Shown here: positions 1 to 55,282 of the stretch, one piece after another
Layout of the letters: each line of letters begins with the position of its first letter
How positions within the stretch are numbered: the first letter of the stretch is position 1
Assembly: GCA_045605265.1 (NCBI GenBank)
Contig: JAZUPQ010000011.1
Span: forward strand, 1 to 55,282
Reading direction: 5' to 3'
Origin: Eubacteriales bacterium
GTDB lineage: Bacteria; Bacillota; Clostridia; Oscillospirales; CAG-272
DNA length: 55,282 bases
Notes under the pieces: generated by a model
Database searches by the model: none
Told to the model about the DNA's origin: nothing
The model's input: the letters and a program-made list of their open reading frames with translations, nothing else
Translations under genes and position numbers: made by a program

Positions 1-368
1 ATGTATACGCCCTTGTGCATATCTATGCCTTTCAGGTTCGGCTCATAGACCTTCTTTCCGTCCTTCCTCACCTTTGCAAAGGAGAAGCAATATTCCTTTT
101 CGGTTTTCTCATCCTGGTAAAAAAATCCCTCCGACAGTTCCGTGTCGGCGATTTTCCGAAACCTCTTAAAATCGGATTTCTTCATCACCAAATCAATGTC
201 GTCATCCCAGGGAATAAAGCCTCGGTGTCTTACCGCCCCGAGCAGAGTTCCGGCGGTGAGGAAGTATTCTATATTATGTTTTTTGCAAATTCGGTCAAGT
301 TCTTCAAGAATAGTCAGCTCGTCCAGCTGCAAATCTCTTTTTTCCTCCGGGGATAAAAACTTCGACAT
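1..368 (-). CDS. LicD-family phosphotransferase, N-terminal part (ORF runs off the left edge)
   Basis: Absent from the ORF track because no stop lies in the window. Manual reverse-strand translation from ATG at 368 gives MSKFLSPEEKRDLQLDELTILEELDRICKKHNIEYFLTAGTLLGAVRHRGFIPWDDDIDLVMKK..., which carries the LicD signature GTLLGAVRHxGFIPWDDDxD. Confidence 0.85.
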   Translation of the reverse strand, partial: MSKFLSPEEKRDLQLDELTILEELDRICKKHNIEYFLTAGTLLGAVRHRGFIPWDDDIDLVMKKSDFKRFRKIADTELSEGFFYQDEKTEKEYCFSFAKVRKDGKKVYEPNLKGIDMHKGVY

Positions 369-499
369 GGGAACTCCCTTTTAAAATAAAATAAACTTAT
401 GATTAATAATTAGTATAACATATATCCAAAACAATGTCAAGACGCTTAGTCGAATGTGCTGTTATTTTGGTATCCGTCCGCTTTAATTTGTCAAATCTA

Positions 500-528
500 T
501 TGCAAAAATTACGAAAATATGATATAGT
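500..528 (+). promoter_or_regulatory. sigma-A type promoter candidate for gpsA
   Basis: TTGCAA (500-505), 17-nt spacer, TATAGT (523-528), preceded by TG (extended -10). It lies about 40 nt upstream of the gpsA start. Confidence 0.5.
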
Positions 529-570
529 GAATACAATATAACAATCATAATCTTGAAAGCGAGAAAAATT

Positions 571-1578
571 ATGAAAATAGGAATACTGGGCGCGGGCACT
601 TGGGGAGTGGGACTTGCCTATCTTCTCTATAACAACGGACACGGTATAACGGTTTGGTCTGCTCTTCCCGAAGAGATAGACAATTTGGAAAAAACGGGTA
701 GACATAAAAGCCTGCCGGATACGGTTTTGCCTAAGGGAATCAATTATACGAAAGACATAGAAAAGGCAATTAAAGGAATGGACATCGTTATTTTTGTTGT
801 CCCATCGGTTTTTATGCGTAAAACTGCCGAAATTGCCGCCGAATATTTGGACGAGGGAACTATTATAGCCACCGCCTCAAAGGGAATAGAGCAGAATAGT
901 TTTTTGACTATGAGCGGCATAATTGACGACGTTCTCGCAAAAGCGAGACCTAATCTGAAATACGATATAGTCGCCCTCTCCGGCCCCACTCATGCAGAGG
1001 AGGTTGTAAAGGGGCTTCCGACTTCGATAGTTTCCGCCTGCGAAAACGAGGAGGTGGCGTTCAAGGTTGCACAGATTTTTTCCAGCACCTGTATGAGAGC
1101 CTACGCGAATACGGATATTCTGGGAGTGGAACTCTGCGGCGCTTTGAAAAACATAATCGCTATTGCCGCGGGAATTAATCACGGAATGGGATTCGGCGAT
1201 AATTCAGCCGCTATGCTCATCACGAGAGGAATTGCGGAAATGCGCAGAATAGGCGTAGCCATCGGCTGCAATAAAGACACTTTTATGGGACTTGCGGGAA
1301 TCGGTGACCTTATAGTAACCGCAACCTCTCGCCACAGCCGTAATAACAGATGCGGCGAGCTTGTGGGCAGGGGAATGAAATACGAGGACGCCGTTTCGGA
1401 AATCGGAATGGTCGTAGAGGGCTACCACGCTCTTGAAGCCGCAATGGCTATGTCGCAAAAATACGGAGTTGAAATGCCCATTGTCGAGGCGGTTTATGAT
1501 ATTCTCAAAAAGGGCGTATCACCAAAAGAAGCGATGGTAAGGCTGATGACGAGAAATATCAAAAACGAGATTTATTGA
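571..1578 (+). CDS. gpsA: NAD(P)H-dependent glycerol-3-phosphate dehydrogenase
   Basis: MKIGILGAGTWG Rossmann N-terminus plus a GpsA-like core (GPTHAEEV, ALKNIIAIAAGI, GDLIVTATSRHSRN). ATG at 571 is preferred over the TTG at 553 used by the ORF track. Confidence 0.95.
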   Translation: MKIGILGAGTWGVGLAYLLYNNGHGITVWSALPEEIDNLEKTGRHKSLPDTVLPKGINYTKDIEKAIKGMDIVIFVVPSVFMRKTAEIAAEYLDEGTIIATASKGIEQNSFLTMSGIIDDVLAKARPNLKYDIVALSGPTHAEEVVKGLPTSIVSACENEEVAFKVAQIFSSTCMRAYANTDILGVELCGALKNIIAIAAGINHGMGFGDNSAAMLITRGIAEMRRIGVAIGCNKDTFMGLAGIGDLIVTATSRHSRNNRCGELVGRGMKYEDAVSEIGMVVEGYHALEAAMAMSQKYGVEMPIVEAVYDILKKGVSPKEAMVRLMTRNIKNEIY

Positions 1579-1600
1579 ACTTTTAGCAGGAGACTTGAAA

Positions 1601-2305
1601 ATGAACAACTGGAAAGGTAAAAAATGGTACTGCTACGGCACGTCCCTGACAGCTCCAACAATCAGCAGGGGCAGAATAGGCTGGAAACTCACGGGAGAGG
1701 GATACCAAGGCAGAATGGGATATTACGCAGAGCATCTTGCCAAACTATCGGGTATGGAGGAGCATAATTTCGGACTCGGCGGAGTGGGCATCATCCCGTC
1801 GCTTCACCCCGATGACAACAACAAAAAACGGGTAATGACTCTGGACGACGGTAAAGCCGAGGCGGATTTAATCACCGTCGAGGTCATACCCAACGATTTT
1901 GGACTTGCGCCCTTGGGAGAAGTGACCGACACCTGCGATGAAACCTTTTGCGGAAATCTCAACCAGATTATCGAATACTTACTTAAAAATACAAAGGCAA
2001 GGGTGATTATTCTCATAGCCACAAGACAGAGATTCAGCCACCTTGACTGCAACTTAAAGTATCTTCCCACGACAGAGACCGTTCTTGAACGCATAAAATG
2101 GGAAGAGGCTACGGAAAAAATCTGTAAAATGCACGGCGTTCCCTGCTTTAACGGAGCAAGTGAGGCAGGTCTTGGATATTGGCGGGTTTTTGATGACGAC
2201 GGTGTTTACTACAACGACAATATCCATCTGGCGAGCGAGGGCGGAAGAATTCTCGCAGAATACTACTTTGGAAAATTGCAGAGTATTTACCCCTTTAAAA
2301 AATAA
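1601..2305 (+). CDS. SGNH/GDSL-family hydrolase
   Basis: YGTSLT block I near the N-terminus and DNIHLASEG (DxxH block V) near the C-terminus. AGGAGA RBS lies 7 nt upstream of ATG 1601. Confidence 0.7.
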   Translation: MNNWKGKKWYCYGTSLTAPTISRGRIGWKLTGEGYQGRMGYYAEHLAKLSGMEEHNFGLGGVGIIPSLHPDDNNKKRVMTLDDGKAEADLITVEVIPNDFGLAPLGEVTDTCDETFCGNLNQIIEYLLKNTKARVIILIATRQRFSHLDCNLKYLPTTETVLERIKWEEATEKICKMHGVPCFNGASEAGLGYWRVFDDDGVYYNDNIHLASEGGRILAEYYFGKLQSIYPFKK

Positions 2306-2329
2306 CGCCTATTTGATTTTGGAGGTTGT

Positions 2330-4039
2330 ATGGACAGCTTACATTATGACCCGCTCGATTACTATAAACAAAATCTTGAACAAAAACACAAAGGAAACAT
2401 AGAGGAGCTTTTTGAACAGCTGACGAAAACTTCCGGTGTTGACATAGAGAAAAACAGAAAGACGGTGGCCGAGTACAAGACCGGGCTCAAAGCCGTCGAG
2501 AAGATGAAAAACAGGTCGTTTTGGCTTTGCTTTTTGCGAGTTGTGATGTTTGTTTTAGCCGCTGCCGCGTTGATACTCGGTATCGTGTTTTTTAACACGG
2601 GGTGGTATATACCGACAATTTGCTTTGCTTTAGCGGTGATTTTGCCGGTATTAGTCTTTGTCTTTCTCAACAAAAAAATCAAAAACCTCAATTCCCGGCT
2701 CGAAGCCGAAAACGAGAGGGCAAAAAGACTTTACGGCGAGGCACTTTCGCAAATGTCGTCGCTGAACGCTCTCTTCAATGAGAAGATGACCTTGCAGCTT
2801 TTTGAAAAAACCAATCCGCGCTTCAAGTTTGAGAGCAACTTTTCCTCCGAGCTTTCCGACGAGCTGAGGCAAAACTGCGATATGCCGTACTTCAATGATA
2901 ACGAGGATTTCAGCGTCATTGACGCTCTTTCGGGAAGGTATAATAAAAACCCGTTTGTTTATCTGCGCAGACTGGTATGTAAAATGGGTATGGAAATTTA
3001 CCACGGCTACAAGGTTATATCCTGGACCGAAACTTACAGAGACTCGAAGGGGAACAGGAGAACCCGCACCCGCACTCAAACCCTGCACGCTCAGGTATCA
3101 AAGCCCAAGCCCTTTTATCACACAGATACTCTCTTATATTTCGGGGCGCAGGGCGCGCCCGACCTCTGTTTTAGCCGAGAGGGAAAAAATATTAACCTGA
3201 AAAGTGACGGCGCAATAGAGCGATTTGTCAAAAAGGGCGAGAAGCAGAACAAAAAACGCGCCCAAAAGGCGATTGCCGACGGCGGAGGATTTACGGCTAT
3301 GACCAACACCGAGTTTGACTCCCTCTTCAACGCAACCGACCGAGATAACGAGGTACAGTTCAGACTTATGTTCACCCCGCTTGCCCAAACGAGTATGGTT
3401 GAGCTGATTTTATCGGACGATACCTTCGGCGACGATTTTGATTTTTATAAATTCAAACGCCTGAATATCGTAAAGAGCGATCACGCGCAGGTTTGGAATA
3501 TGGATACCTCGCCTGAAAATTACCGTTCCTATTCCTACGACGAGTCAAAATCCAAGTTTGAAAATTTCAACAACGCCTATTTTAAAAGCGTATACTTTGA
3601 CTTTGCACCGCTTTTGGCAATACCCGTCTATCAAGAGGATGTTAAGGTTATGAAATCCGACGTCAAAGGCACGGGGCAGGTTTTTGCCGACGAGGAATAC
3701 GAGCTTATGGCAAATGCAATCGGAGCGAAAAACTTCGCCCACCCCGCAACTCAAAGCTCGACGATTTTGAAAGCCTGTTACGACAAAACTGTCAACGGAG
3801 AGGAGCAAATTACGGTAAAAGCCTATTCCTACTCCACGATAAAACGCTTTGACGTTGTTATGGTACTTGGCGGAGACGGCAGAATGCATAGCGTAACGGT
3901 GCCGTGGTTAGAATATATACCGATATCGCAAACCTCGACTATGTATTCAAGGACGGGAGCAGAAGAAAAGGAGGAGAAGAATATCACCTCCAAAATACGA
4001 AACAAAATACATGCATACATAAATAAATATGGCAAATAA
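2330..4039 (+). CDS. Membrane protein of unknown function (2 TM helices plus a large C-terminal domain); reminiscent of DUF3137-type LemA partners
   Basis: 569-aa ORF with two hydrophobic helices (FWLCFLRVVMFVLAAAALILGIVFF and WYIPTICFALAVILPVLVFVFL). The segment TNTEFDSLFNATDRDNEVQFRLMFTPLAQTSMVELI resembles the pattern I associate with DUF3137 proteins. That family call is from memory and is unverified. Confidence 0.5.
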   Translation: MDSLHYDPLDYYKQNLEQKHKGNIEELFEQLTKTSGVDIEKNRKTVAEYKTGLKAVEKMKNRSFWLCFLRVVMFVLAAAALILGIVFFNTGWYIPTICFALAVILPVLVFVFLNKKIKNLNSRLEAENERAKRLYGEALSQMSSLNALFNEKMTLQLFEKTNPRFKFESNFSSELSDELRQNCDMPYFNDNEDFSVIDALSGRYNKNPFVYLRRLVCKMGMEIYHGYKVISWTETYRDSKGNRRTRTRTQTLHAQVSKPKPFYHTDTLLYFGAQGAPDLCFSREGKNINLKSDGAIERFVKKGEKQNKKRAQKAIADGGGFTAMTNTEFDSLFNATDRDNEVQFRLMFTPLAQTSMVELILSDDTFGDDFDFYKFKRLNIVKSDHAQVWNMDTSPENYRSYSYDESKSKFENFNNAYFKSVYFDFAPLLAIPVYQEDVKVMKSDVKGTGQVFADEEYELMANAIGAKNFAHPATQSSTILKACYDKTVNGEEQITVKAYSYSTIKRFDVVMVLGGDGRMHSVTVPWLEYIPISQTSTMYSRTGAEEKEEKNITSKIRNKIHAYINKYGK

Positions 4040-4052
4040 AGGAGAAACAAAA

Positions 4053-4715
4053 ATGGCAAACCAATTAGACGAACTCAATCCCGAAATTCGCGAAGAAGGA
4101 CTTGACACCAACGTAATTGCGAAAAAATTACCTGCAAAGGTAGGCAAGGGCTCTCTTGTATTTGAAATTTTCCTGTGGTTTCCGCTTGTGATTCCGGGAC
4201 TGATATTCCAATACAAAAAAACCAAGGCGAAGAATTATTTTGACCAATTACAGCAAAAAATCCAATCGCAAGCATCGCAAATTGACAACTATCTCGAACA
4301 AAGAGTCGTAGTTCTTCAAAACTGCGCTAAGCTGTTGGATAAGGCGATTGATCTTGACAAATCCACTTTTGAGAATATCGCCAAATACCGTTCGGGCAAA
4401 ATAACGGACGAGGAGAGAAACGAGCTTTCCGGAAATATCGACACTCTTTCAAGGGACGTCAATATAGCATTCGAGAACTACCCCGACCTTAAAGCCCATA
4501 AAGAAATTGAAAGCGCTATGCAGCAAAATATGTATCTCCAAAGAGAGATAACTGCCGCAAGAGAGCTCTACAACGACAGCATTTCCGCCTGGAACAGAGA
4601 CATATTCGATTGGCCCACAAAGGCTATCGTGGCAGCCAAAAACGGTTACACCACAAGAATTCCGTTCATCGCGTCAAAAGAGATGAAGGAAAGAGCGCGC
4701 GACGTGTTTTTTTAA
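4053..4715 (+). CDS. lemA: LemA family protein
   Basis: N-terminal TM helix followed by LemA-like blocks (ENYPDLKAHKEIESAMQQNMYLQREITAARELYNDSISAWNRDIFDWPTKAIV). AAGGAGA RBS lies 7 nt before ATG 4053, right after the upstream stop. Confidence 0.85.
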   Translation: MANQLDELNPEIREEGLDTNVIAKKLPAKVGKGSLVFEIFLWFPLVIPGLIFQYKKTKAKNYFDQLQQKIQSQASQIDNYLEQRVVVLQNCAKLLDKAIDLDKSTFENIAKYRSGKITDEERNELSGNIDTLSRDVNIAFENYPDLKAHKEIESAMQQNMYLQREITAARELYNDSISAWNRDIFDWPTKAIVAAKNGYTTRIPFIASKEMKERARDVFF

Positions 4716-4750
4716 AACGAGCCGCTTAATTCGGAAATAAACGAAATAAA

Positions 4751-4796
4751 ACGGAGACAACGAGTGTTTTTTCTCGTTGTCTCCGTTTGTTTTTTA
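4751..4796. terminator. Bidirectional rho-independent terminator between convergent lemA and deoR-type genes
   Basis: Perfect 14-bp stem ACGGAGACAACGAG / CTCGTTGTCTCCGT with an 8-nt loop. T-rich tracts follow it on both strands. Confidence 0.85.
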
Positions 4797-4827
4797 TGCG
4801 ACAGAGGTTGAAAATCTACGATTTTCT

Positions 4828-5592
4828 TTAAGCTAAAATTACAGTAATTCCTTTCGCCTTTAACGATTTTATATATCGGTCGGGAGTCTTTGAATTAGTG
4901 ACCAGAACATCAATCTCGTCAAGCGAGTCTATGTTTGAAAAGGCGGTTCTTCCGATTTTGCTGTAATCCGCCGCTACGATAACCTTGCTTGAACGGGACA
5001 TCATATTTTGACATATCTCAGCCTCGTGATAGTAAAAGGTTGAAATTCCGTCGTTTACGTCAACTCCGTCCACCGACATTATCATAAGATTTGCGTTATA
5101 GCGTGAGAGCTCTCTCAGCGCGGAAGTGCCGTATGTGAACTGATAATCTGCGTCCACGTCTCCTCCGAGAAGGATAATTTTGAAATTCGGGTTCTTCGCC
5201 CCCTCGATAGCAAGAGCGATTGAATTTGTAACGATGGTTATATTTTTATCCCAAAGAGCCCTCAGGACAAAGAGAGTCGTAGTACCCGAATTCATAATAA
5301 GCGTGTCGTGGTTTTTTACAAACTTGCTTATCTCTGCGGCAATCTCGGTTTTTTCTTGCAGATTTGTGTTGCTTCTCTGCAACAGAGTCATATCTCTGTA
5401 CGACTTGTAGCTTTTAATTGCTCCGCCGTGAACTCTTGACAAGAGGTCGAGCCTTTCCAGCTCCGCAAGGTCGTTTCTGATAACGACTCCCGAAACTCCG
5501 AATTCCTCGCTTAATTTTTTTACGTGAACTCTTCCGTTTTCGTTGAGCTTGTTTAAAATTTCATCCCGTCTTTCCTGAACGCTGTACTCCAT
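4828..5592 (-). CDS. DeoR/GlpR-family transcriptional regulator
   Basis: N-terminal wHTH (RRDEILNKLNENGRVHVKKLSEEFGVSGVVIRNDLAELE) plus a DeoR C-terminal sugar-phosphate sensor domain. It is divergent from the sugar operon. Confidence 0.9.
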   Translation of the reverse strand: MEYSVQERRDEILNKLNENGRVHVKKLSEEFGVSGVVIRNDLAELERLDLLSRVHGGAIKSYKSYRDMTLLQRSNTNLQEKTEIAAEISKFVKNHDTLIMNSGTTTLFVLRALWDKNITIVTNSIALAIEGAKNPNFKIILLGGDVDADYQFTYGTSALRELSRYNANLMIMSVDGVDVNDGISTFYYHEAEICQNMMSRSSKVIVAADYSKIGRTAFSNIDSLDEIDVLVTNSKTPDRYIKSLKAKGITVILA

Positions 5593-5624
5593 TACGAATT
5601 CCTCATTCTGAATTTTATGCTACA

Positions 5625-5653
5625 AGTATATCATTATTTTTCCGATTTGTCAA
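5625..5653 (-). promoter_or_regulatory. Promoter candidate for the DeoR-family regulator
   Basis: On the minus strand: TTGACA, 17-nt spacer, TATACT. Confidence 0.45.
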
Positions 5654-5691
5654 ATGAGATAAAATCTTTTATTCATAATTTTATATTCATA

Positions 5692-5720
5692 TTGACAAGA
5701 GAAAATTGTTGTGATATAAT
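5692..5720 (+). promoter_or_regulatory. Consensus sigma-A promoter of the sugar-phosphate operon
   Basis: TTGACA (5692-5697), 17-nt spacer, TATAAT (5715-5720), with TG at -15/-14 (extended -10). Confidence 0.6.
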
Positions 5721-5773
5721 TTTTCTGTAAACAAAAGCAAATGAAATATAATTTGAAATTAAATGAAAGAGAG

Positions 5774-6481
5774 ATGGCTATGTACAGAAATTACAAAATC
5801 AAAGAGCCCTTCTTTGAGTACGGACCGAAGTGCTATATGTACGGTGACGTTCTGCTCAACGTAGCGAAAGGGCTTGACGAACTATCCGAAAAATACGACG
5901 TTGACGTAATTCTAGACGTTCCGGATACCGAAATCAAGAATATAGCGGACAATACAAAGCGTATCCACGTATATTCGCAGCACATGGACAGTATTCCCGT
6001 TGGACGCGGAATGGGCAGAACTCTCCCCGAGGCGTTAAAGGCGTGCGGAGCAGTTGGCGTAATGCTCAACCACGCGGAGCACAAGCTCACCATCGATGAA
6101 ATTGCCGCCGCAATCGCAAGAGCGGATGAAGTTGGACTTGCAACTATGGTTTGCGCTGACAGCGTTGATGAAGTTAAGGCAATCGCAAAGCTCGGGCCTA
6201 ATATTCTTGTTGCCGAGCCGACCGAGCTTATCGGAACGGGTAAACCCGCAGATAAAGAATACGTTGACGAGGTCATCAACTGTATCAGAGAAATTAATCC
6301 CGACATCAAGCCCTTTCCTTCTGCCGGCATAAGCAAGGGTGAGGACTGCTACAATATCATCAAGGCGGGTTCGTCCGCTTCCGGATGTTCCAGCGCAATC
6401 GCAAAGGCGGAGAATCCTCTCGCTCTTGCCGAGGAGATGATAAAGAGCGTCCGCAAGGCTTGGGACGAATTACATAAATAA
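5774..6481 (+). CDS. Triose-phosphate-isomerase-family (archaeal-type TIM) isomerase
   Basis: GVMLNHAEHK (LNHSE-like catalytic His block) and VAEPTELIGTGKP (EPPELIGTG catalytic Glu block). Size is about 235 aa. ATG 5774 follows GAAAGAGAG. Confidence 0.8.
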   Translation: MAMYRNYKIKEPFFEYGPKCYMYGDVLLNVAKGLDELSEKYDVDVILDVPDTEIKNIADNTKRIHVYSQHMDSIPVGRGMGRTLPEALKACGAVGVMLNHAEHKLTIDEIAAAIARADEVGLATMVCADSVDEVKAIAKLGPNILVAEPTELIGTGKPADKEYVDEVINCIREINPDIKPFPSAGISKGEDCYNIIKAGSSASGCSSAIAKAENPLALAEEMIKSVRKAWDELHK

Positions 6482-6492
6482 GGGAAGTCGCT

Positions 6493-7089
6493 ATGAAAAA
6501 AGAAACTCTGCAATTACTTAAAAACGTATACACAATAGAATCTGAATGTATCCGCGAAATGCAGGAATATTTTGACGAAGAAGCCTTTTCAAAAGCTACC
6601 GAGCTTTTGCTCAACGCAGAGAGAATCGGCGCTTCCGGATGCGGCCATTCGGGAATAATATGTCAGCACTTTGCTCATCTTATGTGCTGCGTTGAGCGCC
6701 CTGCGAGGTTTATCTCGCCGGCCGAGGCGATTCACGGCGCTACCGGATATTTTAAAGAGGGCGACGTAATGGTGTTTGCCTCTCGCGGCGGTAAGAGCGC
6801 CGAGCTTCTTCCTATTGTGAAAATATGCAAAGAAAAAAAGGTAAAGATTATCACCGTTACCGAGAATATGGACTCTATTCTTGCAAAAGAGGCGGACGTC
6901 GTGCTGAAACAGCACGTAAATCGCGAGACGGATAGATATAACGCCCAAGGCACTACCTCCTCGACCTCTCTCGCCGTAATCTTCCACATGCTTCAAACCG
7001 CGGTTATGGAGGAAGCGGGATACAGAAACGAGCAATTCGCTACAATTCACCCGGGCGGAGCGGTAGGCGAAAGACTCAACAAAAAGTAA
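6493..7089 (+). CDS. SIS-domain sugar-phosphate isomerase (6-phospho-3-hexuloisomerase-like)
   Basis: GASGCGHSGIICQHFAHLM and VFASRGGKSAELLPIVKICKEKKVKIITVTEN are typical SIS motifs. Size is about 198 aa. Confidence 0.85.
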   Translation: MKKETLQLLKNVYTIESECIREMQEYFDEEAFSKATELLLNAERIGASGCGHSGIICQHFAHLMCCVERPARFISPAEAIHGATGYFKEGDVMVFASRGGKSAELLPIVKICKEKKVKIITVTENMDSILAKEADVVLKQHVNRETDRYNAQGTTSSTSLAVIFHMLQTAVMEEAGYRNEQFATIHPGGAVGERLNKK

Positions 7090-7131
7090 TAAATCCAAAT
7101 AAAAATACAAAAACAAAAAGGAGAATTTAAA

Positions 7132-7752
7132 ATGGAATTTAAAGTTTATCAAAAGGAAATCGAGCTTCAATCAAGAGGATGGATACCCACCTTCCACGAC
7201 ATTTCAAAGGAAGTTAACGAAATCGTTACAGCATCAGGCATTAAGAACGGTACAGTTGCCGTTGTATCTCACCACACAACCTGCTCGGTAATGGTGCAGG
7301 AATGTTCACACGACATTGACAGCTTTGACCTTGAATTTTTACAGCACGACCTTCTCGACATTATGAGAAAAATGATTCCCGACTTTGCAGAGGAGCATCA
7401 ATACCGTCACCCCGGCCCAATCCACGCTCAATACGGCAGATGGGTTAACGAGCCCGGCGACTATTCAAGCATGAATACAGACGGCCACCTCAGAAGCTGC
7501 TTCTTCGGCAGAAGCGAAACGCTCACAATTAAAGACGGAATTGTAGACGGCGGTAAATTTGCACACATCTATTTCATAGACTGGGATCACGTTATTGCTC
7601 GCAGAAGACAGGTTAACGTAACCGTTATGGGTACAACAGAGGACGTTGAGGACAGAAAGTGGAACGGCGGCGCGGTTATTGACACCCGTCACAAGTTCAC
7701 AGAAGAAGAAAAGGCGTACGACGTACACTACGACCTTCAGCTTAAAAGATAA
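7132..7752 (+). CDS. YjbQ/UPF0047-family protein, unusually long
   Basis: The N-terminal pattern QSRGWIPTFHDISKEVNEIVTASGIKNGTVAVVSHHTTCSVMVQE matches the YjbQ fold signature. It is 206 aa versus about 140 aa for typical members. Confidence 0.75.
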   Translation: MEFKVYQKEIELQSRGWIPTFHDISKEVNEIVTASGIKNGTVAVVSHHTTCSVMVQECSHDIDSFDLEFLQHDLLDIMRKMIPDFAEEHQYRHPGPIHAQYGRWVNEPGDYSSMNTDGHLRSCFFGRSETLTIKDGIVDGGKFAHIYFIDWDHVIARRRQVNVTVMGTTEDVEDRKWNGGAVIDTRHKFTEEEKAYDVHYDLQLKR

Positions 7753-7755
7753 TTT

Positions 7756-9156
7756 ATGAACTTAATGGGTATAGATATAGGCACAAGTTCTATTAAGACT
7801 ATGTGCTTTGATGAGCAGCTCCGCGAGATCTGCTCGTCTAATGTCGATTACAAAATAGATTCCTTCGGTGACAGAGTGGAGTTTGACGCAGAGCGCTATT
7901 GGGAGATTGTCCGCGATGAAATCGCAAGGCTTGAAATTCCAATCGAAGCTCTTGCGGTGGACACACAGTGTGAAACTCTCATTCTCACCGACGAGAATGC
8001 AAACCCCGTAAGGCGTGCTATCGTTTGGCTTGATAATCGCGCCGTATCCGAGGCGCAGAAAATCGAGGAGCACTTTGGCAGAAAAAGGGTGTATGAAGTG
8101 ACAGGCCAACCCGAAATCACGGCGACTTGGCCTGCCGCAAAGCTTATGTGGGTTCGTGATAACGAGCCTGAAATATGGGCAAAAACCAAAAAGATTTTTC
8201 TTCTCGAAGACTACATACTTTATAAGCTTACGGGCAGATTTGTAACCGAAAAAACTCTGCAATCCTCAACCATATATTTCGACATTGTGAATTCGGATTG
8301 GTGGGATGAGATGCTCGATTTTGTCGGTGTCAGCCGAGATATGCTTCCCGAGCTTTTAGACAGCGGAAAGTACGTAGGCGACTACAATGGCATCAAGATA
8401 GTAAGCGGTGCTATGGATCAGGTCAGCGGAGCGATAGGCGCAGGGGTTATCCACCCGGGCATTGTCAGCGAGATGACGGGTACTACTATGGCGATTTTCA
8501 GTCCTACCGATAAAATTCCGCCATACGATAAGGATAGCATCGTACCCTGCCACTACAACTACGACGGCGGATACTGTCTGCTTTCATGGTCTCCCACGGC
8601 CGGAATGGCACTCAAATGGTTCAGAGATGCGCTTTGCGAGGGCAAGAGCTTTGCAGACCTATCCGACTTGGCGGAAAAGGTCGCTCCGGGCTGCGACGGC
8701 TTGACCTTTTTGCCGTATCTTTGCGGTTCGACAATGCCTAAATACAATCCTAAGGCCCGCGGTAGCTTTACAGGACTCACTCCCGAGCATACGAGAGGGC
8801 ATTTTGCCAGAAGTATTATGGAGTCGGTTTCCTGTATGCTTAAAGAAAATCTGGATTATCTGAAAGCCAACGCGAGTGAAATTCGCAGTATGGGCGGAGG
8901 AGCAAACAGCGCGGTTTGGTGTCAGATCAAAGCAGATATGACGGGAAAGAAAATCGTAACTCTCAAAAACGGCGAAACCGCCTGTCTTGGCGGCGCGATT
9001 TTGGCAGGGGTAGGTATCGGTCTTTTTGCTTCTTGCGACGAGGCGTGTAAAATTATCGAGACAAAAAACACCTACTTGCCGAAGGGCGTGGACTATGCAG
9101 AGGTCTATGAAAGATACAAAAACTACGATAACATTTTAAATGTAATTGAAAGGTGA
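7756..9156 (+). CDS. FGGY-family carbohydrate kinase (xylulokinase-like)
   Basis: MGIDIGTSSIKT phosphate-1 motif, and GGGANSAVWCQIKADMTGKKIV plus ETACLGGAILAGVG C-terminal FGGY motifs. Confidence 0.9.
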   Translation: MNLMGIDIGTSSIKTMCFDEQLREICSSNVDYKIDSFGDRVEFDAERYWEIVRDEIARLEIPIEALAVDTQCETLILTDENANPVRRAIVWLDNRAVSEAQKIEEHFGRKRVYEVTGQPEITATWPAAKLMWVRDNEPEIWAKTKKIFLLEDYILYKLTGRFVTEKTLQSSTIYFDIVNSDWWDEMLDFVGVSRDMLPELLDSGKYVGDYNGIKIVSGAMDQVSGAIGAGVIHPGIVSEMTGTTMAIFSPTDKIPPYDKDSIVPCHYNYDGGYCLLSWSPTAGMALKWFRDALCEGKSFADLSDLAEKVAPGCDGLTFLPYLCGSTMPKYNPKARGSFTGLTPEHTRGHFARSIMESVSCMLKENLDYLKANASEIRSMGGGANSAVWCQIKADMTGKKIVTLKNGETACLGGAILAGVGIGLFASCDEACKIIETKNTYLPKGVDYAEVYERYKNYDNILNVIER

Positions 9157-9161
9157 ATAAT

Positions 9162-10511
9162 ATGGCAAAAGCAGCATTTGTCGGATTTGGCGAAGTTAAC
9201 ACCCCAAAAGATATAATCGTCAGAAAATGCGAGGCGGCTGAAAAAGCGCTTCTCGCCGAAGGCGAAGAGCTCATCTCGGTTTACCCCGTAACCGACGATT
9301 ATGACGAAAAGGATGTAAATAACGCAATTTCCGCTCTTGAAAATAAGAATTTTGACTATCTCGTGGTATGCATCGCGGGCTGGATTCCAACTCACGCAGT
9401 TGTTAAGGTTACAGAGCATTTCCGTCATAAGCCTATGGTTCTCTGGGGACTTTGCGGCTGGATAGAAGAGGGAAGAATTGTAACCACCGCCGATCAGGCA
9501 GGAACGTCAGCAATCAGAAAGACGTTTTTTGACCTTGGATATACTTTCAAGTATGTCTATGATATAATCGGTCTGCCCACAAATTCAAATAAGGTTGCTA
9601 CCTTTGGCCGCGCGGCCGCAGCAGCAAATAAGCTCCGTCACGCAAAGGGCGGTATGGCGGGCTACCGCGATATGAACCTTTACGGCACGCAGCACGACGG
9701 CCCGTCCCTTAAAAGAGTTGTCGGAACTGAAATCGAAACCTTTGAAATGCTTGAAATCGAGCAGCGTTATCAAAAAATTACAGACGCTCAAAAACAGGCC
9801 GTTATTGATAAGGCTATGGCAAAATGGAAGTTCCTTAAACCCGCAAAAAAAGAGAGTCTTATGAAAGCGGCAGGCTACTACCTCGCAGTCAAGGAAATCT
9901 GCGATGAGCGCGGATATGCAGCTGTTTCGCTGAAAGACGTTGACGGTATGAAAAAGCTTCTCGGATTTCCGCCCGCGCCAATCTTTATGCTCCTTTCGGA
10001 TGAGGAAGGACTTTGCACAGTTCCCGAAAACGACTCTCTCGGTCAGATCACACAGCTTATGGTTAAGTTTACCACAGGCCAATGTGCAGCTTATCTTGAA
10101 TTCTACGAGTTCTTTGAGAATAGCGTAATTGCCGGCGTACCGGACTACGTTCCGGCTGAAATCGTTGACGGCGACGTAACCGTTATGCCTGCTGCATTCG
10201 GCGAGCTTTCAGAGGGCGTGCTTAACGTAAGCAAGGTTAAAACAGGCCTTGTTACAATGTGCAGACTTACTACGATAAACGGTAAATATTATATGCACAT
10301 GGTACTCGGAAAAGGTAAAACACCTCAAAAATGGGAAGAAGCAGGCTGGACGCAACCCGCGCCGCAGCTGCCCGGACTTGAAATTGAACTTGATGACGTT
10401 CCTCGCTTCGCAGAGAACGTTATGTGCCAGCACTACATTATCTCCTATGGCGACAATACCGAGATAATTAGCGACCTTTGTAAAATACTCGGAATTGAAA
10501 TCATTAAATAA
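9162..10511 (+). CDS. L-fucose/L-arabinose isomerase-family protein (COG2407-like)
   Basis: About 450 aa. The N-terminal Rossmann-like swivel domain and C-terminal pattern (CAAYLEFYEF, TMCRLT..GKYYMHMVLGKG, QHYIISYGD) resemble the fucose-isomerase superfamily. ATG 9162 follows AAAGGTGA. Confidence 0.7.
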   Translation: MAKAAFVGFGEVNTPKDIIVRKCEAAEKALLAEGEELISVYPVTDDYDEKDVNNAISALENKNFDYLVVCIAGWIPTHAVVKVTEHFRHKPMVLWGLCGWIEEGRIVTTADQAGTSAIRKTFFDLGYTFKYVYDIIGLPTNSNKVATFGRAAAAANKLRHAKGGMAGYRDMNLYGTQHDGPSLKRVVGTEIETFEMLEIEQRYQKITDAQKQAVIDKAMAKWKFLKPAKKESLMKAAGYYLAVKEICDERGYAAVSLKDVDGMKKLLGFPPAPIFMLLSDEEGLCTVPENDSLGQITQLMVKFTTGQCAAYLEFYEFFENSVIAGVPDYVPAEIVDGDVTVMPAAFGELSEGVLNVSKVKTGLVTMCRLTTINGKYYMHMVLGKGKTPQKWEEAGWTQPAPQLPGLEIELDDVPRFAENVMCQHYIISYGDNTEIISDLCKILGIEIIK

Positions 10512-10526
10512 ACAAGGAGAACGTAA

Positions 10527-11201
10527 ATGGAATATCTATTGGATACTGCCGATTTAGAGGCTATCAGACACTGTAACGAATATTATCCTCTTGCGGGAGT
10601 GACCACCAATCCGACAATTATATCCAAAGCAAAGTCGGACTTTTGGCAGCTTGTGAAGGAAATACGCAATATAATCGGTGAAGACAAAATGCTTCATATT
10701 CAGACTGTCCAAAATACAGCTGAAAAAATAGTTGAGGAAGCCCTTCTTATACAAAAAGAAATAGGCGGAAATCTGTATATCAAAATTCCTATCAGCGAAG
10801 AGGGAATCAAAGCAACGATGATGCTCAAAAAGATGGGCATCAAGGTAACCGTAACCGCTATTTTCACACCCGCTCAAGCGTTGATTGCAGCAAAAGCGGG
10901 CGCGGATTTTGTAGCTCCTTATGTAAACCGCCTCGATAACATTCTCGGCGACGGCGTAGAGGTTGTTGCGGAAATCGTTTCGCAGTTTAAAAATCACGGA
11001 CTTAACTGTCGGGTTCTTGCCGCCAGCTTTAAAAATGCAGAGCAGGTTCATAAATGTTCTCTCCGCGGCTGTCACAGTGTAACGATAACGTCCAACGTTT
11101 TCAAGACGCTGCTGTCCTATCCTATGACCGATGCCGCTCTCGCGGGATTTGAAAAGGATTGGAAGAATTTGTACGGCGATAAAACGATACTTGATATGTA
11201 A
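10527..11201 (+). CDS. Transaldolase-family fructose-6-phosphate aldolase (Fsa/TalC type)
   Basis: MEYLLDTADLEAI, GVTTNPTII, the IKIP Schiff-base lysine block, and TAIFTPAQALIAAKAGADFVAPYVNRLD. Size is about 220 aa, typical of the short Fsa/TalC class. Confidence 0.9.
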   Translation: MEYLLDTADLEAIRHCNEYYPLAGVTTNPTIISKAKSDFWQLVKEIRNIIGEDKMLHIQTVQNTAEKIVEEALLIQKEIGGNLYIKIPISEEGIKATMMLKKMGIKVTVTAIFTPAQALIAAKAGADFVAPYVNRLDNILGDGVEVVAEIVSQFKNHGLNCRVLAASFKNAEQVHKCSLRGCHSVTITSNVFKTLLSYPMTDAALAGFEKDWKNLYGDKTILDM

Positions 11202-11221
11202 ATCACAATATGTAAATCACA
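11194..11221. repeat. Perfect 14-bp tandem duplication (ATATGTAAATCACA x2) spanning the fsa-like stop codon
   Basis: Read directly: 11194-11207 and 11208-11221 are identical. Confidence 0.9.
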
Positions 11222-11235
11222 AGGAGATTTAAGAA

Positions 11236-12744
11236 ATGAGCAACATTAAAATAGGATGGGGTGAGGAAAAATTCGTTTTTCCAAAACCTGTATCATTAAC
11301 AGGTCAGTTCGCTGAAAGAATTTCTCAATACACGGAAAAGCCTCTCACCGCTACCGCTCTTGCAATAGAGGCTGACGGAGAGCAAATGGTTCTCTGCGCG
11401 CTTGACCTCGTGGGAGCGTCGATTCATTTGCTTGCAGAGGTTAGAAAAAGACTTGCAGATAATAAAGACGGTCTCGACGTAAATAAAATTGTAATCAGCG
11501 CAATTCATACTCACACCGGCCCGGCATACACGGGAAACACCTCGCGTTCTTTTAACCGCGGAAGAACGGGAAGCCCCCGTACTCTTATTGAATCCGAGCT
11601 TCCTTCAAACAAAAAATACGTTGAAAGCGCAAAGGTAAGCGCTAACGACGGCATTATGCAAAATGATGAGCTTCTTGAAGAAATTGCAAACAAAACCGCA
11701 AAAGCGATTTATGAGGCTTGGACTTCGAGAAAAACGGGCGCGTACGCCAACGAATTCGGCAGAGTAGCGGTCGGTATGTGCAGAAGAGCGGTATACACTG
11801 ACGGCTCAGCTCAGATGTGGGGCGATACAAACCGCGCGGTATTCTCGCACTTGGAGGGCGGAAACGACTCGGGCGTAGAGCTTCTGTATTTCTTTGATGA
11901 AAATAAAAAGCTCACGGGCGTTGCGGTAAACCTTGCCTGTCCTGCTCAATGCGTTCAACACAGACTTTTCATTTCTCCTGACTTCTGGGGCGAAGTAAAA
12001 ATGCTTCTCCGCAAGGAATACGGCGAAGATATATTTATGCTTCCTCTTTGTTCTCCCGCAGGAGACCAGTGTCCCGTTGACCTCATCAGATGGGTAGAGC
12101 CCGAAAGCGACGTAAACGACCCCAACCTCAAAAGGTTTAACCCCCCTGCAAGAAAGGCTGACCCCTCAATGTTTGACCTTTCGGGTATGAGAAAGGTTGG
12201 TAAAAGAATTGCTAGCGAAATCATCGAAGTATATAACGACGCGGTAAACGAAATCAAGACCGATGCCCTTCTTTCTCACAAGGTTGAGATGGTCGAGCTT
12301 CCTCTCCGCCGCGCTACGCTCGCAGAAGAAGTCGTTGCAAGAAAGGCAATCCGCGATTATTTCAACAATAAAGAGGGTGACACGGTTGACTTCAACGACG
12401 CGGCAAAGCTTCAGGTTCACCTCGGTATTCTTCATCGCATTGAGCTTCAAGAGGAGGTAAATACCTTCCCGATTGAGATGCACGTAATCCGTCTTGGTAA
12501 TATTGCAATCGCTACGAACCCCTTTGAGCTTTTCCTTGACTACGGAAATCAAATCAAGGCGAGAAGCGTAGCAGAGCAAACCTTCCTTATACAGCTGGCA
12601 AACGGTTACGAGGGCTATCTTCCAACCGAAAAAGCTGAAAAGGGCGGACATTACAGCGCGTTTATTTCCAGCGGTGGCGCGGGTCACGAGGGCGGAGATA
12701 TTCTCGTAAGAAGAACGCTTGAAGAAATCAAAAAATTATTCTGA
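11236..12744 (+). CDS. Neutral/alkaline ceramidase-like domain protein (function unknown)
   Basis: The N-terminus IGWGEEKFVFPKPVSLTGQFAERI...LTATALAIEADGEQMVLCALDLV and the ISAIHTHTGP block resemble bacterial ceramidase-N-domain proteins. A good RBS (AAGGAGA) is present. Confidence 0.55.
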   Translation: MSNIKIGWGEEKFVFPKPVSLTGQFAERISQYTEKPLTATALAIEADGEQMVLCALDLVGASIHLLAEVRKRLADNKDGLDVNKIVISAIHTHTGPAYTGNTSRSFNRGRTGSPRTLIESELPSNKKYVESAKVSANDGIMQNDELLEEIANKTAKAIYEAWTSRKTGAYANEFGRVAVGMCRRAVYTDGSAQMWGDTNRAVFSHLEGGNDSGVELLYFFDENKKLTGVAVNLACPAQCVQHRLFISPDFWGEVKMLLRKEYGEDIFMLPLCSPAGDQCPVDLIRWVEPESDVNDPNLKRFNPPARKADPSMFDLSGMRKVGKRIASEIIEVYNDAVNEIKTDALLSHKVEMVELPLRRATLAEEVVARKAIRDYFNNKEGDTVDFNDAAKLQVHLGILHRIELQEEVNTFPIEMHVIRLGNIAIATNPFELFLDYGNQIKARSVAEQTFLIQLANGYEGYLPTEKAEKGGHYSAFISSGGAGHEGGDILVRRTLEEIKKLF

Positions 12745-12750
12745 CAAATA

Positions 12751-12796
12751 AAGGTAGGAATTACAACCTCGCGTTGAAATTCCTACCTTTTTATTG
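12751..12796. terminator. Bidirectional rho-independent terminator
   Basis: 12-bp perfect stem AAGGTAGGAATT / AATTCCTACCTT with a 15-nt loop. T-rich tracts follow on both strands. It lies between convergent genes. Confidence 0.8.
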
Positions 12797-12805
12797 CGAA
12801 AGGAG

Positions 12806-13792
12806 TTAACAATCCCGTCTTTTAAAAATCTTTTTGAACCAGCCGTCTATTTTTTCTTGGTTTAAATAATATATTATTGTGAAGGCGACGGTGAAAACCG
12901 CAATTATAGCCCACAGAACAATACCCCAGGAGTGAAATGGTATAATCTCGCCCGTTCCCAAAAAGCATACGAAGGCTATGTAAATCGGTCGCACGAGTAT
13001 AATTGAGGTTACGAAAAAGCTGTAACTCATGCCTGAAAGCCCTGCGACCATACAAAGAATATCGTCGGGAAAGAAGGGGAGAATTTGCATCATTATAAAG
13101 GGCATTTTTCCGCGCTTATTCAGCAAGGAAGAGTATTTTTCCGTATCCTCTAAGCCAATGCACCAAATAACAGCTCTTCTGCCCAGCTTTTTGCCAATCA
13201 GAAACGCAAATACAGAGCCGATAACGGTTGCGGCGTAGCAAATCAAAAATCCCGCAAAGTTGCCGTAAACCGCCGTAATTGCCAAATAGAATATCCAAGA
13301 GGGAGCAGGTAATACGATGACGTTAAAGAGTATAACCAAAAAGCAAATCAAAACGCCAAAGGAGCCGCTATCCAAAATTAATTGCTTTATCTGCGCCATA
13401 TCCGACAGATTTTCAAAAATTCCGAACAAATTAAGCAGAAAAAAGCATAAAAGAATAATAAACAAAAGCAAATTTAACATAAAAGAGCTCTTCGCAATTT
13501 TAATTCTTCCAAGAAAGAAAAAAACGCAAGCGCCAAGAGTGAAGCATAGAATGCAGGCAAAAACCGCCGCACGTATATACCATTCAAGCTTGTCCAGCAA
13601 AAATATCATGCCGAAGAACATAAGTAATCCTAAAATCAAGCTTACGCAAGATAGAATTATTTTCTCTTTTTTGCTTATTGTCGCCACCCCCTTGCTTAAT
13701 AATTTCTGCTGCGTGAAGGAAAGGCTGAAACAGTCTTTCTTTCTCTGAAATATTTTACACCAAAAAGCCGACGAATTCAATAGATTTAACAA
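12806..13792 (-). CDS. TVP38/TMEM64 (DedA-superfamily) membrane protein with an extra N-terminal TM region
   Basis: VLPAPSWIFYLAITAVYG...FLIGKKLGRRAV...LPFFPDDILCMVAGLSGMSY matches the SNARE-associated/TVP38 pattern. The start is uncertain: the ORF-track start is a TTG and the first ATG is at residue 58. Confidence 0.75.
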   Translation of the reverse strand: MLNLLNSSAFWCKIFQRKKDCFSLSFTQQKLLSKGVATISKKEKIILSCVSLILGLLMFFGMIFLLDKLEWYIRAAVFACILCFTLGACVFFFLGRIKIAKSSFMLNLLLFIILLCFFLLNLFGIFENLSDMAQIKQLILDSGSFGVLICFLVILFNVIVLPAPSWIFYLAITAVYGNFAGFLICYAATVIGSVFAFLIGKKLGRRAVIWCIGLEDTEKYSSLLNKRGKMPFIMMQILPFFPDDILCMVAGLSGMSYSFFVTSIILVRPIYIAFVCFLGTGEIIPFHSWGIVLWAIIAVFTVAFTIIYYLNQEKIDGWFKKIFKRRDC

Positions 13793-13816
13793 AAAACTTA
13801 CAACAAATTAAACAAG

Positions 13817-13832
13817 CGTTAGAGTTCGTTAG
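13817..13832 (+). promoter_or_regulatory. Direct repeat CGTTAG-N4-CGTTAG upstream of the feoA promoter (possible operator)
   Basis: CGTTAG at 13817-13822 and 13827-13832, 10 bp apart. It shares the GTTAG core with the two hairpins downstream. Confidence 0.3.
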
Positions 13833-13882
13833 TCTTATAAAAATGTGCAAATTCACAATTTTTAGAAAAAAAGGAAAAAATA

Positions 13883-13911
13883 TTGACATTTATGAAAGAA
13901 TATTGTAAAAT
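13883..13911 (+). promoter_or_regulatory. Promoter candidate for feoAB
   Basis: TTGACA (13883-13888), 17-nt spacer, TAAAAT (13906-13911). Confidence 0.55.
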
Positions 13912-13919
13912 ATATATCG

Positions 13920-13935
13920 GTTAGCGACGGCTAAC
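13920..13935 (+). promoter_or_regulatory. GTTAGC-GACG-GCTAAC inverted repeat in the feoA leader
   Basis: 6-bp stem immediately after the -10 element, followed by TTCAAAAA and the feoA RBS GGGAGGA. Confidence 0.4.
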
Positions 13936-13962
13936 TTCAAAAATAACGGGAGGAAAAACATT

Positions 13963-14178
13963 ATGAATTTGCTTTCGGCAGAGATTGAAAAAGAATATAC
14001 GATTCTTAAAGTTGATACGCGAGATGAAGAAATGCGTTCGTTTTTGTTTACTCTAGGTTGTTTTGAAGACCAAAAAATAACCGTAATCAATAAAAGGAAA
14101 AGCGGAATGATTGTCGCAATAAAAGACGGAAGATACAGCATTGACAATCAACTTGCTTCGGCTATTTTGGTAAAGTAA
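13963..14178 (+). CDS. feoA: Ferrous iron transport protein A
   Basis: 71-aa SH3-like FeoA pattern (YTILKVDTRDEEMRSFLFTLGCFEDQKITVINK....VAIKDGRYSID). It sits directly upstream of feoB. Confidence 0.9.
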   Translation: MNLLSAEIEKEYTILKVDTRDEEMRSFLFTLGCFEDQKITVINKRKSGMIVAIKDGRYSIDNQLASAILVK

Positions 14179-14204
14179 AACGAAGAATTTATTTTTTATC
14201 ATGC

Positions 14205-14222
14205 AGTTAGCCTTGACTAACT
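14205..14222 (+). promoter_or_regulatory. AGTTAG-CCTTGA-CTAACT inverted repeat in the feoA-feoB spacer
   Basis: Second copy of the GTTAG...CTAAC hairpin, again followed by CAAAAAA and the RBS GGAGGA of feoB. Confidence 0.4.
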
Positions 14223-14240
14223 CAAAAAATTGGAGGATTT

Positions 14241-16199
14241 ATGAGAATTGCCTTAGCCGGAAATCCTAACAGCGGCAAGACTACGATGTATAACTATCTC
14301 ACCGGAGCAAATGAAAAGGTGGGAAACTGGGCGGGAGTAACCGTCGATAAAAAGGAACGCCCTGTCAAAAAGAAATTTTGCAAAGGCGAAGAGAAGATAA
14401 TCGCGGTAGACCTTCCGGGCGCGTATTCAATATCGCCGTATACCTCTGAGGAAAGTGTTACAAGCGATTATGTAAAAAACGAGAAGCCCGACGTAATTAT
14501 CAACATAGTGGACTCCACGAATTTGAGCCGAAGCCTGTTCTTTACAACACAGCTTATGGAAATCGGAATTCCCGTCGTAGTTGCGCTCAACAAGACCGAT
14601 ATAAACGAGAGAAAGAAAAATACAATCGACGCAAACCTCCTCGCAGCAAAGCTCGGCTGCCCCGTGGTGCAGACCGTCTCGGATGAAGCAAAGAGCGTTA
14701 AACGGCTCGTATCTGCTGCAATAGAGTCGATTGGCAAGTCTCAAAATCCACCTTATGTAAGCAAAAATGCAAACTTAAATAGTCAAATATCGGCAAAAGA
14801 AGATGATAAACAGAGATTTTTGTTTGTTGATAAAATTGTGAAAAGTATTGAAATTCGCACAACCAAATCAAGTGAAAAGAATTTTCAAGATAAGGTTGAC
14901 TGCGTTTTAACTAACAAGTGGCTGGGTATTCCGATATTTGCGCTCGTTATGCTCTCTGTGTTTTGGATTTCTCAGTCAGGGCCTGCCGTTTGGCTTGCCG
15001 ACCTTCTTACAGGTCTGCTTGAAAGCGGGCAACAGGCGATAGCAAATTTGATTAATTCAAACAGCATCTGGGCGTCAATTCTGATTGACGGTATCATCGG
15101 CGGATTTATCGCTATCGTAGGCTTCTTACCCTTGGTAATGATTATGTATTTCCTGATAGCCTTGCTTGAAGATCTCGGGTATATGGCGAGAGCAACCATC
15201 GTGCTTGACCCGATTTTGAAAAAGGTTGGACTTAACGGCAAGTCGGTTATTCCATTCATTATCGGCACAGGCTGCGCAGTTCCGGGAGTTATGGCAGCCA
15301 GAACAATTCGCGATGAAAGAGAGAGAAGAGCTACGGCAATGCTCGCTCCGTTTATGCCCTGCGGAGCAAAGCTCCCTGTAATTGCTATGTTTGCGGGCGC
15401 TTTTTTCAGAGGCTCTGCTTGGGTTGGTGCGCTTATGTATTTTTTGGGAATTGCCGTGATTATACTGTCCGCACTGCTCATTAATTCCGTAACCGGTAAC
15501 AAAAACCGCAAATCCTACTTTATTATGGAAATGCCCGAATACAAAGTTCCCGACTTTATCAAGGCGTGCAAATCTATGTGCCAGAGGGGCTGGGCCTTTG
15601 TCGTAAAAGCGGGAACTATAATTCTCGTTTGTAACTTTATGATTCATCTTATGCAAAACTTTAATTGGCTTTTGAAGCCGGTCGCACAAGGTGCAACGCA
15701 CACGTCAATCCTTGCGGGTGTTGCAAAGCCCTTTGCATATCTTTTTGCCCCCGTTATAGGTGTCGTAAGCTGGCAGTTTGCCGCCGCAACCATTACGGGA
15801 TTTATAGCAAAGGAGAACGTCGTAGCGACAATCGCTCTTTGCTTTTCTATTGTTGATACCAACGCCGGCGCGACTGTTGCTTCTGCCTTGGGTATCAGCT
15901 CGGTATCCGCTATGGCGTTTTTGATGTTAAACTTGTTTTCTCCGCCCTGTTTTGCGGCAATCGGCGCTATGGGCGCAGAGCTTAAAAGCACGAAGTGGCT
16001 GTGCGGAGCTATCGGGCTTCAACTCGGAGTTGGCTATACGCTGGGCTTCCTCGTCAACTTCTTCGGAACTCTTTTTACAGGCGGAAAATTCGGCGCGCCT
16101 TGGATGAATATTCTGGGCTTTTCCGTGGTAATAATCTTCGCGGCAATTCTTACATATCTCATTTTGAAAAATCAAAAACAGAGCAAGGCGGTAAAGTAA
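14241..16199 (+). CDS. feoB: Ferrous iron transport protein B
   Basis: N-terminal GTPase (IALAGNPNSGKTTMYNYLTG, DLPGAYS, NKTD) fused to a polytopic gate domain. Confidence 0.95.
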   Translation: MRIALAGNPNSGKTTMYNYLTGANEKVGNWAGVTVDKKERPVKKKFCKGEEKIIAVDLPGAYSISPYTSEESVTSDYVKNEKPDVIINIVDSTNLSRSLFFTTQLMEIGIPVVVALNKTDINERKKNTIDANLLAAKLGCPVVQTVSDEAKSVKRLVSAAIESIGKSQNPPYVSKNANLNSQISAKEDDKQRFLFVDKIVKSIEIRTTKSSEKNFQDKVDCVLTNKWLGIPIFALVMLSVFWISQSGPAVWLADLLTGLLESGQQAIANLINSNSIWASILIDGIIGGFIAIVGFLPLVMIMYFLIALLEDLGYMARATIVLDPILKKVGLNGKSVIPFIIGTGCAVPGVMAARTIRDERERRATAMLAPFMPCGAKLPVIAMFAGAFFRGSAWVGALMYFLGIAVIILSALLINSVTGNKNRKSYFIMEMPEYKVPDFIKACKSMCQRGWAFVVKAGTIILVCNFMIHLMQNFNWLLKPVAQGATHTSILAGVAKPFAYLFAPVIGVVSWQFAAATITGFIAKENVVATIALCFSIVDTNAGATVASALGISSVSAMAFLMLNLFSPPCFAAIGAMGAELKSTKWLCGAIGLQLGVGYTLGFLVNFFGTLFTGGKFGAPWMNILGFSVVIIFAAILTYLILKNQKQSKAVK

Positions 16200-16200
16200 A

Positions 16201-16353
16201 ATGCCACCCGAACTTATAATAATTCCGATAATAGTCATAATTGTCGGCGGAGCGATTTTTTATATCGTTAGGTCTAAAAAGAGAGGAAAAAAGTGTATAG
16301 GCTGTCCTTATGCAAACTGCTGTTCGGACAAAAACTGCCAAAATAAAGGTTAA
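16201..16353 (+). CDS. FeoB-associated Cys-rich small membrane protein (50 aa; below the ORF-track cutoff)
   Basis: Manual translation gives MPPELIIIPIIVIIVGGAIFYIVRSKKRGKKCIGCPYANCCSDKNCQNKG. That is one TM helix, a basic patch and a Cys-rich tail. ATG starts 2 nt after the feoB stop. Confidence 0.7.
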   Translation: MPPELIIIPIIVIIVGGAIFYIVRSKKRGKKCIGCPYANCCSDKNCQNKG

Positions 16354-16360
16354 AACCGGA

Positions 16361-16395
16361 ATAAACCTTGCAAAAAGCAGGGTTTATTTTCGTTT
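16361..16395 (+). terminator. Rho-independent terminator of the feo operon
   Basis: 11-bp stem ATAAACCTTGC / GCAGGGTTTAT (one G-U pair), AAAAA loop, then TTTCGTTT. Confidence 0.7.
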
Positions 16396-16400
16396 AATAC

Positions 16401-16429
16401 TTGAAAAAGTTATAAACTAGTGATAAAAT
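16401..16429 (+). promoter_or_regulatory. Promoter candidate for yuiD-like/ackA
   Basis: TTGAAA, 17-nt spacer, TAAAAT, with TG extended -10. Confidence 0.5.
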
Positions 16430-16458
16430 ATTACTATATGTAATAACGGAGGTTCGAA

Positions 16459-16923
16459 TTGTTAAAAGAGATAATAAATAATCAATTTCTTGTACTGCCG
16501 TTTTTCGCTTGGCTTATAGCTCAGGTAATCAAATTTTTTATATTCATAATAATGGAGAAAAAAATTGACTTCAAAAGACTCATCGGCGATGGCGGTATGC
16601 CGAGCGGGCACAGCGCGCTTGTATCCTCATTAGCTGCGATATGCGGTCTTGAAAAGGGATTTTACACCGTGGAGTTTGCAATAGCGTTTATCTTTGCAAT
16701 CGTAGTTTTCAAGGACGCGGCGGGCGTCAGACGCGAGACGGGAAAGCAGGCTCAATCAATTAAAGAGCTTGCGCTTACAATCAACCAAATCTTTCTTGAA
16801 AAAAACGACGAAATAAGGACTGAAAAATTAAAGGAATTTGTGGGACACACCCCGCTTCAAGTATTTTTCGGTTGTTTAATCGGCGTGCTTACCGCCGTAA
16901 CTTACTTTTTTTGGATAAAATAA
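16459..16923 (+). CDS. Divergent PAP2-family membrane protein (YuiD/DUF212 type)
   Basis: GGMPSGHSALVSSLA, KDAAGVRRETGKQA and GHTPLQVFFG motifs. TTG start lies 6 nt after GGAGG. Confidence 0.85.
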   Translation: MLKEIINNQFLVLPFFAWLIAQVIKFFIFIIMEKKIDFKRLIGDGGMPSGHSALVSSLAAICGLEKGFYTVEFAIAFIFAIVVFKDAAGVRRETGKQAQSIKELALTINQIFLEKNDEIRTEKLKEFVGHTPLQVFFGCLIGVLTAVTYFFWIK

Positions 16924-16951
16924 TTAATATATTTTAAGGAGAAAAAAGAAT

Positions 16952-18160
16952 ATGAAAATTCTTGTTATTAACGCAGGTAGCTCATCGCTCAAATTCCAAC
17001 TTATTGATATGGACGATGAGAGCGTAATCGCTAAGGGAATATGTGAAGAAATCGGTGGCAAATCCGGTTTCAAGCTCAAAGTACCGGGAAGAGAGGATTA
17101 CAAAACAAACGATAATCTTCCAACTCACGCAGAGGCGTTAAAGCTCGTTCTCGACTCTCTTGTAGATGAGAAAATCGGCGTAATCAAGTCGGTTAGTGAA
17201 ATCGGCGCGGTAGGTCACAGAGTCGTTCACGGCGGAGAAAAGATTTACGACTCCGTGCTCGTTACAGATGAAGTTATGGCAGTTCTTGAAGAGTGCTCCG
17301 ACCTTGCTCCGCTTCATAACCCCGCAAATATGAAGGGCATAATCGAGTGTCAAAAAATTATGAACGTTCCGCAGGTTGCAGTGTTTGATACAGGCTTCCA
17401 CCACACAATACCCGACTATGCTTATATGTACGGACTTCCTTACGAGTATTATGAGAAGTATAGAATTCGCCGCTACGGCTTCCACGGAACATCGCACAGA
17501 TATGTAAGCCAAAGAGCCCTCGCTATGCTTGGCAGAGAGAATAACCCCGAGGGAACGAAGATTGTTACCTGCCACCTTGGCAACGGCGCTTCAATCAGCG
17601 CGGTTCAGGACGGCAAATGCCTTGACACCACGATGGGCGTTACCCCTCTTGAAGGCATTATGATGGGTACGAGATGCGGTAATATCGACTCGGCAATAAT
17701 TCCTTATCTTATGAGAAAGGGAGAGCTCAAAACCGCCGACGACATTGATAAAATGATGAATAAGAAGAGCGGTATGCTCGGCGTGAGCGGTGTAACAAGC
17801 GATAATCAGGAAATAGGTAAGCTCGCAGCAGCAGGTCACGAGAGAGCGCAGCTTGTTGAGAGAATGTACTCGCATCAATTAACAAAGCTTGCAGGCGGAT
17901 ATATCGCCGCTATGGGTGGCGCTGACGCTATCGTATTTACCGGCGGAATCGGTGAGAACAACGGAAGCTACAGAACGTACCTCTGTGAGAAGCTTGCTTT
18001 CCTCGGTGTTAAAATCGATGAGGAAAAGAACAAGATTCGCGGCCGTGAAATCGATATTGCAACACCCGACTCTAAGGTTCGCGTGCTTGTAATTCCTACA
18101 AATGAGGAGCTTGTAATCGCAAGAGACGCCCTTGCAATTCTCAACTCTCTCAAAAAATAA
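16952..18160 (+). CDS. ackA: Acetate kinase
   Basis: MKILVINAGSSSLKFQLIDM, HRVVHGG, FDTGFHHTIP, RRYGFHGTSHRYV, and the IPTNEELVIARD C-terminus. Confidence 0.95.
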   Translation: MKILVINAGSSSLKFQLIDMDDESVIAKGICEEIGGKSGFKLKVPGREDYKTNDNLPTHAEALKLVLDSLVDEKIGVIKSVSEIGAVGHRVVHGGEKIYDSVLVTDEVMAVLEECSDLAPLHNPANMKGIIECQKIMNVPQVAVFDTGFHHTIPDYAYMYGLPYEYYEKYRIRRYGFHGTSHRYVSQRALAMLGRENNPEGTKIVTCHLGNGASISAVQDGKCLDTTMGVTPLEGIMMGTRCGNIDSAIIPYLMRKGELKTADDIDKMMNKKSGMLGVSGVTSDNQEIGKLAAAGHERAQLVERMYSHQLTKLAGGYIAAMGGADAIVFTGGIGENNGSYRTYLCEKLAFLGVKIDEEKNKIRGREIDIATPDSKVRVLVIPTNEELVIARDALAILNSLKK

Positions 18161-18170
18161 AAAATAATCG

Positions 18171-18201
18171 GTTACACGGGGTAAATCTTACCCCGTGTAA
18201 C
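18171..18201 (+). terminator. Strong hairpin after ackA (terminator or attenuator; weak U-tract)
   Basis: Perfect 14-bp stem GTTACACGGGGTAA / TTACCCCGTGTAAC with a 3-nt loop, followed only by GTTT. The greA RBS is 10 nt further on. Confidence 0.5.
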
Positions 18202-18217
18202 GTTTACAGGTGAAAAT

Positions 18218-18721
18218 ATGTACGATGAATTGACCGAAGTAGACATTAAAAAAATGGAAGAGGAGATAAAATATCGCGAGAGTGTGCTTGCGCCGCTGCT
18301 TCGGGAGGAAATGCGCCGCACTCGCGAATTCGGAGACCTCTCCGAAAATGCCGAATACAAAGAAGCGAAAAGAGAAAAACGCAAAAACGAGAGCCGAATT
18401 CGTTATCTTTGCAATATGATAAGAACCGCAAAAATTATAGACGTAGAAAAACAAGAGGGAAGAGTGGCCCTTTTTGACAAGGTAACGTTCTATAACGAGA
18501 AAGCCAAGGCCGAGAAGACGGTGCAAATAGTAACAACCCTGCGGCAAAATCCACTCCAAGGCTGCGTAAGCAAGGAATCCCCGCTCGGTATGGCCTTGAT
18601 GGGGGCAAAAGAAGGCGAAAGAAAACAAGTACGAGTAAACGACACAATGTCATACTACGTCAAGATTTTAAAGATAGAGAGGGGTATAGACGACGACACC
18701 CTGCCAATTTCGGGATTCTGA
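18218..18721 (+). CDS. greA: Transcription elongation factor GreA
   Basis: The coiled-coil N-terminal domain carries the acidic tip motif FGDLSENAEYKEAKRE. A C-terminal FKBP-like domain follows (SPLGMALMGAKEGE). Confidence 0.9.
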   Translation: MYDELTEVDIKKMEEEIKYRESVLAPLLREEMRRTREFGDLSENAEYKEAKREKRKNESRIRYLCNMIRTAKIIDVEKQEGRVALFDKVTFYNEKAKAEKTVQIVTTLRQNPLQGCVSKESPLGMALMGAKEGERKQVRVNDTMSYYVKILKIERGIDDDTLPISGF

Positions 18722-18796
18722 AATTTTGCAAAATTCGTTGAAGATTCAACTCGCTCAATCGCCGTATGGAAATCAATATACCGATATGGAGAAAAC

Positions 18797-20434
18797 ATGA
18801 AAAAATATACCATTGGAATTGACTTTGGAACGCTATCCGCCAGATGCGTGCTTGTAGATTGCGATGACGGCAAGGAAATCGCAACTCACACATACAATTA
18901 TCCACACGCGGTAATGGACGAAGCTCTGCCGTGCGGTAAAAGGCTGCCGCCGCTTTTTGCGCTCCAACACCCCGCCGATTACATAGAGGCTTTTGAAAAC
19001 GCGGTAAAAAGCACCGTATTAAAATCCGGCGTAGACAAGTCGGATATAAAAGGACTTTGCATAGACTTTACCGCTTCCACCGTTTTGCCGATAGACAAAA
19101 ACGGAATGCCGCTATGCTTTCTTGAAAAATACAAAAGTGAGCCTCACGCCTATGTAAAATTGTGGAAGCACCACGCCGCTCAGCCCGAGGCAAACGAGAT
19201 AAATTCTCTTGCGGAAAAAATGGGTGAGAGCTGGCTTGCCGTCTACGGAGGCAAAACGTCATCGGAATGGATTTGGCCTAAAATTCTCGAAACGGCGAAA
19301 AAAGCTCCCGAGGTTTACCGTGATGCAGACATGTTTTTGGAGGCGGGAGATTGGCTCTCCTACCAAATCACAGGCAATAAAAAACACAGTCTTCCGTTCA
19401 CCGCCTATAAATCTCTTTGGAACGAGAATAACGGCTACCCGTCTAACGAATATTTCAAAAATCTCCACCCCTCCCTTGACGGCGTAATCGGAACGAAAAT
19501 ATCCGAAAGCATCTCCAAGGTAGGCGAAAAATTCGGACTTTTGAACGAGTACGGCTCAAAGCTTACCGGACTTCCGATCGGTCTCCCCGTGGCTACTACA
19601 ATGCCCGATGCCCACGTGTCTATGTCCGCCTTAAACATCACGAAGGAGGGGGAACTGATCATAATCATAGGAACTTCGTCCTGTCACATAGTTCACAGCA
19701 AAGAGGAAAAGAGCGTAAGCGGAATTTGCGGCTATGTGAAAGGCGGCGTTATCCCCGACATCTACACCTATGAGGCGGGACAGTCCGGTGTCGGCGATAT
19801 ATTCGATTGGTTTGTGAAAAACAACCTGCCGTATAATTACTTCAAAGAGGCAGAGGAGAGAAAAATCAACCCCCACGCTCTTTTGAGAGAAAAAGCTTCG
19901 CGCCTAAAAGCAGGAGAGAGCGGACTTATAACTCTCGATTGGCTTAACGGAAATCGCAGCACGCTTGACGACGGTGAGCTGTCGGGCTTGATTCTCGGCT
20001 TGACACTTCGCACAAAGCCCGAAGAAATATACCGCGCCTTTCTTGAATCCACCGCCTTTGGCACGAAGGTCATAATCGACAATTTTGAAGAAAAGGGAAT
20101 ACGCGTAGACAGTATTAAAATCTGCGGCGGAATTGCCCTGAAAGATGAATTGTTAATGCAGATTTACGCCGACGTCACCGGCAGAACTCTGCAAATCTCG
20201 GGAACTGCCCAAGCAGGCGCTTTGGGTAGCGCTATATATGCAGCGGTCGCAGGCGATGTTTACGAAAACATAGAAACCGCCGCAGAAAAAATGAGCGCCC
20301 CCTTCGTTAAAACTTATATTCCCTCTGAGGAAAGCCACAAAGCCTACGCCGAGCTTTACCAAGAATACAAAAAGCTCTATAACTACTTCGGCAAAGGTGA
20401 AAATACCGTTATGAAAAAACTTATGGGAAAATAA
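18797..20434 (+). CDS. araB: Ribulokinase (FGGY family)
   Basis: YTIGIDFGTLSARCVLVD, ALQHPADY and the long AraB-type C-terminus (CGGIALKDELLMQIYADVTGR, AGALGSAIYAAVA). No araA or araD is nearby. Confidence 0.8.
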   Translation: MKKYTIGIDFGTLSARCVLVDCDDGKEIATHTYNYPHAVMDEALPCGKRLPPLFALQHPADYIEAFENAVKSTVLKSGVDKSDIKGLCIDFTASTVLPIDKNGMPLCFLEKYKSEPHAYVKLWKHHAAQPEANEINSLAEKMGESWLAVYGGKTSSEWIWPKILETAKKAPEVYRDADMFLEAGDWLSYQITGNKKHSLPFTAYKSLWNENNGYPSNEYFKNLHPSLDGVIGTKISESISKVGEKFGLLNEYGSKLTGLPIGLPVATTMPDAHVSMSALNITKEGELIIIIGTSSCHIVHSKEEKSVSGICGYVKGGVIPDIYTYEAGQSGVGDIFDWFVKNNLPYNYFKEAEERKINPHALLREKASRLKAGESGLITLDWLNGNRSTLDDGELSGLILGLTLRTKPEEIYRAFLESTAFGTKVIIDNFEEKGIRVDSIKICGGIALKDELLMQIYADVTGRTLQISGTAQAGALGSAIYAAVAGDVYENIETAAEKMSAPFVKTYIPSEESHKAYAELYQEYKKLYNYFGKGENTVMKKLMGK

Positions 20435-20440
20435 AAAATG

Positions 20441-20482
20441 GCCAAAACTATGATTTTACTTCACAGTTTTGGCTATTTTTTG
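20441..20482. terminator. Bidirectional rho-independent terminator between araB and psuG
   Basis: 9-bp stem GCCAAAACT / AGTTTTGGC with T-rich tracts on both strands. Confidence 0.7.
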
Positions 20483-20488
20483 TAAACT

Positions 20489-21412
20489 TTAATTTCCTTT
20501 TACAAGTTCTTTCGCAATTTCAGACGCAAGTCTTGCGTTGTTGAAAACGAGTTGAATATTGCTGTCAAGCGAGTCTCCTTTTGTCAGCTCCTTGATTTTT
20601 GCAAGGAGATACGGAGTCGTTTCCTTTCCGGAAATTCCAAGTCTGTTTGCTTCGTCTACGGCTTTATCAATCACCGAATTAATTTCGTCCTTTGGCATAG
20701 AATATTCCTCGGGTATAGGATTTGTCACCAGCATACCGCCCTTCAAACCGAGCTCGAGCTTGATTTTAAATGCGTCTGCAATTTCCTTTGGAGTATCGAG
20801 CCTATAATCTACCTTAAAATCCGACTCCCTCGTATAAAAAGCGGGGAGCGTTTCCGTTTTATAGCCTATAACGCTGACGCCCTTCGTTTCAAGATATTCA
20901 AGCGTCAAGCCGAGGTCAAGTATGGATTTTGCCCCTGCGCAAACCACCATAACCTGTGTGTTCGAAAGCTCTTCCAGGTCTGCGCTTATATCCATAGTCT
21001 TTTCCGCGCCTCTGTGAACACCGCCTATTCCGCCTGTGGCAAAAACTCTTATTTTAGCCATATCGGCAATCATCATAGTTGTAGTTACGGTAGTGGCGCC
21101 GTCCTCACCCCTCGCAAGCAAAACGGGAAAGTCTCGTCTTGATGCCTTTGTGACTGCCTGCCCCTTTTTGCCGAGATATTCTATCTCATCTTTTGATAGG
21201 CCCGCCTTTAATTTGCCGCCGATAATAGCAATGGTAGCCGGCACGCAACCACACTCTCTGACCAAATCCTCAACCGCCAGCGCCGTCTTGACGTTGTCGG
21301 GATACGGCATACCGTGTGAAATTATCGTGGACTCCAAAGCAACGACGGGAATACCTTTTTTGAGCGCGCGTTTCACTTCATCACCCAAAACCAAATATTT
21401 TTTTTCTGACAT
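20489..21412 (-). CDS. psuG: Pseudouridine-5-prime-phosphate glycosidase
   Basis: VVALESTIISHGMPYPDN, ATIAIIGGKLKAGL and VFATGGIGGVHRGAE motifs of the PsuG/IndA family. ATG 21412 follows AGGAGA and is preferred over the upstream ATG at 21457. Confidence 0.9.
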   Translation of the reverse strand: MSEKKYLVLGDEVKRALKKGIPVVALESTIISHGMPYPDNVKTALAVEDLVRECGCVPATIAIIGGKLKAGLSKDEIEYLGKKGQAVTKASRRDFPVLLARGEDGATTVTTTMMIADMAKIRVFATGGIGGVHRGAEKTMDISADLEELSNTQVMVVCAGAKSILDLGLTLEYLETKGVSVIGYKTETLPAFYTRESDFKVDYRLDTPKEIADAFKIKLELGLKGGMLVTNPIPEEYSMPKDEINSVIDKAVDEANRLGISGKETTPYLLAKIKELTKGDSLDSNIQLVFNNARLASEIAKELVKGN

Positions 21413-21633
21413 TTTAATCTCCTGAAAATCGTTTTCACATTTTAAAAACAACTGCATATAATAAATATATCATTAAAATTGCACAAGGTCAATAGCATTT
21501 TTTTGAACAAAAGTAAAAATAATACAAAAATTTGATAAAAATGCATAAAAAAGACTTGAAATTTGCCAAAAAATGTGTTAAAATAGACACCCTCGCAAAA
21601 AATAAGCAAAAAATAATAAAGGAGAAAATTAAG

Positions 21634-22569
21634 ATGTCAGAAATCTCAATCAAAAAATTAAATGAACAAATGACGAAATTTCCGCAAGAGACGATTTTGG
21701 CATCCGAGGAAAGGTATAAATCTTTAATAGCAGACGTAGCAGATAAAGTAGCATCGAATGATAATATTAGAATTATTCTTTTGGCCGGGCCGTCGGGTTC
21801 AGGAAAAACTACAAGCGCAAATCTTCTCTCGGACGACCTGAATGAGAAAGGAAAAAAGTGCTTCGTAGTCTCTCTTGACGATTTTTACAGAGATGCGGGA
21901 GACCCCGAGTACCCAAAACAGCCCTCGGGCGAGCGCGATTACGAGTCGCCGTTGGCTCTTGATATTCCCTACCTTGTAAAGACGCTTACGGATATTGCCG
22001 AATGCCGCGACTTTACTTTGCCGAAATACGATTTTAAAGTCGGAGGAAGAGTCTCGGTTACAAAATACTCAAAAATGACACACGGGTGTGTAGTAATCGA
22101 GGGGCTTCACGCCCTTAACCCAATAGTTTTTGAGTCGCTTCCCAAGGAGGCGGTTTATAAAATTTTCATCTCCGTTTCCACCAATATCACAAATAAAGAA
22201 AAAAGACTCATCTCAGGCAGAAAGATGCGTTTTATTCGCCGAATGGTAAGAGATAATCTCTACCGCGCGTCAAGCGCCGAGCGCACCCTCTCAATGTGGG
22301 AAAACGTTCTCGAAGGCGAAAATAAATACCTATATCCGTTCAGAGATAACGCCGACATATCCTTCAATACCTTCCACGACTTTGAGCTGTCGGTAATGAA
22401 GGACTTCGCCCTCAACCTGATAAGCGACGAGCTCGCAGAAAAAAATCCATACGCCAAGACCGTAAAACGCGCCCTATTGGCGTCGGTCTCTGCTCCGGAA
22501 TCTATGATACCCCAAGACTCGCTGATACGCGAATTTATCCCCGGCGGTATTTACGAATCACTCTATTGA
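21634..22569 (+). CDS. Uridine kinase/phosphoribulokinase-family P-loop nucleoside kinase with a C-terminal extension
   Basis: ILLAGPSGSGKTTSANLL Walker A and VVSLDDFYRD. It is about 311 aa from ATG 21634 (AAGGAGAA RBS), longer than canonical Udk (about 210 aa). Confidence 0.75.
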   Translation: MSEISIKKLNEQMTKFPQETILASEERYKSLIADVADKVASNDNIRIILLAGPSGSGKTTSANLLSDDLNEKGKKCFVVSLDDFYRDAGDPEYPKQPSGERDYESPLALDIPYLVKTLTDIAECRDFTLPKYDFKVGGRVSVTKYSKMTHGCVVIEGLHALNPIVFESLPKEAVYKIFISVSTNITNKEKRLISGRKMRFIRRMVRDNLYRASSAERTLSMWENVLEGENKYLYPFRDNADISFNTFHDFELSVMKDFALNLISDELAEKNPYAKTVKRALLASVSAPESMIPQDSLIREFIPGGIYESLY

Positions 22570-22731
22570 TGGGATATTTTGCGAAATACTGCGTTAAAGC
22601 GGCGGCTCATTTGAGTCGCCGTATTCATATACGGCTTCATCTCGTTCGCTTGCTTTGCCTTGTCTTTCACAAAATTCTCCTCATCAAACCTGCGGGTATA
22701 ATTCACCTTCTCAAACTAAACAAGCAAAAGA

Positions 22732-22768
22732 CCTCCGCTTTCGTTAAAGCAGAGGCTTTTTGTTTTTT
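22732..22768. terminator. Bidirectional terminator between the udk-like and RNHCP genes
   Basis: 10-bp stem CCTCCGCTTT / AAAGCAGAGG (one mismatch), CGTT loop, then CTTTTTGTTTTTT. There is also a T-rich run on the opposite strand. Confidence 0.65.
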
Positions 22769-22782
22769 GCTACGTCTCGCCG

Positions 22783-23112
22783 CTAAATTGTATTAGCGGT
22801 GAGCTTTATAATAAGGTCTGTGTCGTCGGGCTGAATTTTCGCCTCGTGTGCGGATTTATTTCGGACGACCTTTCCGCATTTGTCGCATTTGTGTATGATG
22901 ATATAACCTTTTTTGAGGTCGGGAATTGCTGAAATAGGTCTCAGAATTCCGTGGCAGGTGTTGGCTCTGTCTCCGGGATTTATGTCAACGTGCAGCGAGC
23001 AAAGACAAAACGGACAGTGATTTCTTGAAGTGTAGCCGAGAGGCAGCACCTCTTTTTTGCAATTTTCACAGATAAAACCGTTATCGTTTTTGGAAAAACG
23101 CTTCTGTTCCAT
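22783..23112 (-). CDS. RNHCP-domain zinc-ribbon protein
   Basis: Literal RNHCPFC motif plus three more CxxC pairs (CENC, CDKC). The start is either ATG 23112 or the GTG at 23124 that overlaps the mnmE stop. Confidence 0.8.
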   Translation of the reverse strand: MEQKRFSKNDNGFICENCKKEVLPLGYTSRNHCPFCLCSLHVDINPGDRANTCHGILRPISAIPDLKKGYIIIHKCDKCGKVVRNKSAHEAKIQPDDTDLIIKLTANTI

Positions 23113-23120
23113 AAATTTTC

Positions 23121-24509
23121 TCACTTTCCAACGCAGAATTTTGCGAAAATGTCAGACACAACCTCGTCTGATACACCGCGTCCGTCAAGCTCGCCGATTT
23201 CGCCTAGGGCTAACTCGACGTCCGAGCCTGCTGCATCTTGGGCTATGCCGATTTTGAAGGCGTTCAGGGCATTTTCAACAAGTGAAATGGCAACCTCCAC
23301 CTTGGCGTTTTGCCTTGCGGTAGAGATAATAACATCGGAATTAGGAGCGATTTTTTCATCTGTGAAAAGCCTGTCTATAAGCTCTGTGAGGGAGGAAAGT
23401 GCCGCCCCGCTGTCCTTCTTTGCGCTGACATAAATTACGTTTTCAAAGGCGGAGTCAATCCTGCTTTTGTCGATTTTTTCTTCAAGGTCGCATTTGTTAA
23501 CAATGGCAATCGCCGTTGCGTTTGAGGCGCTCTTTAATTTGAAAATTTCCTCATCCTCCGCAGAAAAGGGACTCGAAGCATCGAAAACGCAAATCAAAAG
23601 CTCGCAATTTGCAGCTCTATTTTTTGCTCTGTCAATGCCGATTTTTTCCACCTCGTCGGCGCTCTGCACAGAGCGAATTCCAGCGGTGTCCGATAGATTG
23701 AGCAGAACTCTTCCGAGAGGAACCTGTCCCGTGAGGACGTCGCGCGTCGTGCCTTCAATGTCGGTGACAATAGCCAAATCGTCACCGAAAATCAAATTAT
23801 AAAGACTGCTTTTTCCCACGTTGGGCTTTCCGCAAATAACCGTGTCTATACCTTCGTTAATTGCTCTGCCTGTGCGATAGGATTTTTGAAGATTTACAAG
23901 CTCGTCCCGTATTTTTTCAAGTCGGCAGATGCATTCTCCGTCGGAAAAGTCTCCGAGGTCCTCGTCGGGATAATCTATCCTTGCGTAAATCGACGAGAGA
24001 AGCTCGCGGAGAGCTGCGCGTATTTCCGCGATTTTTGAGGCGAGCCTTTTACGTGAATCACCGGAGGCGAGTTTGAGCTGCTCGTCACTTTTGGCTTCAA
24101 GCAGAGTGCCGATAGCCTCCGCCTCCGTAAGTGAGAGCTTTCCGTTAATAAAAGCGCGTCTTGTGAACTCACCCGCCTCGGCAGGTCTGGCGCCAAAAGC
24201 AAACAGAGCTTCAAGCACTCTCTTTGTGACAAGTACGCCCCCGTGTATAGATAACTCCACCGTATCTTCCCCCGTATATGAGGCGGGAGAAGGGAAAAAC
24301 GTCAGCATTCCGTCATCTAATCGACGGTTTTTGTAAACCACGTCACCGTAAATTTGATGTCTTGGCGGATAATCAAAAATTTTTCTTTTTCCCTTAGGGA
24401 CGAATATCCTTTCGGCAATTTCAAAAGCCCCTTCACCGCTCACGCGTATAATGGCAACCCCACCCTTTCCGGGTGGGGTTGAAACTGCCGCAATTACGGC
24501 GTTAAGCAT
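23121..24509 (-). CDS. mnmE: tRNA modification GTPase MnmE
   Basis: IAAVSTPPGKGGVAIIRVSG N-terminus, G-domain (GKPNVGKSSLYN, DTAGIR, NKCD) and the C-terminal FCVGK tetrapeptide. Confidence 0.95.
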   Translation of the reverse strand: MLNAVIAAVSTPPGKGGVAIIRVSGEGAFEIAERIFVPKGKRKIFDYPPRHQIYGDVVYKNRRLDDGMLTFFPSPASYTGEDTVELSIHGGVLVTKRVLEALFAFGARPAEAGEFTRRAFINGKLSLTEAEAIGTLLEAKSDEQLKLASGDSRKRLASKIAEIRAALRELLSSIYARIDYPDEDLGDFSDGECICRLEKIRDELVNLQKSYRTGRAINEGIDTVICGKPNVGKSSLYNLIFGDDLAIVTDIEGTTRDVLTGQVPLGRVLLNLSDTAGIRSVQSADEVEKIGIDRAKNRAANCELLICVFDASSPFSAEDEEIFKLKSASNATAIAIVNKCDLEEKIDKSRIDSAFENVIYVSAKKDSGAALSSLTELIDRLFTDEKIAPNSDVIISTARQNAKVEVAISLVENALNAFKIGIAQDAAGSDVELALGEIGELDGRGVSDEVVSDIFAKFCVGK

Positions 24510-25573
24510 TACTTTATTTCCTCGTCAACAAAAAGATTTTCGTCGGACTCGTCGGGAATCGTGGTCTCGCAGGCAACTACCTCGTTTTCATCGCCCTCTG
24601 CCGATGCAACTTGTTCAACAGCACCGATGTTGGCAGACGTGTCATCCTCGTCCTGCGCGAATTCTTCAATAAGGGAGGTCTTTTTTTCTTCTTCAAAGAC
24701 GCCCTCAGGCTTTTTGTCTGTAAGGTAAATTACGATTTTTCTGTTTGTGTCAGAACCGATTGAATTGGTGGAAACGCCCTCTATTCCTTGAACCTCGGAG
24801 TGAATAATTCTTCTCTCGTAAGCGCTCATAGGTTCGAGCATAACGCTTCTCTTGTTTTTGAGAGCCTTCGCTGCCATTCTGCGAGCGAGGGCGCGGAGAG
24901 CCTCCTCTCTCTTGGCTCTGTAACCTTCAATATCAATAGTTACTCTGCTCTTGTCCTTCTCACCGTGAGCATTCTTCTTTGCGCTGGCGAGATTAGCGAG
25001 GTATTGAAGCGCGTCGAGTGTATCGCCGTGATGTCCTATAAGAGCGGCAGCGTCCTCGCCGCTGATAATAATTCTGCGCGTGCCGTCTTCAAGGGTATAG
25101 AGCTCTGCGTCTGCGTTGAGACCGATGTCGTAAATAAGTGTCTTAACGAAGTCGAAGGAGCAGTCATCACCCAAAGAAACCTCGCGACGTTCCATTTTGA
25201 GCTCCGCAGGGGAAACTGCGGGGGTGTGTGATTTTTTCTCACCCTGCTTTTTGTTTTTATTGTGTTTTTTGTTGGAATTTTGCTTGTTTTCGGGCTTGTT
25301 TTCAGCCTTTTTTTCGGATCTGTTTTGGTTTTTGTTTTCGTTTTTCTCTCTGCGAGGCTTGTTTCTCTGATTTCTTTCTTCTGCGGAATCGGGAATTTCC
25401 ATATAAGCCTTAACCTGAGCGGGCTTAACGCCGATAATGCCGAAAATACCCTTGCTTCCCGCGTGAATAATTTCAAAATTTACATCGTCAAGAGGACCTG
25501 CTCCGAGAGCGGCTCTTGCATTTTCTTGCGCTTCGGTAATGGTCTTACCGCTGGCAACTATCTCCTTAATCAT
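24509..25573 (-). CDS. khpB: Jag/KhpB RNA-binding protein (Jag_N + KH + R3H) with long low-complexity insert and acidic tail
   Basis: Jag_N (MIKEIVASGKTITEAQENARAALG), KH (IISGEDAAALIGHHGDTLDALQYL) and R3H (LEPMSAYERRIIHSEV). It is 354 aa because of a K/N/E-rich linker and a D/E-rich C-terminus. Confidence 0.85.
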   Translation of the reverse strand: MIKEIVASGKTITEAQENARAALGAGPLDDVNFEIIHAGSKGIFGIIGVKPAQVKAYMEIPDSAEERNQRNKPRREKNENKNQNRSEKKAENKPENKQNSNKKHNKNKKQGEKKSHTPAVSPAELKMERREVSLGDDCSFDFVKTLIYDIGLNADAELYTLEDGTRRIIISGEDAAALIGHHGDTLDALQYLANLASAKKNAHGEKDKSRVTIDIEGYRAKREEALRALARRMAAKALKNKRSVMLEPMSAYERRIIHSEVQGIEGVSTNSIGSDTNRKIVIYLTDKKPEGVFEEEKKTSLIEEFAQDEDDTSANIGAVEQVASAEGDENEVVACETTIPDESDENLFVDEEIK

Positions 25574-25591
25574 ATATAATAGCCTTTCTTA

Positions 25592-26644
25592 TCAGTCTTT
25601 AATTTCGGGAATATCTTGCGAACTGTTGGTTTTTCCCTTGGCGGTGTTGGTTTTCACCTCAGGGAGCTCATCATAATCGTCCTCGTCAATGTAGTGGAGG
25701 GATTTATATTTTGGCTGAGACTTTATAGCCTCTCTTTGAGCCTTTTCGGCTTCCTTTTCAGCCTTTCTCATTTCTTTGATTTCTTCTTCCGTAAACTTAG
25801 GAAGGGGCATAACCTTTGCGATAATCAATGTTTGAATTACCGCCAAAATAGATTGGTAAATCCAGTAAAGACCGAGCATACCCGAAAAGCCGAAAGCAAA
25901 GAAAAGCGTCATCGCGGGCATCATAAAGTCCATCATCTTCATAGACATCTGACCTTGCGCGTCTTGACCTTGGAGCTGAGCGGGGTTACCGTTAACCTTT
26001 CTTGAAATCCACATAGTGAACCACTGTGAGAGGGCGGCGAGAACAGGAATTACCACAAGCCAGGAAATTTCCTTAATGCTTGGAGTGAGAGCGAGGTTCA
26101 GGCCGAACAAATTAAAGTTGGGGAATGCGTTAATATCAATTCCCGCGACCATAAGCGCAGTAAGCTGTTGGTCGTTCAGCCCGGCGATAGTGCCTATAAG
26201 ACCGATTTGGTCGCTTGCGCCTGCCGCGTAGCCTGTAATTTCGCACATAGCTTCAATTTCGGCTTCGGTTAAGTGTACGATGTAGGTGAGCGGGTTTCTT
26301 ATAACTGTGTAAAGCAGAACGATTAATATCATCTGGAAAATCATAGGAAGGCAACCCGAAAAAGGACTGTATCCCTCTTTCTGTTGCAGCTGCATAATTT
26401 CTTCCTGCTGTTTTCTGAGTGTGACCTGGTCGTTTCTACCCTTATATTTTGCTTTGATAAGTTGAATTTTGGGTGTCAGCTTCGCCATCGCTATCTGATT
26501 TTTTTGTTGCTTGATAGTGAGGGGAAGGAATACGATTTTAAACAAAAGCGCATAGAAAATCAGCGCTAACGCATAATTTCCACCTGTAATTTTACTGAAA
26601 AAAGTCAGTAAAGTACCTAAAATGTTGTAAAGCCAAGTAAACAT
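25592..26644 (-). CDS. yidC: Membrane protein insertase YidC/SpoIIIJ
   Basis: YALALIFYALLFKIVFLPLTIKQQKN, SPFSGCLPMIFQMILI, and the gene position after yidD. Confidence 0.95.
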   Translation of the reverse strand: MFTWLYNILGTLLTFFSKITGGNYALALIFYALLFKIVFLPLTIKQQKNQIAMAKLTPKIQLIKAKYKGRNDQVTLRKQQEEIMQLQQKEGYSPFSGCLPMIFQMILIVLLYTVIRNPLTYIVHLTEAEIEAMCEITGYAAGASDQIGLIGTIAGLNDQQLTALMVAGIDINAFPNFNLFGLNLALTPSIKEISWLVVIPVLAALSQWFTMWISRKVNGNPAQLQGQDAQGQMSMKMMDFMMPAMTLFFAFGFSGMLGLYWIYQSILAVIQTLIIAKVMPLPKFTEEEIKEMRKAEKEAEKAQREAIKSQPKYKSLHYIDEDDYDELPEVKTNTAKGKTNSSQDIPEIKD

Positions 26645-26646
26645 TT

Positions 26647-26931
26647 TTATTGGTTTTCCTTTTCTTTATTAGTTATCTCGGTATCCTCTGTAATTCTGTT
26701 TTTGGGATTTCTGAATCCTCTTTCGGGTACGGGGTCGTAACCGCCTTTGCAAAATGGATTGCAGCGCAATATTCGCCATACCGTAAGTATAAATCCCACA
26801 AAAAAGCCACGTTTTTGAAATGCCTCAATGGCATAGGCGGAGCAGCTTGGAGTAAATCTGCAACAGGACGGTTTCAGAGGAGATATAAATTTTCGATACA
26901 GGCCCACAAGCCAAATCATTATGTGTTTCAT
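26647..26931 (-). CDS. yidD: Membrane protein insertion efficiency factor YidD
   Basis: YRKFISPLKPSCCRFTPSCSAYAIEAF....RCNPFCKGGYDPVP. ATG overlaps the rnpA stop (ATGA). Confidence 0.9.
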   Translation of the reverse strand: MKHIMIWLVGLYRKFISPLKPSCCRFTPSCSAYAIEAFQKRGFFVGFILTVWRILRCNPFCKGGYDPVPERGFRNPKNRITEDTEITNKEKENQ

Positions 26932-27308
26932 AATGCTTTATACATACCGAGCTTGGTGAATGCGACATCAAGCTGTTCTTTGATGTCTGTGCTTTTTAAG
27001 TTTACCGACGCAGTTCGCGCGGCAATAACGATTAAAAAGCCTACCTTTAAAGGCTTTTCCTTTTCGAGAGAACGGAGCCCCTCTCTCATAATTCTTCTTA
27101 AACGGCTTCTGACCACCGCGCCCCCCAGTTTTGTAGAAGTGGTAAGACCTATGCGGTTCACCGTAATTTTTTCGGGGTGGGCCTTGGCGAGCCTCTTTGA
27201 TGCGTAATCAGGTAGTACGTATACTGCAAGAGCCGACGTCAAAGCTCTTTTTCCCTTAGCGTATGCCTTTGAATATAAGTGATTTTCACATATAGCGGTG
27301 AATTTCAT
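26928..27308 (-). CDS. rnpA: Ribonuclease P protein component
   Basis: The basic RNR-like block NRIGLTTSTKLGGAVVRSRLRRIMRE, and the position between rpmH and yidD. ATG 27308 follows AGAGGTG. Confidence 0.85.
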   Translation of the reverse strand: MKFTAICENHLYSKAYAKGKRALTSALAVYVLPDYASKRLAKAHPEKITVNRIGLTTSTKLGGAVVRSRLRRIMREGLRSLEKEKPLKVGFLIVIAARTASVNLKSTDIKEQLDVAFTKLGMYKAL

Positions 27309-27339
27309 AAAACACCTCTTGTCAAAATTTCCGTCGTTA

Positions 27340-27380
27340 AACAAAAACCCCGATAAAATGGCAAAATACGCATTTATCGG
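27340..27380 (-). terminator. Intra-operon terminator/attenuator between rpmH and rnpA
   Basis: On the minus strand, 8-bp stem CCGATAAA / TTTATCGG followed by GGTTTTTGTTT. Confidence 0.5.
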
Positions 27381-27404
27381 AGGATTTGTGTCAAGTGACT
27401 GGAA

Positions 27405-27539
27405 TTAGTAAGTAAGACGGGCTCTTCCTTTGGCGCGTCTTCTTTTAAGAACTTTTCTTCCGTTGGAAGTAGCCATTCTCTTTCTGAAACCATGTTCTTT
27501 CTTTCTTTGCAATTTCTTAGGCTGATATGTTCTCTTCAT
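27405..27539 (-). CDS. rpmH: 50S ribosomal protein L34 (44 aa; below the ORF-track cutoff)
   Basis: Manual translation gives [54 protein letters not shown] is present. Confidence 0.95.
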
Positions 27540-27618
27540 GGTGCACCTCCTTGATTTGTATTAACGTCAGGCATTAAAAAACGCCGTTCTTGCGCACATA
27601 CGCATTAAAGCACAATAC

Positions 27619-27647
27619 ATTATAACCATTTTTTTCCCGTTTGTCAA
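27619..27647 (-). promoter_or_regulatory. Perfect-consensus sigma-A promoter of rpmH
   Basis: On the minus strand: TTGACA, 17-nt spacer, TATAAT. Confidence 0.65.
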
Positions 27648-27697
27648 GGCTTTTTCGGATAATTTTTAAAACAAAGAATTTATATCTATTCTATATA

Positions 27698-27726
27698 TTG
27701 ACTTTTGTAAGGGTTTCTGTTAGAAT
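27698..27726 (+). promoter_or_regulatory. Promoter candidate for hpt-mtaB-glyQS
   Basis: TTGACT (27698-27703), 17-nt spacer, TAGAAT (27721-27726). Confidence 0.6.
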
Positions 27727-27756
27727 AATTCATATATTATTGAGATGAGGTGCAGT

Positions 27757-28308
27757 ATGAATAAGGATATTGAAAGAATACTGATTTCACAAGAGGACCT
27801 TGATAAAATTACGAGTAGGCTTGCAGCTGAAATTGATGAGGATTATCAAGGCGAGGACAAGCAGCTTCTTTTGCTGTGTATCTTGAAGGGCTCGCTGATG
27901 TTTATGAGCGACCTTATGAAAAAGCTCACCGTTCCTCTTGAAATTGATTGTATGCGCGTTTCGTCTTACGGCGCAGGTACCGAGAGCTCGGGAAGCATCA
28001 ATATCATTTTAGACCTCATACGCCCGGATATCAACAAATGCGACATATTGATTATTGAAGATATAATAGACAGCGGAAGAACGCTTTCATATCTCATGAG
28101 CTACCTCAAAGGAAAGGGAGCGAAGAGTGTGCGCGCCTGCACGCTGCTTGACAAACCCAGCCGCCGCGTTGTAGATTTCACCCCCGATTATGTGGGAGTT
28201 GAAATACCCGATGAGTTCGTCGTGGGATACGGACTCGACTATGCCGAGAGATACAGAGCCTTGCCCTATGTGGGAATTCTTCGCCCAGAGGTCTACGGGA
28301 GAAAATGA
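27757..28308 (+). CDS. hpt: Hypoxanthine phosphoribosyltransferase
   Basis: LLCILKGSLMFMSDL, the ILIIEDIIDSGRTLSYL PRPP-binding motif, and DEFVVGYGLDYAERYR. Confidence 0.9.
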   Translation: MNKDIERILISQEDLDKITSRLAAEIDEDYQGEDKQLLLLCILKGSLMFMSDLMKKLTVPLEIDCMRVSSYGAGTESSGSINIILDLIRPDINKCDILIIEDIIDSGRTLSYLMSYLKGKGAKSVRACTLLDKPSRRVVDFTPDYVGVEIPDEFVVGYGLDYAERYRALPYVGILRPEVYGRK

Positions 28309-29639
28309 GAAAATATACCGTCGGCCTATACACCTTGGGCTGCAAGGTGTCACAGTACGAAACCCAAGCAATAGAGGAGGGCTTTGAAAAGGCGGGGTAT
28401 GAAATTCTGCCCTATGGTGAGAAGTGCGATTTTTACGTAGTGAATACCTGCACGGTTACCGCCGAGAGCGACCGTAAATGCAGACAGATTATAAGACGCG
28501 CCGCGAGAAAAAATCCGAACGCGCATATACTTGTTTGCGGTTGTTATAGTCAGAGATGTCCCGACGAGCTATCTAAAATAGAGGGCGTATCCTCCGTATT
28601 CGGAACTCACGACAAAATGCGGCTTGTAGATGCGGCAAACGAAATAGTAAAAAAACTTGAAAAAGGTGAGAAAATTGACACAGTTATGGGGGTAAAGCCT
28701 CATAAGGACGCAATCTTCGAGCCTATGAGCATAACACGCGCCCCAAGGACACGCGCTTATGTAAAGATAGAGGACGGCTGCGACAGCAAATGTACGTACT
28801 GCGCTATCAAGGAGGCGAGAGGGCATATCCGTTCAAAGCCCAAGGACGACGTTATTGCGGAGGTTGAAGCTCTCGCCGAAAACGGAACCAAGGAAATCGT
28901 GCTTACGGGAATTGAAATTGGCTCTTACGGTAAGGATTTTAAGGAAAAATACGACCTTGCCGACTTGATTTTGGAATTAGATAAAAGAAAGAGCGCAGAG
29001 CAAATCAGAATAGGCTCGCTCGCTCCCGAGCTGGTAGACGAAACCTTTGTGGAAAGGATTCGAGAAGCTCGGATACTGTGTCCGCATTTTCACCTCTCCG
29101 TGCAGAGCGGTTCAGACAAAATCTTACGCCTTATGAAGCGGAGATATACCGCAGAACGCGCTCTTTCGGTGATTGAAAATATAAGAAAGAACATTAAAAA
29201 CGCCCAATTCACCACCGATGTGATGGTAGGATTTCCCTATGAGGACGAGACCGAATTTTTAAAAACTCTTGAATTTGTCAAAAAAGCAAGATTTCTTGAC
29301 GCTCACGTTTTCTCATACTCAAAAAGAGAGGGGACGGAGGCATGCTATTTTGACTCGCAGGTTCCAAAGAGCGTCAAAGAAGAGCGTTCCGCGCGTCTTT
29401 TGAAGTTAAAGAACCAAATCCGCGATGAAATATTACAGGAAATGTTGGACAAAAAGGAGAGCCTTTACGCTCTCGCGGAAACCTTTGAAAACGGCGTTTA
29501 TATCGCCCATACCGCCTCTTACGTCGAGGTTTCGATTGATGCTCGAAACAGCGCGGATCTTCACGGAAAAATCGTTAAGGTGTACCCCGTGTCGCATAAA
29601 AACGGCATTTTGAATTGCAAAATAGATAATAATACTTAA
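28305..29639 (+). CDS. mtaB: tRNA (t6A37) methylthiotransferase MtaB (radical SAM, MiaB-like)
   Basis: The UPF0004 N-terminus [15 protein letters not shown], the radical-SAM CDSKCTYC cluster, and a C-terminal TRAM-like domain. Confidence 0.85.
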
Positions 29640-29658
29640 AGTTTTGGAGATAAACGAG

Positions 29659-31050
29659 ATGAAAAACACAGAAAAAACAATGGACAAAGTCGTAGCACTT
29701 TGTAAAACTCGCGGATTTATTTTTCCCGGTTCTGAAATTTACGGCGGACTTGCAAACTCTTGGGACTACGGTCCTCTCGGAGTTGAGTTCAAGAACAACG
29801 TAAAGCGAGCTTGGTGGAAAAAATTCGTCCAGGAGTCCAGATACAACGTAGGTCTTGACTCTGCAATAATTATGAACCCGCAGGCTTGGGTTGCTTCGGG
29901 ACACGTGGGCGGATTTTCCGATCCTCTTATGGACTGTAAGCAGTGCAAGGCGCGTCACAGAGCAGATAAGCTTATCGAGGATTACGCCTTCCAGAACGGC
30001 ACTAACGATAACCCTGCCGGTTGGTCATTTGACGAAATGTCGGCGTACATCAAGGATAAAAACATCGCTTGCCCTCTTTGCGGAGGACACGAGTTTGCCG
30101 ACATCAAAAAATTCAACCTTATGTTTAAAACTTCAATCGGTGTAACCGAGGACTCCTCGAACACGGTATATCTTCGTCCCGAAACCGCACAAGGTATCTT
30201 CGTGAACTTTCCGTCTGTTGCGAGAAGCACCAGAAAGAAGCTGCCCTTCGGCGTTGCCCAAATCGGTAAATCGTTCAGAAATGAGATTACCCCCGGAAAC
30301 TTTGTGTTCCGTACCAGAGAATTTGAGCAAATGGAGCTTGAATTTTTCTGCAAGCCCGGAACCGACCTTGAATGGTTCGCGTATTGGAAGGACTACTGTC
30401 ATAAGTTCCTTTTGAACCTTGGTATGAAGGAAGAAAATCTCCGTCTGCGCGACCACGATCCCGACGAGCTGTGCTTCTATTCCAAGGCTACAACCGACTT
30501 TGAATTTCTTTTCCCGTTCGGATGGGGCGAGCTTTGGGGCGTTGCGGACAGAACCGATTACGACCTCACGCAGCACCAAAACCATTCGGGCAAGGATATG
30601 ACTTATTTCGACCCCGAAACAAACGAGCATTATATTCCTTATGTAATCGAGCCCTCTCTCGGAGCTGACAGAGTTGCTTTGGCATTCCTTGTTGACGCAT
30701 ACGATGAAGAGACGATAGGCGAGGGCGACGTGCGTACGGTTTTACATCTTCACCCGGCGCTTGCTCCCGTAAAATGCGCGGTTCTTCCGCTTTCCAAAAA
30801 GCTCTCCGAAAAGGCTCTTGAACTTTACGACGAGCTTTCGAAATACTTTGCTGTGGATTTCGACGAGACAGGCTCTATCGGCAAGAGATATCGCCGCGAG
30901 GACGAAATCGGAACTCCGTTCTGTATCACCTACGACTTCGAAACCGAAAACGACTCCTGCGTAACGATACGAGACCGTGATACGATGGAGCAAATCAGAC
31001 TTCCGCTCAGCGAGGTTCGCGCGTATATCGAAAAGAAACTTGAATTCTAA
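29659..31050 (+). CDS. glyQS: Glycine--tRNA ligase (dimeric GlyQS type)
   Basis: [61 protein letters not shown], and the anticodon-binding C-terminus. Confidence 0.95.
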
Positions 31051-31101
31051 ACAGAACGGGTAGCCTAAAATTGAAAACCTGCGCTACCCCAAAAACATTA
31101 A

Positions 31102-31155
31102 GGACCGGAGGATTTTGGAGCCAAATTTTCGTTTGCGCCCAGGTGCGCCGGTCCT
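31102..31155 (+). promoter_or_regulatory. Structured leader element upstream of luxS (unclassified)
   Basis: 7-bp closing stem GGACCGG / CCGGTCC. It encloses two small helices (TTTGG/CCAAA and GCGC/GCGC). No U-tract follows, so it is not a canonical terminator. Confidence 0.3.
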
Positions 31156-31175
31156 GATTATATACGGAGAAATAT

Positions 31176-31646
31176 ATGAATAACGTTACACGGATAGCCT
31201 CTTTCAGTGTTGACCACGACTGTATTACGGAAGGAATTTACGTGTCGAGGATTGACGGAGATATCACCACTTATGATATGAGAACCCGAAAGCCTAATAT
31301 GGACGACTATATGTCAAATCTTGCTATGCATTCTTTTGAACATATGTTTGCGACTTATATCCGCAATAGCGAAATCGCTTCCGACGTCATCTATTTTGGA
31401 CCTATGGGCTGTCAGACGGGCTTTTACCTTTTGATAAGAAATGCTGAAAACGGCAGGGTTCTCGAAGCAGTGAAGGACACTTTGGCAAAAATTGCAAACC
31501 ACGAGGGAGAAATCTTCGGCAAGCGCCGAAAGGAATGCGGAAACTATAAAAATTTAGATATCGACTCGGCAAAAGCCGAGGCAAAGCGCTATATTCTTGC
31601 TCTGAATTTGAGAGAGCAAACCTTTGAATATCCAACGGGAGAATAA
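31176..31646 (+). CDS. luxS: S-ribosylhomocysteine lyase
   Basis: HSFEHMFATY (metal-binding HxxEH) and GPMGCQTGFY motifs. Size is about 156 aa. Confidence 0.9.
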   Translation: MNNVTRIASFSVDHDCITEGIYVSRIDGDITTYDMRTRKPNMDDYMSNLAMHSFEHMFATYIRNSEIASDVIYFGPMGCQTGFYLLIRNAENGRVLEAVKDTLAKIANHEGEIFGKRRKECGNYKNLDIDSAKAEAKRYILALNLREQTFEYPTGE

Positions 31647-31648
31647 TT

Positions 31649-32341
31649 ATGCTTGATATAGGAATTATAGGGGCTATGGCCGACGAGGTTGAAATGCTCG
31701 TCGCCCTTCTCGAAGATAAAAAAGAAGAAAAGATAAGCGGAATATGCTTCTGCCGAGGAACGTTGTACGGCAAAAGCGTCGTTGTCGCAAAGTGCGGAAT
31801 AGGTAAGGTTTTTGCTGCGTTGTGCGCGGAGGCGATGATAATAAAATACGCCCCAAGGCTTTTGGTTAACACAGGCGTCGGCGGAGGTATTGCGAAGAAT
31901 TTGCATACTACGGATATCGTAATTGCCGACAAGCTGTGTCAGCACGATATGGATACCAGCCCGCTCGGAGACCCAAAGGGCATGATTTCGGGAATAAACC
32001 GAATATTTTTCGAATGTGATGCACGCGCGGTTGAAGTCATCAAGAAAAATGCGGATGCGCGAGGCTTCAACGCGGTAATCGGCACAATAGCTACGGGAGA
32101 TAAATTTATCTCGAAAAAGGAAGAAGCAGATGCGCTTGCTTCCGAGTTCGGAGCGGCCGCCTGCGAAATGGAAGGCGGGGCAATAGCCCACGCGGCATTC
32201 GTTAACAACACCCCCTTTGCCGTGATAAGAGCGATTTCAGACAATGCGGATGAGGGGGCGAGTCTGTCCTACGCAGATTTTCTTAAAATAGCGGTAAAAA
32301 ATTCTGCAATGTTAACCCTTGACCTGATAAAAGAATATTAA
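31649..32341 (+). CDS. mtnN: 5-prime-methylthioadenosine/S-adenosylhomocysteine nucleosidase
   Basis: IGIIGAMADEV, AKCGIGKV, ACEMEGGAIAH and IRAISDNAD motifs. Confidence 0.9.
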   Translation: MLDIGIIGAMADEVEMLVALLEDKKEEKISGICFCRGTLYGKSVVVAKCGIGKVFAALCAEAMIIKYAPRLLVNTGVGGGIAKNLHTTDIVIADKLCQHDMDTSPLGDPKGMISGINRIFFECDARAVEVIKKNADARGFNAVIGTIATGDKFISKKEEADALASEFGAAACEMEGGAIAHAAFVNNTPFAVIRAISDNADEGASLSYADFLKIAVKNSAMLTLDLIKEY

Positions 32342-32348
32342 TTAAAAC

Positions 32349-32389
32349 GCACCCACGAGCATATACTGTCTCGGGGGTGCATTTTTTTT
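32349..32389 (+). terminator. Rho-independent terminator of luxS-mtnN
   Basis: 11-bp stem GCACCCACGAG / CTCGGGGGTGC (one mismatch) followed by ATTTTTTTT. Confidence 0.75.
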
Positions 32390-32756
32390 GCTGTATAAAA
32401 ATAAAGTTAGACTGGAAATTTTAAAGGTGGGAAACTCGAAGGCGAGCGTTAAACTCTGCCACCCCGATTTTTCGGATACGGAAATTTCGACTTTTTACGA
32501 GAAGATTTTTGAGCATTACTTTGAAGCGGCGAGAGAAGCACTGAAAAAAAGCAAAATGTCATTTAGGGTTAATGTTAAAATCTCCCCTGCAAAAAGCGAA
32601 AAATACATAGCGTTTTCAAGAAAAACCGTCATTAAATTTCAAAACGCCTCAAAAGAGTTTCTTGAATACGATCTGTTTGAATTAAAGAGTAAAAATATAG
32701 TAAAGAATCCAAAAAGTATGACAAAACAAAGATTTTTTCCATCACGGAACGGATAA
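32388..32756 (+). CDS. Hypothetical protein (doubtful)
   Basis: 122-aa ORF whose TTG start sits inside the terminator T-tract. No convincing RBS and no recognisable motif. Confidence 0.3.
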   Translation: MLYKNKVRLEILKVGNSKASVKLCHPDFSDTEISTFYEKIFEHYFEAAREALKKSKMSFRVNVKISPAKSEKYIAFSRKTVIKFQNASKEFLEYDLFELKSKNIVKNPKSMTKQRFFPSRNG

Positions 32757-32767
32757 AATATAACTTT

Positions 32768-35164
32768 TTAATTCTCGCGCTGCTCGTTCCAAAACTCCAA
32801 AACGCGCTCGTTCAGCTCTTTTTGAGTAGAAACAAACCTCATCCCTGACCAAAGCTTAGGCATAATCTTTTTATAGATCGGGTCTGCAAATCTATCGTCA
32901 ATCAACACTATGACTCCGGTATCGTCTTCTCGGCGTATAACCCGTCCCGCTGCCTGTAAAACGCGGTTTATTCCGGGGTAAATATAGGCGAATTGCTTGC
33001 CCTCTTCAAATTTTTCATCATAATACGCTTGAATTGCCTCTCTTTCACAGGAGAGACTCGGCATACCTATTCCAATGATAATCGCCCCTATCAGAGCATC
33101 GCCCGCGAGGTCAATTCCCTCGGAGTATATACCTCCCATAACGCAAAATCCTATTAAATATGAGTGACTTTCTTTTGAAAATTCCGACAGAAAGTCCTCT
33201 TTTTCTTTTTTGCTCATATCCTTCGTTTGAGTAAGAACCTTAATTTTAGGATATTTTTCTCTAAAAAATGCGGATAGCTTATCATTATATTCAAAAGAAG
33301 GAGAAAAAACCAGATAATTGCCTCTTTTTGCGGATACCGTAGCGGCAACAGTTCGGCAAATTGCCAAAAGGCTGTCTTCTCGTTCGGAATATCGGGTGCT
33401 GATTTTATCCATAATTGACACCGAGACTTGACTTGAATCAAAAGGCGAAGGGAGTTCAAGAATTTGCGATGAATTGTCTGCTCCAAGTACGCTCTTGTAG
33501 TAATAAAGAGGGGCAAGCGTAGCGGAGAAAAAGACCGCGCTTTTTCCTTTTTTCAGCCTCTCCTCGATGTCGCGCCCCGGATCAATACAGAATACCTTCG
33601 CACGAATTTCTCGGTTTTCAAGATACAAAAACAACTCGTAAGATGAGGAAAAACGGTTGATGGCGGAATTGAAGGCTTTAATTTTAAAGAGATATTCTCG
33701 GATGAATTTTATGCGCTTGTCCTTTTCTTCATCCTTGGAGCCAAACTCAATAAGAAGCGCGTTTTCGCAGTGAAAAATCAACTCCGAAAAGCAGTCGTAA
33801 AATTCCTTTGGAACTTCTTTGAGATGAGCAAACGAGCTTTCGCTGCCGTCATCGCTTTTATACAAATTTTCTTTTAAGTATGGATATGTTATGTCGTAAA
33901 AACGGGTAGCCGTATCGTTTGAAATCGCTCTGAGGCTCGAATGTTCGCCAATGATTTGGCTTTTAATCGGGAGCATAATATCATCAAATGATAATTCTGC
34001 CGAGTACATTTCTCTGGCCCTATCGGGCAAATTGTGCGCTTCATCAATCAAGAATACGAACTCTCCGCCATCGTCAAAATAGCGTCTAATGTAAACATTA
34101 GTGTCAAAAATATAGTTGAAATCGCAAATTATAACATCGCAAAGCTCGCTATAAGCCAAAGATAATTCATAAGGGCAAACCGAATGTTCCTTCGCCGCTC
34201 TTTTTATCTCTTTTTCCGTGACAACAGGCAGTTTTTGTCTGTATAAATCCATAACCGCACTTGATAAATTGTTAAAATCACAGTATTTACACAGCTTTTT
34301 ACTGTTTTTGCACACAGAGTTGTTTATACAGATTTTCTCTTTTGCAGTGAGTGTAATTCCAAGAATTGTAACCTCTTGTTTACAAAAAAGCCGTATACAC
34401 TCCTCTGCTGCTAGCGCAGTAGTGGTTTTTGGGGTGAGATAAAACGCCTTTGAAATTTTCCCCTCGCCTATGCTTCTGACAGCAGGGTAAAGAGCAGATA
34501 CCGTCTTTCCCGTTCCTGTCGGGGCGGTTGCGAAAAGAGTTGTGCCGTGAGATATGCTTTTGTGCGCGCTTTGTATGAATTCCTTTTGAGACTCTCTGAG
34601 TGTCTTGTAAGGGAATTTTAGTTTTCTCATTGAGGGCAGCCTCTTTGTGACTCTCTCAATTTCCGGCTTTGCGTAAATTGATACTGCAAAAATACATTTT
34701 TCAAAAAATGCCGTCAGCTTGCCGATTGAAGCGCTCTCGGATTTTTTTTCGTATTCGCCGCTCTCCGCGTTAACGTAAAGCGTGTTTATGCTCACCGATT
34801 TTAAGCCGTGAATTTTTGCATAGAGATATGCGAAAATGAAAGCCTCGCCCCGCGCCTGCTCTTTGAGCTCCTTTGGCGTTCTTTTAGGATTAAAATTGCC
34901 TTCGCAGATTTTCGTGACGGTTGAGCTTTCCGCCTTGTCGATTTTAGCGGTGAGTTTAAAATTGTACCCGTCCAAATTCAGTATTTCTTCGATTTTATAG
35001 CCGGGATCATTTTCTAATAAGAGCCGTCTCGTATATGCGCTTGGCGCGCCGGTCCCAATATCCTCCTCGTCGAGAGGAAGGGACGCGCAAATACCCCGTC
35101 TTGCAGTCCTGACGAATTCCTTTAATGAAATGAGTATGCAGTTTTCGTGCTCCAAGTATTTCAA
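32768..35164 (-). CDS. XPD/DinG-family Fe-S ATP-dependent DNA helicase with an extra N-terminal domain of about 190 aa
   Basis: Walker A is ATAPTGTGKTVSAL and the DEAH-type box is VFLIDEAHNL. The Cys cluster between motifs Ia and II (CINNSVC..KLCKYC...VCPYE) is typical of the XPD 4Fe-4S domain. Motif VI is QAAGRVIRREDDTGVIVLIDDRF. TTG start lies 5 nt after AAAGGGGGGA. Confidence 0.85.
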   Translation of the reverse strand: MKYLEHENCILISLKEFVRTARRGICASLPLDEEDIGTGAPSAYTRRLLLENDPGYKIEEILNLDGYNFKLTAKIDKAESSTVTKICEGNFNPKRTPKELKEQARGEAFIFAYLYAKIHGLKSVSINTLYVNAESGEYEKKSESASIGKLTAFFEKCIFAVSIYAKPEIERVTKRLPSMRKLKFPYKTLRESQKEFIQSAHKSISHGTTLFATAPTGTGKTVSALYPAVRSIGEGKISKAFYLTPKTTTALAAEECIRLFCKQEVTILGITLTAKEKICINNSVCKNSKKLCKYCDFNNLSSAVMDLYRQKLPVVTEKEIKRAAKEHSVCPYELSLAYSELCDVIICDFNYIFDTNVYIRRYFDDGGEFVFLIDEAHNLPDRAREMYSAELSFDDIMLPIKSQIIGEHSSLRAISNDTATRFYDITYPYLKENLYKSDDGSESSFAHLKEVPKEFYDCFSELIFHCENALLIEFGSKDEEKDKRIKFIREYLFKIKAFNSAINRFSSSYELFLYLENREIRAKVFCIDPGRDIEERLKKGKSAVFFSATLAPLYYYKSVLGADNSSQILELPSPFDSSQVSVSIMDKISTRYSEREDSLLAICRTVAATVSAKRGNYLVFSPSFEYNDKLSAFFREKYPKIKVLTQTKDMSKKEKEDFLSEFSKESHSYLIGFCVMGGIYSEGIDLAGDALIGAIIIGIGMPSLSCEREAIQAYYDEKFEEGKQFAYIYPGINRVLQAAGRVIRREDDTGVIVLIDDRFADPIYKKIMPKLWSGMRFVSTQKELNERVLEFWNEQREN

Positions 35165-35227
35165 GCGCGTCCCCCCTTTTTTTGTTTGTAATAACCTAAT
35201 TCAGTTTATCACATAGTGAAAGGAAAG

Positions 35228-36067
35228 TCAATCCTTTACCCCCTCGGTACTGCTTAAAAACGCCTTCAAAAGCCTTGTTTTTGTATCGAGCCAAAGACAA
35301 ACGCTGCGTTTTGTGTAGTTGTAGCCGTGGGAATAACCCTTAAATCCGATAATCGGCAGAGAAGACAACTTCAAAATTCCGTCAATGATTTCAATCGCGC
35401 TGAGCGACTCCTTCGCCGAAAGAACTACCGAAACGGTGACCATCATACAAACGGTGGAGGGAATGAGTTTCAGCATCATAAATAAAAATTTAGTGCTTTC
35501 GGGATTTTTCAACTCACCGCGTTCGTTGATTTTGCCCTTTGTCAGCAGCACCGTAGGGGTGATTTTGCCGATTTTCATTCTATCCGCTTGCCTGAATGCC
35601 CTGACCGCCTTTTTATCGAACGGCGCTCCGTCTTTGTAGCTCTCGTATTCTCCGTAGGTATACCCAAATCTCATCAAGGCGTTTTCTCGGCGGTATTTCA
35701 ATTCCTGTTCGGTGTAATCCTTGCAGAAGCTGCGTAATTTCTCGGTGTGACTTCCGTCTATTTTTTTAAGAACTTCCTCGTAGCTTTCTCTGGCCGTTTT
35801 GTATTCGGTTGTATCTTCGCCGAGTTTTTCTCCCGCTTCTTCAAGAGAAAAATAGGTGATATAAGAGGCAATCAGCATTAAAGTCATAAGACTCGTAAAG
35901 GTTTTTGTATGAAAGTCGCAGAAGGTAACGTCTGTAAAAATCACGAGAGTGGCGACCAAAAACGTAATCACAGCAATAACCCGTCCCGCGTTGTTTGCAA
36001 GATAAGAAAAACCGCGTTTGAAAACGTCTCCGCTTTCCAAAAGAGAAAAATCAATGTTGTTTTTCAT
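35228..36067 (-). CDS. Membrane protein, unknown function (last gene of the virion module)
   Basis: 279 aa. TM helices near the N-terminus (VIAVITFLVATLVIF, LMTLMLIASYITYF) and near residue 200 (FLFMMLKLIPSTVCMMVTVSVVL). ATG 36067 overlaps the upstream gene by 17 nt. Confidence 0.6.
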   Translation of the reverse strand: MKNNIDFSLLESGDVFKRGFSYLANNAGRVIAVITFLVATLVIFTDVTFCDFHTKTFTSLMTLMLIASYITYFSLEEAGEKLGEDTTEYKTARESYEEVLKKIDGSHTEKLRSFCKDYTEQELKYRRENALMRFGYTYGEYESYKDGAPFDKKAVRAFRQADRMKIGKITPTVLLTKGKINERGELKNPESTKFLFMMLKLIPSTVCMMVTVSVVLSAKESLSAIEIIDGILKLSSLPIIGFKGYSHGYNYTKRSVCLWLDTKTRLLKAFLSSTEGVKD

Positions 36068-36407
36068 CGCCGGGTTTACCTCTTGAAAGCCTGAAAAGGA
36101 CAGAGCCGATTATATTGCCGATAAGTCCCACGAAGGATATTACAATCATCTGGTCTACAATTTTCGAAAGTGTTGTGAAAATCAGAAAAAATATCAACCA
36201 AAGCATACATACCGAAGGGGAAGAGAAGAGTCTTTTTACCGCGTTGTATAAAGGAACTGCCGACAGAAGAAGCAGCAAGAGGGTAAAGCCGCAAAGGGCG
36301 TATTCACGCCCCAGGCTTTTCCAAAGCGGAAAATAACTCAAAACTGCCGCGAGCGGCGGAACGGTACTGAAAATTATGGCGAGGAGATAGAAAAGTTTTC
36401 TCCGCAT
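36051..36407 (-). CDS. Small polytopic membrane protein (about 4 TM; holin-like by topology only)
   Basis: 118 aa, almost entirely hydrophobic helices, with a charged C-terminus (RLSRGKPGDEKQH). GGGGGA RBS is present. Confidence 0.6.
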   Translation of the reverse strand: MRRKLFYLLAIIFSTVPPLAAVLSYFPLWKSLGREYALCGFTLLLLLLSAVPLYNAVKRLFSSPSVCMLWLIFFLIFTTLSKIVDQMIVISFVGLIGNIIGSVLFRLSRGKPGDEKQH

Positions 36408-36411
36408 CGCT

Positions 36412-36987
36412 TCATTCCCCCTTGCCTATTTGTTCCTTCATAGCGGATATTTTTTCTCCCACGATGTCCTTCTGGTACTGCGGCAAGCCGCTTGTCATGA
36501 AAATATCGTAAAGCATATCGGTTTGAGCCATGAGGACGAGGTTGAATTTCTCTCGCTGGCTTTTTGACTCCTTCGCGTTTTCCAAATCGCTCTCGAGTTT
36601 TTCAAGCCTCTCTGAAAGAGCGTTCAAACATTTTTCCGTGTTCTCCAAATAAACTCCCGCATCGCCGAGTAATTTACAGGATTTGTCAAGCTGCTCTTCG
36701 CTGCTCTTCTTAATTTTAGACACAGACTCAGTAAGCTTACCGATTGCGGAATTCAGAGTCGGCAAAAGCCCCTTTTTATATGTAAATGCTAAAACGACCG
36801 AGCCGATAAAGGCGAGAGCGGATAGAATTTTATCGCTGTTTTCCACAGCTTCTCCGTATATTGAGGCGAAGAAATTTTCTTCGCTTTCAGTCTGATCTTC
36901 AACGGATATCTCCGCCGCGCTCGCAGATATTACTGTAAGCGACAGTGTTAAAATAAGCATAATGGCAAGTAAAAGTATTTTTTTCAT
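36412..36987 (-). CDS. Secreted or membrane-anchored coiled-coil protein
   Basis: Sec-type signal peptide MKKILLLAIMLILTLSLTVISASA-AE, one further hydrophobic helix (ILSALAFIGSVVLAFTY), then heptad-rich sequence. Confidence 0.6.
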   Translation of the reverse strand: MKKILLLAIMLILTLSLTVISASAAEISVEDQTESEENFFASIYGEAVENSDKILSALAFIGSVVLAFTYKKGLLPTLNSAIGKLTESVSKIKKSSEEQLDKSCKLLGDAGVYLENTEKCLNALSERLEKLESDLENAKESKSQREKFNLVLMAQTDMLYDIFMTSGLPQYQKDIVGEKISAMKEQIGKGE

Positions 36988-37004
36988 TTTGTTGTTCCTT
37001 TCTC

Positions 37005-37409
37005 TTAAATTTCGGACAGAAACAGGCTTTTGCCTTCTATCCTTTCTTGTAATTTGCAGTTCTGTTTTTCGAGCTTTTCGACTCGGTTTTGTAAATCGTC
37101 AATGCAGGATATAAGTCCGATTATAGCCTCTACGTCGGGGCGATTATGCGACACGCCCCCCGTCTTAATGAGAATTTTGCCTATTACCTCCTGCTTTTTT
37201 TCTTGGGATAGAGTGGGGGAGTGAACTCCGTATTCCGCTTTGCAGAGATTGATTTCGCCCTTGCCGTTTTCAATCCGACAGCTTTTGCCGGCGCAGAGCA
37301 AGTATGCAGAGATAGGTTCGCTGAAAACAAAGCGTGTGGGGTGTCCTTGCCCCGTGATTTTAACACACTCGAATTTTCCGAGCTTTCTTTCATAGTAAAC
37401 GGTTTGCAT
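37005..37409 (-). CDS. Hypothetical protein (C-terminal coiled coil)
   Basis: 134-aa ORF in operon context. No motif recognised. Confidence 0.55.
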   Translation of the reverse strand: MQTVYYERKLGKFECVKITGQGHPTRFVFSEPISAYLLCAGKSCRIENGKGEINLCKAEYGVHSPTLSQEKKQEVIGKILIKTGGVSHNRPDVEAIIGLISCIDDLQNRVEKLEKQNCKLQERIEGKSLFLSEI

Positions 37410-37419
37410 AGTCTCCTCC

Positions 37420-37809
37420 TTAAATTGCGATATTGAGAGACTCTGCGATTTTGTCCACGTCTTCTCTGAGCTTTGACAAATAAAGAGCTAGACTTTGATT
37501 TTCAAAGCAGGTTATGTATTCGATAAATCTTCCGCTTTTTATATCTGCAAATATATCCGACAGCTTCGGCGCGTCGCCAATGCCGGTATTCAGGCATACG
37601 GATATAGACTCGTCAACCTCTGCAAGAATATCTTCGATGAGTGAATTTAATCTCTCAACCAGAAGTAATGGCAAGGCGTCAAACGCCTCCTTCATTTGCG
37701 CGCTGGTGTAGCCTTTTCCGCCGTACTGCGTCGGCAGTGTCGGACGTGTTGGCAGTGATGCTATTCTTATTGCGTCTGCCTCGCTTTTGTAAATTGGTTT
37801 AGTTTTCAT
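37420..37809 (-). CDS. Hypothetical virion-module protein
   Basis: 129-aa ORF tightly spaced after the 909-aa gene. No motif I can name with confidence. Confidence 0.55.
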   Translation of the reverse strand: MKTKPIYKSEADAIRIASLPTRPTLPTQYGGKGYTSAQMKEAFDALPLLLVERLNSLIEDILAEVDESISVCLNTGIGDAPKLSDIFADIKSGRFIEYITCFENQSLALYLSKLREDVDKIAESLNIAI

Positions 37810-37819
37810 ATTTCCTTCC

Positions 37820-40537
37820 TTATGTGTTTTTTATTCTTCCCTTGACGTAAAATCTGTACGACATAGAGGATATGCCGAACGGAGCTCGGAATTTGTTTGA
37901 TGATACCTGTAACTGCTTTTCTATCCACCCCTTCTCCTTCTCTTTGAGAGCCACGCTGGAATAGTCGGAATTTATAAATGAGACTGACGAAAAATCGATT
38001 TCCTCGAAATTAATAATGCTATCTGGAATTTTAGAAATTTCCTCGTAGTCGGATTTATCGGTTTTAATCTCGAATTTTATATTTGCAGGCGCGAACACCC
38101 TCAATTTAGCGGAAAAGGAATTTTTAACCGTATTTTTCGTGAAATGCGGTATAGTGCAGTCGTCCATAACGCTTCTTACGACGTAGTTTGGAGAATGTCC
38201 TGCAAAATCGTAAAAATCACTGTGAATTTTAAGTGCGTTGCTCTTTCGGTATTCGTCTGCGTCAAAGCCCTCTTTTTCTGATATTCTTACAGGCGCTTGT
38301 CCTCTTTTGTCACTGTTGAAAAGGCATATATCACCATTTTCCGTGCCAAAGAATAAGAGGCTGTCCTTGTATGAGAAAATTGCGCTTTGAGGCTGCATTA
38401 TTCCACCTTGCTTTTCTTCCGTTTGATATACCTCATAGCGATCGCCGTACTCGTAGGTGTAATAATGGATATTGCCGTAAGAATCGGTGCTGATGTGTAC
38501 TTCCTTATCGGTGATTGCATCGGTATTGTAGTGAGTTCTAAATCCCGCCGTTCCCTCGGGCGAGTAGCGGAAAACCACACGCTCGTTTTTGTATGTAGCA
38601 ACGCCGTTTATAAAATACCACTCGTACTCGTAGCTGCCCGTCTCGTGTCTGAAAATTTTTCGTGAGTCGGCGAGATACATTCTCTCCTTCGCCGCTACTA
38701 CCAGATAACCGCGCCACTGCGCGAGATTTAAGCTCTCAAAGTCCTCGCTTAAAAGCTTGGGGTTGATATTGTGAGAGCGAACCTCAATGCTTTTTCCGTT
38801 TCCGTATTCGTTTTCCTTGACCGCGCATATTCCCAAATGGGATACGAAAAGAGGCGAGTCAAAGAAGGATATGGTATCGCCCAGAGCGCTCACACCGCTG
38901 TGAATATACGACACGGGGTATACCTTAGGTATAATATCTATACCTGTTTCACGGGGTGTATGATAGTATATACTGCCTCCTGTATCGTCGCCCTCCTTAA
39001 ATACGGCAATGCTGTCTCCGATTGACAAAAGCGAGCGCACCTTGTACGTACCTACGCCGTCGTTAAAGTAGTTTAAAATGCCGAAATAGAGAGCACTGTT
39101 TCTTCCGCTTCTGTCTCTTTGAGAATAGAATACAGTGTTGGGCAGGTCAGGGTTTCCCGAGAGGAATATTCTGCCGTCAAAGCTTTCGCAAACCCGGCAT
39201 TTTTTTATTGCTTCATCGCAAGGAATACTGTGTTCGGATATATAGCTTTGCGCGAATTTGCTGGCGGTAAATCTGCTTTTTTCCATTTTACCGTACACCT
39301 TGATTTCTTTTCCGTTCAAAGAGAACTTGTTATCTTCAAAAATAGTTATTCCTTGAATTAGAGAATCGCCCATTATAACGTTGAAATTCTTTGAAACTCC
39401 GCCTACCTTAACCGACAAAATGTTACAAGCCGGGCTGTAAATCGGGATTTGAATAGAGATAGAATTGTTCTCCTGCTCGTAGATTACAACGATAGGATTA
39501 AGAACGCCTGCATTTTCAACCTTGCTAAAATCGGTAGCCGTTCCCGAATAATTAATACTAGCCAAATTCTGACAACCCGAAAAAACGAGATCGCCTATTT
39601 TTTTTAGTCCTATACCGAAGTTGAACAGATAGAGCTGTGTGCAGCCTGCAAACGCGCGATCTTCGATTTCCTTCAAGCCTTCGGGAATTATTGCGCTTGT
39701 CAGATTAGTGCAGAATTTAAATGCGCTTGCGCCGATTTTGTCTATTCCTTCCGCAATCGTAAGCGTCCTTATATGCTCGTTTCTTTCAAAAGCCTTGGGT
39801 GCGATTTCCGTAACGCGATATGTACTCTCGCCGAGCTTCACCGTCGATGGAATATGAAGGCTGACGTCCTCTGTGAAATGTCCTCCTTTTACTCGGCAAG
39901 TTTTGTCTGTTTCGGAGGTTATGTCGTATTCTATTTCGGGACTCGCGGAGGCGTATGCATCGCAGTTTCCTATGTGCGTAATTTCATAAAAGTAGTCGCT
40001 GAGAAGATTTCTCTGTTCGTATTCCTCTCCGTTTACGTAAGTGGTCGGAACGTAGGGAAGATCGCTGTCCGAGTCAATATAAGAAACTTTTCCGTTACCG
40101 TCTATCACGGTTATTGTGTTTCCGTCGAGAATATAAAGGGAATTTCCGAAGTTGAAGCCGTGGCTCTTTTGATTTTGAAGATTGCCGATAGGATCCACAG
40201 ATCCCTGATATTCCATGGAATCGTCAATCAGAAATCTGTATAGAGAAGTTCCCGCGTGAAAGACGATATATTCTGTTCCGTCGTTTGTCTTGTGAGAAAA
40301 AATCGAGTGAACCTTACGGCCGATACCCGCGTAAGCGATCTTTCTGAATCCGGGTATGCTCTCGATTAATTCTCCGCCGTCACCGTCGTAATCGCGGTAC
40401 ATGTTTTCAAGATAAGAGAATCTGTTGGAGGACGGAGAATTGTTCTCGCTGGTGAAATCAACTCCGCCCATATTTTTGTAGCAAACGGTGTATTCCGTAG
40501 GGGAGTCGGCTAAATAGTTTTTCTGTTTAACGCTCAT
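37820..40537 (-). CDS. Large virion-module protein with an internal BspA-type leucine-rich-repeat (LRR_5-like) block; possible tail or nozzle/receptor-binding protein
   Basis: The block IPSTVKLGESTYRVTEIAPKAFERNEHIRTLTIAEGIDKIGASAFKFCTNLTSAIIPEGLKEIEDRAFAGCTQLYLFNFGIGLKKIGDLVFSGCQNLASINY is a classic BspA-like LRR. The flanking sequence is rich in beta-strand/propeller-like repeats. ATG 40537 lies 2 nt after the upstream stop. Confidence 0.7.
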   Translation of the reverse strand: MSVKQKNYLADSPTEYTVCYKNMGGVDFTSENNSPSSNRFSYLENMYRDYDGDGGELIESIPGFRKIAYAGIGRKVHSIFSHKTNDGTEYIVFHAGTSLYRFLIDDSMEYQGSVDPIGNLQNQKSHGFNFGNSLYILDGNTITVIDGNGKVSYIDSDSDLPYVPTTYVNGEEYEQRNLLSDYFYEITHIGNCDAYASASPEIEYDITSETDKTCRVKGGHFTEDVSLHIPSTVKLGESTYRVTEIAPKAFERNEHIRTLTIAEGIDKIGASAFKFCTNLTSAIIPEGLKEIEDRAFAGCTQLYLFNFGIGLKKIGDLVFSGCQNLASINYSGTATDFSKVENAGVLNPIVVIYEQENNSISIQIPIYSPACNILSVKVGGVSKNFNVIMGDSLIQGITIFEDNKFSLNGKEIKVYGKMEKSRFTASKFAQSYISEHSIPCDEAIKKCRVCESFDGRIFLSGNPDLPNTVFYSQRDRSGRNSALYFGILNYFNDGVGTYKVRSLLSIGDSIAVFKEGDDTGGSIYYHTPRETGIDIIPKVYPVSYIHSGVSALGDTISFFDSPLFVSHLGICAVKENEYGNGKSIEVRSHNINPKLLSEDFESLNLAQWRGYLVVAAKERMYLADSRKIFRHETGSYEYEWYFINGVATYKNERVVFRYSPEGTAGFRTHYNTDAITDKEVHISTDSYGNIHYYTYEYGDRYEVYQTEEKQGGIMQPQSAIFSYKDSLLFFGTENGDICLFNSDKRGQAPVRISEKEGFDADEYRKSNALKIHSDFYDFAGHSPNYVVRSVMDDCTIPHFTKNTVKNSFSAKLRVFAPANIKFEIKTDKSDYEEISKIPDSIINFEEIDFSSVSFINSDYSSVALKEKEKGWIEKQLQVSSNKFRAPFGISSMSYRFYVKGRIKNT

Positions 40538-40539
40538 AA

Positions 40540-41376
40540 CTACGCCCACCCGTTAGTCAGAATTTTCTGTCCTTGGCTTTCTCGGCTATAAAATTTTGTC
40601 GCGGTCATTCCCTCGCGGTACATATTATAATAGTACTGCGATTTGCCAGCGTCGTCATCAAGCCAGACGTAAGACGCCGTCAAAAGCGGAAGCAAATGCT
40701 CACATTCAACAGGAAGGTCGATTTCCTTTTCTCCGTCGTTCAAGGTAAGCGTCTCGCAGGACCTTTTGTAGCTTATATTAACAATGCCTTCGTAGTGGTA
40801 AGGGACGGTCAAATGCTTTGAGGTTGCGGTAACGTCGTATAATAGCTCGCCGTTATTTCCCGTAGGAAAGGAGGAGAAAGAGATGAAGCGATTATCGTAT
40901 TCTTTTCCATCAAACTCATAGTTGTCAAAGGGCAGCTTTATATCTTTTGGATTATCGCTGAATATTTCGGAAAACAAGGTCAAATCATAAATGCTGTAAC
41001 AGAATTCACCCTTGAAAACCAGATTTGCTTCGCCAAAGACAAAACCCTTTGTGACGGTGCCGTTACCTGAAAACTCATATTCACGGATGCCAAAATCGTC
41101 TGTAAGAGTCATTTTGCCTGTGCCGAATGAGCGAAATATAAAAGCCTTTGCCGATCCGCAAAATTCCTTGCTCTCGCTACCGGAATGTAAATATTTATTC
41201 ACATAAAGTTGATATTTTGCCTTACGGCACTCGACTTTCATGTTGGATATTACATTTCTTTCGGTAAATATTTGAGCAAGCGAACGGTTGACGGAGGAGA
41301 CGAATGATGAGTCCAGCTCAATCGCTCTTTCAAATCCTAAGGCGCACACCTCTGCTTTTAATTCGTTTAGTGTCAT
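40540..41376 (-). CDS. Hypothetical virion protein (position suggests a head-tail adaptor)
   Basis: 278-aa ORF, first gene after the capsid-like gene. The functional call rests on gene order only. Confidence 0.5.
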   Translation of the reverse strand: MTLNELKAEVCALGFERAIELDSSFVSSVNRSLAQIFTERNVISNMKVECRKAKYQLYVNKYLHSGSESKEFCGSAKAFIFRSFGTGKMTLTDDFGIREYEFSGNGTVTKGFVFGEANLVFKGEFCYSIYDLTLFSEIFSDNPKDIKLPFDNYEFDGKEYDNRFISFSSFPTGNNGELLYDVTATSKHLTVPYHYEGIVNISYKRSCETLTLNDGEKEIDLPVECEHLLPLLTASYVWLDDDAGKSQYYYNMYREGMTATKFYSRESQGQKILTNGWA

Positions 41377-41476
41377 TTCTTTTCCTTTCTGATAAAATTA
41401 AATTAGGCAGGCGCAAATTAGGTTACCCCGCATCACACCCGCCCGCACTGTTATGCGTGAAAACTGGATTTGAAGA

Positions 41477-42526
41477 TTAGATATAATCGCAGGAGCTTGC
41501 TGAAATGTTGGTCGTAACGCGGAGAATGTGCTTGTACGAGCCAAATCCTACGCCGAAACGGCATCTTCCGTTCCAAATGTAGTTGCCTGTGTGGTTTTCA
41601 ACCCAGTTTGTAATAGTGAGAGGAACACGGTTGAAGAACATATTGCCGCCGAGAGTTTCGTTGGCATCGCTTGACATAAGAATAAACTCGTCGTAAATGG
41701 TTGTCCAGTGAGGAAGAATAACGATATTCCACCTGCCGTAGTGAATGTTGATGTCGTTTTTGGAGCTTCCCGTTACGAACTCGCTGCCGCAAATCTTCTT
41801 AATCGCCTTTTCAAACTCAGGTCTGTTGCCGGGGAGAATGATGGTGTCTGCTACGTAGCCGAGGGGTTCGCCGTTTTCGTCAAGCATATTACGAAGCTTG
41901 TGGCTCGCTCTTGAAAGGAGCTCGTCCACCTTTTGTAAATTGATATATTCGCCCTCATCGTCATAGAGGTTTTCCAGCTTGAAGTAGTTGGCTTGAATAC
42001 CGTTTTTGGTAGTTGTACCCCACTTGTGAGAGTTGGAGAAGAGGGGCACTGAGTCTCCTGTTGTAAGGTCGATTGTTGCGCCTGCGATAGATGTGCTTGG
42101 ATTAGTCGCTTCGATAAGCGCCTTTTCGCAAATTTTGTCCATCGTCTTGTAGTAGGCTCTTGTGAAGTTTTCAATTCTGCGCTTTGAGTCGGCCGCAATA
42201 CCGAAGTTTGCGTCCTCCATCATCTCTGCCGTGATTGAGAATTCCTTTGTGTACTGAATGTGTTCGATGAACTTACGATAGGTCTCCTCGGTGCTGTCAA
42301 GGATAGCGGGAGCGCCTTCCTTAGTGGCTTGGAAAATATCAAAGTCACTGTTTGATACAATGGTCTCGCCATATTTGTTGCTCTTTTCTACGTTGAACAA
42401 CCAATTTCTGATACCGCCGTTTTTGGTGTATCTGTTGCTCTCGTGCTCAATCAACATCTTGATTGGGGTTTCGAGCTTTCCTATTGCGGAATTATTTAAA
42501 CCGCTTGATTTTGAATAAACAAACAT
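41477..42526 (-). CDS. Probable major capsid protein (HK97-fold type, about 349 aa)
   Basis: The call rests on position after the scaffold-like gene and on size. There is loose resemblance to podovirus/T7-type capsid proteins (for example the FSITAEMMEDANFG spine-helix-like region). Not verified by search. Confidence 0.6.
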   Translation of the reverse strand: MFVYSKSSGLNNSAIGKLETPIKMLIEHESNRYTKNGGIRNWLFNVEKSNKYGETIVSNSDFDIFQATKEGAPAILDSTEETYRKFIEHIQYTKEFSITAEMMEDANFGIAADSKRRIENFTRAYYKTMDKICEKALIEATNPSTSIAGATIDLTTGDSVPLFSNSHKWGTTTKNGIQANYFKLENLYDDEGEYINLQKVDELLSRASHKLRNMLDENGEPLGYVADTIILPGNRPEFEKAIKKICGSEFVTGSSKNDINIHYGRWNIVILPHWTTIYDEFILMSSDANETLGGNMFFNRVPLTITNWVENHTGNYIWNGRCRFGVGFGSYKHILRVTTNISASSCDYI

Positions 42527-42542
42527 ATTGGTCCTTTCCTCC

Positions 42543-42956
42543 TTATGACTCTAATCTTACTCTTATGAGTAAATTTTCTTTTGCGTTTAAAGTGTCTGTG
42601 ATTACGAAATCGCCTTCCGGATCGAAGTGGAGGCAGCAATCGGTGGGAGAGTCGTTGTCCAGGTTAACTCTTGCGCCTACCTTGATGTTATCAAGCTCCT
42701 CTCTGCTGCATTTGCACTCGAATTCCATATCGGGTGTCACTTGGTAGCAGGAAATAGTGGCGTCGGTGTCGGAGGTTTTCCCTTTTTCTTCCATCGTAAC
42801 GTAATACGGTTTTAAGTTTGAGGTGAGGTTTGTTAAACCGTCTGTCGTGTTTGAATAAGCGCAGCCTGCGTAGAAATGCATATTCGGCGTAATCTTGCGC
42901 TGTATTGGAAAGGGCACGCCTGTGGTTGAATTTGTTATGCTGATAAGTTTAAACAT
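42543..42956 (-). CDS. Hypothetical head-module protein (decoration or scaffold accessory?)
   Basis: 137-aa ORF between the scaffold-like and capsid-like genes. Confidence 0.5.
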   Translation of the reverse strand: MFKLISITNSTTGVPFPIQRKITPNMHFYAGCAYSNTTDGLTNLTSNLKPYYVTMEEKGKTSDTDATISCYQVTPDMEFECKCSREELDNIKVGARVNLDNDSPTDCCLHFDPEGDFVITDTLNAKENLLIRVRLES

Positions 42957-42959
42957 TTT

Positions 42960-43424
42960 TTAACCTTTCTGTCTTGTTACTGATTTGTATAGTTGTTGTA
43001 TTTGAGCGTCGCTCATATCTGGGAACAGTTCTCTCGCTTCTTCCATTTCTGCCCGTGTCATAGCAGAGCTTATGTTTTTTATGCTTTTGGGCATGGATGT
43101 AAGCAGATGAGAACGGTTGTCAAAATTTTTTCTCGTTCTTCTCGTGGCGAGATAAGCCTCCTCCGGAGAGAGTCCGAGGTCTCTCAGCTCAGCATATCTC
43201 ATAGGGTTTTCAAGCTCGGTGATATCCTTTATCTCCGACAGTTCCTGAAAATTTTCCGCGAGCTTGCGAAGGTCGTCTTCAACGATTTTTTCATAGTCCA
43301 CCGTCTCTTGAAGGTCATCTGCGGTGTTTTCGCAGAGTGGTTCATCCACGCTTTTTTCCTCTTTGGAAATTTCTGCAAATTCGCTTTCGGAAACAGCTTT
43401 TTCGAAATTCAAAATTTCATCCAT
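42960..43424 (-). CDS. Acidic scaffold-like protein
   Basis: 154 aa, strongly acidic and helical (MDEILNFEKAVSESEFAEISKEEKSVDEPL...). Its position between portal and capsid is typical of scaffolding proteins. Confidence 0.5.
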   Translation of the reverse strand: MDEILNFEKAVSESEFAEISKEEKSVDEPLCENTADDLQETVDYEKIVEDDLRKLAENFQELSEIKDITELENPMRYAELRDLGLSPEEAYLATRRTRKNFDNRSHLLTSMPKSIKNISSAMTRAEMEEARELFPDMSDAQIQQLYKSVTRQKG

Positions 43425-43425
43425 A

Positions 43426-43575
43426 TTACTTGCTGCCTTTCACTCTGAAATCGCCGCTTGTGGTCTTTGAAACGGCCTTGACGGTGTTCTTTTGGGGAGA
43501 AGGGGCGCTCACCTTTTCAAATCCTGTTACTCGGTAAGCGTTTGAAACTTGGTTTTGGCTGTTTTTCTTCTTCAT
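43426..43575 (-). CDS. Small, very basic protein (49 aa; below the ORF-track cutoff)
   Basis: Manual translation gives MKKKNSQNQVSNAYRVTGFEKVSAPSPQKNTVKAVSKTTSGDFRVKGSK (11 K/R versus 2 D/E). AAGGAAAG RBS is present. Its stop lies 1 nt before the next start. Confidence 0.5.
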   Translation of the reverse strand: MKKKNSQNQVSNAYRVTGFEKVSAPSPQKNTVKAVSKTTSGDFRVKGSK

Positions 43576-43589
43576 TTTTCTTTCCTTTC

Positions 43590-44255
43590 TTATCTTGAAT
43601 TTGGGATTAAATTATCCATATAACTGTCGTCGGAATATGAATAATGCTCGTTGTACTTGATTACAAAATCGGCTATCTCGTCGGCTTCGGCTTGCGAAAG
43701 ACCGCTGAACAGCGCGTAAAGCCTTGCCTCGCTTGAAGTCATATTGTTCTTTATAGCTAGATTGCCGATTTCCTTTTTGATCTCGTTTTTGGTTATTCCG
43801 GTAGTCAATTTTGCAATCTCGCGCGCTGACTCGGCGTCAACTCCGGCGCTGACAGCATAGTCAAAGGCATCGTCGTAGCTTGTGATTTTTTTACTTAAAA
43901 GCTGGTTTGCAATATCCTTTTTCAACTTACCTGCTTCATTTTGCTTGCTTGTGATATAATCGCTGTACGACTTGATGTTTTTTCTTTGATTATCCGCATA
44001 ATCCATAAGGGCGTCCGCCTTGCTTTTTTGTAAGGTTTGATACGCCTTTCCGTTTATGTAATCGGAATAACCGCTTCCCGAAAGCCCCTTTGAAGATAAG
44101 CTCTCTGACAGAGCGCCGTATCCGGACAGCGCCTTTTTGTAGTCTGTCTCCGCGTTTTTGATATTGCTGTCGTAGATTTTTTTCGAGTCTATTCCATAGG
44201 TATCAACCCAGTTTTGATAACTATTGTTTGCAGTATTTGGCTTTTTGGAGCTCAT
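43590..44255 (-). CDS. Hypothetical head-module protein
   Basis: ORF 43590-44321 in the track. ATG 44255 (MSSKKPN...) lies 14 nt after the portal stop and is the more likely start. Confidence 0.55.
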   Translation of the reverse strand: MSSKKPNTANNSYQNWVDTYGIDSKKIYDSNIKNAETDYKKALSGYGALSESLSSKGLSGSGYSDYINGKAYQTLQKSKADALMDYADNQRKNIKSYSDYITSKQNEAGKLKKDIANQLLSKKITSYDDAFDYAVSAGVDAESAREIAKLTTGITKNEIKKEIGNLAIKNNMTSSEARLYALFSGLSQAEADEIADFVIKYNEHYSYSDDSYMDNLIPNSR

Positions 44256-44271
44256 ACGGTTCTTCAAAAAA

Positions 44272-46002
44272 TTAAAAATTCCTCTGATCGCTTTCAATGG
44301 CTTCTCCTTTCTTTCCCTCAACCAAGAGGGTGAAATATTCTACGTTCTCTCTTGCGTAGGGGTAGTGCGCCCTCTCCTGACTTTGCCAGTAGCGGAGCAG
44401 GGTTATGGGATCTTCGGGTTTTCCGAGAGTGCCTGCTTTGAGGTTTTCGAGATTCCTTTGCCAGAGCGCCTCTCTCTGATATTCCGCGCCTCCGTTCAGG
44501 TCAACGGAGAACAGGTAGGAGTCGTCATAAAAATACTCCCCTGTAAATTCGTCGTAATCAACGAAATCGTATCGATTAAATTCCGCGTTATGTATTCTGC
44601 CGTAGGCGTCCCTGTAAGTAAGAGCGCGGGGTTCGTCCGCAAAAGCGAGATATTGCTCAAAAATCCTCTTGTCGAGCTCTGCGTACGCTGTGTGTTTGAG
44701 TTTTCTTTTTGATTCCAGTCTGCCGGTAGCTTGAGAAATTTTAAGCTGCCGAGCATAGCCGCTTTCAGCAGCTGAGCCCTCAATACCTTGAAGGGCGTCG
44801 GTAATTCCGAGAATTCTTTTTGAATGTTCGTAAAGACGCTCCGCCTCAATAATATCCTGACTTATATTCGGTGTGGTGTCTACCTTGCCGTATTGAGCGA
44901 CACTCTCGCCCGGCTTCATTTTTATAACCTGACCGAATATGGAATTTCCTATGGAAATAGTGGCGTCCTCCGGCATAATAGGAGTGATTTGCGCCCTTAC
45001 GAGCTTTTGCAGAATACGCGACTCGATTTTATTGATCGCCTGTTGCTCGGGGCGTATGTATTCGCAGTCGCTCTGACCGATTATCTGACGCTCGGGCGAG
45101 GGATTTTTTCTTATTACAATCGGGAAGGAGGTGGGTGTGTAATAGGGAATTCTGCCGCCTTTGGTTTTGATTTTTGGGGACAGCTCCTCAAATATTACGT
45201 CAACGCTCTCGAATTTGCTGTTTTTGCAGGTACATTCACCCTCTCTGAAGCCGCACTTTGTACAGTAATTGACTTTTCTGCGATAAAATCCGGGCAGGTC
45301 TAAAAGTAAGAGCTGACCCGAAAATACATACTTTCCAACCTGACCGTCCTCGTCCTTATAGAAACAAACGATAACGTTTACAGTATCGCTTTCCGACGGG
45401 GTATCTCCCTCAGAAAAATCTCTCTCGGCGAGTATGATATTTTCCTCGCTTACGCCGTATTTTCGCATAAGCTCTCCTGCGGAAGTGGTAAAACGCAAAA
45501 AACAGTATTCCATTTCGTCAATAGAGGCGGTAGCGGGCTCCGGAATAAAATTTTCTGGCGAAAGACAGTAAACGTCAACGCCTCCAACCTCTTTTCCGAG
45601 GCGCTTTACATTGTTCCATTCCACGTACCATACGCTTGCGCCGTAAATATAGGTGTATCGCTCGTCGCAGTCGTTCATTTGCTCAAAAGGGAGCTTGTCG
45701 CGAAGAGAGGAGAGCAGCTTTTCTATGGAAGTGGCGTTTCTTGCGCGGCGCTCGGAGTAGCACATAGCGTCTACCTTTGGCAGCGGTATATCGCAGGAAA
45801 TTTGGCTCTCTATAATCTCGTAAGTGATGTTTCGGATAGTCGAGGCATTTTCGTTAGAGCCGTCGATTTCGTAACTGCCCTTGTACTGCCGCATATTTCT
45901 GACGTACTCCTCCGCTTTTTCGGCGTAGGCGTTCTTGGCGTTCTCATAAAGTCGCGCAAAGAAGTCCAGCCGTGATTCTTTTGATGAGTTTTCTGTTGTC
46001 AC
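44272..46002 (-). CDS. Phage portal protein
   Basis: About 576 aa immediately after TerL. GTG 46002 overlaps the TerL stop (GTGA) and has GGAGAA 7 nt upstream. The N-terminal region (RLDFFARLYENAKNAYAEKAEEYVRNMRQYKG...ITYEIIESQIS) is portal-like. Confidence 0.75.
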   Translation of the reverse strand: MTTENSSKESRLDFFARLYENAKNAYAEKAEEYVRNMRQYKGSYEIDGSNENASTIRNITYEIIESQISCDIPLPKVDAMCYSERRARNATSIEKLLSSLRDKLPFEQMNDCDERYTYIYGASVWYVEWNNVKRLGKEVGGVDVYCLSPENFIPEPATASIDEMEYCFLRFTTSAGELMRKYGVSEENIILAERDFSEGDTPSESDTVNVIVCFYKDEDGQVGKYVFSGQLLLLDLPGFYRRKVNYCTKCGFREGECTCKNSKFESVDVIFEELSPKIKTKGGRIPYYTPTSFPIVIRKNPSPERQIIGQSDCEYIRPEQQAINKIESRILQKLVRAQITPIMPEDATISIGNSIFGQVIKMKPGESVAQYGKVDTTPNISQDIIEAERLYEHSKRILGITDALQGIEGSAAESGYARQLKISQATGRLESKRKLKHTAYAELDKRIFEQYLAFADEPRALTYRDAYGRIHNAEFNRYDFVDYDEFTGEYFYDDSYLFSVDLNGGAEYQREALWQRNLENLKAGTLGKPEDPITLLRYWQSQERAHYPYARENVEYFTLLVEGKKGEAIESDQRNF

Positions 46003-47363
46003 AATGGTTCTCCGTATTTTTTGATTAAGTATTGTTTTTCCTCTTTCGTGGCAGAGTGGTAATCCTCCCACATATCCACGCTCCAAATGCTTCTTCCTCT
46101 CTTTCCCTCCTCTTTTTTTGGGGATGCATAAAAGATTGCAAATCCGCGAAGAGCATCGGGGGCGTGCGTAATTTCGTGGGGTTCATTAGCGCAGTCGGTG
46201 GGCCTTATTTTATCTACGCACAGGGCGGGCAGGCATCGAATAATTTCGGTACAGCTTGAAAATATTTGAAGTCTTGCCCCGCCACCCGTGTCGCATAAAA
46301 GCTCCTTAATGGCAAGCCAGCCTGTCTCTCTGTCATTTGAGGTTTTTGTAAAATTTACGCCAAATTCGCTGAAAAGCGAAGCTTTTGTTTTTCCCGTCTC
46401 CTGACTTCTACTCCAAAGGTCGGGAGGCGCGAGGGTTGCGTAAATATCCTCGCCTACGGGTGTCCTCTCATTGATTGCTTTGGCAGAGGCGCTTATTGGA
46501 AGATTTGACTGGCAATACTCTCTGTAAACATAGACCTTTCTATCGGGGCTGATTGCTATCCAAAGACAGCACAGTCTGTCAAGTCCGTAGTCTATCGTTC
46601 TGAATTTTCGCCAGGAGCGCGGTATCTCAAAGGGAGATATAACGTGCTTGGAATGAGAAAATTCCGAGAAGTACTGTCCGTCGAATATATTCCAATCCCC
46701 GTAGAGCAGAGCCTTTCTCTCCCGTTCGGGCAGGGCTAAGAGTCTGCTTTCATACTGCGCGTCGCTCTTTATAAGAAATGAGTTGTCCTTCAAAAAAGAA
46801 GGAATGAAAATCCGCCTCATCCCTCCCTCGCCCAAAAAGGATTTTTCGGGAGAGGAGCAATCAATAAATCTCTCCTTCACCCAGGAGTGACCTATTCCGC
46901 CGGGGTTGGTGGAGGATTTTATCTGCTTTGGAAAATCGTTTGCGCCTCGGACTCTTGAAATGAGATAAACGTACTGAGCTTTTGTAAAGTGAGTCAATTC
47001 GTCAAAGCGTATGCAGTCGTATTCGGCGCTCTGATATTGATAAACGTCGTTTTCGCTAGCGCAATAGCCGAAATCAATAATAGAGCCGTTTACAAACCTG
47101 CCCGTGTGAGAGGAGGCGTTAAAGGAGTAGATTTCCTTGGGGTAAAGGGCGAGAGAGGTTCTTATCAAAGACTTGTCAAGCTCGGCGAAGGTTCGTCTTA
47201 AAACCAACTGCTTTGATTTGGGATATTTGAGCGCGAAGAGCAGAGCGTCTACCATTTGTCCATAGGATTTTCCGCCGCCCGCCGCCCCACCGAACAGCAC
47301 CTCTGACTCCGAGGCGTCGATGAATTGCTTTTGCTTTTTTGTGACTGCTATGTCTATATTCAT
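45999..47363 (-). CDS. terL: Phage terminase large subunit
   Basis: Walker A is FGGAAGGGKSYG and Walker B is YDCIRFDELTHF. The RNaseH-like nuclease domain carries FRTIDYGLD and HAPDALRGF. ATG 47363 overlaps the TerS stop (TGATG). Confidence 0.9.
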   Translation of the reverse strand: MNIDIAVTKKQKQFIDASESEVLFGGAAGGGKSYGQMVDALLFALKYPKSKQLVLRRTFAELDKSLIRTSLALYPKEIYSFNASSHTGRFVNGSIIDFGYCASENDVYQYQSAEYDCIRFDELTHFTKAQYVYLISRVRGANDFPKQIKSSTNPGGIGHSWVKERFIDCSSPEKSFLGEGGMRRIFIPSFLKDNSFLIKSDAQYESRLLALPERERKALLYGDWNIFDGQYFSEFSHSKHVISPFEIPRSWRKFRTIDYGLDRLCCLWIAISPDRKVYVYREYCQSNLPISASAKAINERTPVGEDIYATLAPPDLWSRSQETGKTKASLFSEFGVNFTKTSNDRETGWLAIKELLCDTGGGARLQIFSSCTEIIRCLPALCVDKIRPTDCANEPHEITHAPDALRGFAIFYASPKKEEGKRGRSIWSVDMWEDYHSATKEEKQYLIKKYGEPL

Positions 47364-47689
47364 CAATCCACCACCGTAATATTTAACTTGAAGGAGATTT
47401 CGTTCTCACTGTCGGCATCCGCTTCCTCCGATAGCAGAAATTTTGTAAACGATGAGTCAAACCGCTTGCATAACGCCATGTCTATAAGGTAATCCCTCCT
47501 GATTTCGCTGCATTCGCGGTAGGCCCTGTCAAAATTTCCGTGCTTTCTGTAAGAGAGAAGCTCTTGCAGAGTGAGTCCCCTTTGCCTTGCAAATTTTGAA
47601 AAGCTCGGAGCGCCCGTCCCTTCACAAAAGGTTGTGAAATAGGTGTACATCTGCCGCGGTAAATCCTTGGAGTATTTTTTCTTTCCCAT
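47363..47689 (-). CDS. terS: Phage terminase small subunit (HTH type)
   Basis: PSFSKFARQRGLTLQELLSYRK..FDRAYRECSEIRRDYLIDMAL...DSSFTKFLL matches the small-terminase HTH pattern. ATG 47689 lies 5 nt after GAGGTG. Confidence 0.75.
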   Translation of the reverse strand: MGKKKYSKDLPRQMYTYFTTFCEGTGAPSFSKFARQRGLTLQELLSYRKHGNFDRAYRECSEIRRDYLIDMALCKRFDSSFTKFLLSEEADADSENEISFKLNITVVD

Positions 47690-47920
47690 TTCATCACCTC
47701 GTTTTTTAAAATCAAGAAATTCGGCGGTTTCTCTGCCGTTCCGGACCGTCAAATCCGCTCGCTTCGTCTCTTGGCGATTTCATTTTATCACCGCTTTTGA
47801 CGAAAGTAAGTATATCGCCTTCCGAAAGAAAGAGGCTGAAAGACTGTTTTTTTAGTGCAAACTAAACAAAAGGGCTTTGCGCGGAAACGAAGCATCCGCT
47901 TAAAATATTTATAAAAAGCC

Positions 47921-47949
47921 TTGCATACGCAAAAAAAATATGTTATAAT
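47921..47949 (+). promoter_or_regulatory. Promoter candidate for the mutS-like operon
   Basis: TTGCAT, 17-nt spacer, TATAAT, with TG extended -10. Confidence 0.55.
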
Positions 47950-47984
47950 ATATGGTACGATGAGAAAGAAGGGACTTTTTACAA

Positions 47985-49595
47985 ATGGAAGAGAGATTTA
48001 TAAGCCTGCTTTACCCAAGCGAAGAGTCGCGGGATTTTCACGCAGACAGAAAAAACCTGCCGAACATTGATGAAAACGTGTGTGACGAGCTGGGATTGAA
48101 TGAAATATTCAACTTAAAAAGCAGTAGTCTTACCGACTTTTTCACCACCGACAGCGAGGTTATAAAATACAGACAGTCTGTTATATCCGATATGCTGGCG
48201 AACCCCGAAATAAAGGAAACGCTATCAAAGGCGCACCCGATTTTAGATGATATAAACCAGCTTCGTCTTTTGGATAACGACCAACAGAATTCCGGTGACT
48301 CATATCTTTACAGCATCACGGAAATCGAGCTGTACGTCTCCTGCATAGAGACCTTAAAGGAAGGATTTTTGCCGATAAGGAATAAAATAAAGTCCCCTGC
48401 GATAGCCAATCTCTCTGACTTCATATTCGAGCTTTGCGATTCCGACTATTACAAGGAACTCAATAAAAAGCTTGACGCTCTTGCCAGCCGTGTGAGAGAG
48501 GTAAAGAGCATTACCGTCGGTGTAAATCTCGACAGAGAGCTCCGTCCTGTAAGTGCAGGAGTCATCTCGGTAAACTCCGAGCCCTTCAAGTCCGGAAAAA
48601 TACTTGATAAAATTCTTCGTCTATCCTTCAAGAACGACGCATTTACTTGTATTGCCCCCCTCTCACCCTTTGGAAAAGGGCAGAGCGAGAATAAGCAAGA
48701 GGCCTTGATAGGCGCGTTCAACAGCGCCATTGAGGATGTTTTTGCATCATCGGTAAAGGGCTGGCGCGCCATTGTCGGCGAGTACGTTCTTGACAGCACG
48801 GACTTTCTTTTGAGGCTTCTGCCTGAAATTGAATTCGTATCAAAATCCACCGACCTTATAATGAAGCTTTCGCGTCACGACGGCTGCTTCGTCTGTATGC
48901 CTGAGATATGTCCTATGGAGGACAAGGAATTTTCTGCCGAGTCTCTTTACAATCCCAGAGTAGCCTTGGCAATCGAGGAAAGAATCGTGACTAATGATTT
49001 CGCGTTTGACGACAATGCCAGAATATACATTCTCACAGGTCCTAACAGAGGCGGAAAATCCGTAATCACCGTCGCTCTCGGCGCGGCTCAGGCTATGTAT
49101 CAGCTCGGCTTGCCCGTACCTGCGAAAAGTGCGAAAATTTCTGCCGTTGACGGAATATTCACTCATTTTCCCGAGGGCGCAGACGATACTATTGACAAGG
49201 GCAGACTGGGTGAAGAATGTGCGAGACTTCGCGAGATTTTCGACTCGGTCAGTTCTGACAGTATGATTTTGCTTGACGAATCTCTGTCATCTACGGGAGC
49301 TTACGAGGCGTCTTATATTGCCTCGGAAATTTTGTCGGGCTTTTCCGCAATCCGCGTCCGCGGTATATTTTCAACTCACCTTCACGAGCTCGCGGCATCT
49401 CTTGATGAAATAAACGACAGAGCGCGTGAGTGTAAAGGCATACTTATGGATACCCTCGTGGCAGGAATCGAGGATGGGGAGCGTTCTTTCAAAATTTACA
49501 GAGCGAAGCCCGACGGTAAATCCTACGCGAAGGACATCGCGGATAAGTACGGCTTGTCTTTTGACAATATCATTAAAAAATATCAAAAGGACTGA
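47985..49595 (+). CDS. MutS-family ATPase paralogue (domain V; no mismatch-binding or Smr domain evident)
   Basis: ILTGPNRGGKSV Walker A, ILLDESLSSTG Walker B, and the STHLHEL motif. Only 536 aa. Confidence 0.8.
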   Translation: MEERFISLLYPSEESRDFHADRKNLPNIDENVCDELGLNEIFNLKSSSLTDFFTTDSEVIKYRQSVISDMLANPEIKETLSKAHPILDDINQLRLLDNDQQNSGDSYLYSITEIELYVSCIETLKEGFLPIRNKIKSPAIANLSDFIFELCDSDYYKELNKKLDALASRVREVKSITVGVNLDRELRPVSAGVISVNSEPFKSGKILDKILRLSFKNDAFTCIAPLSPFGKGQSENKQEALIGAFNSAIEDVFASSVKGWRAIVGEYVLDSTDFLLRLLPEIEFVSKSTDLIMKLSRHDGCFVCMPEICPMEDKEFSAESLYNPRVALAIEERIVTNDFAFDDNARIYILTGPNRGGKSVITVALGAAQAMYQLGLPVPAKSAKISAVDGIFTHFPEGADDTIDKGRLGEECARLREIFDSVSSDSMILLDESLSSTGAYEASYIASEILSGFSAIRVRGIFSTHLHELAASLDEINDRARECKGILMDTLVAGIEDGERSFKIYRAKPDGKSYAKDIADKYGLSFDNIIKKYQKD

Positions 49596-49604
49596 TTTAT
49601 AAAA

Positions 49605-50459
49605 ATGGGCGTAATAATCGGAATAGATGTAGGCGGTACAACCACCAAAATAGTCGGCGTCACTACGAGGAATAATAAAGTAGAGATTATCAAGCCGCAG
49701 TTCGTAAAAGCAAACGACCCCCTGACCGCTATTTACGGCGCCTTCGGCAAGTTCACCGACGAGAACAATTTAAAAATTTCGGATATAGACAAGATAATGA
49801 TGACGGGCGTAGGCTCCTCATTCGTCAAAGGCGATATATATGGCTTAAAGTGTGAGAAGGTTTCTGAATTTGACGCCACGGGGCTTGGAGGTCTGTTTAC
49901 CTCGGGCTTTGACAGCGCCATAGTCGTAAGTATGGGTACGGGAACTGCAATCGTTCACGCCACGCGCGGCGGAAATATGGAATATCTCGGCGGCACGGGA
50001 GTAGGCGGAGGAACTCTGGTAGGACTTTCAAAGCTTATGCTGCAAGCCGAAACTATCGCTCACATAGAGGAATATTCCTCGTCGGGAAATCTTGCAAACA
50101 TAGACTTAAGAATAAAAGATATAAGCAAGGACGACTCGCTTTTGAACAGCGAGCTCACCGCCTCGAATTTCGGAAACGTATCGGATATTGCAACCCGTGA
50201 CGATATAGCCCTCGGTATACTCAATATGGTATACGAGACGGTGGGAGTGATATCAATTTTTGCCGCCCGTTCGGTAAATGCAAATAGAATAGTTTTGACG
50301 GGCAACCTGACGCGCCTTGGTTTCAGTAAAGATAAATTCGACTTTTTCAATAAAATGAAAACCCTTTACGGAATGGATTTCATAATTCCTGAAAATGCGG
50401 AGTACGCTACCGTAATAGGTACTGCGCTGTACGGCATTGGAAAGGGCAGTAATATATAA
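49605..50459 (+). CDS. coaW: Type II pantothenate kinase (ASKHA fold)
   Basis: GIDVGGTTTKIV, EFDATGLG, SMGTGTAIV, LGGTGVGGGTLVGLSKLML, LTASNFGN and YATVIGTAL line up with the staphylococcal type II PanK pattern. Confidence 0.75.
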   Translation: MGVIIGIDVGGTTTKIVGVTTRNNKVEIIKPQFVKANDPLTAIYGAFGKFTDENNLKISDIDKIMMTGVGSSFVKGDIYGLKCEKVSEFDATGLGGLFTSGFDSAIVVSMGTGTAIVHATRGGNMEYLGGTGVGGGTLVGLSKLMLQAETIAHIEEYSSSGNLANIDLRIKDISKDDSLLNSELTASNFGNVSDIATRDDIALGILNMVYETVGVISIFAARSVNANRIVLTGNLTRLGFSKDKFDFFNKMKTLYGMDFIIPENAEYATVIGTALYGIGKGSNI

Positions 50460-50475
50460 AAACAGGAGATTTTAA

Positions 50476-50904
50476 ATGAATATTTTAAGGTTCATAATCC
50501 CTAAAAGTTTAGTAGAATATCTTGATGACGACAGTACTGTAAGACAGGCCTACGAGAAGATGCGCTACCATAATTACGTGGCAATTCCCGTGCTTGACGA
50601 CGAGGGAAAATATGTTGGAACGGCGAGTAACGACGACCTTTTCAAATACTTTCTCGAAAGTGAAAAACACGGAATGCGTACTGCCGAAAAGCATAAAATC
50701 GTCGATGTTATAAAAAAGGAACAGCAGAAGCCTCTTTATCACAATGCCACAATGACAACCTTGATTGAAAGCGTAAAGGAGCATAACTTCGTACCCGTGG
50801 TTGATGACAGAGGTTGCTTTATAGGAATAATTTTGAGACGTGACGTTTTGAATTTCCTCTTTGAGTATTACCAGAAAGACAAACCCGACGCTGATCGGGA
50901 CTAA
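50476..50904 (+). CDS. CBS-pair domain protein
   Basis: 142 aa with two CBS-like units (AIPVLDDEGKYVGTASNDDL and FVPVVDDRGCFIGIILRRDV). Confidence 0.8.
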   Translation: MNILRFIIPKSLVEYLDDDSTVRQAYEKMRYHNYVAIPVLDDEGKYVGTASNDDLFKYFLESEKHGMRTAEKHKIVDVIKKEQQKPLYHNATMTTLIESVKEHNFVPVVDDRGCFIGIILRRDVLNFLFEYYQKDKPDADRD

Positions 50905-50937
50905 TGTATAATAGATTGAAAATATCAAAGGAGTGTT

Positions 50938-53226
50938 ATGATGAATAACATTGGTATGGACAAAATGAAATATAAACCGAATGAGAGAGGCGCAGCCGAC
51001 GCCTACGCGGAAGAATACAGAAGAAAGCTGATGCAGGAAGAAAATCGCAGACAGGAGCTTGCGCGCAGAAATCAAAGGCTTATGGCCGAGGCGCAGCTTG
51101 AAGCTGAGAGAAACTTCCGTAAGGAAGCATCGTTGAAAAAGCTGGAAGCCGAGAGGGAAATGATTCGCAAAAGAAATGAAGCGAACAGTCAAATGATCAG
51201 GCAAATACAGATGAATAGAGAAAAAGCGCAGACCGTACCGTCAGCGCCGCCCTCACCGCCCTCACCGCCTTCTCCGCCGACTCCCCCTACGGCAGCGCGG
51301 GTGTCTCCGCAATTACCTATGAAAACAGGCGTTATGGCGAAAGCTCCTGTCAAACCCGTAAATCCGCAGGTTCGTATACTTGACGATGCAATTCTTGCGG
51401 CAATTCCGAATGCAGATAAAATACCGAAAATGCCGGGAGAAATTCCTACATCATTTTCCCCAGACAGCGGGTATGTAACCGTAAGACCTAACAAAGCGAA
51501 TTTGGATAAAGAAACGGCTTTAAGAAACAAAATCTCAAAAATGACGCCGCCCACACCTCCCAAGCGCCCCCAAATGCCAAGTAACAGGACGGGAACTATG
51601 ACTGCGCCCGTTCCGGAGGCTCAGCCGCGCGCGGCGGCAAGCACTTTCTCTCAAAAATCTGCTATGACGGCAACTCCGCCCGTACCGCCAACGCCCCCAA
51701 AATTTCCCAAGACTCCGTCTCATAAGGAGCAGATAGGAACGGCAACGCGTAAGTTTACCGGAAGGTCGGAAATGCCTACCGACTACCGCGGATACATAGC
51801 CTTGTCAAAGGATTTGAAAAAAGTTGTCAAGGAAATTGACAAGAAGATAAAGAAAATAAAGAAAAAAGAGGATAAAAACACAGGCTCTGCGGAAAGAAAA
51901 CTCTTTAACGAGAGAATTGCTCTTGAAAAAGAAGCTGTTGAAATTCTCTGCATAGTGCTCGGCGGAGCGGTTGTAATCAATAACAAGCGCAAAATTAATA
52001 AAAACAAAGAAGCTCTTAATAAGAGAATTGCAAGATACAACAGAGTACTTTACGATCTTTCCGTGCGTATTGGCAAAGATCTTCCCACACTTTCATACGG
52101 TATTTCAAGCGATATAATCGCAGGAAGAGACTATGAGACACCGCCCGTGGTGTACTTCAAGGAGATGGATGAAAGCAACTCCGACCCCGCAATCTCGGCA
52201 ATCGAGAGAAGAACGTTCATAGACGCGTATAAAAAGCTCAAATTGAATAAAAACAATGATAAAAACGAGTGGAAAATAGAGAGAAAAATTCTTAAAAAAT
52301 ACGGAAAGCGTAACGCTTCCGTCAAAGAGGCCTTGAAACTTAGAGAGGATCTCACCGCTCTTAAAGAAGTAAGAAAGAGAGATGAGGAGTTCCTTGCATT
52401 AAGATATCACTACGTCATAAGGAAAGCGAATTTCGACCATAAAGCAGCCAAGGATTACTTCTTTGGGACAAAGGATGACGTAAAAGCAGAAAGGAAAGAG
52501 ACCAGACAGGCTCAAAAGGAACTAAATAAGGATAGAAAGAAGGCCTTAAAGTTTGAAAGAAAGGATAACGAGCGTTACAATAAGATTGTAGCGATAAATC
52601 CTTATAAATATCAATTTAGTAGATGTATCTTTAAGAAAAAGATAGACAGAGACAAGCTTGAAGAAATCAGATCCGAAATGGAAGTTCTTCTCGCCAGACG
52701 CGACCTCATAAACAGTCATCTTATGAGATTTTATACCACTGACGGTGAATTCTCCAAAAAGAAAAAAATAGAAAAAAAAGTAGAGGAACAGAGCAATCAA
52801 GCGAAGACAGCCGCAATGAAGGCTTCCTACGACGATCAGGAAGAACGGTTCAAAGATATAGATAAACGAAATGTCTCGTTGGATATCAAGGAAGACATCT
52901 ACGATATGATGAACGAGAAAATCTATCTCGAAGGCGTGAAAGCGGTTCTTGCTGAAAAAATCAAGCATGCAAAGAATGAAGAAACTCGCAAAAAATTGAA
53001 CGATGAATTGAAGAGCGTTCAAGAAGATATCGACGAGCTTTCCGACTGCATTGATTACGCTTATGAAAATGACGTTAAAAAGCGGGCAAAGAAGCGTTGG
53101 ATTTTGGTTTTAGTTATTTTAGCCGTTCTCGGCGTCGGAATTTACTTAGCGTATCGTTTCTTCGGAGAAGAGATAATTAAGAAATTCCAAGAAATTTTCT
53201 TTTCAAATTCAGGAGCGGAGGTGTAA
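50938..53226 (+). CDS. Large tail-anchored protein of unknown function (coiled coil, proline-rich and K/E-rich regions, C-terminal TM)
   Basis: 762 aa. It has an N-terminal charged coiled coil and the PSPPSPPSPPTPP and PPVPPTPPKFPKTP tracts. A long K/E/R-rich helical region follows, and a single C-terminal TM (WILVLVILAVLGVGIYLAYRFF) ends the protein. AAAGGAG RBS is present. Confidence 0.7.
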   Translation: MMNNIGMDKMKYKPNERGAADAYAEEYRRKLMQEENRRQELARRNQRLMAEAQLEAERNFRKEASLKKLEAEREMIRKRNEANSQMIRQIQMNREKAQTVPSAPPSPPSPPSPPTPPTAARVSPQLPMKTGVMAKAPVKPVNPQVRILDDAILAAIPNADKIPKMPGEIPTSFSPDSGYVTVRPNKANLDKETALRNKISKMTPPTPPKRPQMPSNRTGTMTAPVPEAQPRAAASTFSQKSAMTATPPVPPTPPKFPKTPSHKEQIGTATRKFTGRSEMPTDYRGYIALSKDLKKVVKEIDKKIKKIKKKEDKNTGSAERKLFNERIALEKEAVEILCIVLGGAVVINNKRKINKNKEALNKRIARYNRVLYDLSVRIGKDLPTLSYGISSDIIAGRDYETPPVVYFKEMDESNSDPAISAIERRTFIDAYKKLKLNKNNDKNEWKIERKILKKYGKRNASVKEALKLREDLTALKEVRKRDEEFLALRYHYVIRKANFDHKAAKDYFFGTKDDVKAERKETRQAQKELNKDRKKALKFERKDNERYNKIVAINPYKYQFSRCIFKKKIDRDKLEEIRSEMEVLLARRDLINSHLMRFYTTDGEFSKKKKIEKKVEEQSNQAKTAAMKASYDDQEERFKDIDKRNVSLDIKEDIYDMMNEKIYLEGVKAVLAEKIKHAKNEETRKKLNDELKSVQEDIDELSDCIDYAYENDVKKRAKKRWILVLVILAVLGVGIYLAYRFFGEEIIKKFQEIFFSNSGAEV
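51247..51288 (+). repeat. Imperfect 9-bp tandem repeat encoding (PPS/T)n
   Basis: CCGCCCTCA CCGCCCTCA CCGCCTTCT CCGCCGACT CCCCCT, read in frame as PPSPPSPPSPPTPP. Confidence 0.8.
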
Positions 53227-53229
53227 AAA

Positions 53230-53463
53230 ATGAAAAAAGATAATGAACACAAAATTGAAACGAGAACACTTAATGTCTCCGAAATGAGAGAGGATAGCCG
53301 CGATACGAGAATAGACGCGTTGGAAAAGGCGCGCCTCAACGTAACCAAGAGGCTGGAAATACTCGCCCAAAAATATGCCGATATCAGCGGCGAGAAGAAG
53401 CTCGGCAAACGCAAATACAGTGTGGGGAATTCGCCTAACGACTGGAAAAACAACTATCTTTAA
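53230..53463 (+). CDS. Hypothetical small protein (77 aa)
   Basis: GGAGGTG RBS lies 6 nt upstream of ATG. The gene starts 3 nt after the 762-aa gene stop. No motif recognised. Confidence 0.6.
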   Translation: MKKDNEHKIETRTLNVSEMREDSRDTRIDALEKARLNVTKRLEILAQKYADISGEKKLGKRKYSVGNSPNDWKNNYL

Positions 53464-53493
53464 TATTATATTTAATAAAAATGAAGAAAACTC

Positions 53494-53522
53494 TTGATTT
53501 TTTCATATTTTTGTGATATAGT
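53494..53522 (+). promoter_or_regulatory. Promoter candidate for rimP-nusA-ylxR
   Basis: TTGATT, 17-nt spacer, TATAGT, with TG extended -10. Confidence 0.55.
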
Positions 53523-53546
53523 ATTATCGATGAATATGAAAAGGAT

Positions 53547-53572
53547 GAGGAGTGACCGCAAGGCCACTCCTC
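53547..53572 (+). promoter_or_regulatory. Leader hairpin upstream of rimP (possible attenuator)
   Basis: 8-bp perfect stem GAGGAGTG / CACTCCTC with a 10-nt loop. A TTTATTTTTT run begins about 22 nt downstream. Confidence 0.35.
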
Positions 53573-53611
53573 GTCATTGTAGTGAAACTTTATTTTTTGA
53601 GGAGGGGAAAT

Positions 53612-54070
53612 ATGAAAAAAAGCATCAGAGAAACGGTAAAAGACGCCATTGAGTCCGCGGTCGCAGAGCTCGGATACAGAATATGGGATATCACCTATTC
53701 CAAAATCGGAGCAGACTACCATCTCGAAATAACCATCGACAACGATGAGGGTATTTACATAGAAGATTGCGAGAAGGTTCACAGAGCGATAGAGCCGATA
53801 ATCGACGAGTGCGATCCTATCGAAGGATTTTACTATCTGGAAGTTTCCTCGCCGGGAATCGAGAGGGAGCTTCGCACCGACGAGCATATTTCAGCATCCG
53901 TCGGCAAGAAGGTTTTATGCAAGCTCTTTGCCGCGAAAGAGGGGCAAAAATCATTTGAGGGCGTTCTTTTGGGCTATGAAAACTCTGTTATCAGTCTTGA
54001 TGTCCTCGGCAGTAAAATCGAGCTTGAAAGAAGCGAAGTCTCAAAAATTAACACGGTCTATTTTGAATAA
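53612..54070 (+). CDS. rimP: Ribosome maturation factor RimP
   Basis: LEITIDNDEGIYIEDCEKVHRAIEPIID and YLEVSSPGIEREL motifs. ATG 53612 follows GAGGAGGGG. Confidence 0.9.
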   Translation: MKKSIRETVKDAIESAVAELGYRIWDITYSKIGADYHLEITIDNDEGIYIEDCEKVHRAIEPIIDECDPIEGFYYLEVSSPGIERELRTDEHISASVGKKVLCKLFAAKEGQKSFEGVLLGYENSVISLDVLGSKIELERSEVSKINTVYFE

Positions 54071-54139
54071 GATAATAAATAATAATATAAAGAAAGGACT
54101 TACGGTCAATAATTGGCTGTAAGGGTAGAAAAGGAAAAA

Positions 54140-55171
54140 ATGAACAAGGAATTTTTCTATGCCTTAGACGCGCTTGAAGCAGAGAAGGGTATACCAAAAG
54201 AGTATATGATTGCAAAGATTGAAGCGGCTCTTGCAAATTCTTGCAGAAAAGAGATCGGACAAAGTACGGTAGTCAGAGTACATCTTGACCCTGTGAAAAT
54301 GGATCTCAAAGTTTATCAGCAGCGTACCGTTGTTCCCGACGGAGAGGTTGAGGATGAAAAAAGTCAGATTTCTCTCTCGGATGCGAAAGCTCTCTCTCGC
54401 CGTCACAAGCTCGGCGGAGTAGTAGAGAAGGAGCTTAAAACCAACACCTTCCGCCGTATCAGCGCCACAACGGGTAAGCAGATGATAATTCAGGCTATCC
54501 GCGATGCAGAAAGAGAAAGACAGACAAGAGAATACGAGGAGAAGAAGGAAGAGATAATTACTGCGATTATCGACAAGGTTGATAACTCAACAGGCAATCT
54601 TATTCTCGATACGGGTACAGGCTATGCCACTCTCCTTAAATCAGAGCAAATTCCCGGCGAATCTCACGAGGTGGGCGAGAGAATTAAGGTGTTCATATCC
54701 GAGGTTAAATCAGGCGAGATGAGAGGACCTATCGTAACTCTTTCAAGAGTTCATCCTAATTTTGTAAAAAGACTGTTCGAGCTCGAAATTCCCGAAATTC
54801 AGGACGGCACAATAGTTATTAAAGGCGTATCACGCGAGGCAGGCAGCCGTACCAAAATCGCTGTTGAAAGCAGAGATGAAAACGTAGACGCAATCGGCTC
54901 TTGTATCGGTAAGAACGGAATGAGAATTAACGCGATTCTTAACGAGCTCGGAACGGAGAAAGTTGATATTATCAAATACAGCGACAATCTTGCAGAGTAT
55001 GTAGCGGCGGCCCTTTCGCCGGCGAGCGTAATTTCGGTTGAGATGGAGGGTGAGCGCTCTTGCCGTGTTACCGTTGCTCCCGAGCAGCTTTCCCTCGCAA
55101 TCGGTAAGGAAGGACAAAACGCAAAGCTCGTGGCTCGTCTTACAGGCTGTAAGATAGATATTAAAGCATAA
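54140..55171 (+). CDS. nusA: Transcription termination/antitermination factor NusA
   Basis: The N-terminal domain (FFYALDALEAEKGIPKEYM), the S1 domain, and two KH domains (AIGSCIGKNGMRIN and LSLAIGKEGQNAKL). Confidence 0.95.
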   Translation: MNKEFFYALDALEAEKGIPKEYMIAKIEAALANSCRKEIGQSTVVRVHLDPVKMDLKVYQQRTVVPDGEVEDEKSQISLSDAKALSRRHKLGGVVEKELKTNTFRRISATTGKQMIIQAIRDAERERQTREYEEKKEEIITAIIDKVDNSTGNLILDTGTGYATLLKSEQIPGESHEVGERIKVFISEVKSGEMRGPIVTLSRVHPNFVKRLFELEIPEIQDGTIVIKGVSREAGSRTKIAVESRDENVDAIGSCIGKNGMRINAILNELGTEKVDIIKYSDNLAEYVAAALSPASVISVEMEGERSCRVTVAPEQLSLAIGKEGQNAKLVARLTGCKIDIKA

Positions 55172-55282
55172 TGGCAGAGAATAATCAGATTTCCAAGAAA
55201 AAGATACCGGTAAGACGTTGCGTAGGTTGCGGTGAGCATTTTCCGAAAATGGAGCTTGTAAGAGTTCTCCGCACTCCCGAAG
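55171..55282 (+). CDS. ylxR: YlxR/RnpM (DUF448) family RNA-binding protein, N-terminal part (runs off the right edge)
   Basis: Manual translation gives MAENNQISKKKIPVRRCVGCGEHFPKMELVRVLRTPE... . ATG overlaps the nusA stop (TAATG). Confidence 0.85.
   Translation, partial: MAENNQISKKKIPVRRCVGCGEHFPKMELVRVLRTPE

Follow-up and report, generated by a model that had tools for sequence, protein, structure and literature searches.

The 15-gene block at positions 35228–47689 of the window (the whole 55,282-nt stretch of DNA that was analyzed) is best explained as a domesticated, chromosomally fixed operon for a podovirus-derived packaging particle, that is, a gene transfer agent (GTA; viriform) like the FpGTA of Faecalibacterium prausnitzii, a reading to which we assign a probability of roughly 0.6. 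The domesticated, GTA-like interpretation, already put forward in the preliminary description, is well supported by the sequence comparisons of synteny, selection and intactness, and by the predicted fold of the tail nozzle. A host-owned particle of the GTA kind is the most likely explanation because the block is apparently vertically inherited, intact and under purifying selection. GTAs are defined by a capacity below the length of their own coding locus and by a cargo of random host DNA. The GTA function itself, the packaging and transfer of random host DNA, is a prediction made here from the genes. As to its origin, the block likely derives from a relative of a family of podovirus-like elements known from metagenome assemblies of the human gut.

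Gene content and chromosomal setting

Rechecking of the open reading frames (ORFs) and their junctions reproduced the 15 tightly packed minus-strand genes, their coordinates and the overlaps first described for this block, which spans 12.5 kb (Table 1). It encodes a small terminase (TerS), a large terminase (TerL), a P22/SU10-type portal, four small head genes and the major capsid protein (MCP), followed by a 278-aa adaptor candidate, a 909-aa nozzle and five small proteins, three of which are membrane proteins. The TerS–TerL and TerL–portal junctions are TGATG and GTGA overlaps, and g9–g10 and g14–g15 overlap by 10 and 17 nt, respectively. Apart from 100 nt after the capsid gene, the intergenic gaps are 1–17 nt; thus the gaps are small as claimed, but one of 17 nt exceeds the proposed maximum of 16 nt.

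Domain searches identified host genes on both sides, in agreement with the core metabolism and translation flanks first proposed. To the left are a DinG/XPD-like helicase, MtnN and LuxS and, farther out and assigned by domain matches only, a class II aminoacyl-tRNA synthetase and a radical-SAM methylthiotransferase-like protein. To the right are a MutS_V protein, a type II pantothenate kinase (Fumble), CBS and NusA. The 55-kb window contains no tRNA, matched no family in an Rfam search and showed no direct or att-like repeat bracketing the block. Integrase, repressor, replication and lysin domains were absent from window ORFs of at least 120 aa in a domain search, and no endolysin was found, at the domain level, in or near the block. 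The reported lack of integrase, repressor, replication gene, tRNA and att-like repeat therefore holds for the window. The accompanying claim that lysis genes are missing holds for recognizable lysis domains; however, g13–g15 are membrane proteins with no assigned role. Base composition and codon usage of the block, compared only by eye before, are fully ameliorated to the host: GC is 0.444 in the block and 0.451 in the host, GC3 is 0.511 and 0.494, and the RSCU correlation is 0.92 between block and host versus 0.925 between two halves of the host genes.

Table 1. Positions of genes and other features of the block in the window, with the basis of each assignment.
Feature	Position	Strand	Basis
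Conserved regulatory region and 5' leader	47690..47860	-	comparison of orthologous upstream regions
TGCAC(T)AA box	47859-47852	-	
T-rich TTTCGGAA	~47829-47820	-	
-35-region TACTTAC, invariant	47812-47806	-	17-nt spacer to extended -10
Extended -10 TGATAAAAT	47790-47782	-	
Structured leader, ~90 nt	up to TerS ATG	-	
g1, small terminase, 108 aa	47363..47689	-	phrog_3064 'terminase' 2e-5
g2, large terminase, ~454 aa	45999..47363	-	phrog_979 3e-46; Terminase_6N
g3, portal, 576 aa	44272..46002	-	phrog_156 3e-25; SU10_portal and P22_portal (Pfam)
g4, 221 aa, head-associated by position	43590..44255	-	no known family
g5, basic protein, 49 aa	43426..43575	-	position
g6, acidic scaffold-like protein, 154 aa	42960..43424	-	position and composition only
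g7, 137 aa	42543..42956	-	just upstream of MCP; phrog_24113 (unknown function) 1.5e-4
g8, major capsid protein, 349 aa	41477..42526	-	PF25209 Phage_capsid_4 4e-6; phrog_371
GC-rich intergenic hairpin	41377..41476	-	MCP–g9 gap, after capsid gene
g9, head-to-tail adaptor candidate, 278 aa	40540..41376	-	HMM match to podophage gene
g10, tail nozzle, 905-909 aa	37820..40549	-	predicted fold (AlphaFold2 and Foldseek)
BspA-type LRR domain inserted in g10, ~aa 245-341	39527-39817	-	LRR_5 1e-18
g11, 129 aa, fibre-/knob-like behaviour	37420..37809	-	conserved N-terminal domain
g12, 134 aa, C-terminal coiled coil	37005..37409	-	position
g13, 191 aa, N-terminal signal/TM segment and coiled coil	36412..36987	-	read from sequence
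g14, 118-aa membrane protein, holin-like size	36051..36407	-	~four hydrophobic segments, read by eye
g15, 279 aa	35228..36067	-	hydrophobic segments (two pairs, by eye) around soluble domain

PHROG and Pfam matches bear out the TerS, TerL, portal, capsid and LRR labels. TerS, encoded directly upstream of TerL, is 103–131 aa long in 73 orthologous loci, and TerL is 450–458 aa in 75; a match of TerL to TIGR01547, the PBSX terminase family, fell below the cut-off. The portal has more than 1953 homologues, many from contigs of 100–477 kb, and its orthologue alignment contains an invariant CxxC...CxC motif (C247, C250, C257 and C259). Among the small head genes, g4 is kept in at least 52 loci, matched nothing in a family search, and its profile was not detected in related true phages. 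A 43–45-aa gene is called at the position of g5 in orthologous loci, with a weak HMM match in podophage locus L101. Located between portal and MCP, g6 is a scaffold-like candidate that is kept in 77 loci (tblastn) and gave no match in family searches. The g7 orthologue HMM matches a gene of 126–131 aa at the same position in podophage loci L100–L106 (1e-13 to 4e-18), while family profile searches found no Prp-like match.

The MCP shares 28% identity with the capsid genes of MT836833 and MT837280 and 22–23% with annotated Pelagibacter podophage capsid proteins. Neither it nor two of its orthologues matched TIGR04387 (the N4-gp56 family) at E values up to 10, a model that recovered the control, N4 gp56, at 6e-102; PF25209 is a broad Pfam family that N4 gp56 matches too. 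The gap between MCP and g9 (median 85 nt) holds a stable stem-loop without a U-run in the window and in all loci inspected, which may serve differential expression or mRNA stability.

An HMM of g9 orthologues (274–289 aa, 68 loci) matches a ~200-aa gene directly upstream of the podophage nozzle gene (1e-12 to 1e-16); a PDB sequence search with g9 gave no match, and its single-sequence structure model (pLDDT 37) was too low in confidence for use. The AlphaFold2 model of the 909-aa g10 has a pLDDT of 86, and g10 is predicted to fold as a podovirus tail nozzle, in keeping with the podovirus-like virion module proposed earlier. Its best Foldseek matches in the PDB are the nozzles of cyanophage A4 (1.8e-17), Kp9, T7 (gp12), SU10, P22 (gp10) and Sf6, and its BFVD matches are named 'tail tubular protein B' and 'P22 gp10'. 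Nozzle orthologues are 881–928 aa (68 loci) and the podophage nozzle homologues, which have no Pfam domain on record, are 616–623 aa.

The N-terminal ~110 aa of g11 are conserved (SLPTRPTAPxAFGGxGYTA..MKEAFDxLP), and its C-terminus carries extensions and duplications that differ among lineages; family and PDB searches gave no match. The fast-evolving g12, for which a ~131-aa gene is called at the same position of orthologous loci, likewise found no match in family searches. g13 is kept in ~60 loci and has weak PHROG matches only. An alignment of 22 g14 orthologues matched no Pfam family, nine of the 22 weakly match a 2-TM effector domain (best 5e-4), and 20 aligned g15 orthologues matched no family. 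HMMs of g11–g15 found nothing in related podophages, including L102.

Inheritance, selection and the putative promoter

A portal relative is present in 99 species-representative genomes, the best 80 of which were analyzed. All of these 80 are metagenome-assembled genomes (MAGs), with no cultured host evident, and at least 70 species-level MAGs among them have the same gene order and gene sizes. The carriers are uncultured Clostridia of ruminant, horse and human gut. In 17 loci (context A) the block lies at the same place as in the window, between NusA, RimP, ..., CBS, coaW and MutS_V on one side and DinG on the other, so that the locus proposed for comparison is indeed shared. In ~40 more (context B) it lies between ABC-F and DinG or MFS/Mfd, the downstream gene often being the helicase of context A, and a divergent block clade is flanked by host genes too. 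In the loci inspected, integrase, replication or lysis genes never adjoin the block. The orthologues are intact, ~70 loci showing no more than a handful of internal disruptions, which answers the question of pseudogenization raised at the outset; in a few loci g9, MCP or g10 is shortened, for which MAG errors or genuine decay may be responsible.

In pairwise comparisons, TerL and portal identities track the identities of five of six flanking host proteins (Pearson 0.70–0.86), versus 0.39–0.46 for RluD, the correlations between host proteins themselves being 0.46–0.84. In the TerL and portal tree, all 17 context-A loci group together in a single clade that includes no context-B member, and the dS of block genes is similar to that of the adjacent ABC-F gene. 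Judged from these comparisons, the block has descended vertically, together with the host chromosome, through a deep clade of uncultured gut Clostridia. As a point against the proposed reading, several metagenomic contigs carry a MutS_V gene of 70–77% identity with no block upstream, an arrangement that is consistent with context B and is not proof of a block elsewhere in those genomes. IMG/VR held no complete phage with the portal of the block, only 16 fragments of at most 16 kb, and a phage database held only two relatives (~30% identity).

Purifying selection acts on each testable block gene. In the closest unsaturated pair, ten block genes gave dN/dS values of 0.02–0.19, and the maximum over the five closest pairs was 0.25; over all usable pairs, for which dS is largely saturated, medians were 0.11–0.42 for block genes versus 0.06–0.15 for host genes. 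The two terminase genes and the portal gene rank with the most constrained of the block (0.02–0.1; ranges over unsaturated pairs of 0.02–0.20 for TerS and 0.04–0.10 for TerL), the MCP has a dN/dS of ~0.02, and g15 gave 0.10 in one unsaturated pair. The constraint on TerS, TerL and portal argues that DNA packaging itself matters.

The region upstream of TerS appears to provide the block with a conserved promoter region and leader of its own, with a presumed regulatory function. TACTTAC occurs in 61 of 74 orthologous upstream regions, at the same spacing to TGnTAnAAT and in both chromosomal contexts. The leaders fold more stably than their shuffles (median z -2.3), and an outer helix pairing the first 12 nt with the segment just before the RBS is found in 49 of 60.

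A proposed mechanism and its closest alternative

We propose that the operon would be transcribed in a fraction of cells from a sigma-A-like promoter, probably with the assistance of a host factor recognizing the TACTTAC and TGCACAA elements. With the help of the small scaffold, proheads would assemble on the portal, and TerS and TerL would then fill them with host DNA by headful packaging; host DNA is the expected cargo because no replicating element genome exists. The head would be closed by the adaptor, the nozzle and the small g11 and g12 proteins, and the nozzle LRR domain may act as the receptor-binding part in place of the ancestral phage fibres. The g13–g15 membrane proteins could be ejection or channel proteins or, alternatively, could provide a holin-like release function paired with host or unlinked lysins. 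Once released, the particles would bring DNA to kin cells.

The same conservation evidence would fit a domesticated particle with another purpose, either a killer particle that acts by PBSX-like or bacteriocin-like adsorption and killing, or one that serves the host differently, for instance by releasing DNA or by interfering with phages, in which packaging is kept only since head maturation requires it. The authors of the FpGTA study raise this alternative for their own particle (PMC12946183), and selection on recognition of the cell surface is evident from the nozzle LRR and the variability of g11, a recognition as necessary for killing as for transfer. We nevertheless consider it unlikely, as the strong constraint on TerS, TerL and portal suggests that packaging itself is important, the podovirus nozzle lacks the contractile or puncturing device used by known tailocins, and domain and PHROG searches found no toxin domain in the block proteins.

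Relation to known particles and elements

GTA-kind particles were first shown for Firmicutes gut commensals only in 2024–26, with the FpGTA of Faecalibacterium prausnitzii (Borodovich et al., Nat Commun 2026, PMC12946183; bioRxiv 2024.11.15.623857). These reports overtake the preliminary description, which held that a podovirus-like version in Firmicutes was not an established system. FpGTA particles are podovirus-like, with tail-less or short-tailed capsids of ~40 nm that contain 8.4–8.9 kb of random host DNA, and they are near-ubiquitous within their own host clade (PMC12946183). Like the block, FpGTA is encoded by a chromosomal podovirus-derived operon of gut Clostridia that runs from TerS, TerL and portal to MCP to nozzle, and it provides the functional model for the probable role of the block.

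It is rather improbable, however, that the block is simply FpGTA operon I in orthologous form, which would make it a system already known from a related host. Both blocks occur in Oscillospirales-type Clostridia, neither has integrase or replication genes, and both MCPs fall within the broad PF25209. Yet the FpGTA MCP is named as N4-gp56-family, whereas the block MCPs lack a TIGR04387 match; the ORF count is apparently ten for FpGTA I (10.5 kb) as opposed to 15 here, and one gene annotated as Prp-like apparently lies between its portal and MCP, as judged by consecutive accession numbers, where the block has four non-Prp genes (PMC12946183). Its authors report that even Gemmiger and Subdoligranulum yielded no homologues (PMC12946183), and the best 80 of our 99 genome matches include no Faecalibacterium record. 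FpGTA fibre, RBP, holin and endolysin are in a second operon (PMC12946183); the block differs in its nozzle LRR and three distal membrane proteins, and it resides in uncultured Clostridia (~44% GC) from ruminants and the hindgut, not in Faecalibacterium. The two agree in the general podovirus plan and are set apart by described gene content and MCP family, and the block appears to be a separate lineage.

We regard as very unlikely a phage satellite (capsid-forming PICI-like) or other helper-dependent mobile element in its integrated state. Capsid-forming PICIs are mobile, carry integrase, regulatory and replication modules and use tails stolen from a helper phage. They are reportedly the subject of work by Alqurainy and colleagues in 2023. 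Like them, the block is an island of small size that encodes terminase, portal and capsid, islands of this kind without a full phage genome being their hallmark, and a recent preprint notes that GTA candidates are easily confused with such satellites. However, no integrase, AlpA, primase, replication gene or att repeats were found in the window, no regulatory module is present, and the block encodes its own tail, the nozzle. In addition, its location is fixed, its phylogeny is congruent with host context, and the dS of its genes is like that of the neighboring ABC-F host gene. A defective prophage remnant, decaying neutrally or kept by hitch-hiking alone, could account for the missing majority of a phage genome and the few shortened g9, MCP or g10 genes but is scarcely tenable and contradicted by the data, since neutral decay over such depth would have destroyed the ORFs, whereas 15 genes are kept in order and length among species whose flanking housekeeping proteins are only 60–90% identical, dN/dS is far under 1 in all genes tested, and promoter and leader are conserved.

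The alphaproteobacterial GTAs of the RcGTA type are likewise viriforms (Kogay et al. 2022, PMC9662315). As in the block, their phage structural cluster has no replication or integration module, is inherited vertically under purifying selection and matches the host in composition. Unlike the block, they are proteobacterial and siphovirus-like, with an HK97-type head-tail cluster including tape measure and tube, are regulated by CtrA and quorum sensing, and have no sequence relation to it. PBSX of Bacillus subtilis packages host DNA and, like the block, represents a phage-like particle that a Gram-positive host has domesticated. The PBSX tail is long and contractile, and PBSX has its own lysis genes, is SOS-induced, and kills rather than transfers. 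Its only match to the block is the sub-threshold one of TerL.

The closest relatives outside the domesticated family are gut podovirus-like elements near MT836833 and MT837280, such as L102, which share TerL, portal and MCP identities of 38%, 30% and 28% with the block and have homologous g7, g9 and nozzle genes in the same order. Those elements differ in carrying many small genes and a DNA methylase. After its nozzle gene, L102 encodes a collagen-like fibre, an M23+GH25 endolysin and a holin, where the block has g11–g15, and an L102-like element with fibre and lysis cassette was likely the ancestral type.

Gene content and predicted expression signals of the operon

Fifteen consecutive minus-strand ORFs (g1–g15), hereafter the block, encode the putative particle; junctions were measured with the most plausible start codons. 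Block proteins were scanned against Pfam, PHROG and NCBIfam, and all other window ORFs of at least 120 aa against Pfam. Beyond the families entered in the table below, the remaining block proteins matched no known family in these scans, and no long-tail gene family was found in any block protein with Pfam or PHROG. A Prp-like protease assignment for g7, one of the small head genes g4–g7, was rejected as it had no Pfam or NCBIfam match. The portal protein contains an invariant CxxC...CxC motif (residues 247–259; C247, C250, C257 and C259 in the portal alignment A1), which suggests a zinc-binding insertion.

Outside the block, every window ORF that reaches 120 aa is housekeeping or metabolic, including GpsA, sugar kinases, FeoB, acetate kinase, GreA, MnmE, Jag, YidC, LuxS, MtnN, a DinG/XPD-like helicase, MutS_V, a type II pantothenate kinase, CBS and NusA. 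Neither these ORFs nor the block proteins gave a match to an integrase, repressor, replication or lysin domain in the scans, and the 55-kb window contains no tRNA gene, no Rfam family and no direct-repeat pair bracketing the block. A prophage with att sites was rejected because such bracketing repeats are absent. The preliminary description had placed the block between core metabolism and translation genes, and had reported no integrase, repressor, replication gene, lysin, tRNA or att-like repeat; both statements hold. Its impression by eye that base composition resembles that of the neighbors is now supported by GC, GC3 and codon usage, which are indistinguishable between block and host genes (RSCU correlation 0.92, versus 0.925 for one half of the host genes against the other). 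All of its overlaps and the 100-nt gap were recovered, while the largest of the other gaps is 17 nt rather than 16 nt or less. Also in the window, a 762-aa protein without a Pfam match lies between the CBS gene and rimP/nusA. Relatives carry an 830–980-aa gene in the same position with only ~26% identity, and this is a fast-evolving host protein.

Features of the window and of the block
Feature	Window position (nt)	Strand	Description
DinG/XPD-like helicase	32768–35164	minus	798 aa
Block	35228–47752	minus	15 consecutive ORFs
TerS (g1)		minus	phrog_3064 2e-5, weaker match
TerL (g2)		minus	phrog_979 3e-46, Terminase_6N; 450–458 aa in 75 loci
Portal (g3)	44272–46002	minus	phrog_156 3e-25; Pfam SU10_portal and P22_portal; 570–610 aa in 82 loci
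Major capsid protein, MCP (g8)		minus	PF25209 4e-6
g9, adaptor candidate		minus	274–289 aa in 68 loci
g10, putative nozzle (909 aa)		minus	BspA-type LRR_5 domain, residues 245–341; 881–928 aa in 68 loci
g14	36051–36407	minus	
TerS/TerL junction		minus	TGATG
TerL/portal junction		minus	GTGA
g9/g10 junction		minus	10-nt overlap
g14/g15 junction		minus	17-nt overlap
All other block junctions		minus	gaps of 1–17 nt; single 100-nt gap after the capsid gene
Architecture upstream of TerS	47690–47860	minus	predicted promoter and leader
Leader	~47690–47781	minus	predicted long closing helix
Post-capsid hairpin	41377–41476	minus	in the 100-nt gap
762-aa protein	50938–53226	plus	no Pfam match

A shared architecture precedes TerS in 61 of 74 loci, in both of the chromosomal contexts described below, and is absent from a divergent clade (loci L075–L081). 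It comprises a TGCACAA box, often followed by a GC-rich inverted repeat (hairpin) and then the T-run TTTTTGGAA; downstream of TTTTTGGAA the −35 region has an invariant TACTTAC, which a 17-nt spacer separates from an extended −10 element, TGnTAnAAT. We predict that this is a sigma-A-like promoter. It was found only through comparison of loci; a consensus promoter and terminator scan of the block returned sites no more numerous than in shuffled sequences. The leader (50–200 nt) varies in sequence and length. In 49 of 60 leaders, single-sequence folds predict a long closing helix whose 5′ end falls in the first ~12 nt and whose 3′ end lies immediately before the RBS; the median folding z is −2.3 versus shuffles. 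RNAalifold recovered no pairs from a MAFFT alignment of the leaders, as these differ too much in length. Many leaders contain an inner hairpin with a UCCGGA-type loop. No Rfam family matches the leader, which could be an mRNA-stabilizing or protein-binding element. In the gap after the capsid gene lies a GC-rich hairpin that is stable and has no U-run. Every orthologous locus inspected has its equivalent, and it may set the capsid-to-tail expression ratio. Promoter, leader and hairpin travel with the block and not with the neighboring host genes, an arrangement that suggests dedicated expression control.

Distribution, inheritance and selection

A collection of 5.8 billion proteins contains more than 1950 portal homologs. 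The best 120 are all 63–75% identical to the window portal and many lie on contigs of 100–477 kb, indicating that they are chromosomal. Among 1.84 billion 50%-identity cluster representatives there were only 575 portal matches (E up to 1e-3), with identity falling from 62% to ~30%. Scanning one GTDB genome per species yielded 99 carriers, the best 80 of which are all MAGs, labeled as uncultured “Eubacteriales”, “Clostridia” or “Ruminococcus”, from the guts of yak, sheep, goat, deer, buffalo, horse and human (Hadza). One NCBI-named nozzle homolog is from a “Ruminococcaceae bacterium”. In IMG/VR the family is represented by just 16 short fragments, none of them a complete virus.

Each locus was read to ~10 kb on either side; genes were called by a crude ORF picker and the calls verified with tblastn. 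By tblastn and ORF clustering, at least 70 of the best 80 loci carry the entire block with its gene order unchanged, and ORF lengths are intact in 68–82 loci. The preliminary description had raised the prospect of frameshifted or pseudogenized orthologs; internal truncations occur in only a handful of loci. At 17 loci (context A) the block occupies the same site as in the window, in the order NusA, RimP, ..., CBS, coaW, MutS_V, block, DinG-like helicase. In context B it lies downstream of an ABC-F ATPase gene, with YggS-SepF-YggT-LspA-RluD further upstream; on its downstream side is the DinG-like helicase in at least 15 loci and MFS/Mfd instead in one. The divergent clade, with a portal of 54% identity, has a third kind of flank, also of host genes. 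The expectation of conserved synteny was therefore borne out, with a second context added. So was the expectation that the block is never linked to integrase or replication modules, as no integrase or other phage backbone gene adjoins any copy inspected (precomputed Pfam annotations of the neighbors were read in five orthologous loci).

In 28 loci, from both contexts, the DinG/XPD-like helicase gene follows the block directly and in the same orientation; the helicase is itself fast-evolving (~42% identity). A reverse look-up with MutS_V gave no clean empty site: block-less contigs show other neighbors and no MutS–DinG junction. Seven JGI metagenome contigs (L109, L112, L113, L116, L118, L119 and L136) encode a MutS_V 69–75% identical to that of the window, and no block gene occurs in the 2–10 kb that they cover upstream of it. 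Thus, the MutS-side location is not universal even among fairly close relatives, which fits context B without proving it.

Pairwise identities of TerL and portal follow those of host proteins. Pearson correlations with ABC-F, MutS_V, CoaW, NusA and DinG were 0.70–0.86, and with RluD 0.39–0.46, compared to 0.46–0.84 for the host proteins among themselves. In a neighbor-joining tree of TerL and portal all 17 context-A loci fall into one 21-leaf clade that includes zero context-B loci; hence the history of the block matches that of the chromosome rearrangement.

Selection was assessed with our own implementation of NG86, in which dS is saturated for most pairs. In the closest unsaturated species pair dN/dS is 0.02–0.19 for ten block genes, and values across the five closest pairs do not exceed 0.25, which shows the purifying selection that the preliminary description had proposed to look for. 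Medians over all usable pairs are 0.11 for TerL, 0.135 for the MCP, 0.17 for the portal and 0.25–0.42 for the others (host genes, 0.06–0.15), the higher of these being overestimates because dS is largely saturated. Block dS also resembles that of the neighboring ABC-F gene (0.06–0.30 versus 0.35 between loci L018 and L024; 0.23–0.59 versus 0.44 between L025 and L029). By these comparisons the block carries the signatures that define domesticated elements: congruent inheritance, purifying selection and host-like dS. These signatures rule out a prophage that was acquired recently or is decaying neutrally.

Probable podophage origin, nozzle and distal proteins

The phage database contains only two relatives, the unannotated human-fecal scaffolds MT836833 and MT837280 (TerL 38%, portal 30% and MCP 28% identity). 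These GenBank entries (“UNVERIFIED Bacteriophage sp.”) are fragments of a podovirus-like family that includes loci L102 and L105. The family is a large one of human-gut podovirus-like elements with collagen-like fibers, M23/GH25 endolysins and holins. L102 (ENA ERZ1749503) encodes many small proteins, a DNA methylase, TerL, portal, scaffold and MCP, followed by a 203-aa protein, a 616-aa nozzle, a collagen-like fiber, an M23+GH25 endolysin and a holin; L105 (on a 3.19-Mb contig, ERZ27273360) has the unusual order of portal gene after capsid gene. HMMs of the block proteins detected homologs in the same order in the nearest podovirus-like loci for TerL, portal, g7, MCP, g9 and g10, the last being nozzle genes of 616–623 aa with no Pfam domain on record. 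TerS, g4, the scaffold-like g6 and g11–g15 were undetected in these loci with ortholog HMMs. From the gene order and content of this family, the block looks like the virion module of an L102-like podophage in which g11–g15 stand in place of the fiber and lysis cassette and the nozzle has acquired an inserted LRR domain.

The AlphaFold2 model of g10, built with 36 homologs, has a mean pLDDT of 86, and its best matches among solved structures (Foldseek) are podovirus tail nozzles: that of cyanophage A4 (1.8e-17), followed by E1004, Kp9, P-SCSP1u, LME-1, T7 gp12, SU10 and P22 gp10/Sf6. In a viral structure library it matched “tail tubular protein B”, “P22 gp10 DNA-stabilising protein” and “tail knob”. 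LRR crystal structures align to the insert only. Thus, as modeled, g10 is a podovirus-type tail nozzle with a grafted LRR domain. With a P22/SU10-type portal, a gp12/gp10-type nozzle fold and no tape measure, tube or sheath family, the original assignment of the block as a podovirus-like virion module is upheld. PDB sequence searches with the MCP and with profiles of g9, g10 and g11 returned nothing beyond LRR and designed-propeller matches for g10.

By HMM, g9 is homologous to a ~200-aa gene of related podophages that immediately precedes their nozzle gene, which is the adaptor position, making g9 a candidate head-to-tail adaptor; its single-sequence AlphaFold model (pLDDT 37) was unusable. 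g11 combines a conserved N-terminal domain of ~110 aa with C-terminal extensions that vary by lineage, and is sometimes duplicated; from this variability and duplication we infer a fiber or knob protein. In a context-B subclade (L021, L025, L026, L029, L032, L034, L041, L045, L050, L052, L059, L066 and L161) extra genes lie between g11 and g12, namely a second g11 copy, a 380–390-aa protein (clusters c27 and c40) and an 81-aa protein (c34). None matched a PHROG, and they are candidates for additional receptor-binding or fiber proteins.

Read from their sequences, g13 has a signal/TM segment and a coiled coil, g14 has ~4 hydrophobic segments and a holin-like size, and in g15 a soluble domain lies between two pairs of hydrophobic segments. 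None of the three matched a holin or any other family, and g14 was rejected as a member of a known holin family. Nine of 22 g14 orthologs weakly matched CyanoTRADDas_TM (best 5e-4), a 2-TM effector domain named for its association with TRADD-N domains, and one g15 ortholog matched SLATT_5. These are a faint hint that g14 and g15 could be membrane-perturbing proteins.

Function and relation to known particle systems

The block, as read from its sequence and that of its relatives, is a host-owned, vertically inherited operon under selection, with a gene content that suffices for a head, a packaging motor and a short tail; it contains no gene for replication, integration or excision. We put the probability that it is a GTA-like DNA-packaging and transfer system at roughly 60%. 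Such a system would be expressed in a subpopulation of cells, in which TerS and TerL would package host DNA by a headful mechanism. The LRR domain of the nozzle, perhaps with g11 and g12, would bind the surface of related cells, and g13–g15 might help ejected DNA to cross the membrane or, together with lysins that are unlinked or belong to the host, serve a holin-like function in release, so that the packaged DNA would be delivered to recipient cells.

Foremost among the functional alternatives is a killer particle like PBSX, or some other role in the service of the host, which we consider unlikely. A second alternative involves the podovirus-like GTA of Faecalibacterium prausnitzii (FpGTA), reported in 2024–26 as the first gut-commensal example (Borodovich et al., PMC12946183). 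In view of FpGTA, the earlier statement that a podovirus-like GTA in Firmicutes is not an established system is outdated. Its operon I (10.5 kb, ten ORFs) encodes TerS, TerL, portal, a Prp-like protein, an N4-gp56-family MCP, a nozzle and a “TolA”-like protein, and operon II encodes a fiber, an RBP, a holin and an endolysin; particles of ~40 nm contain 8.4–8.9 kb of host DNA (PMC12946183). GTA-like packaging was also reported in other Ruminococcaceae, Oscillospiraceae and Christensenellaceae, with the loci not found (PMC12946183), and a 2026 preprint proposed further GTA candidates in murine gut Clostridia. Our literature search found no description of the present family.

Membership of the block in FpGTA, or a distant common ancestry with it, would agree with the presence of both MCPs in the broad family PF25209, which N4 gp56 also matches. 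However, the FpGTA MCP (RCH50849.1) is named N4-gp56 family by NCBI, whereas the window MCP and its L001 and L080 orthologs gave no match to TIGR04387 at E up to 10 (N4 gp56 control, 6e-102), and BLASTP of the window MCP against N4 gp56 gave an E of 6.8. The arrangement differs as well: FpGTA has a Prp-like gene between portal and MCP in a ten-ORF operon, whereas the block has four genes there (g4–g7), none Prp-like, among 15 ORFs. In addition, no Faecalibacterium genome is among the best 80 of the 99 portal loci. We regard a shared origin with FpGTA as distinctly improbable.

A phage satellite is poorly compatible with the data and very improbable: capsid-forming PICIs carry an integrase and a regulation/replication module and use a helper-phage tail, whereas the block lacks these genes and has its own nozzle. 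The least credible explanation, also poorly compatible with the data, is a decaying remnant.

We give slightly less than even odds to the combined reading that the block is an ancient, independently domesticated podovirus-derived GTA, a new viriform lineage apart from FpGTA that is fixed in a family-level clade of uncultured rumen and hindgut Clostridia. This tentative reading would also include a single self-contained operon whose ancestral fiber and lysis cassette was replaced, an LRR receptor-binding domain in the nozzle, five new small distal proteins of which three are membrane proteins, and a dedicated conserved promoter and leader driving the operon. Relatives of the block could then be the source of the GTA-like packaging in Ruminococcaceae, Oscillospiraceae and Christensenellaceae.

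GTAs have, to our knowledge, long been known almost exclusively from Alphaproteobacteria. If the combined reading is true, the block would represent a second, apparently independent, podovirus-derived GTA lineage in ~100 species of ruminant and human gut Clostridia. Short-tailed phages would then seem to have been domesticated more than once in this phylum, becoming DNA-packaging particles owned by the host. The portal, the LRR nozzle and the promoter motif provide markers for finding producers in VLP and transductomics data, and the compact 12.5-kb operon is a candidate for heterologous reconstitution. The block would also illustrate the evolutionary re-engineering of a phage tail, with the lysis cassette exchanged and a receptor-binding domain relocated to the nozzle.

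In its features the block resembles GTAs and viriforms: a structural and packaging cluster without integration, lysogeny or replication genes that is vertically inherited and under purifying selection. The features of inducible prophages (integrase/excisionase, repressor, replication, lysis and att) were not encountered in the window or in the orthologous loci inspected. A nozzle encoded within the operon is common to FpGTA and the block, where g10 matches T7 gp12, P22 gp10 and SU10. The block may work like FpGTA and other GTAs and is probably a separate lineage, as the MCP profile, the lack of a Prp-like gene and the number and order of genes lend no support to membership of the FpGTA family.
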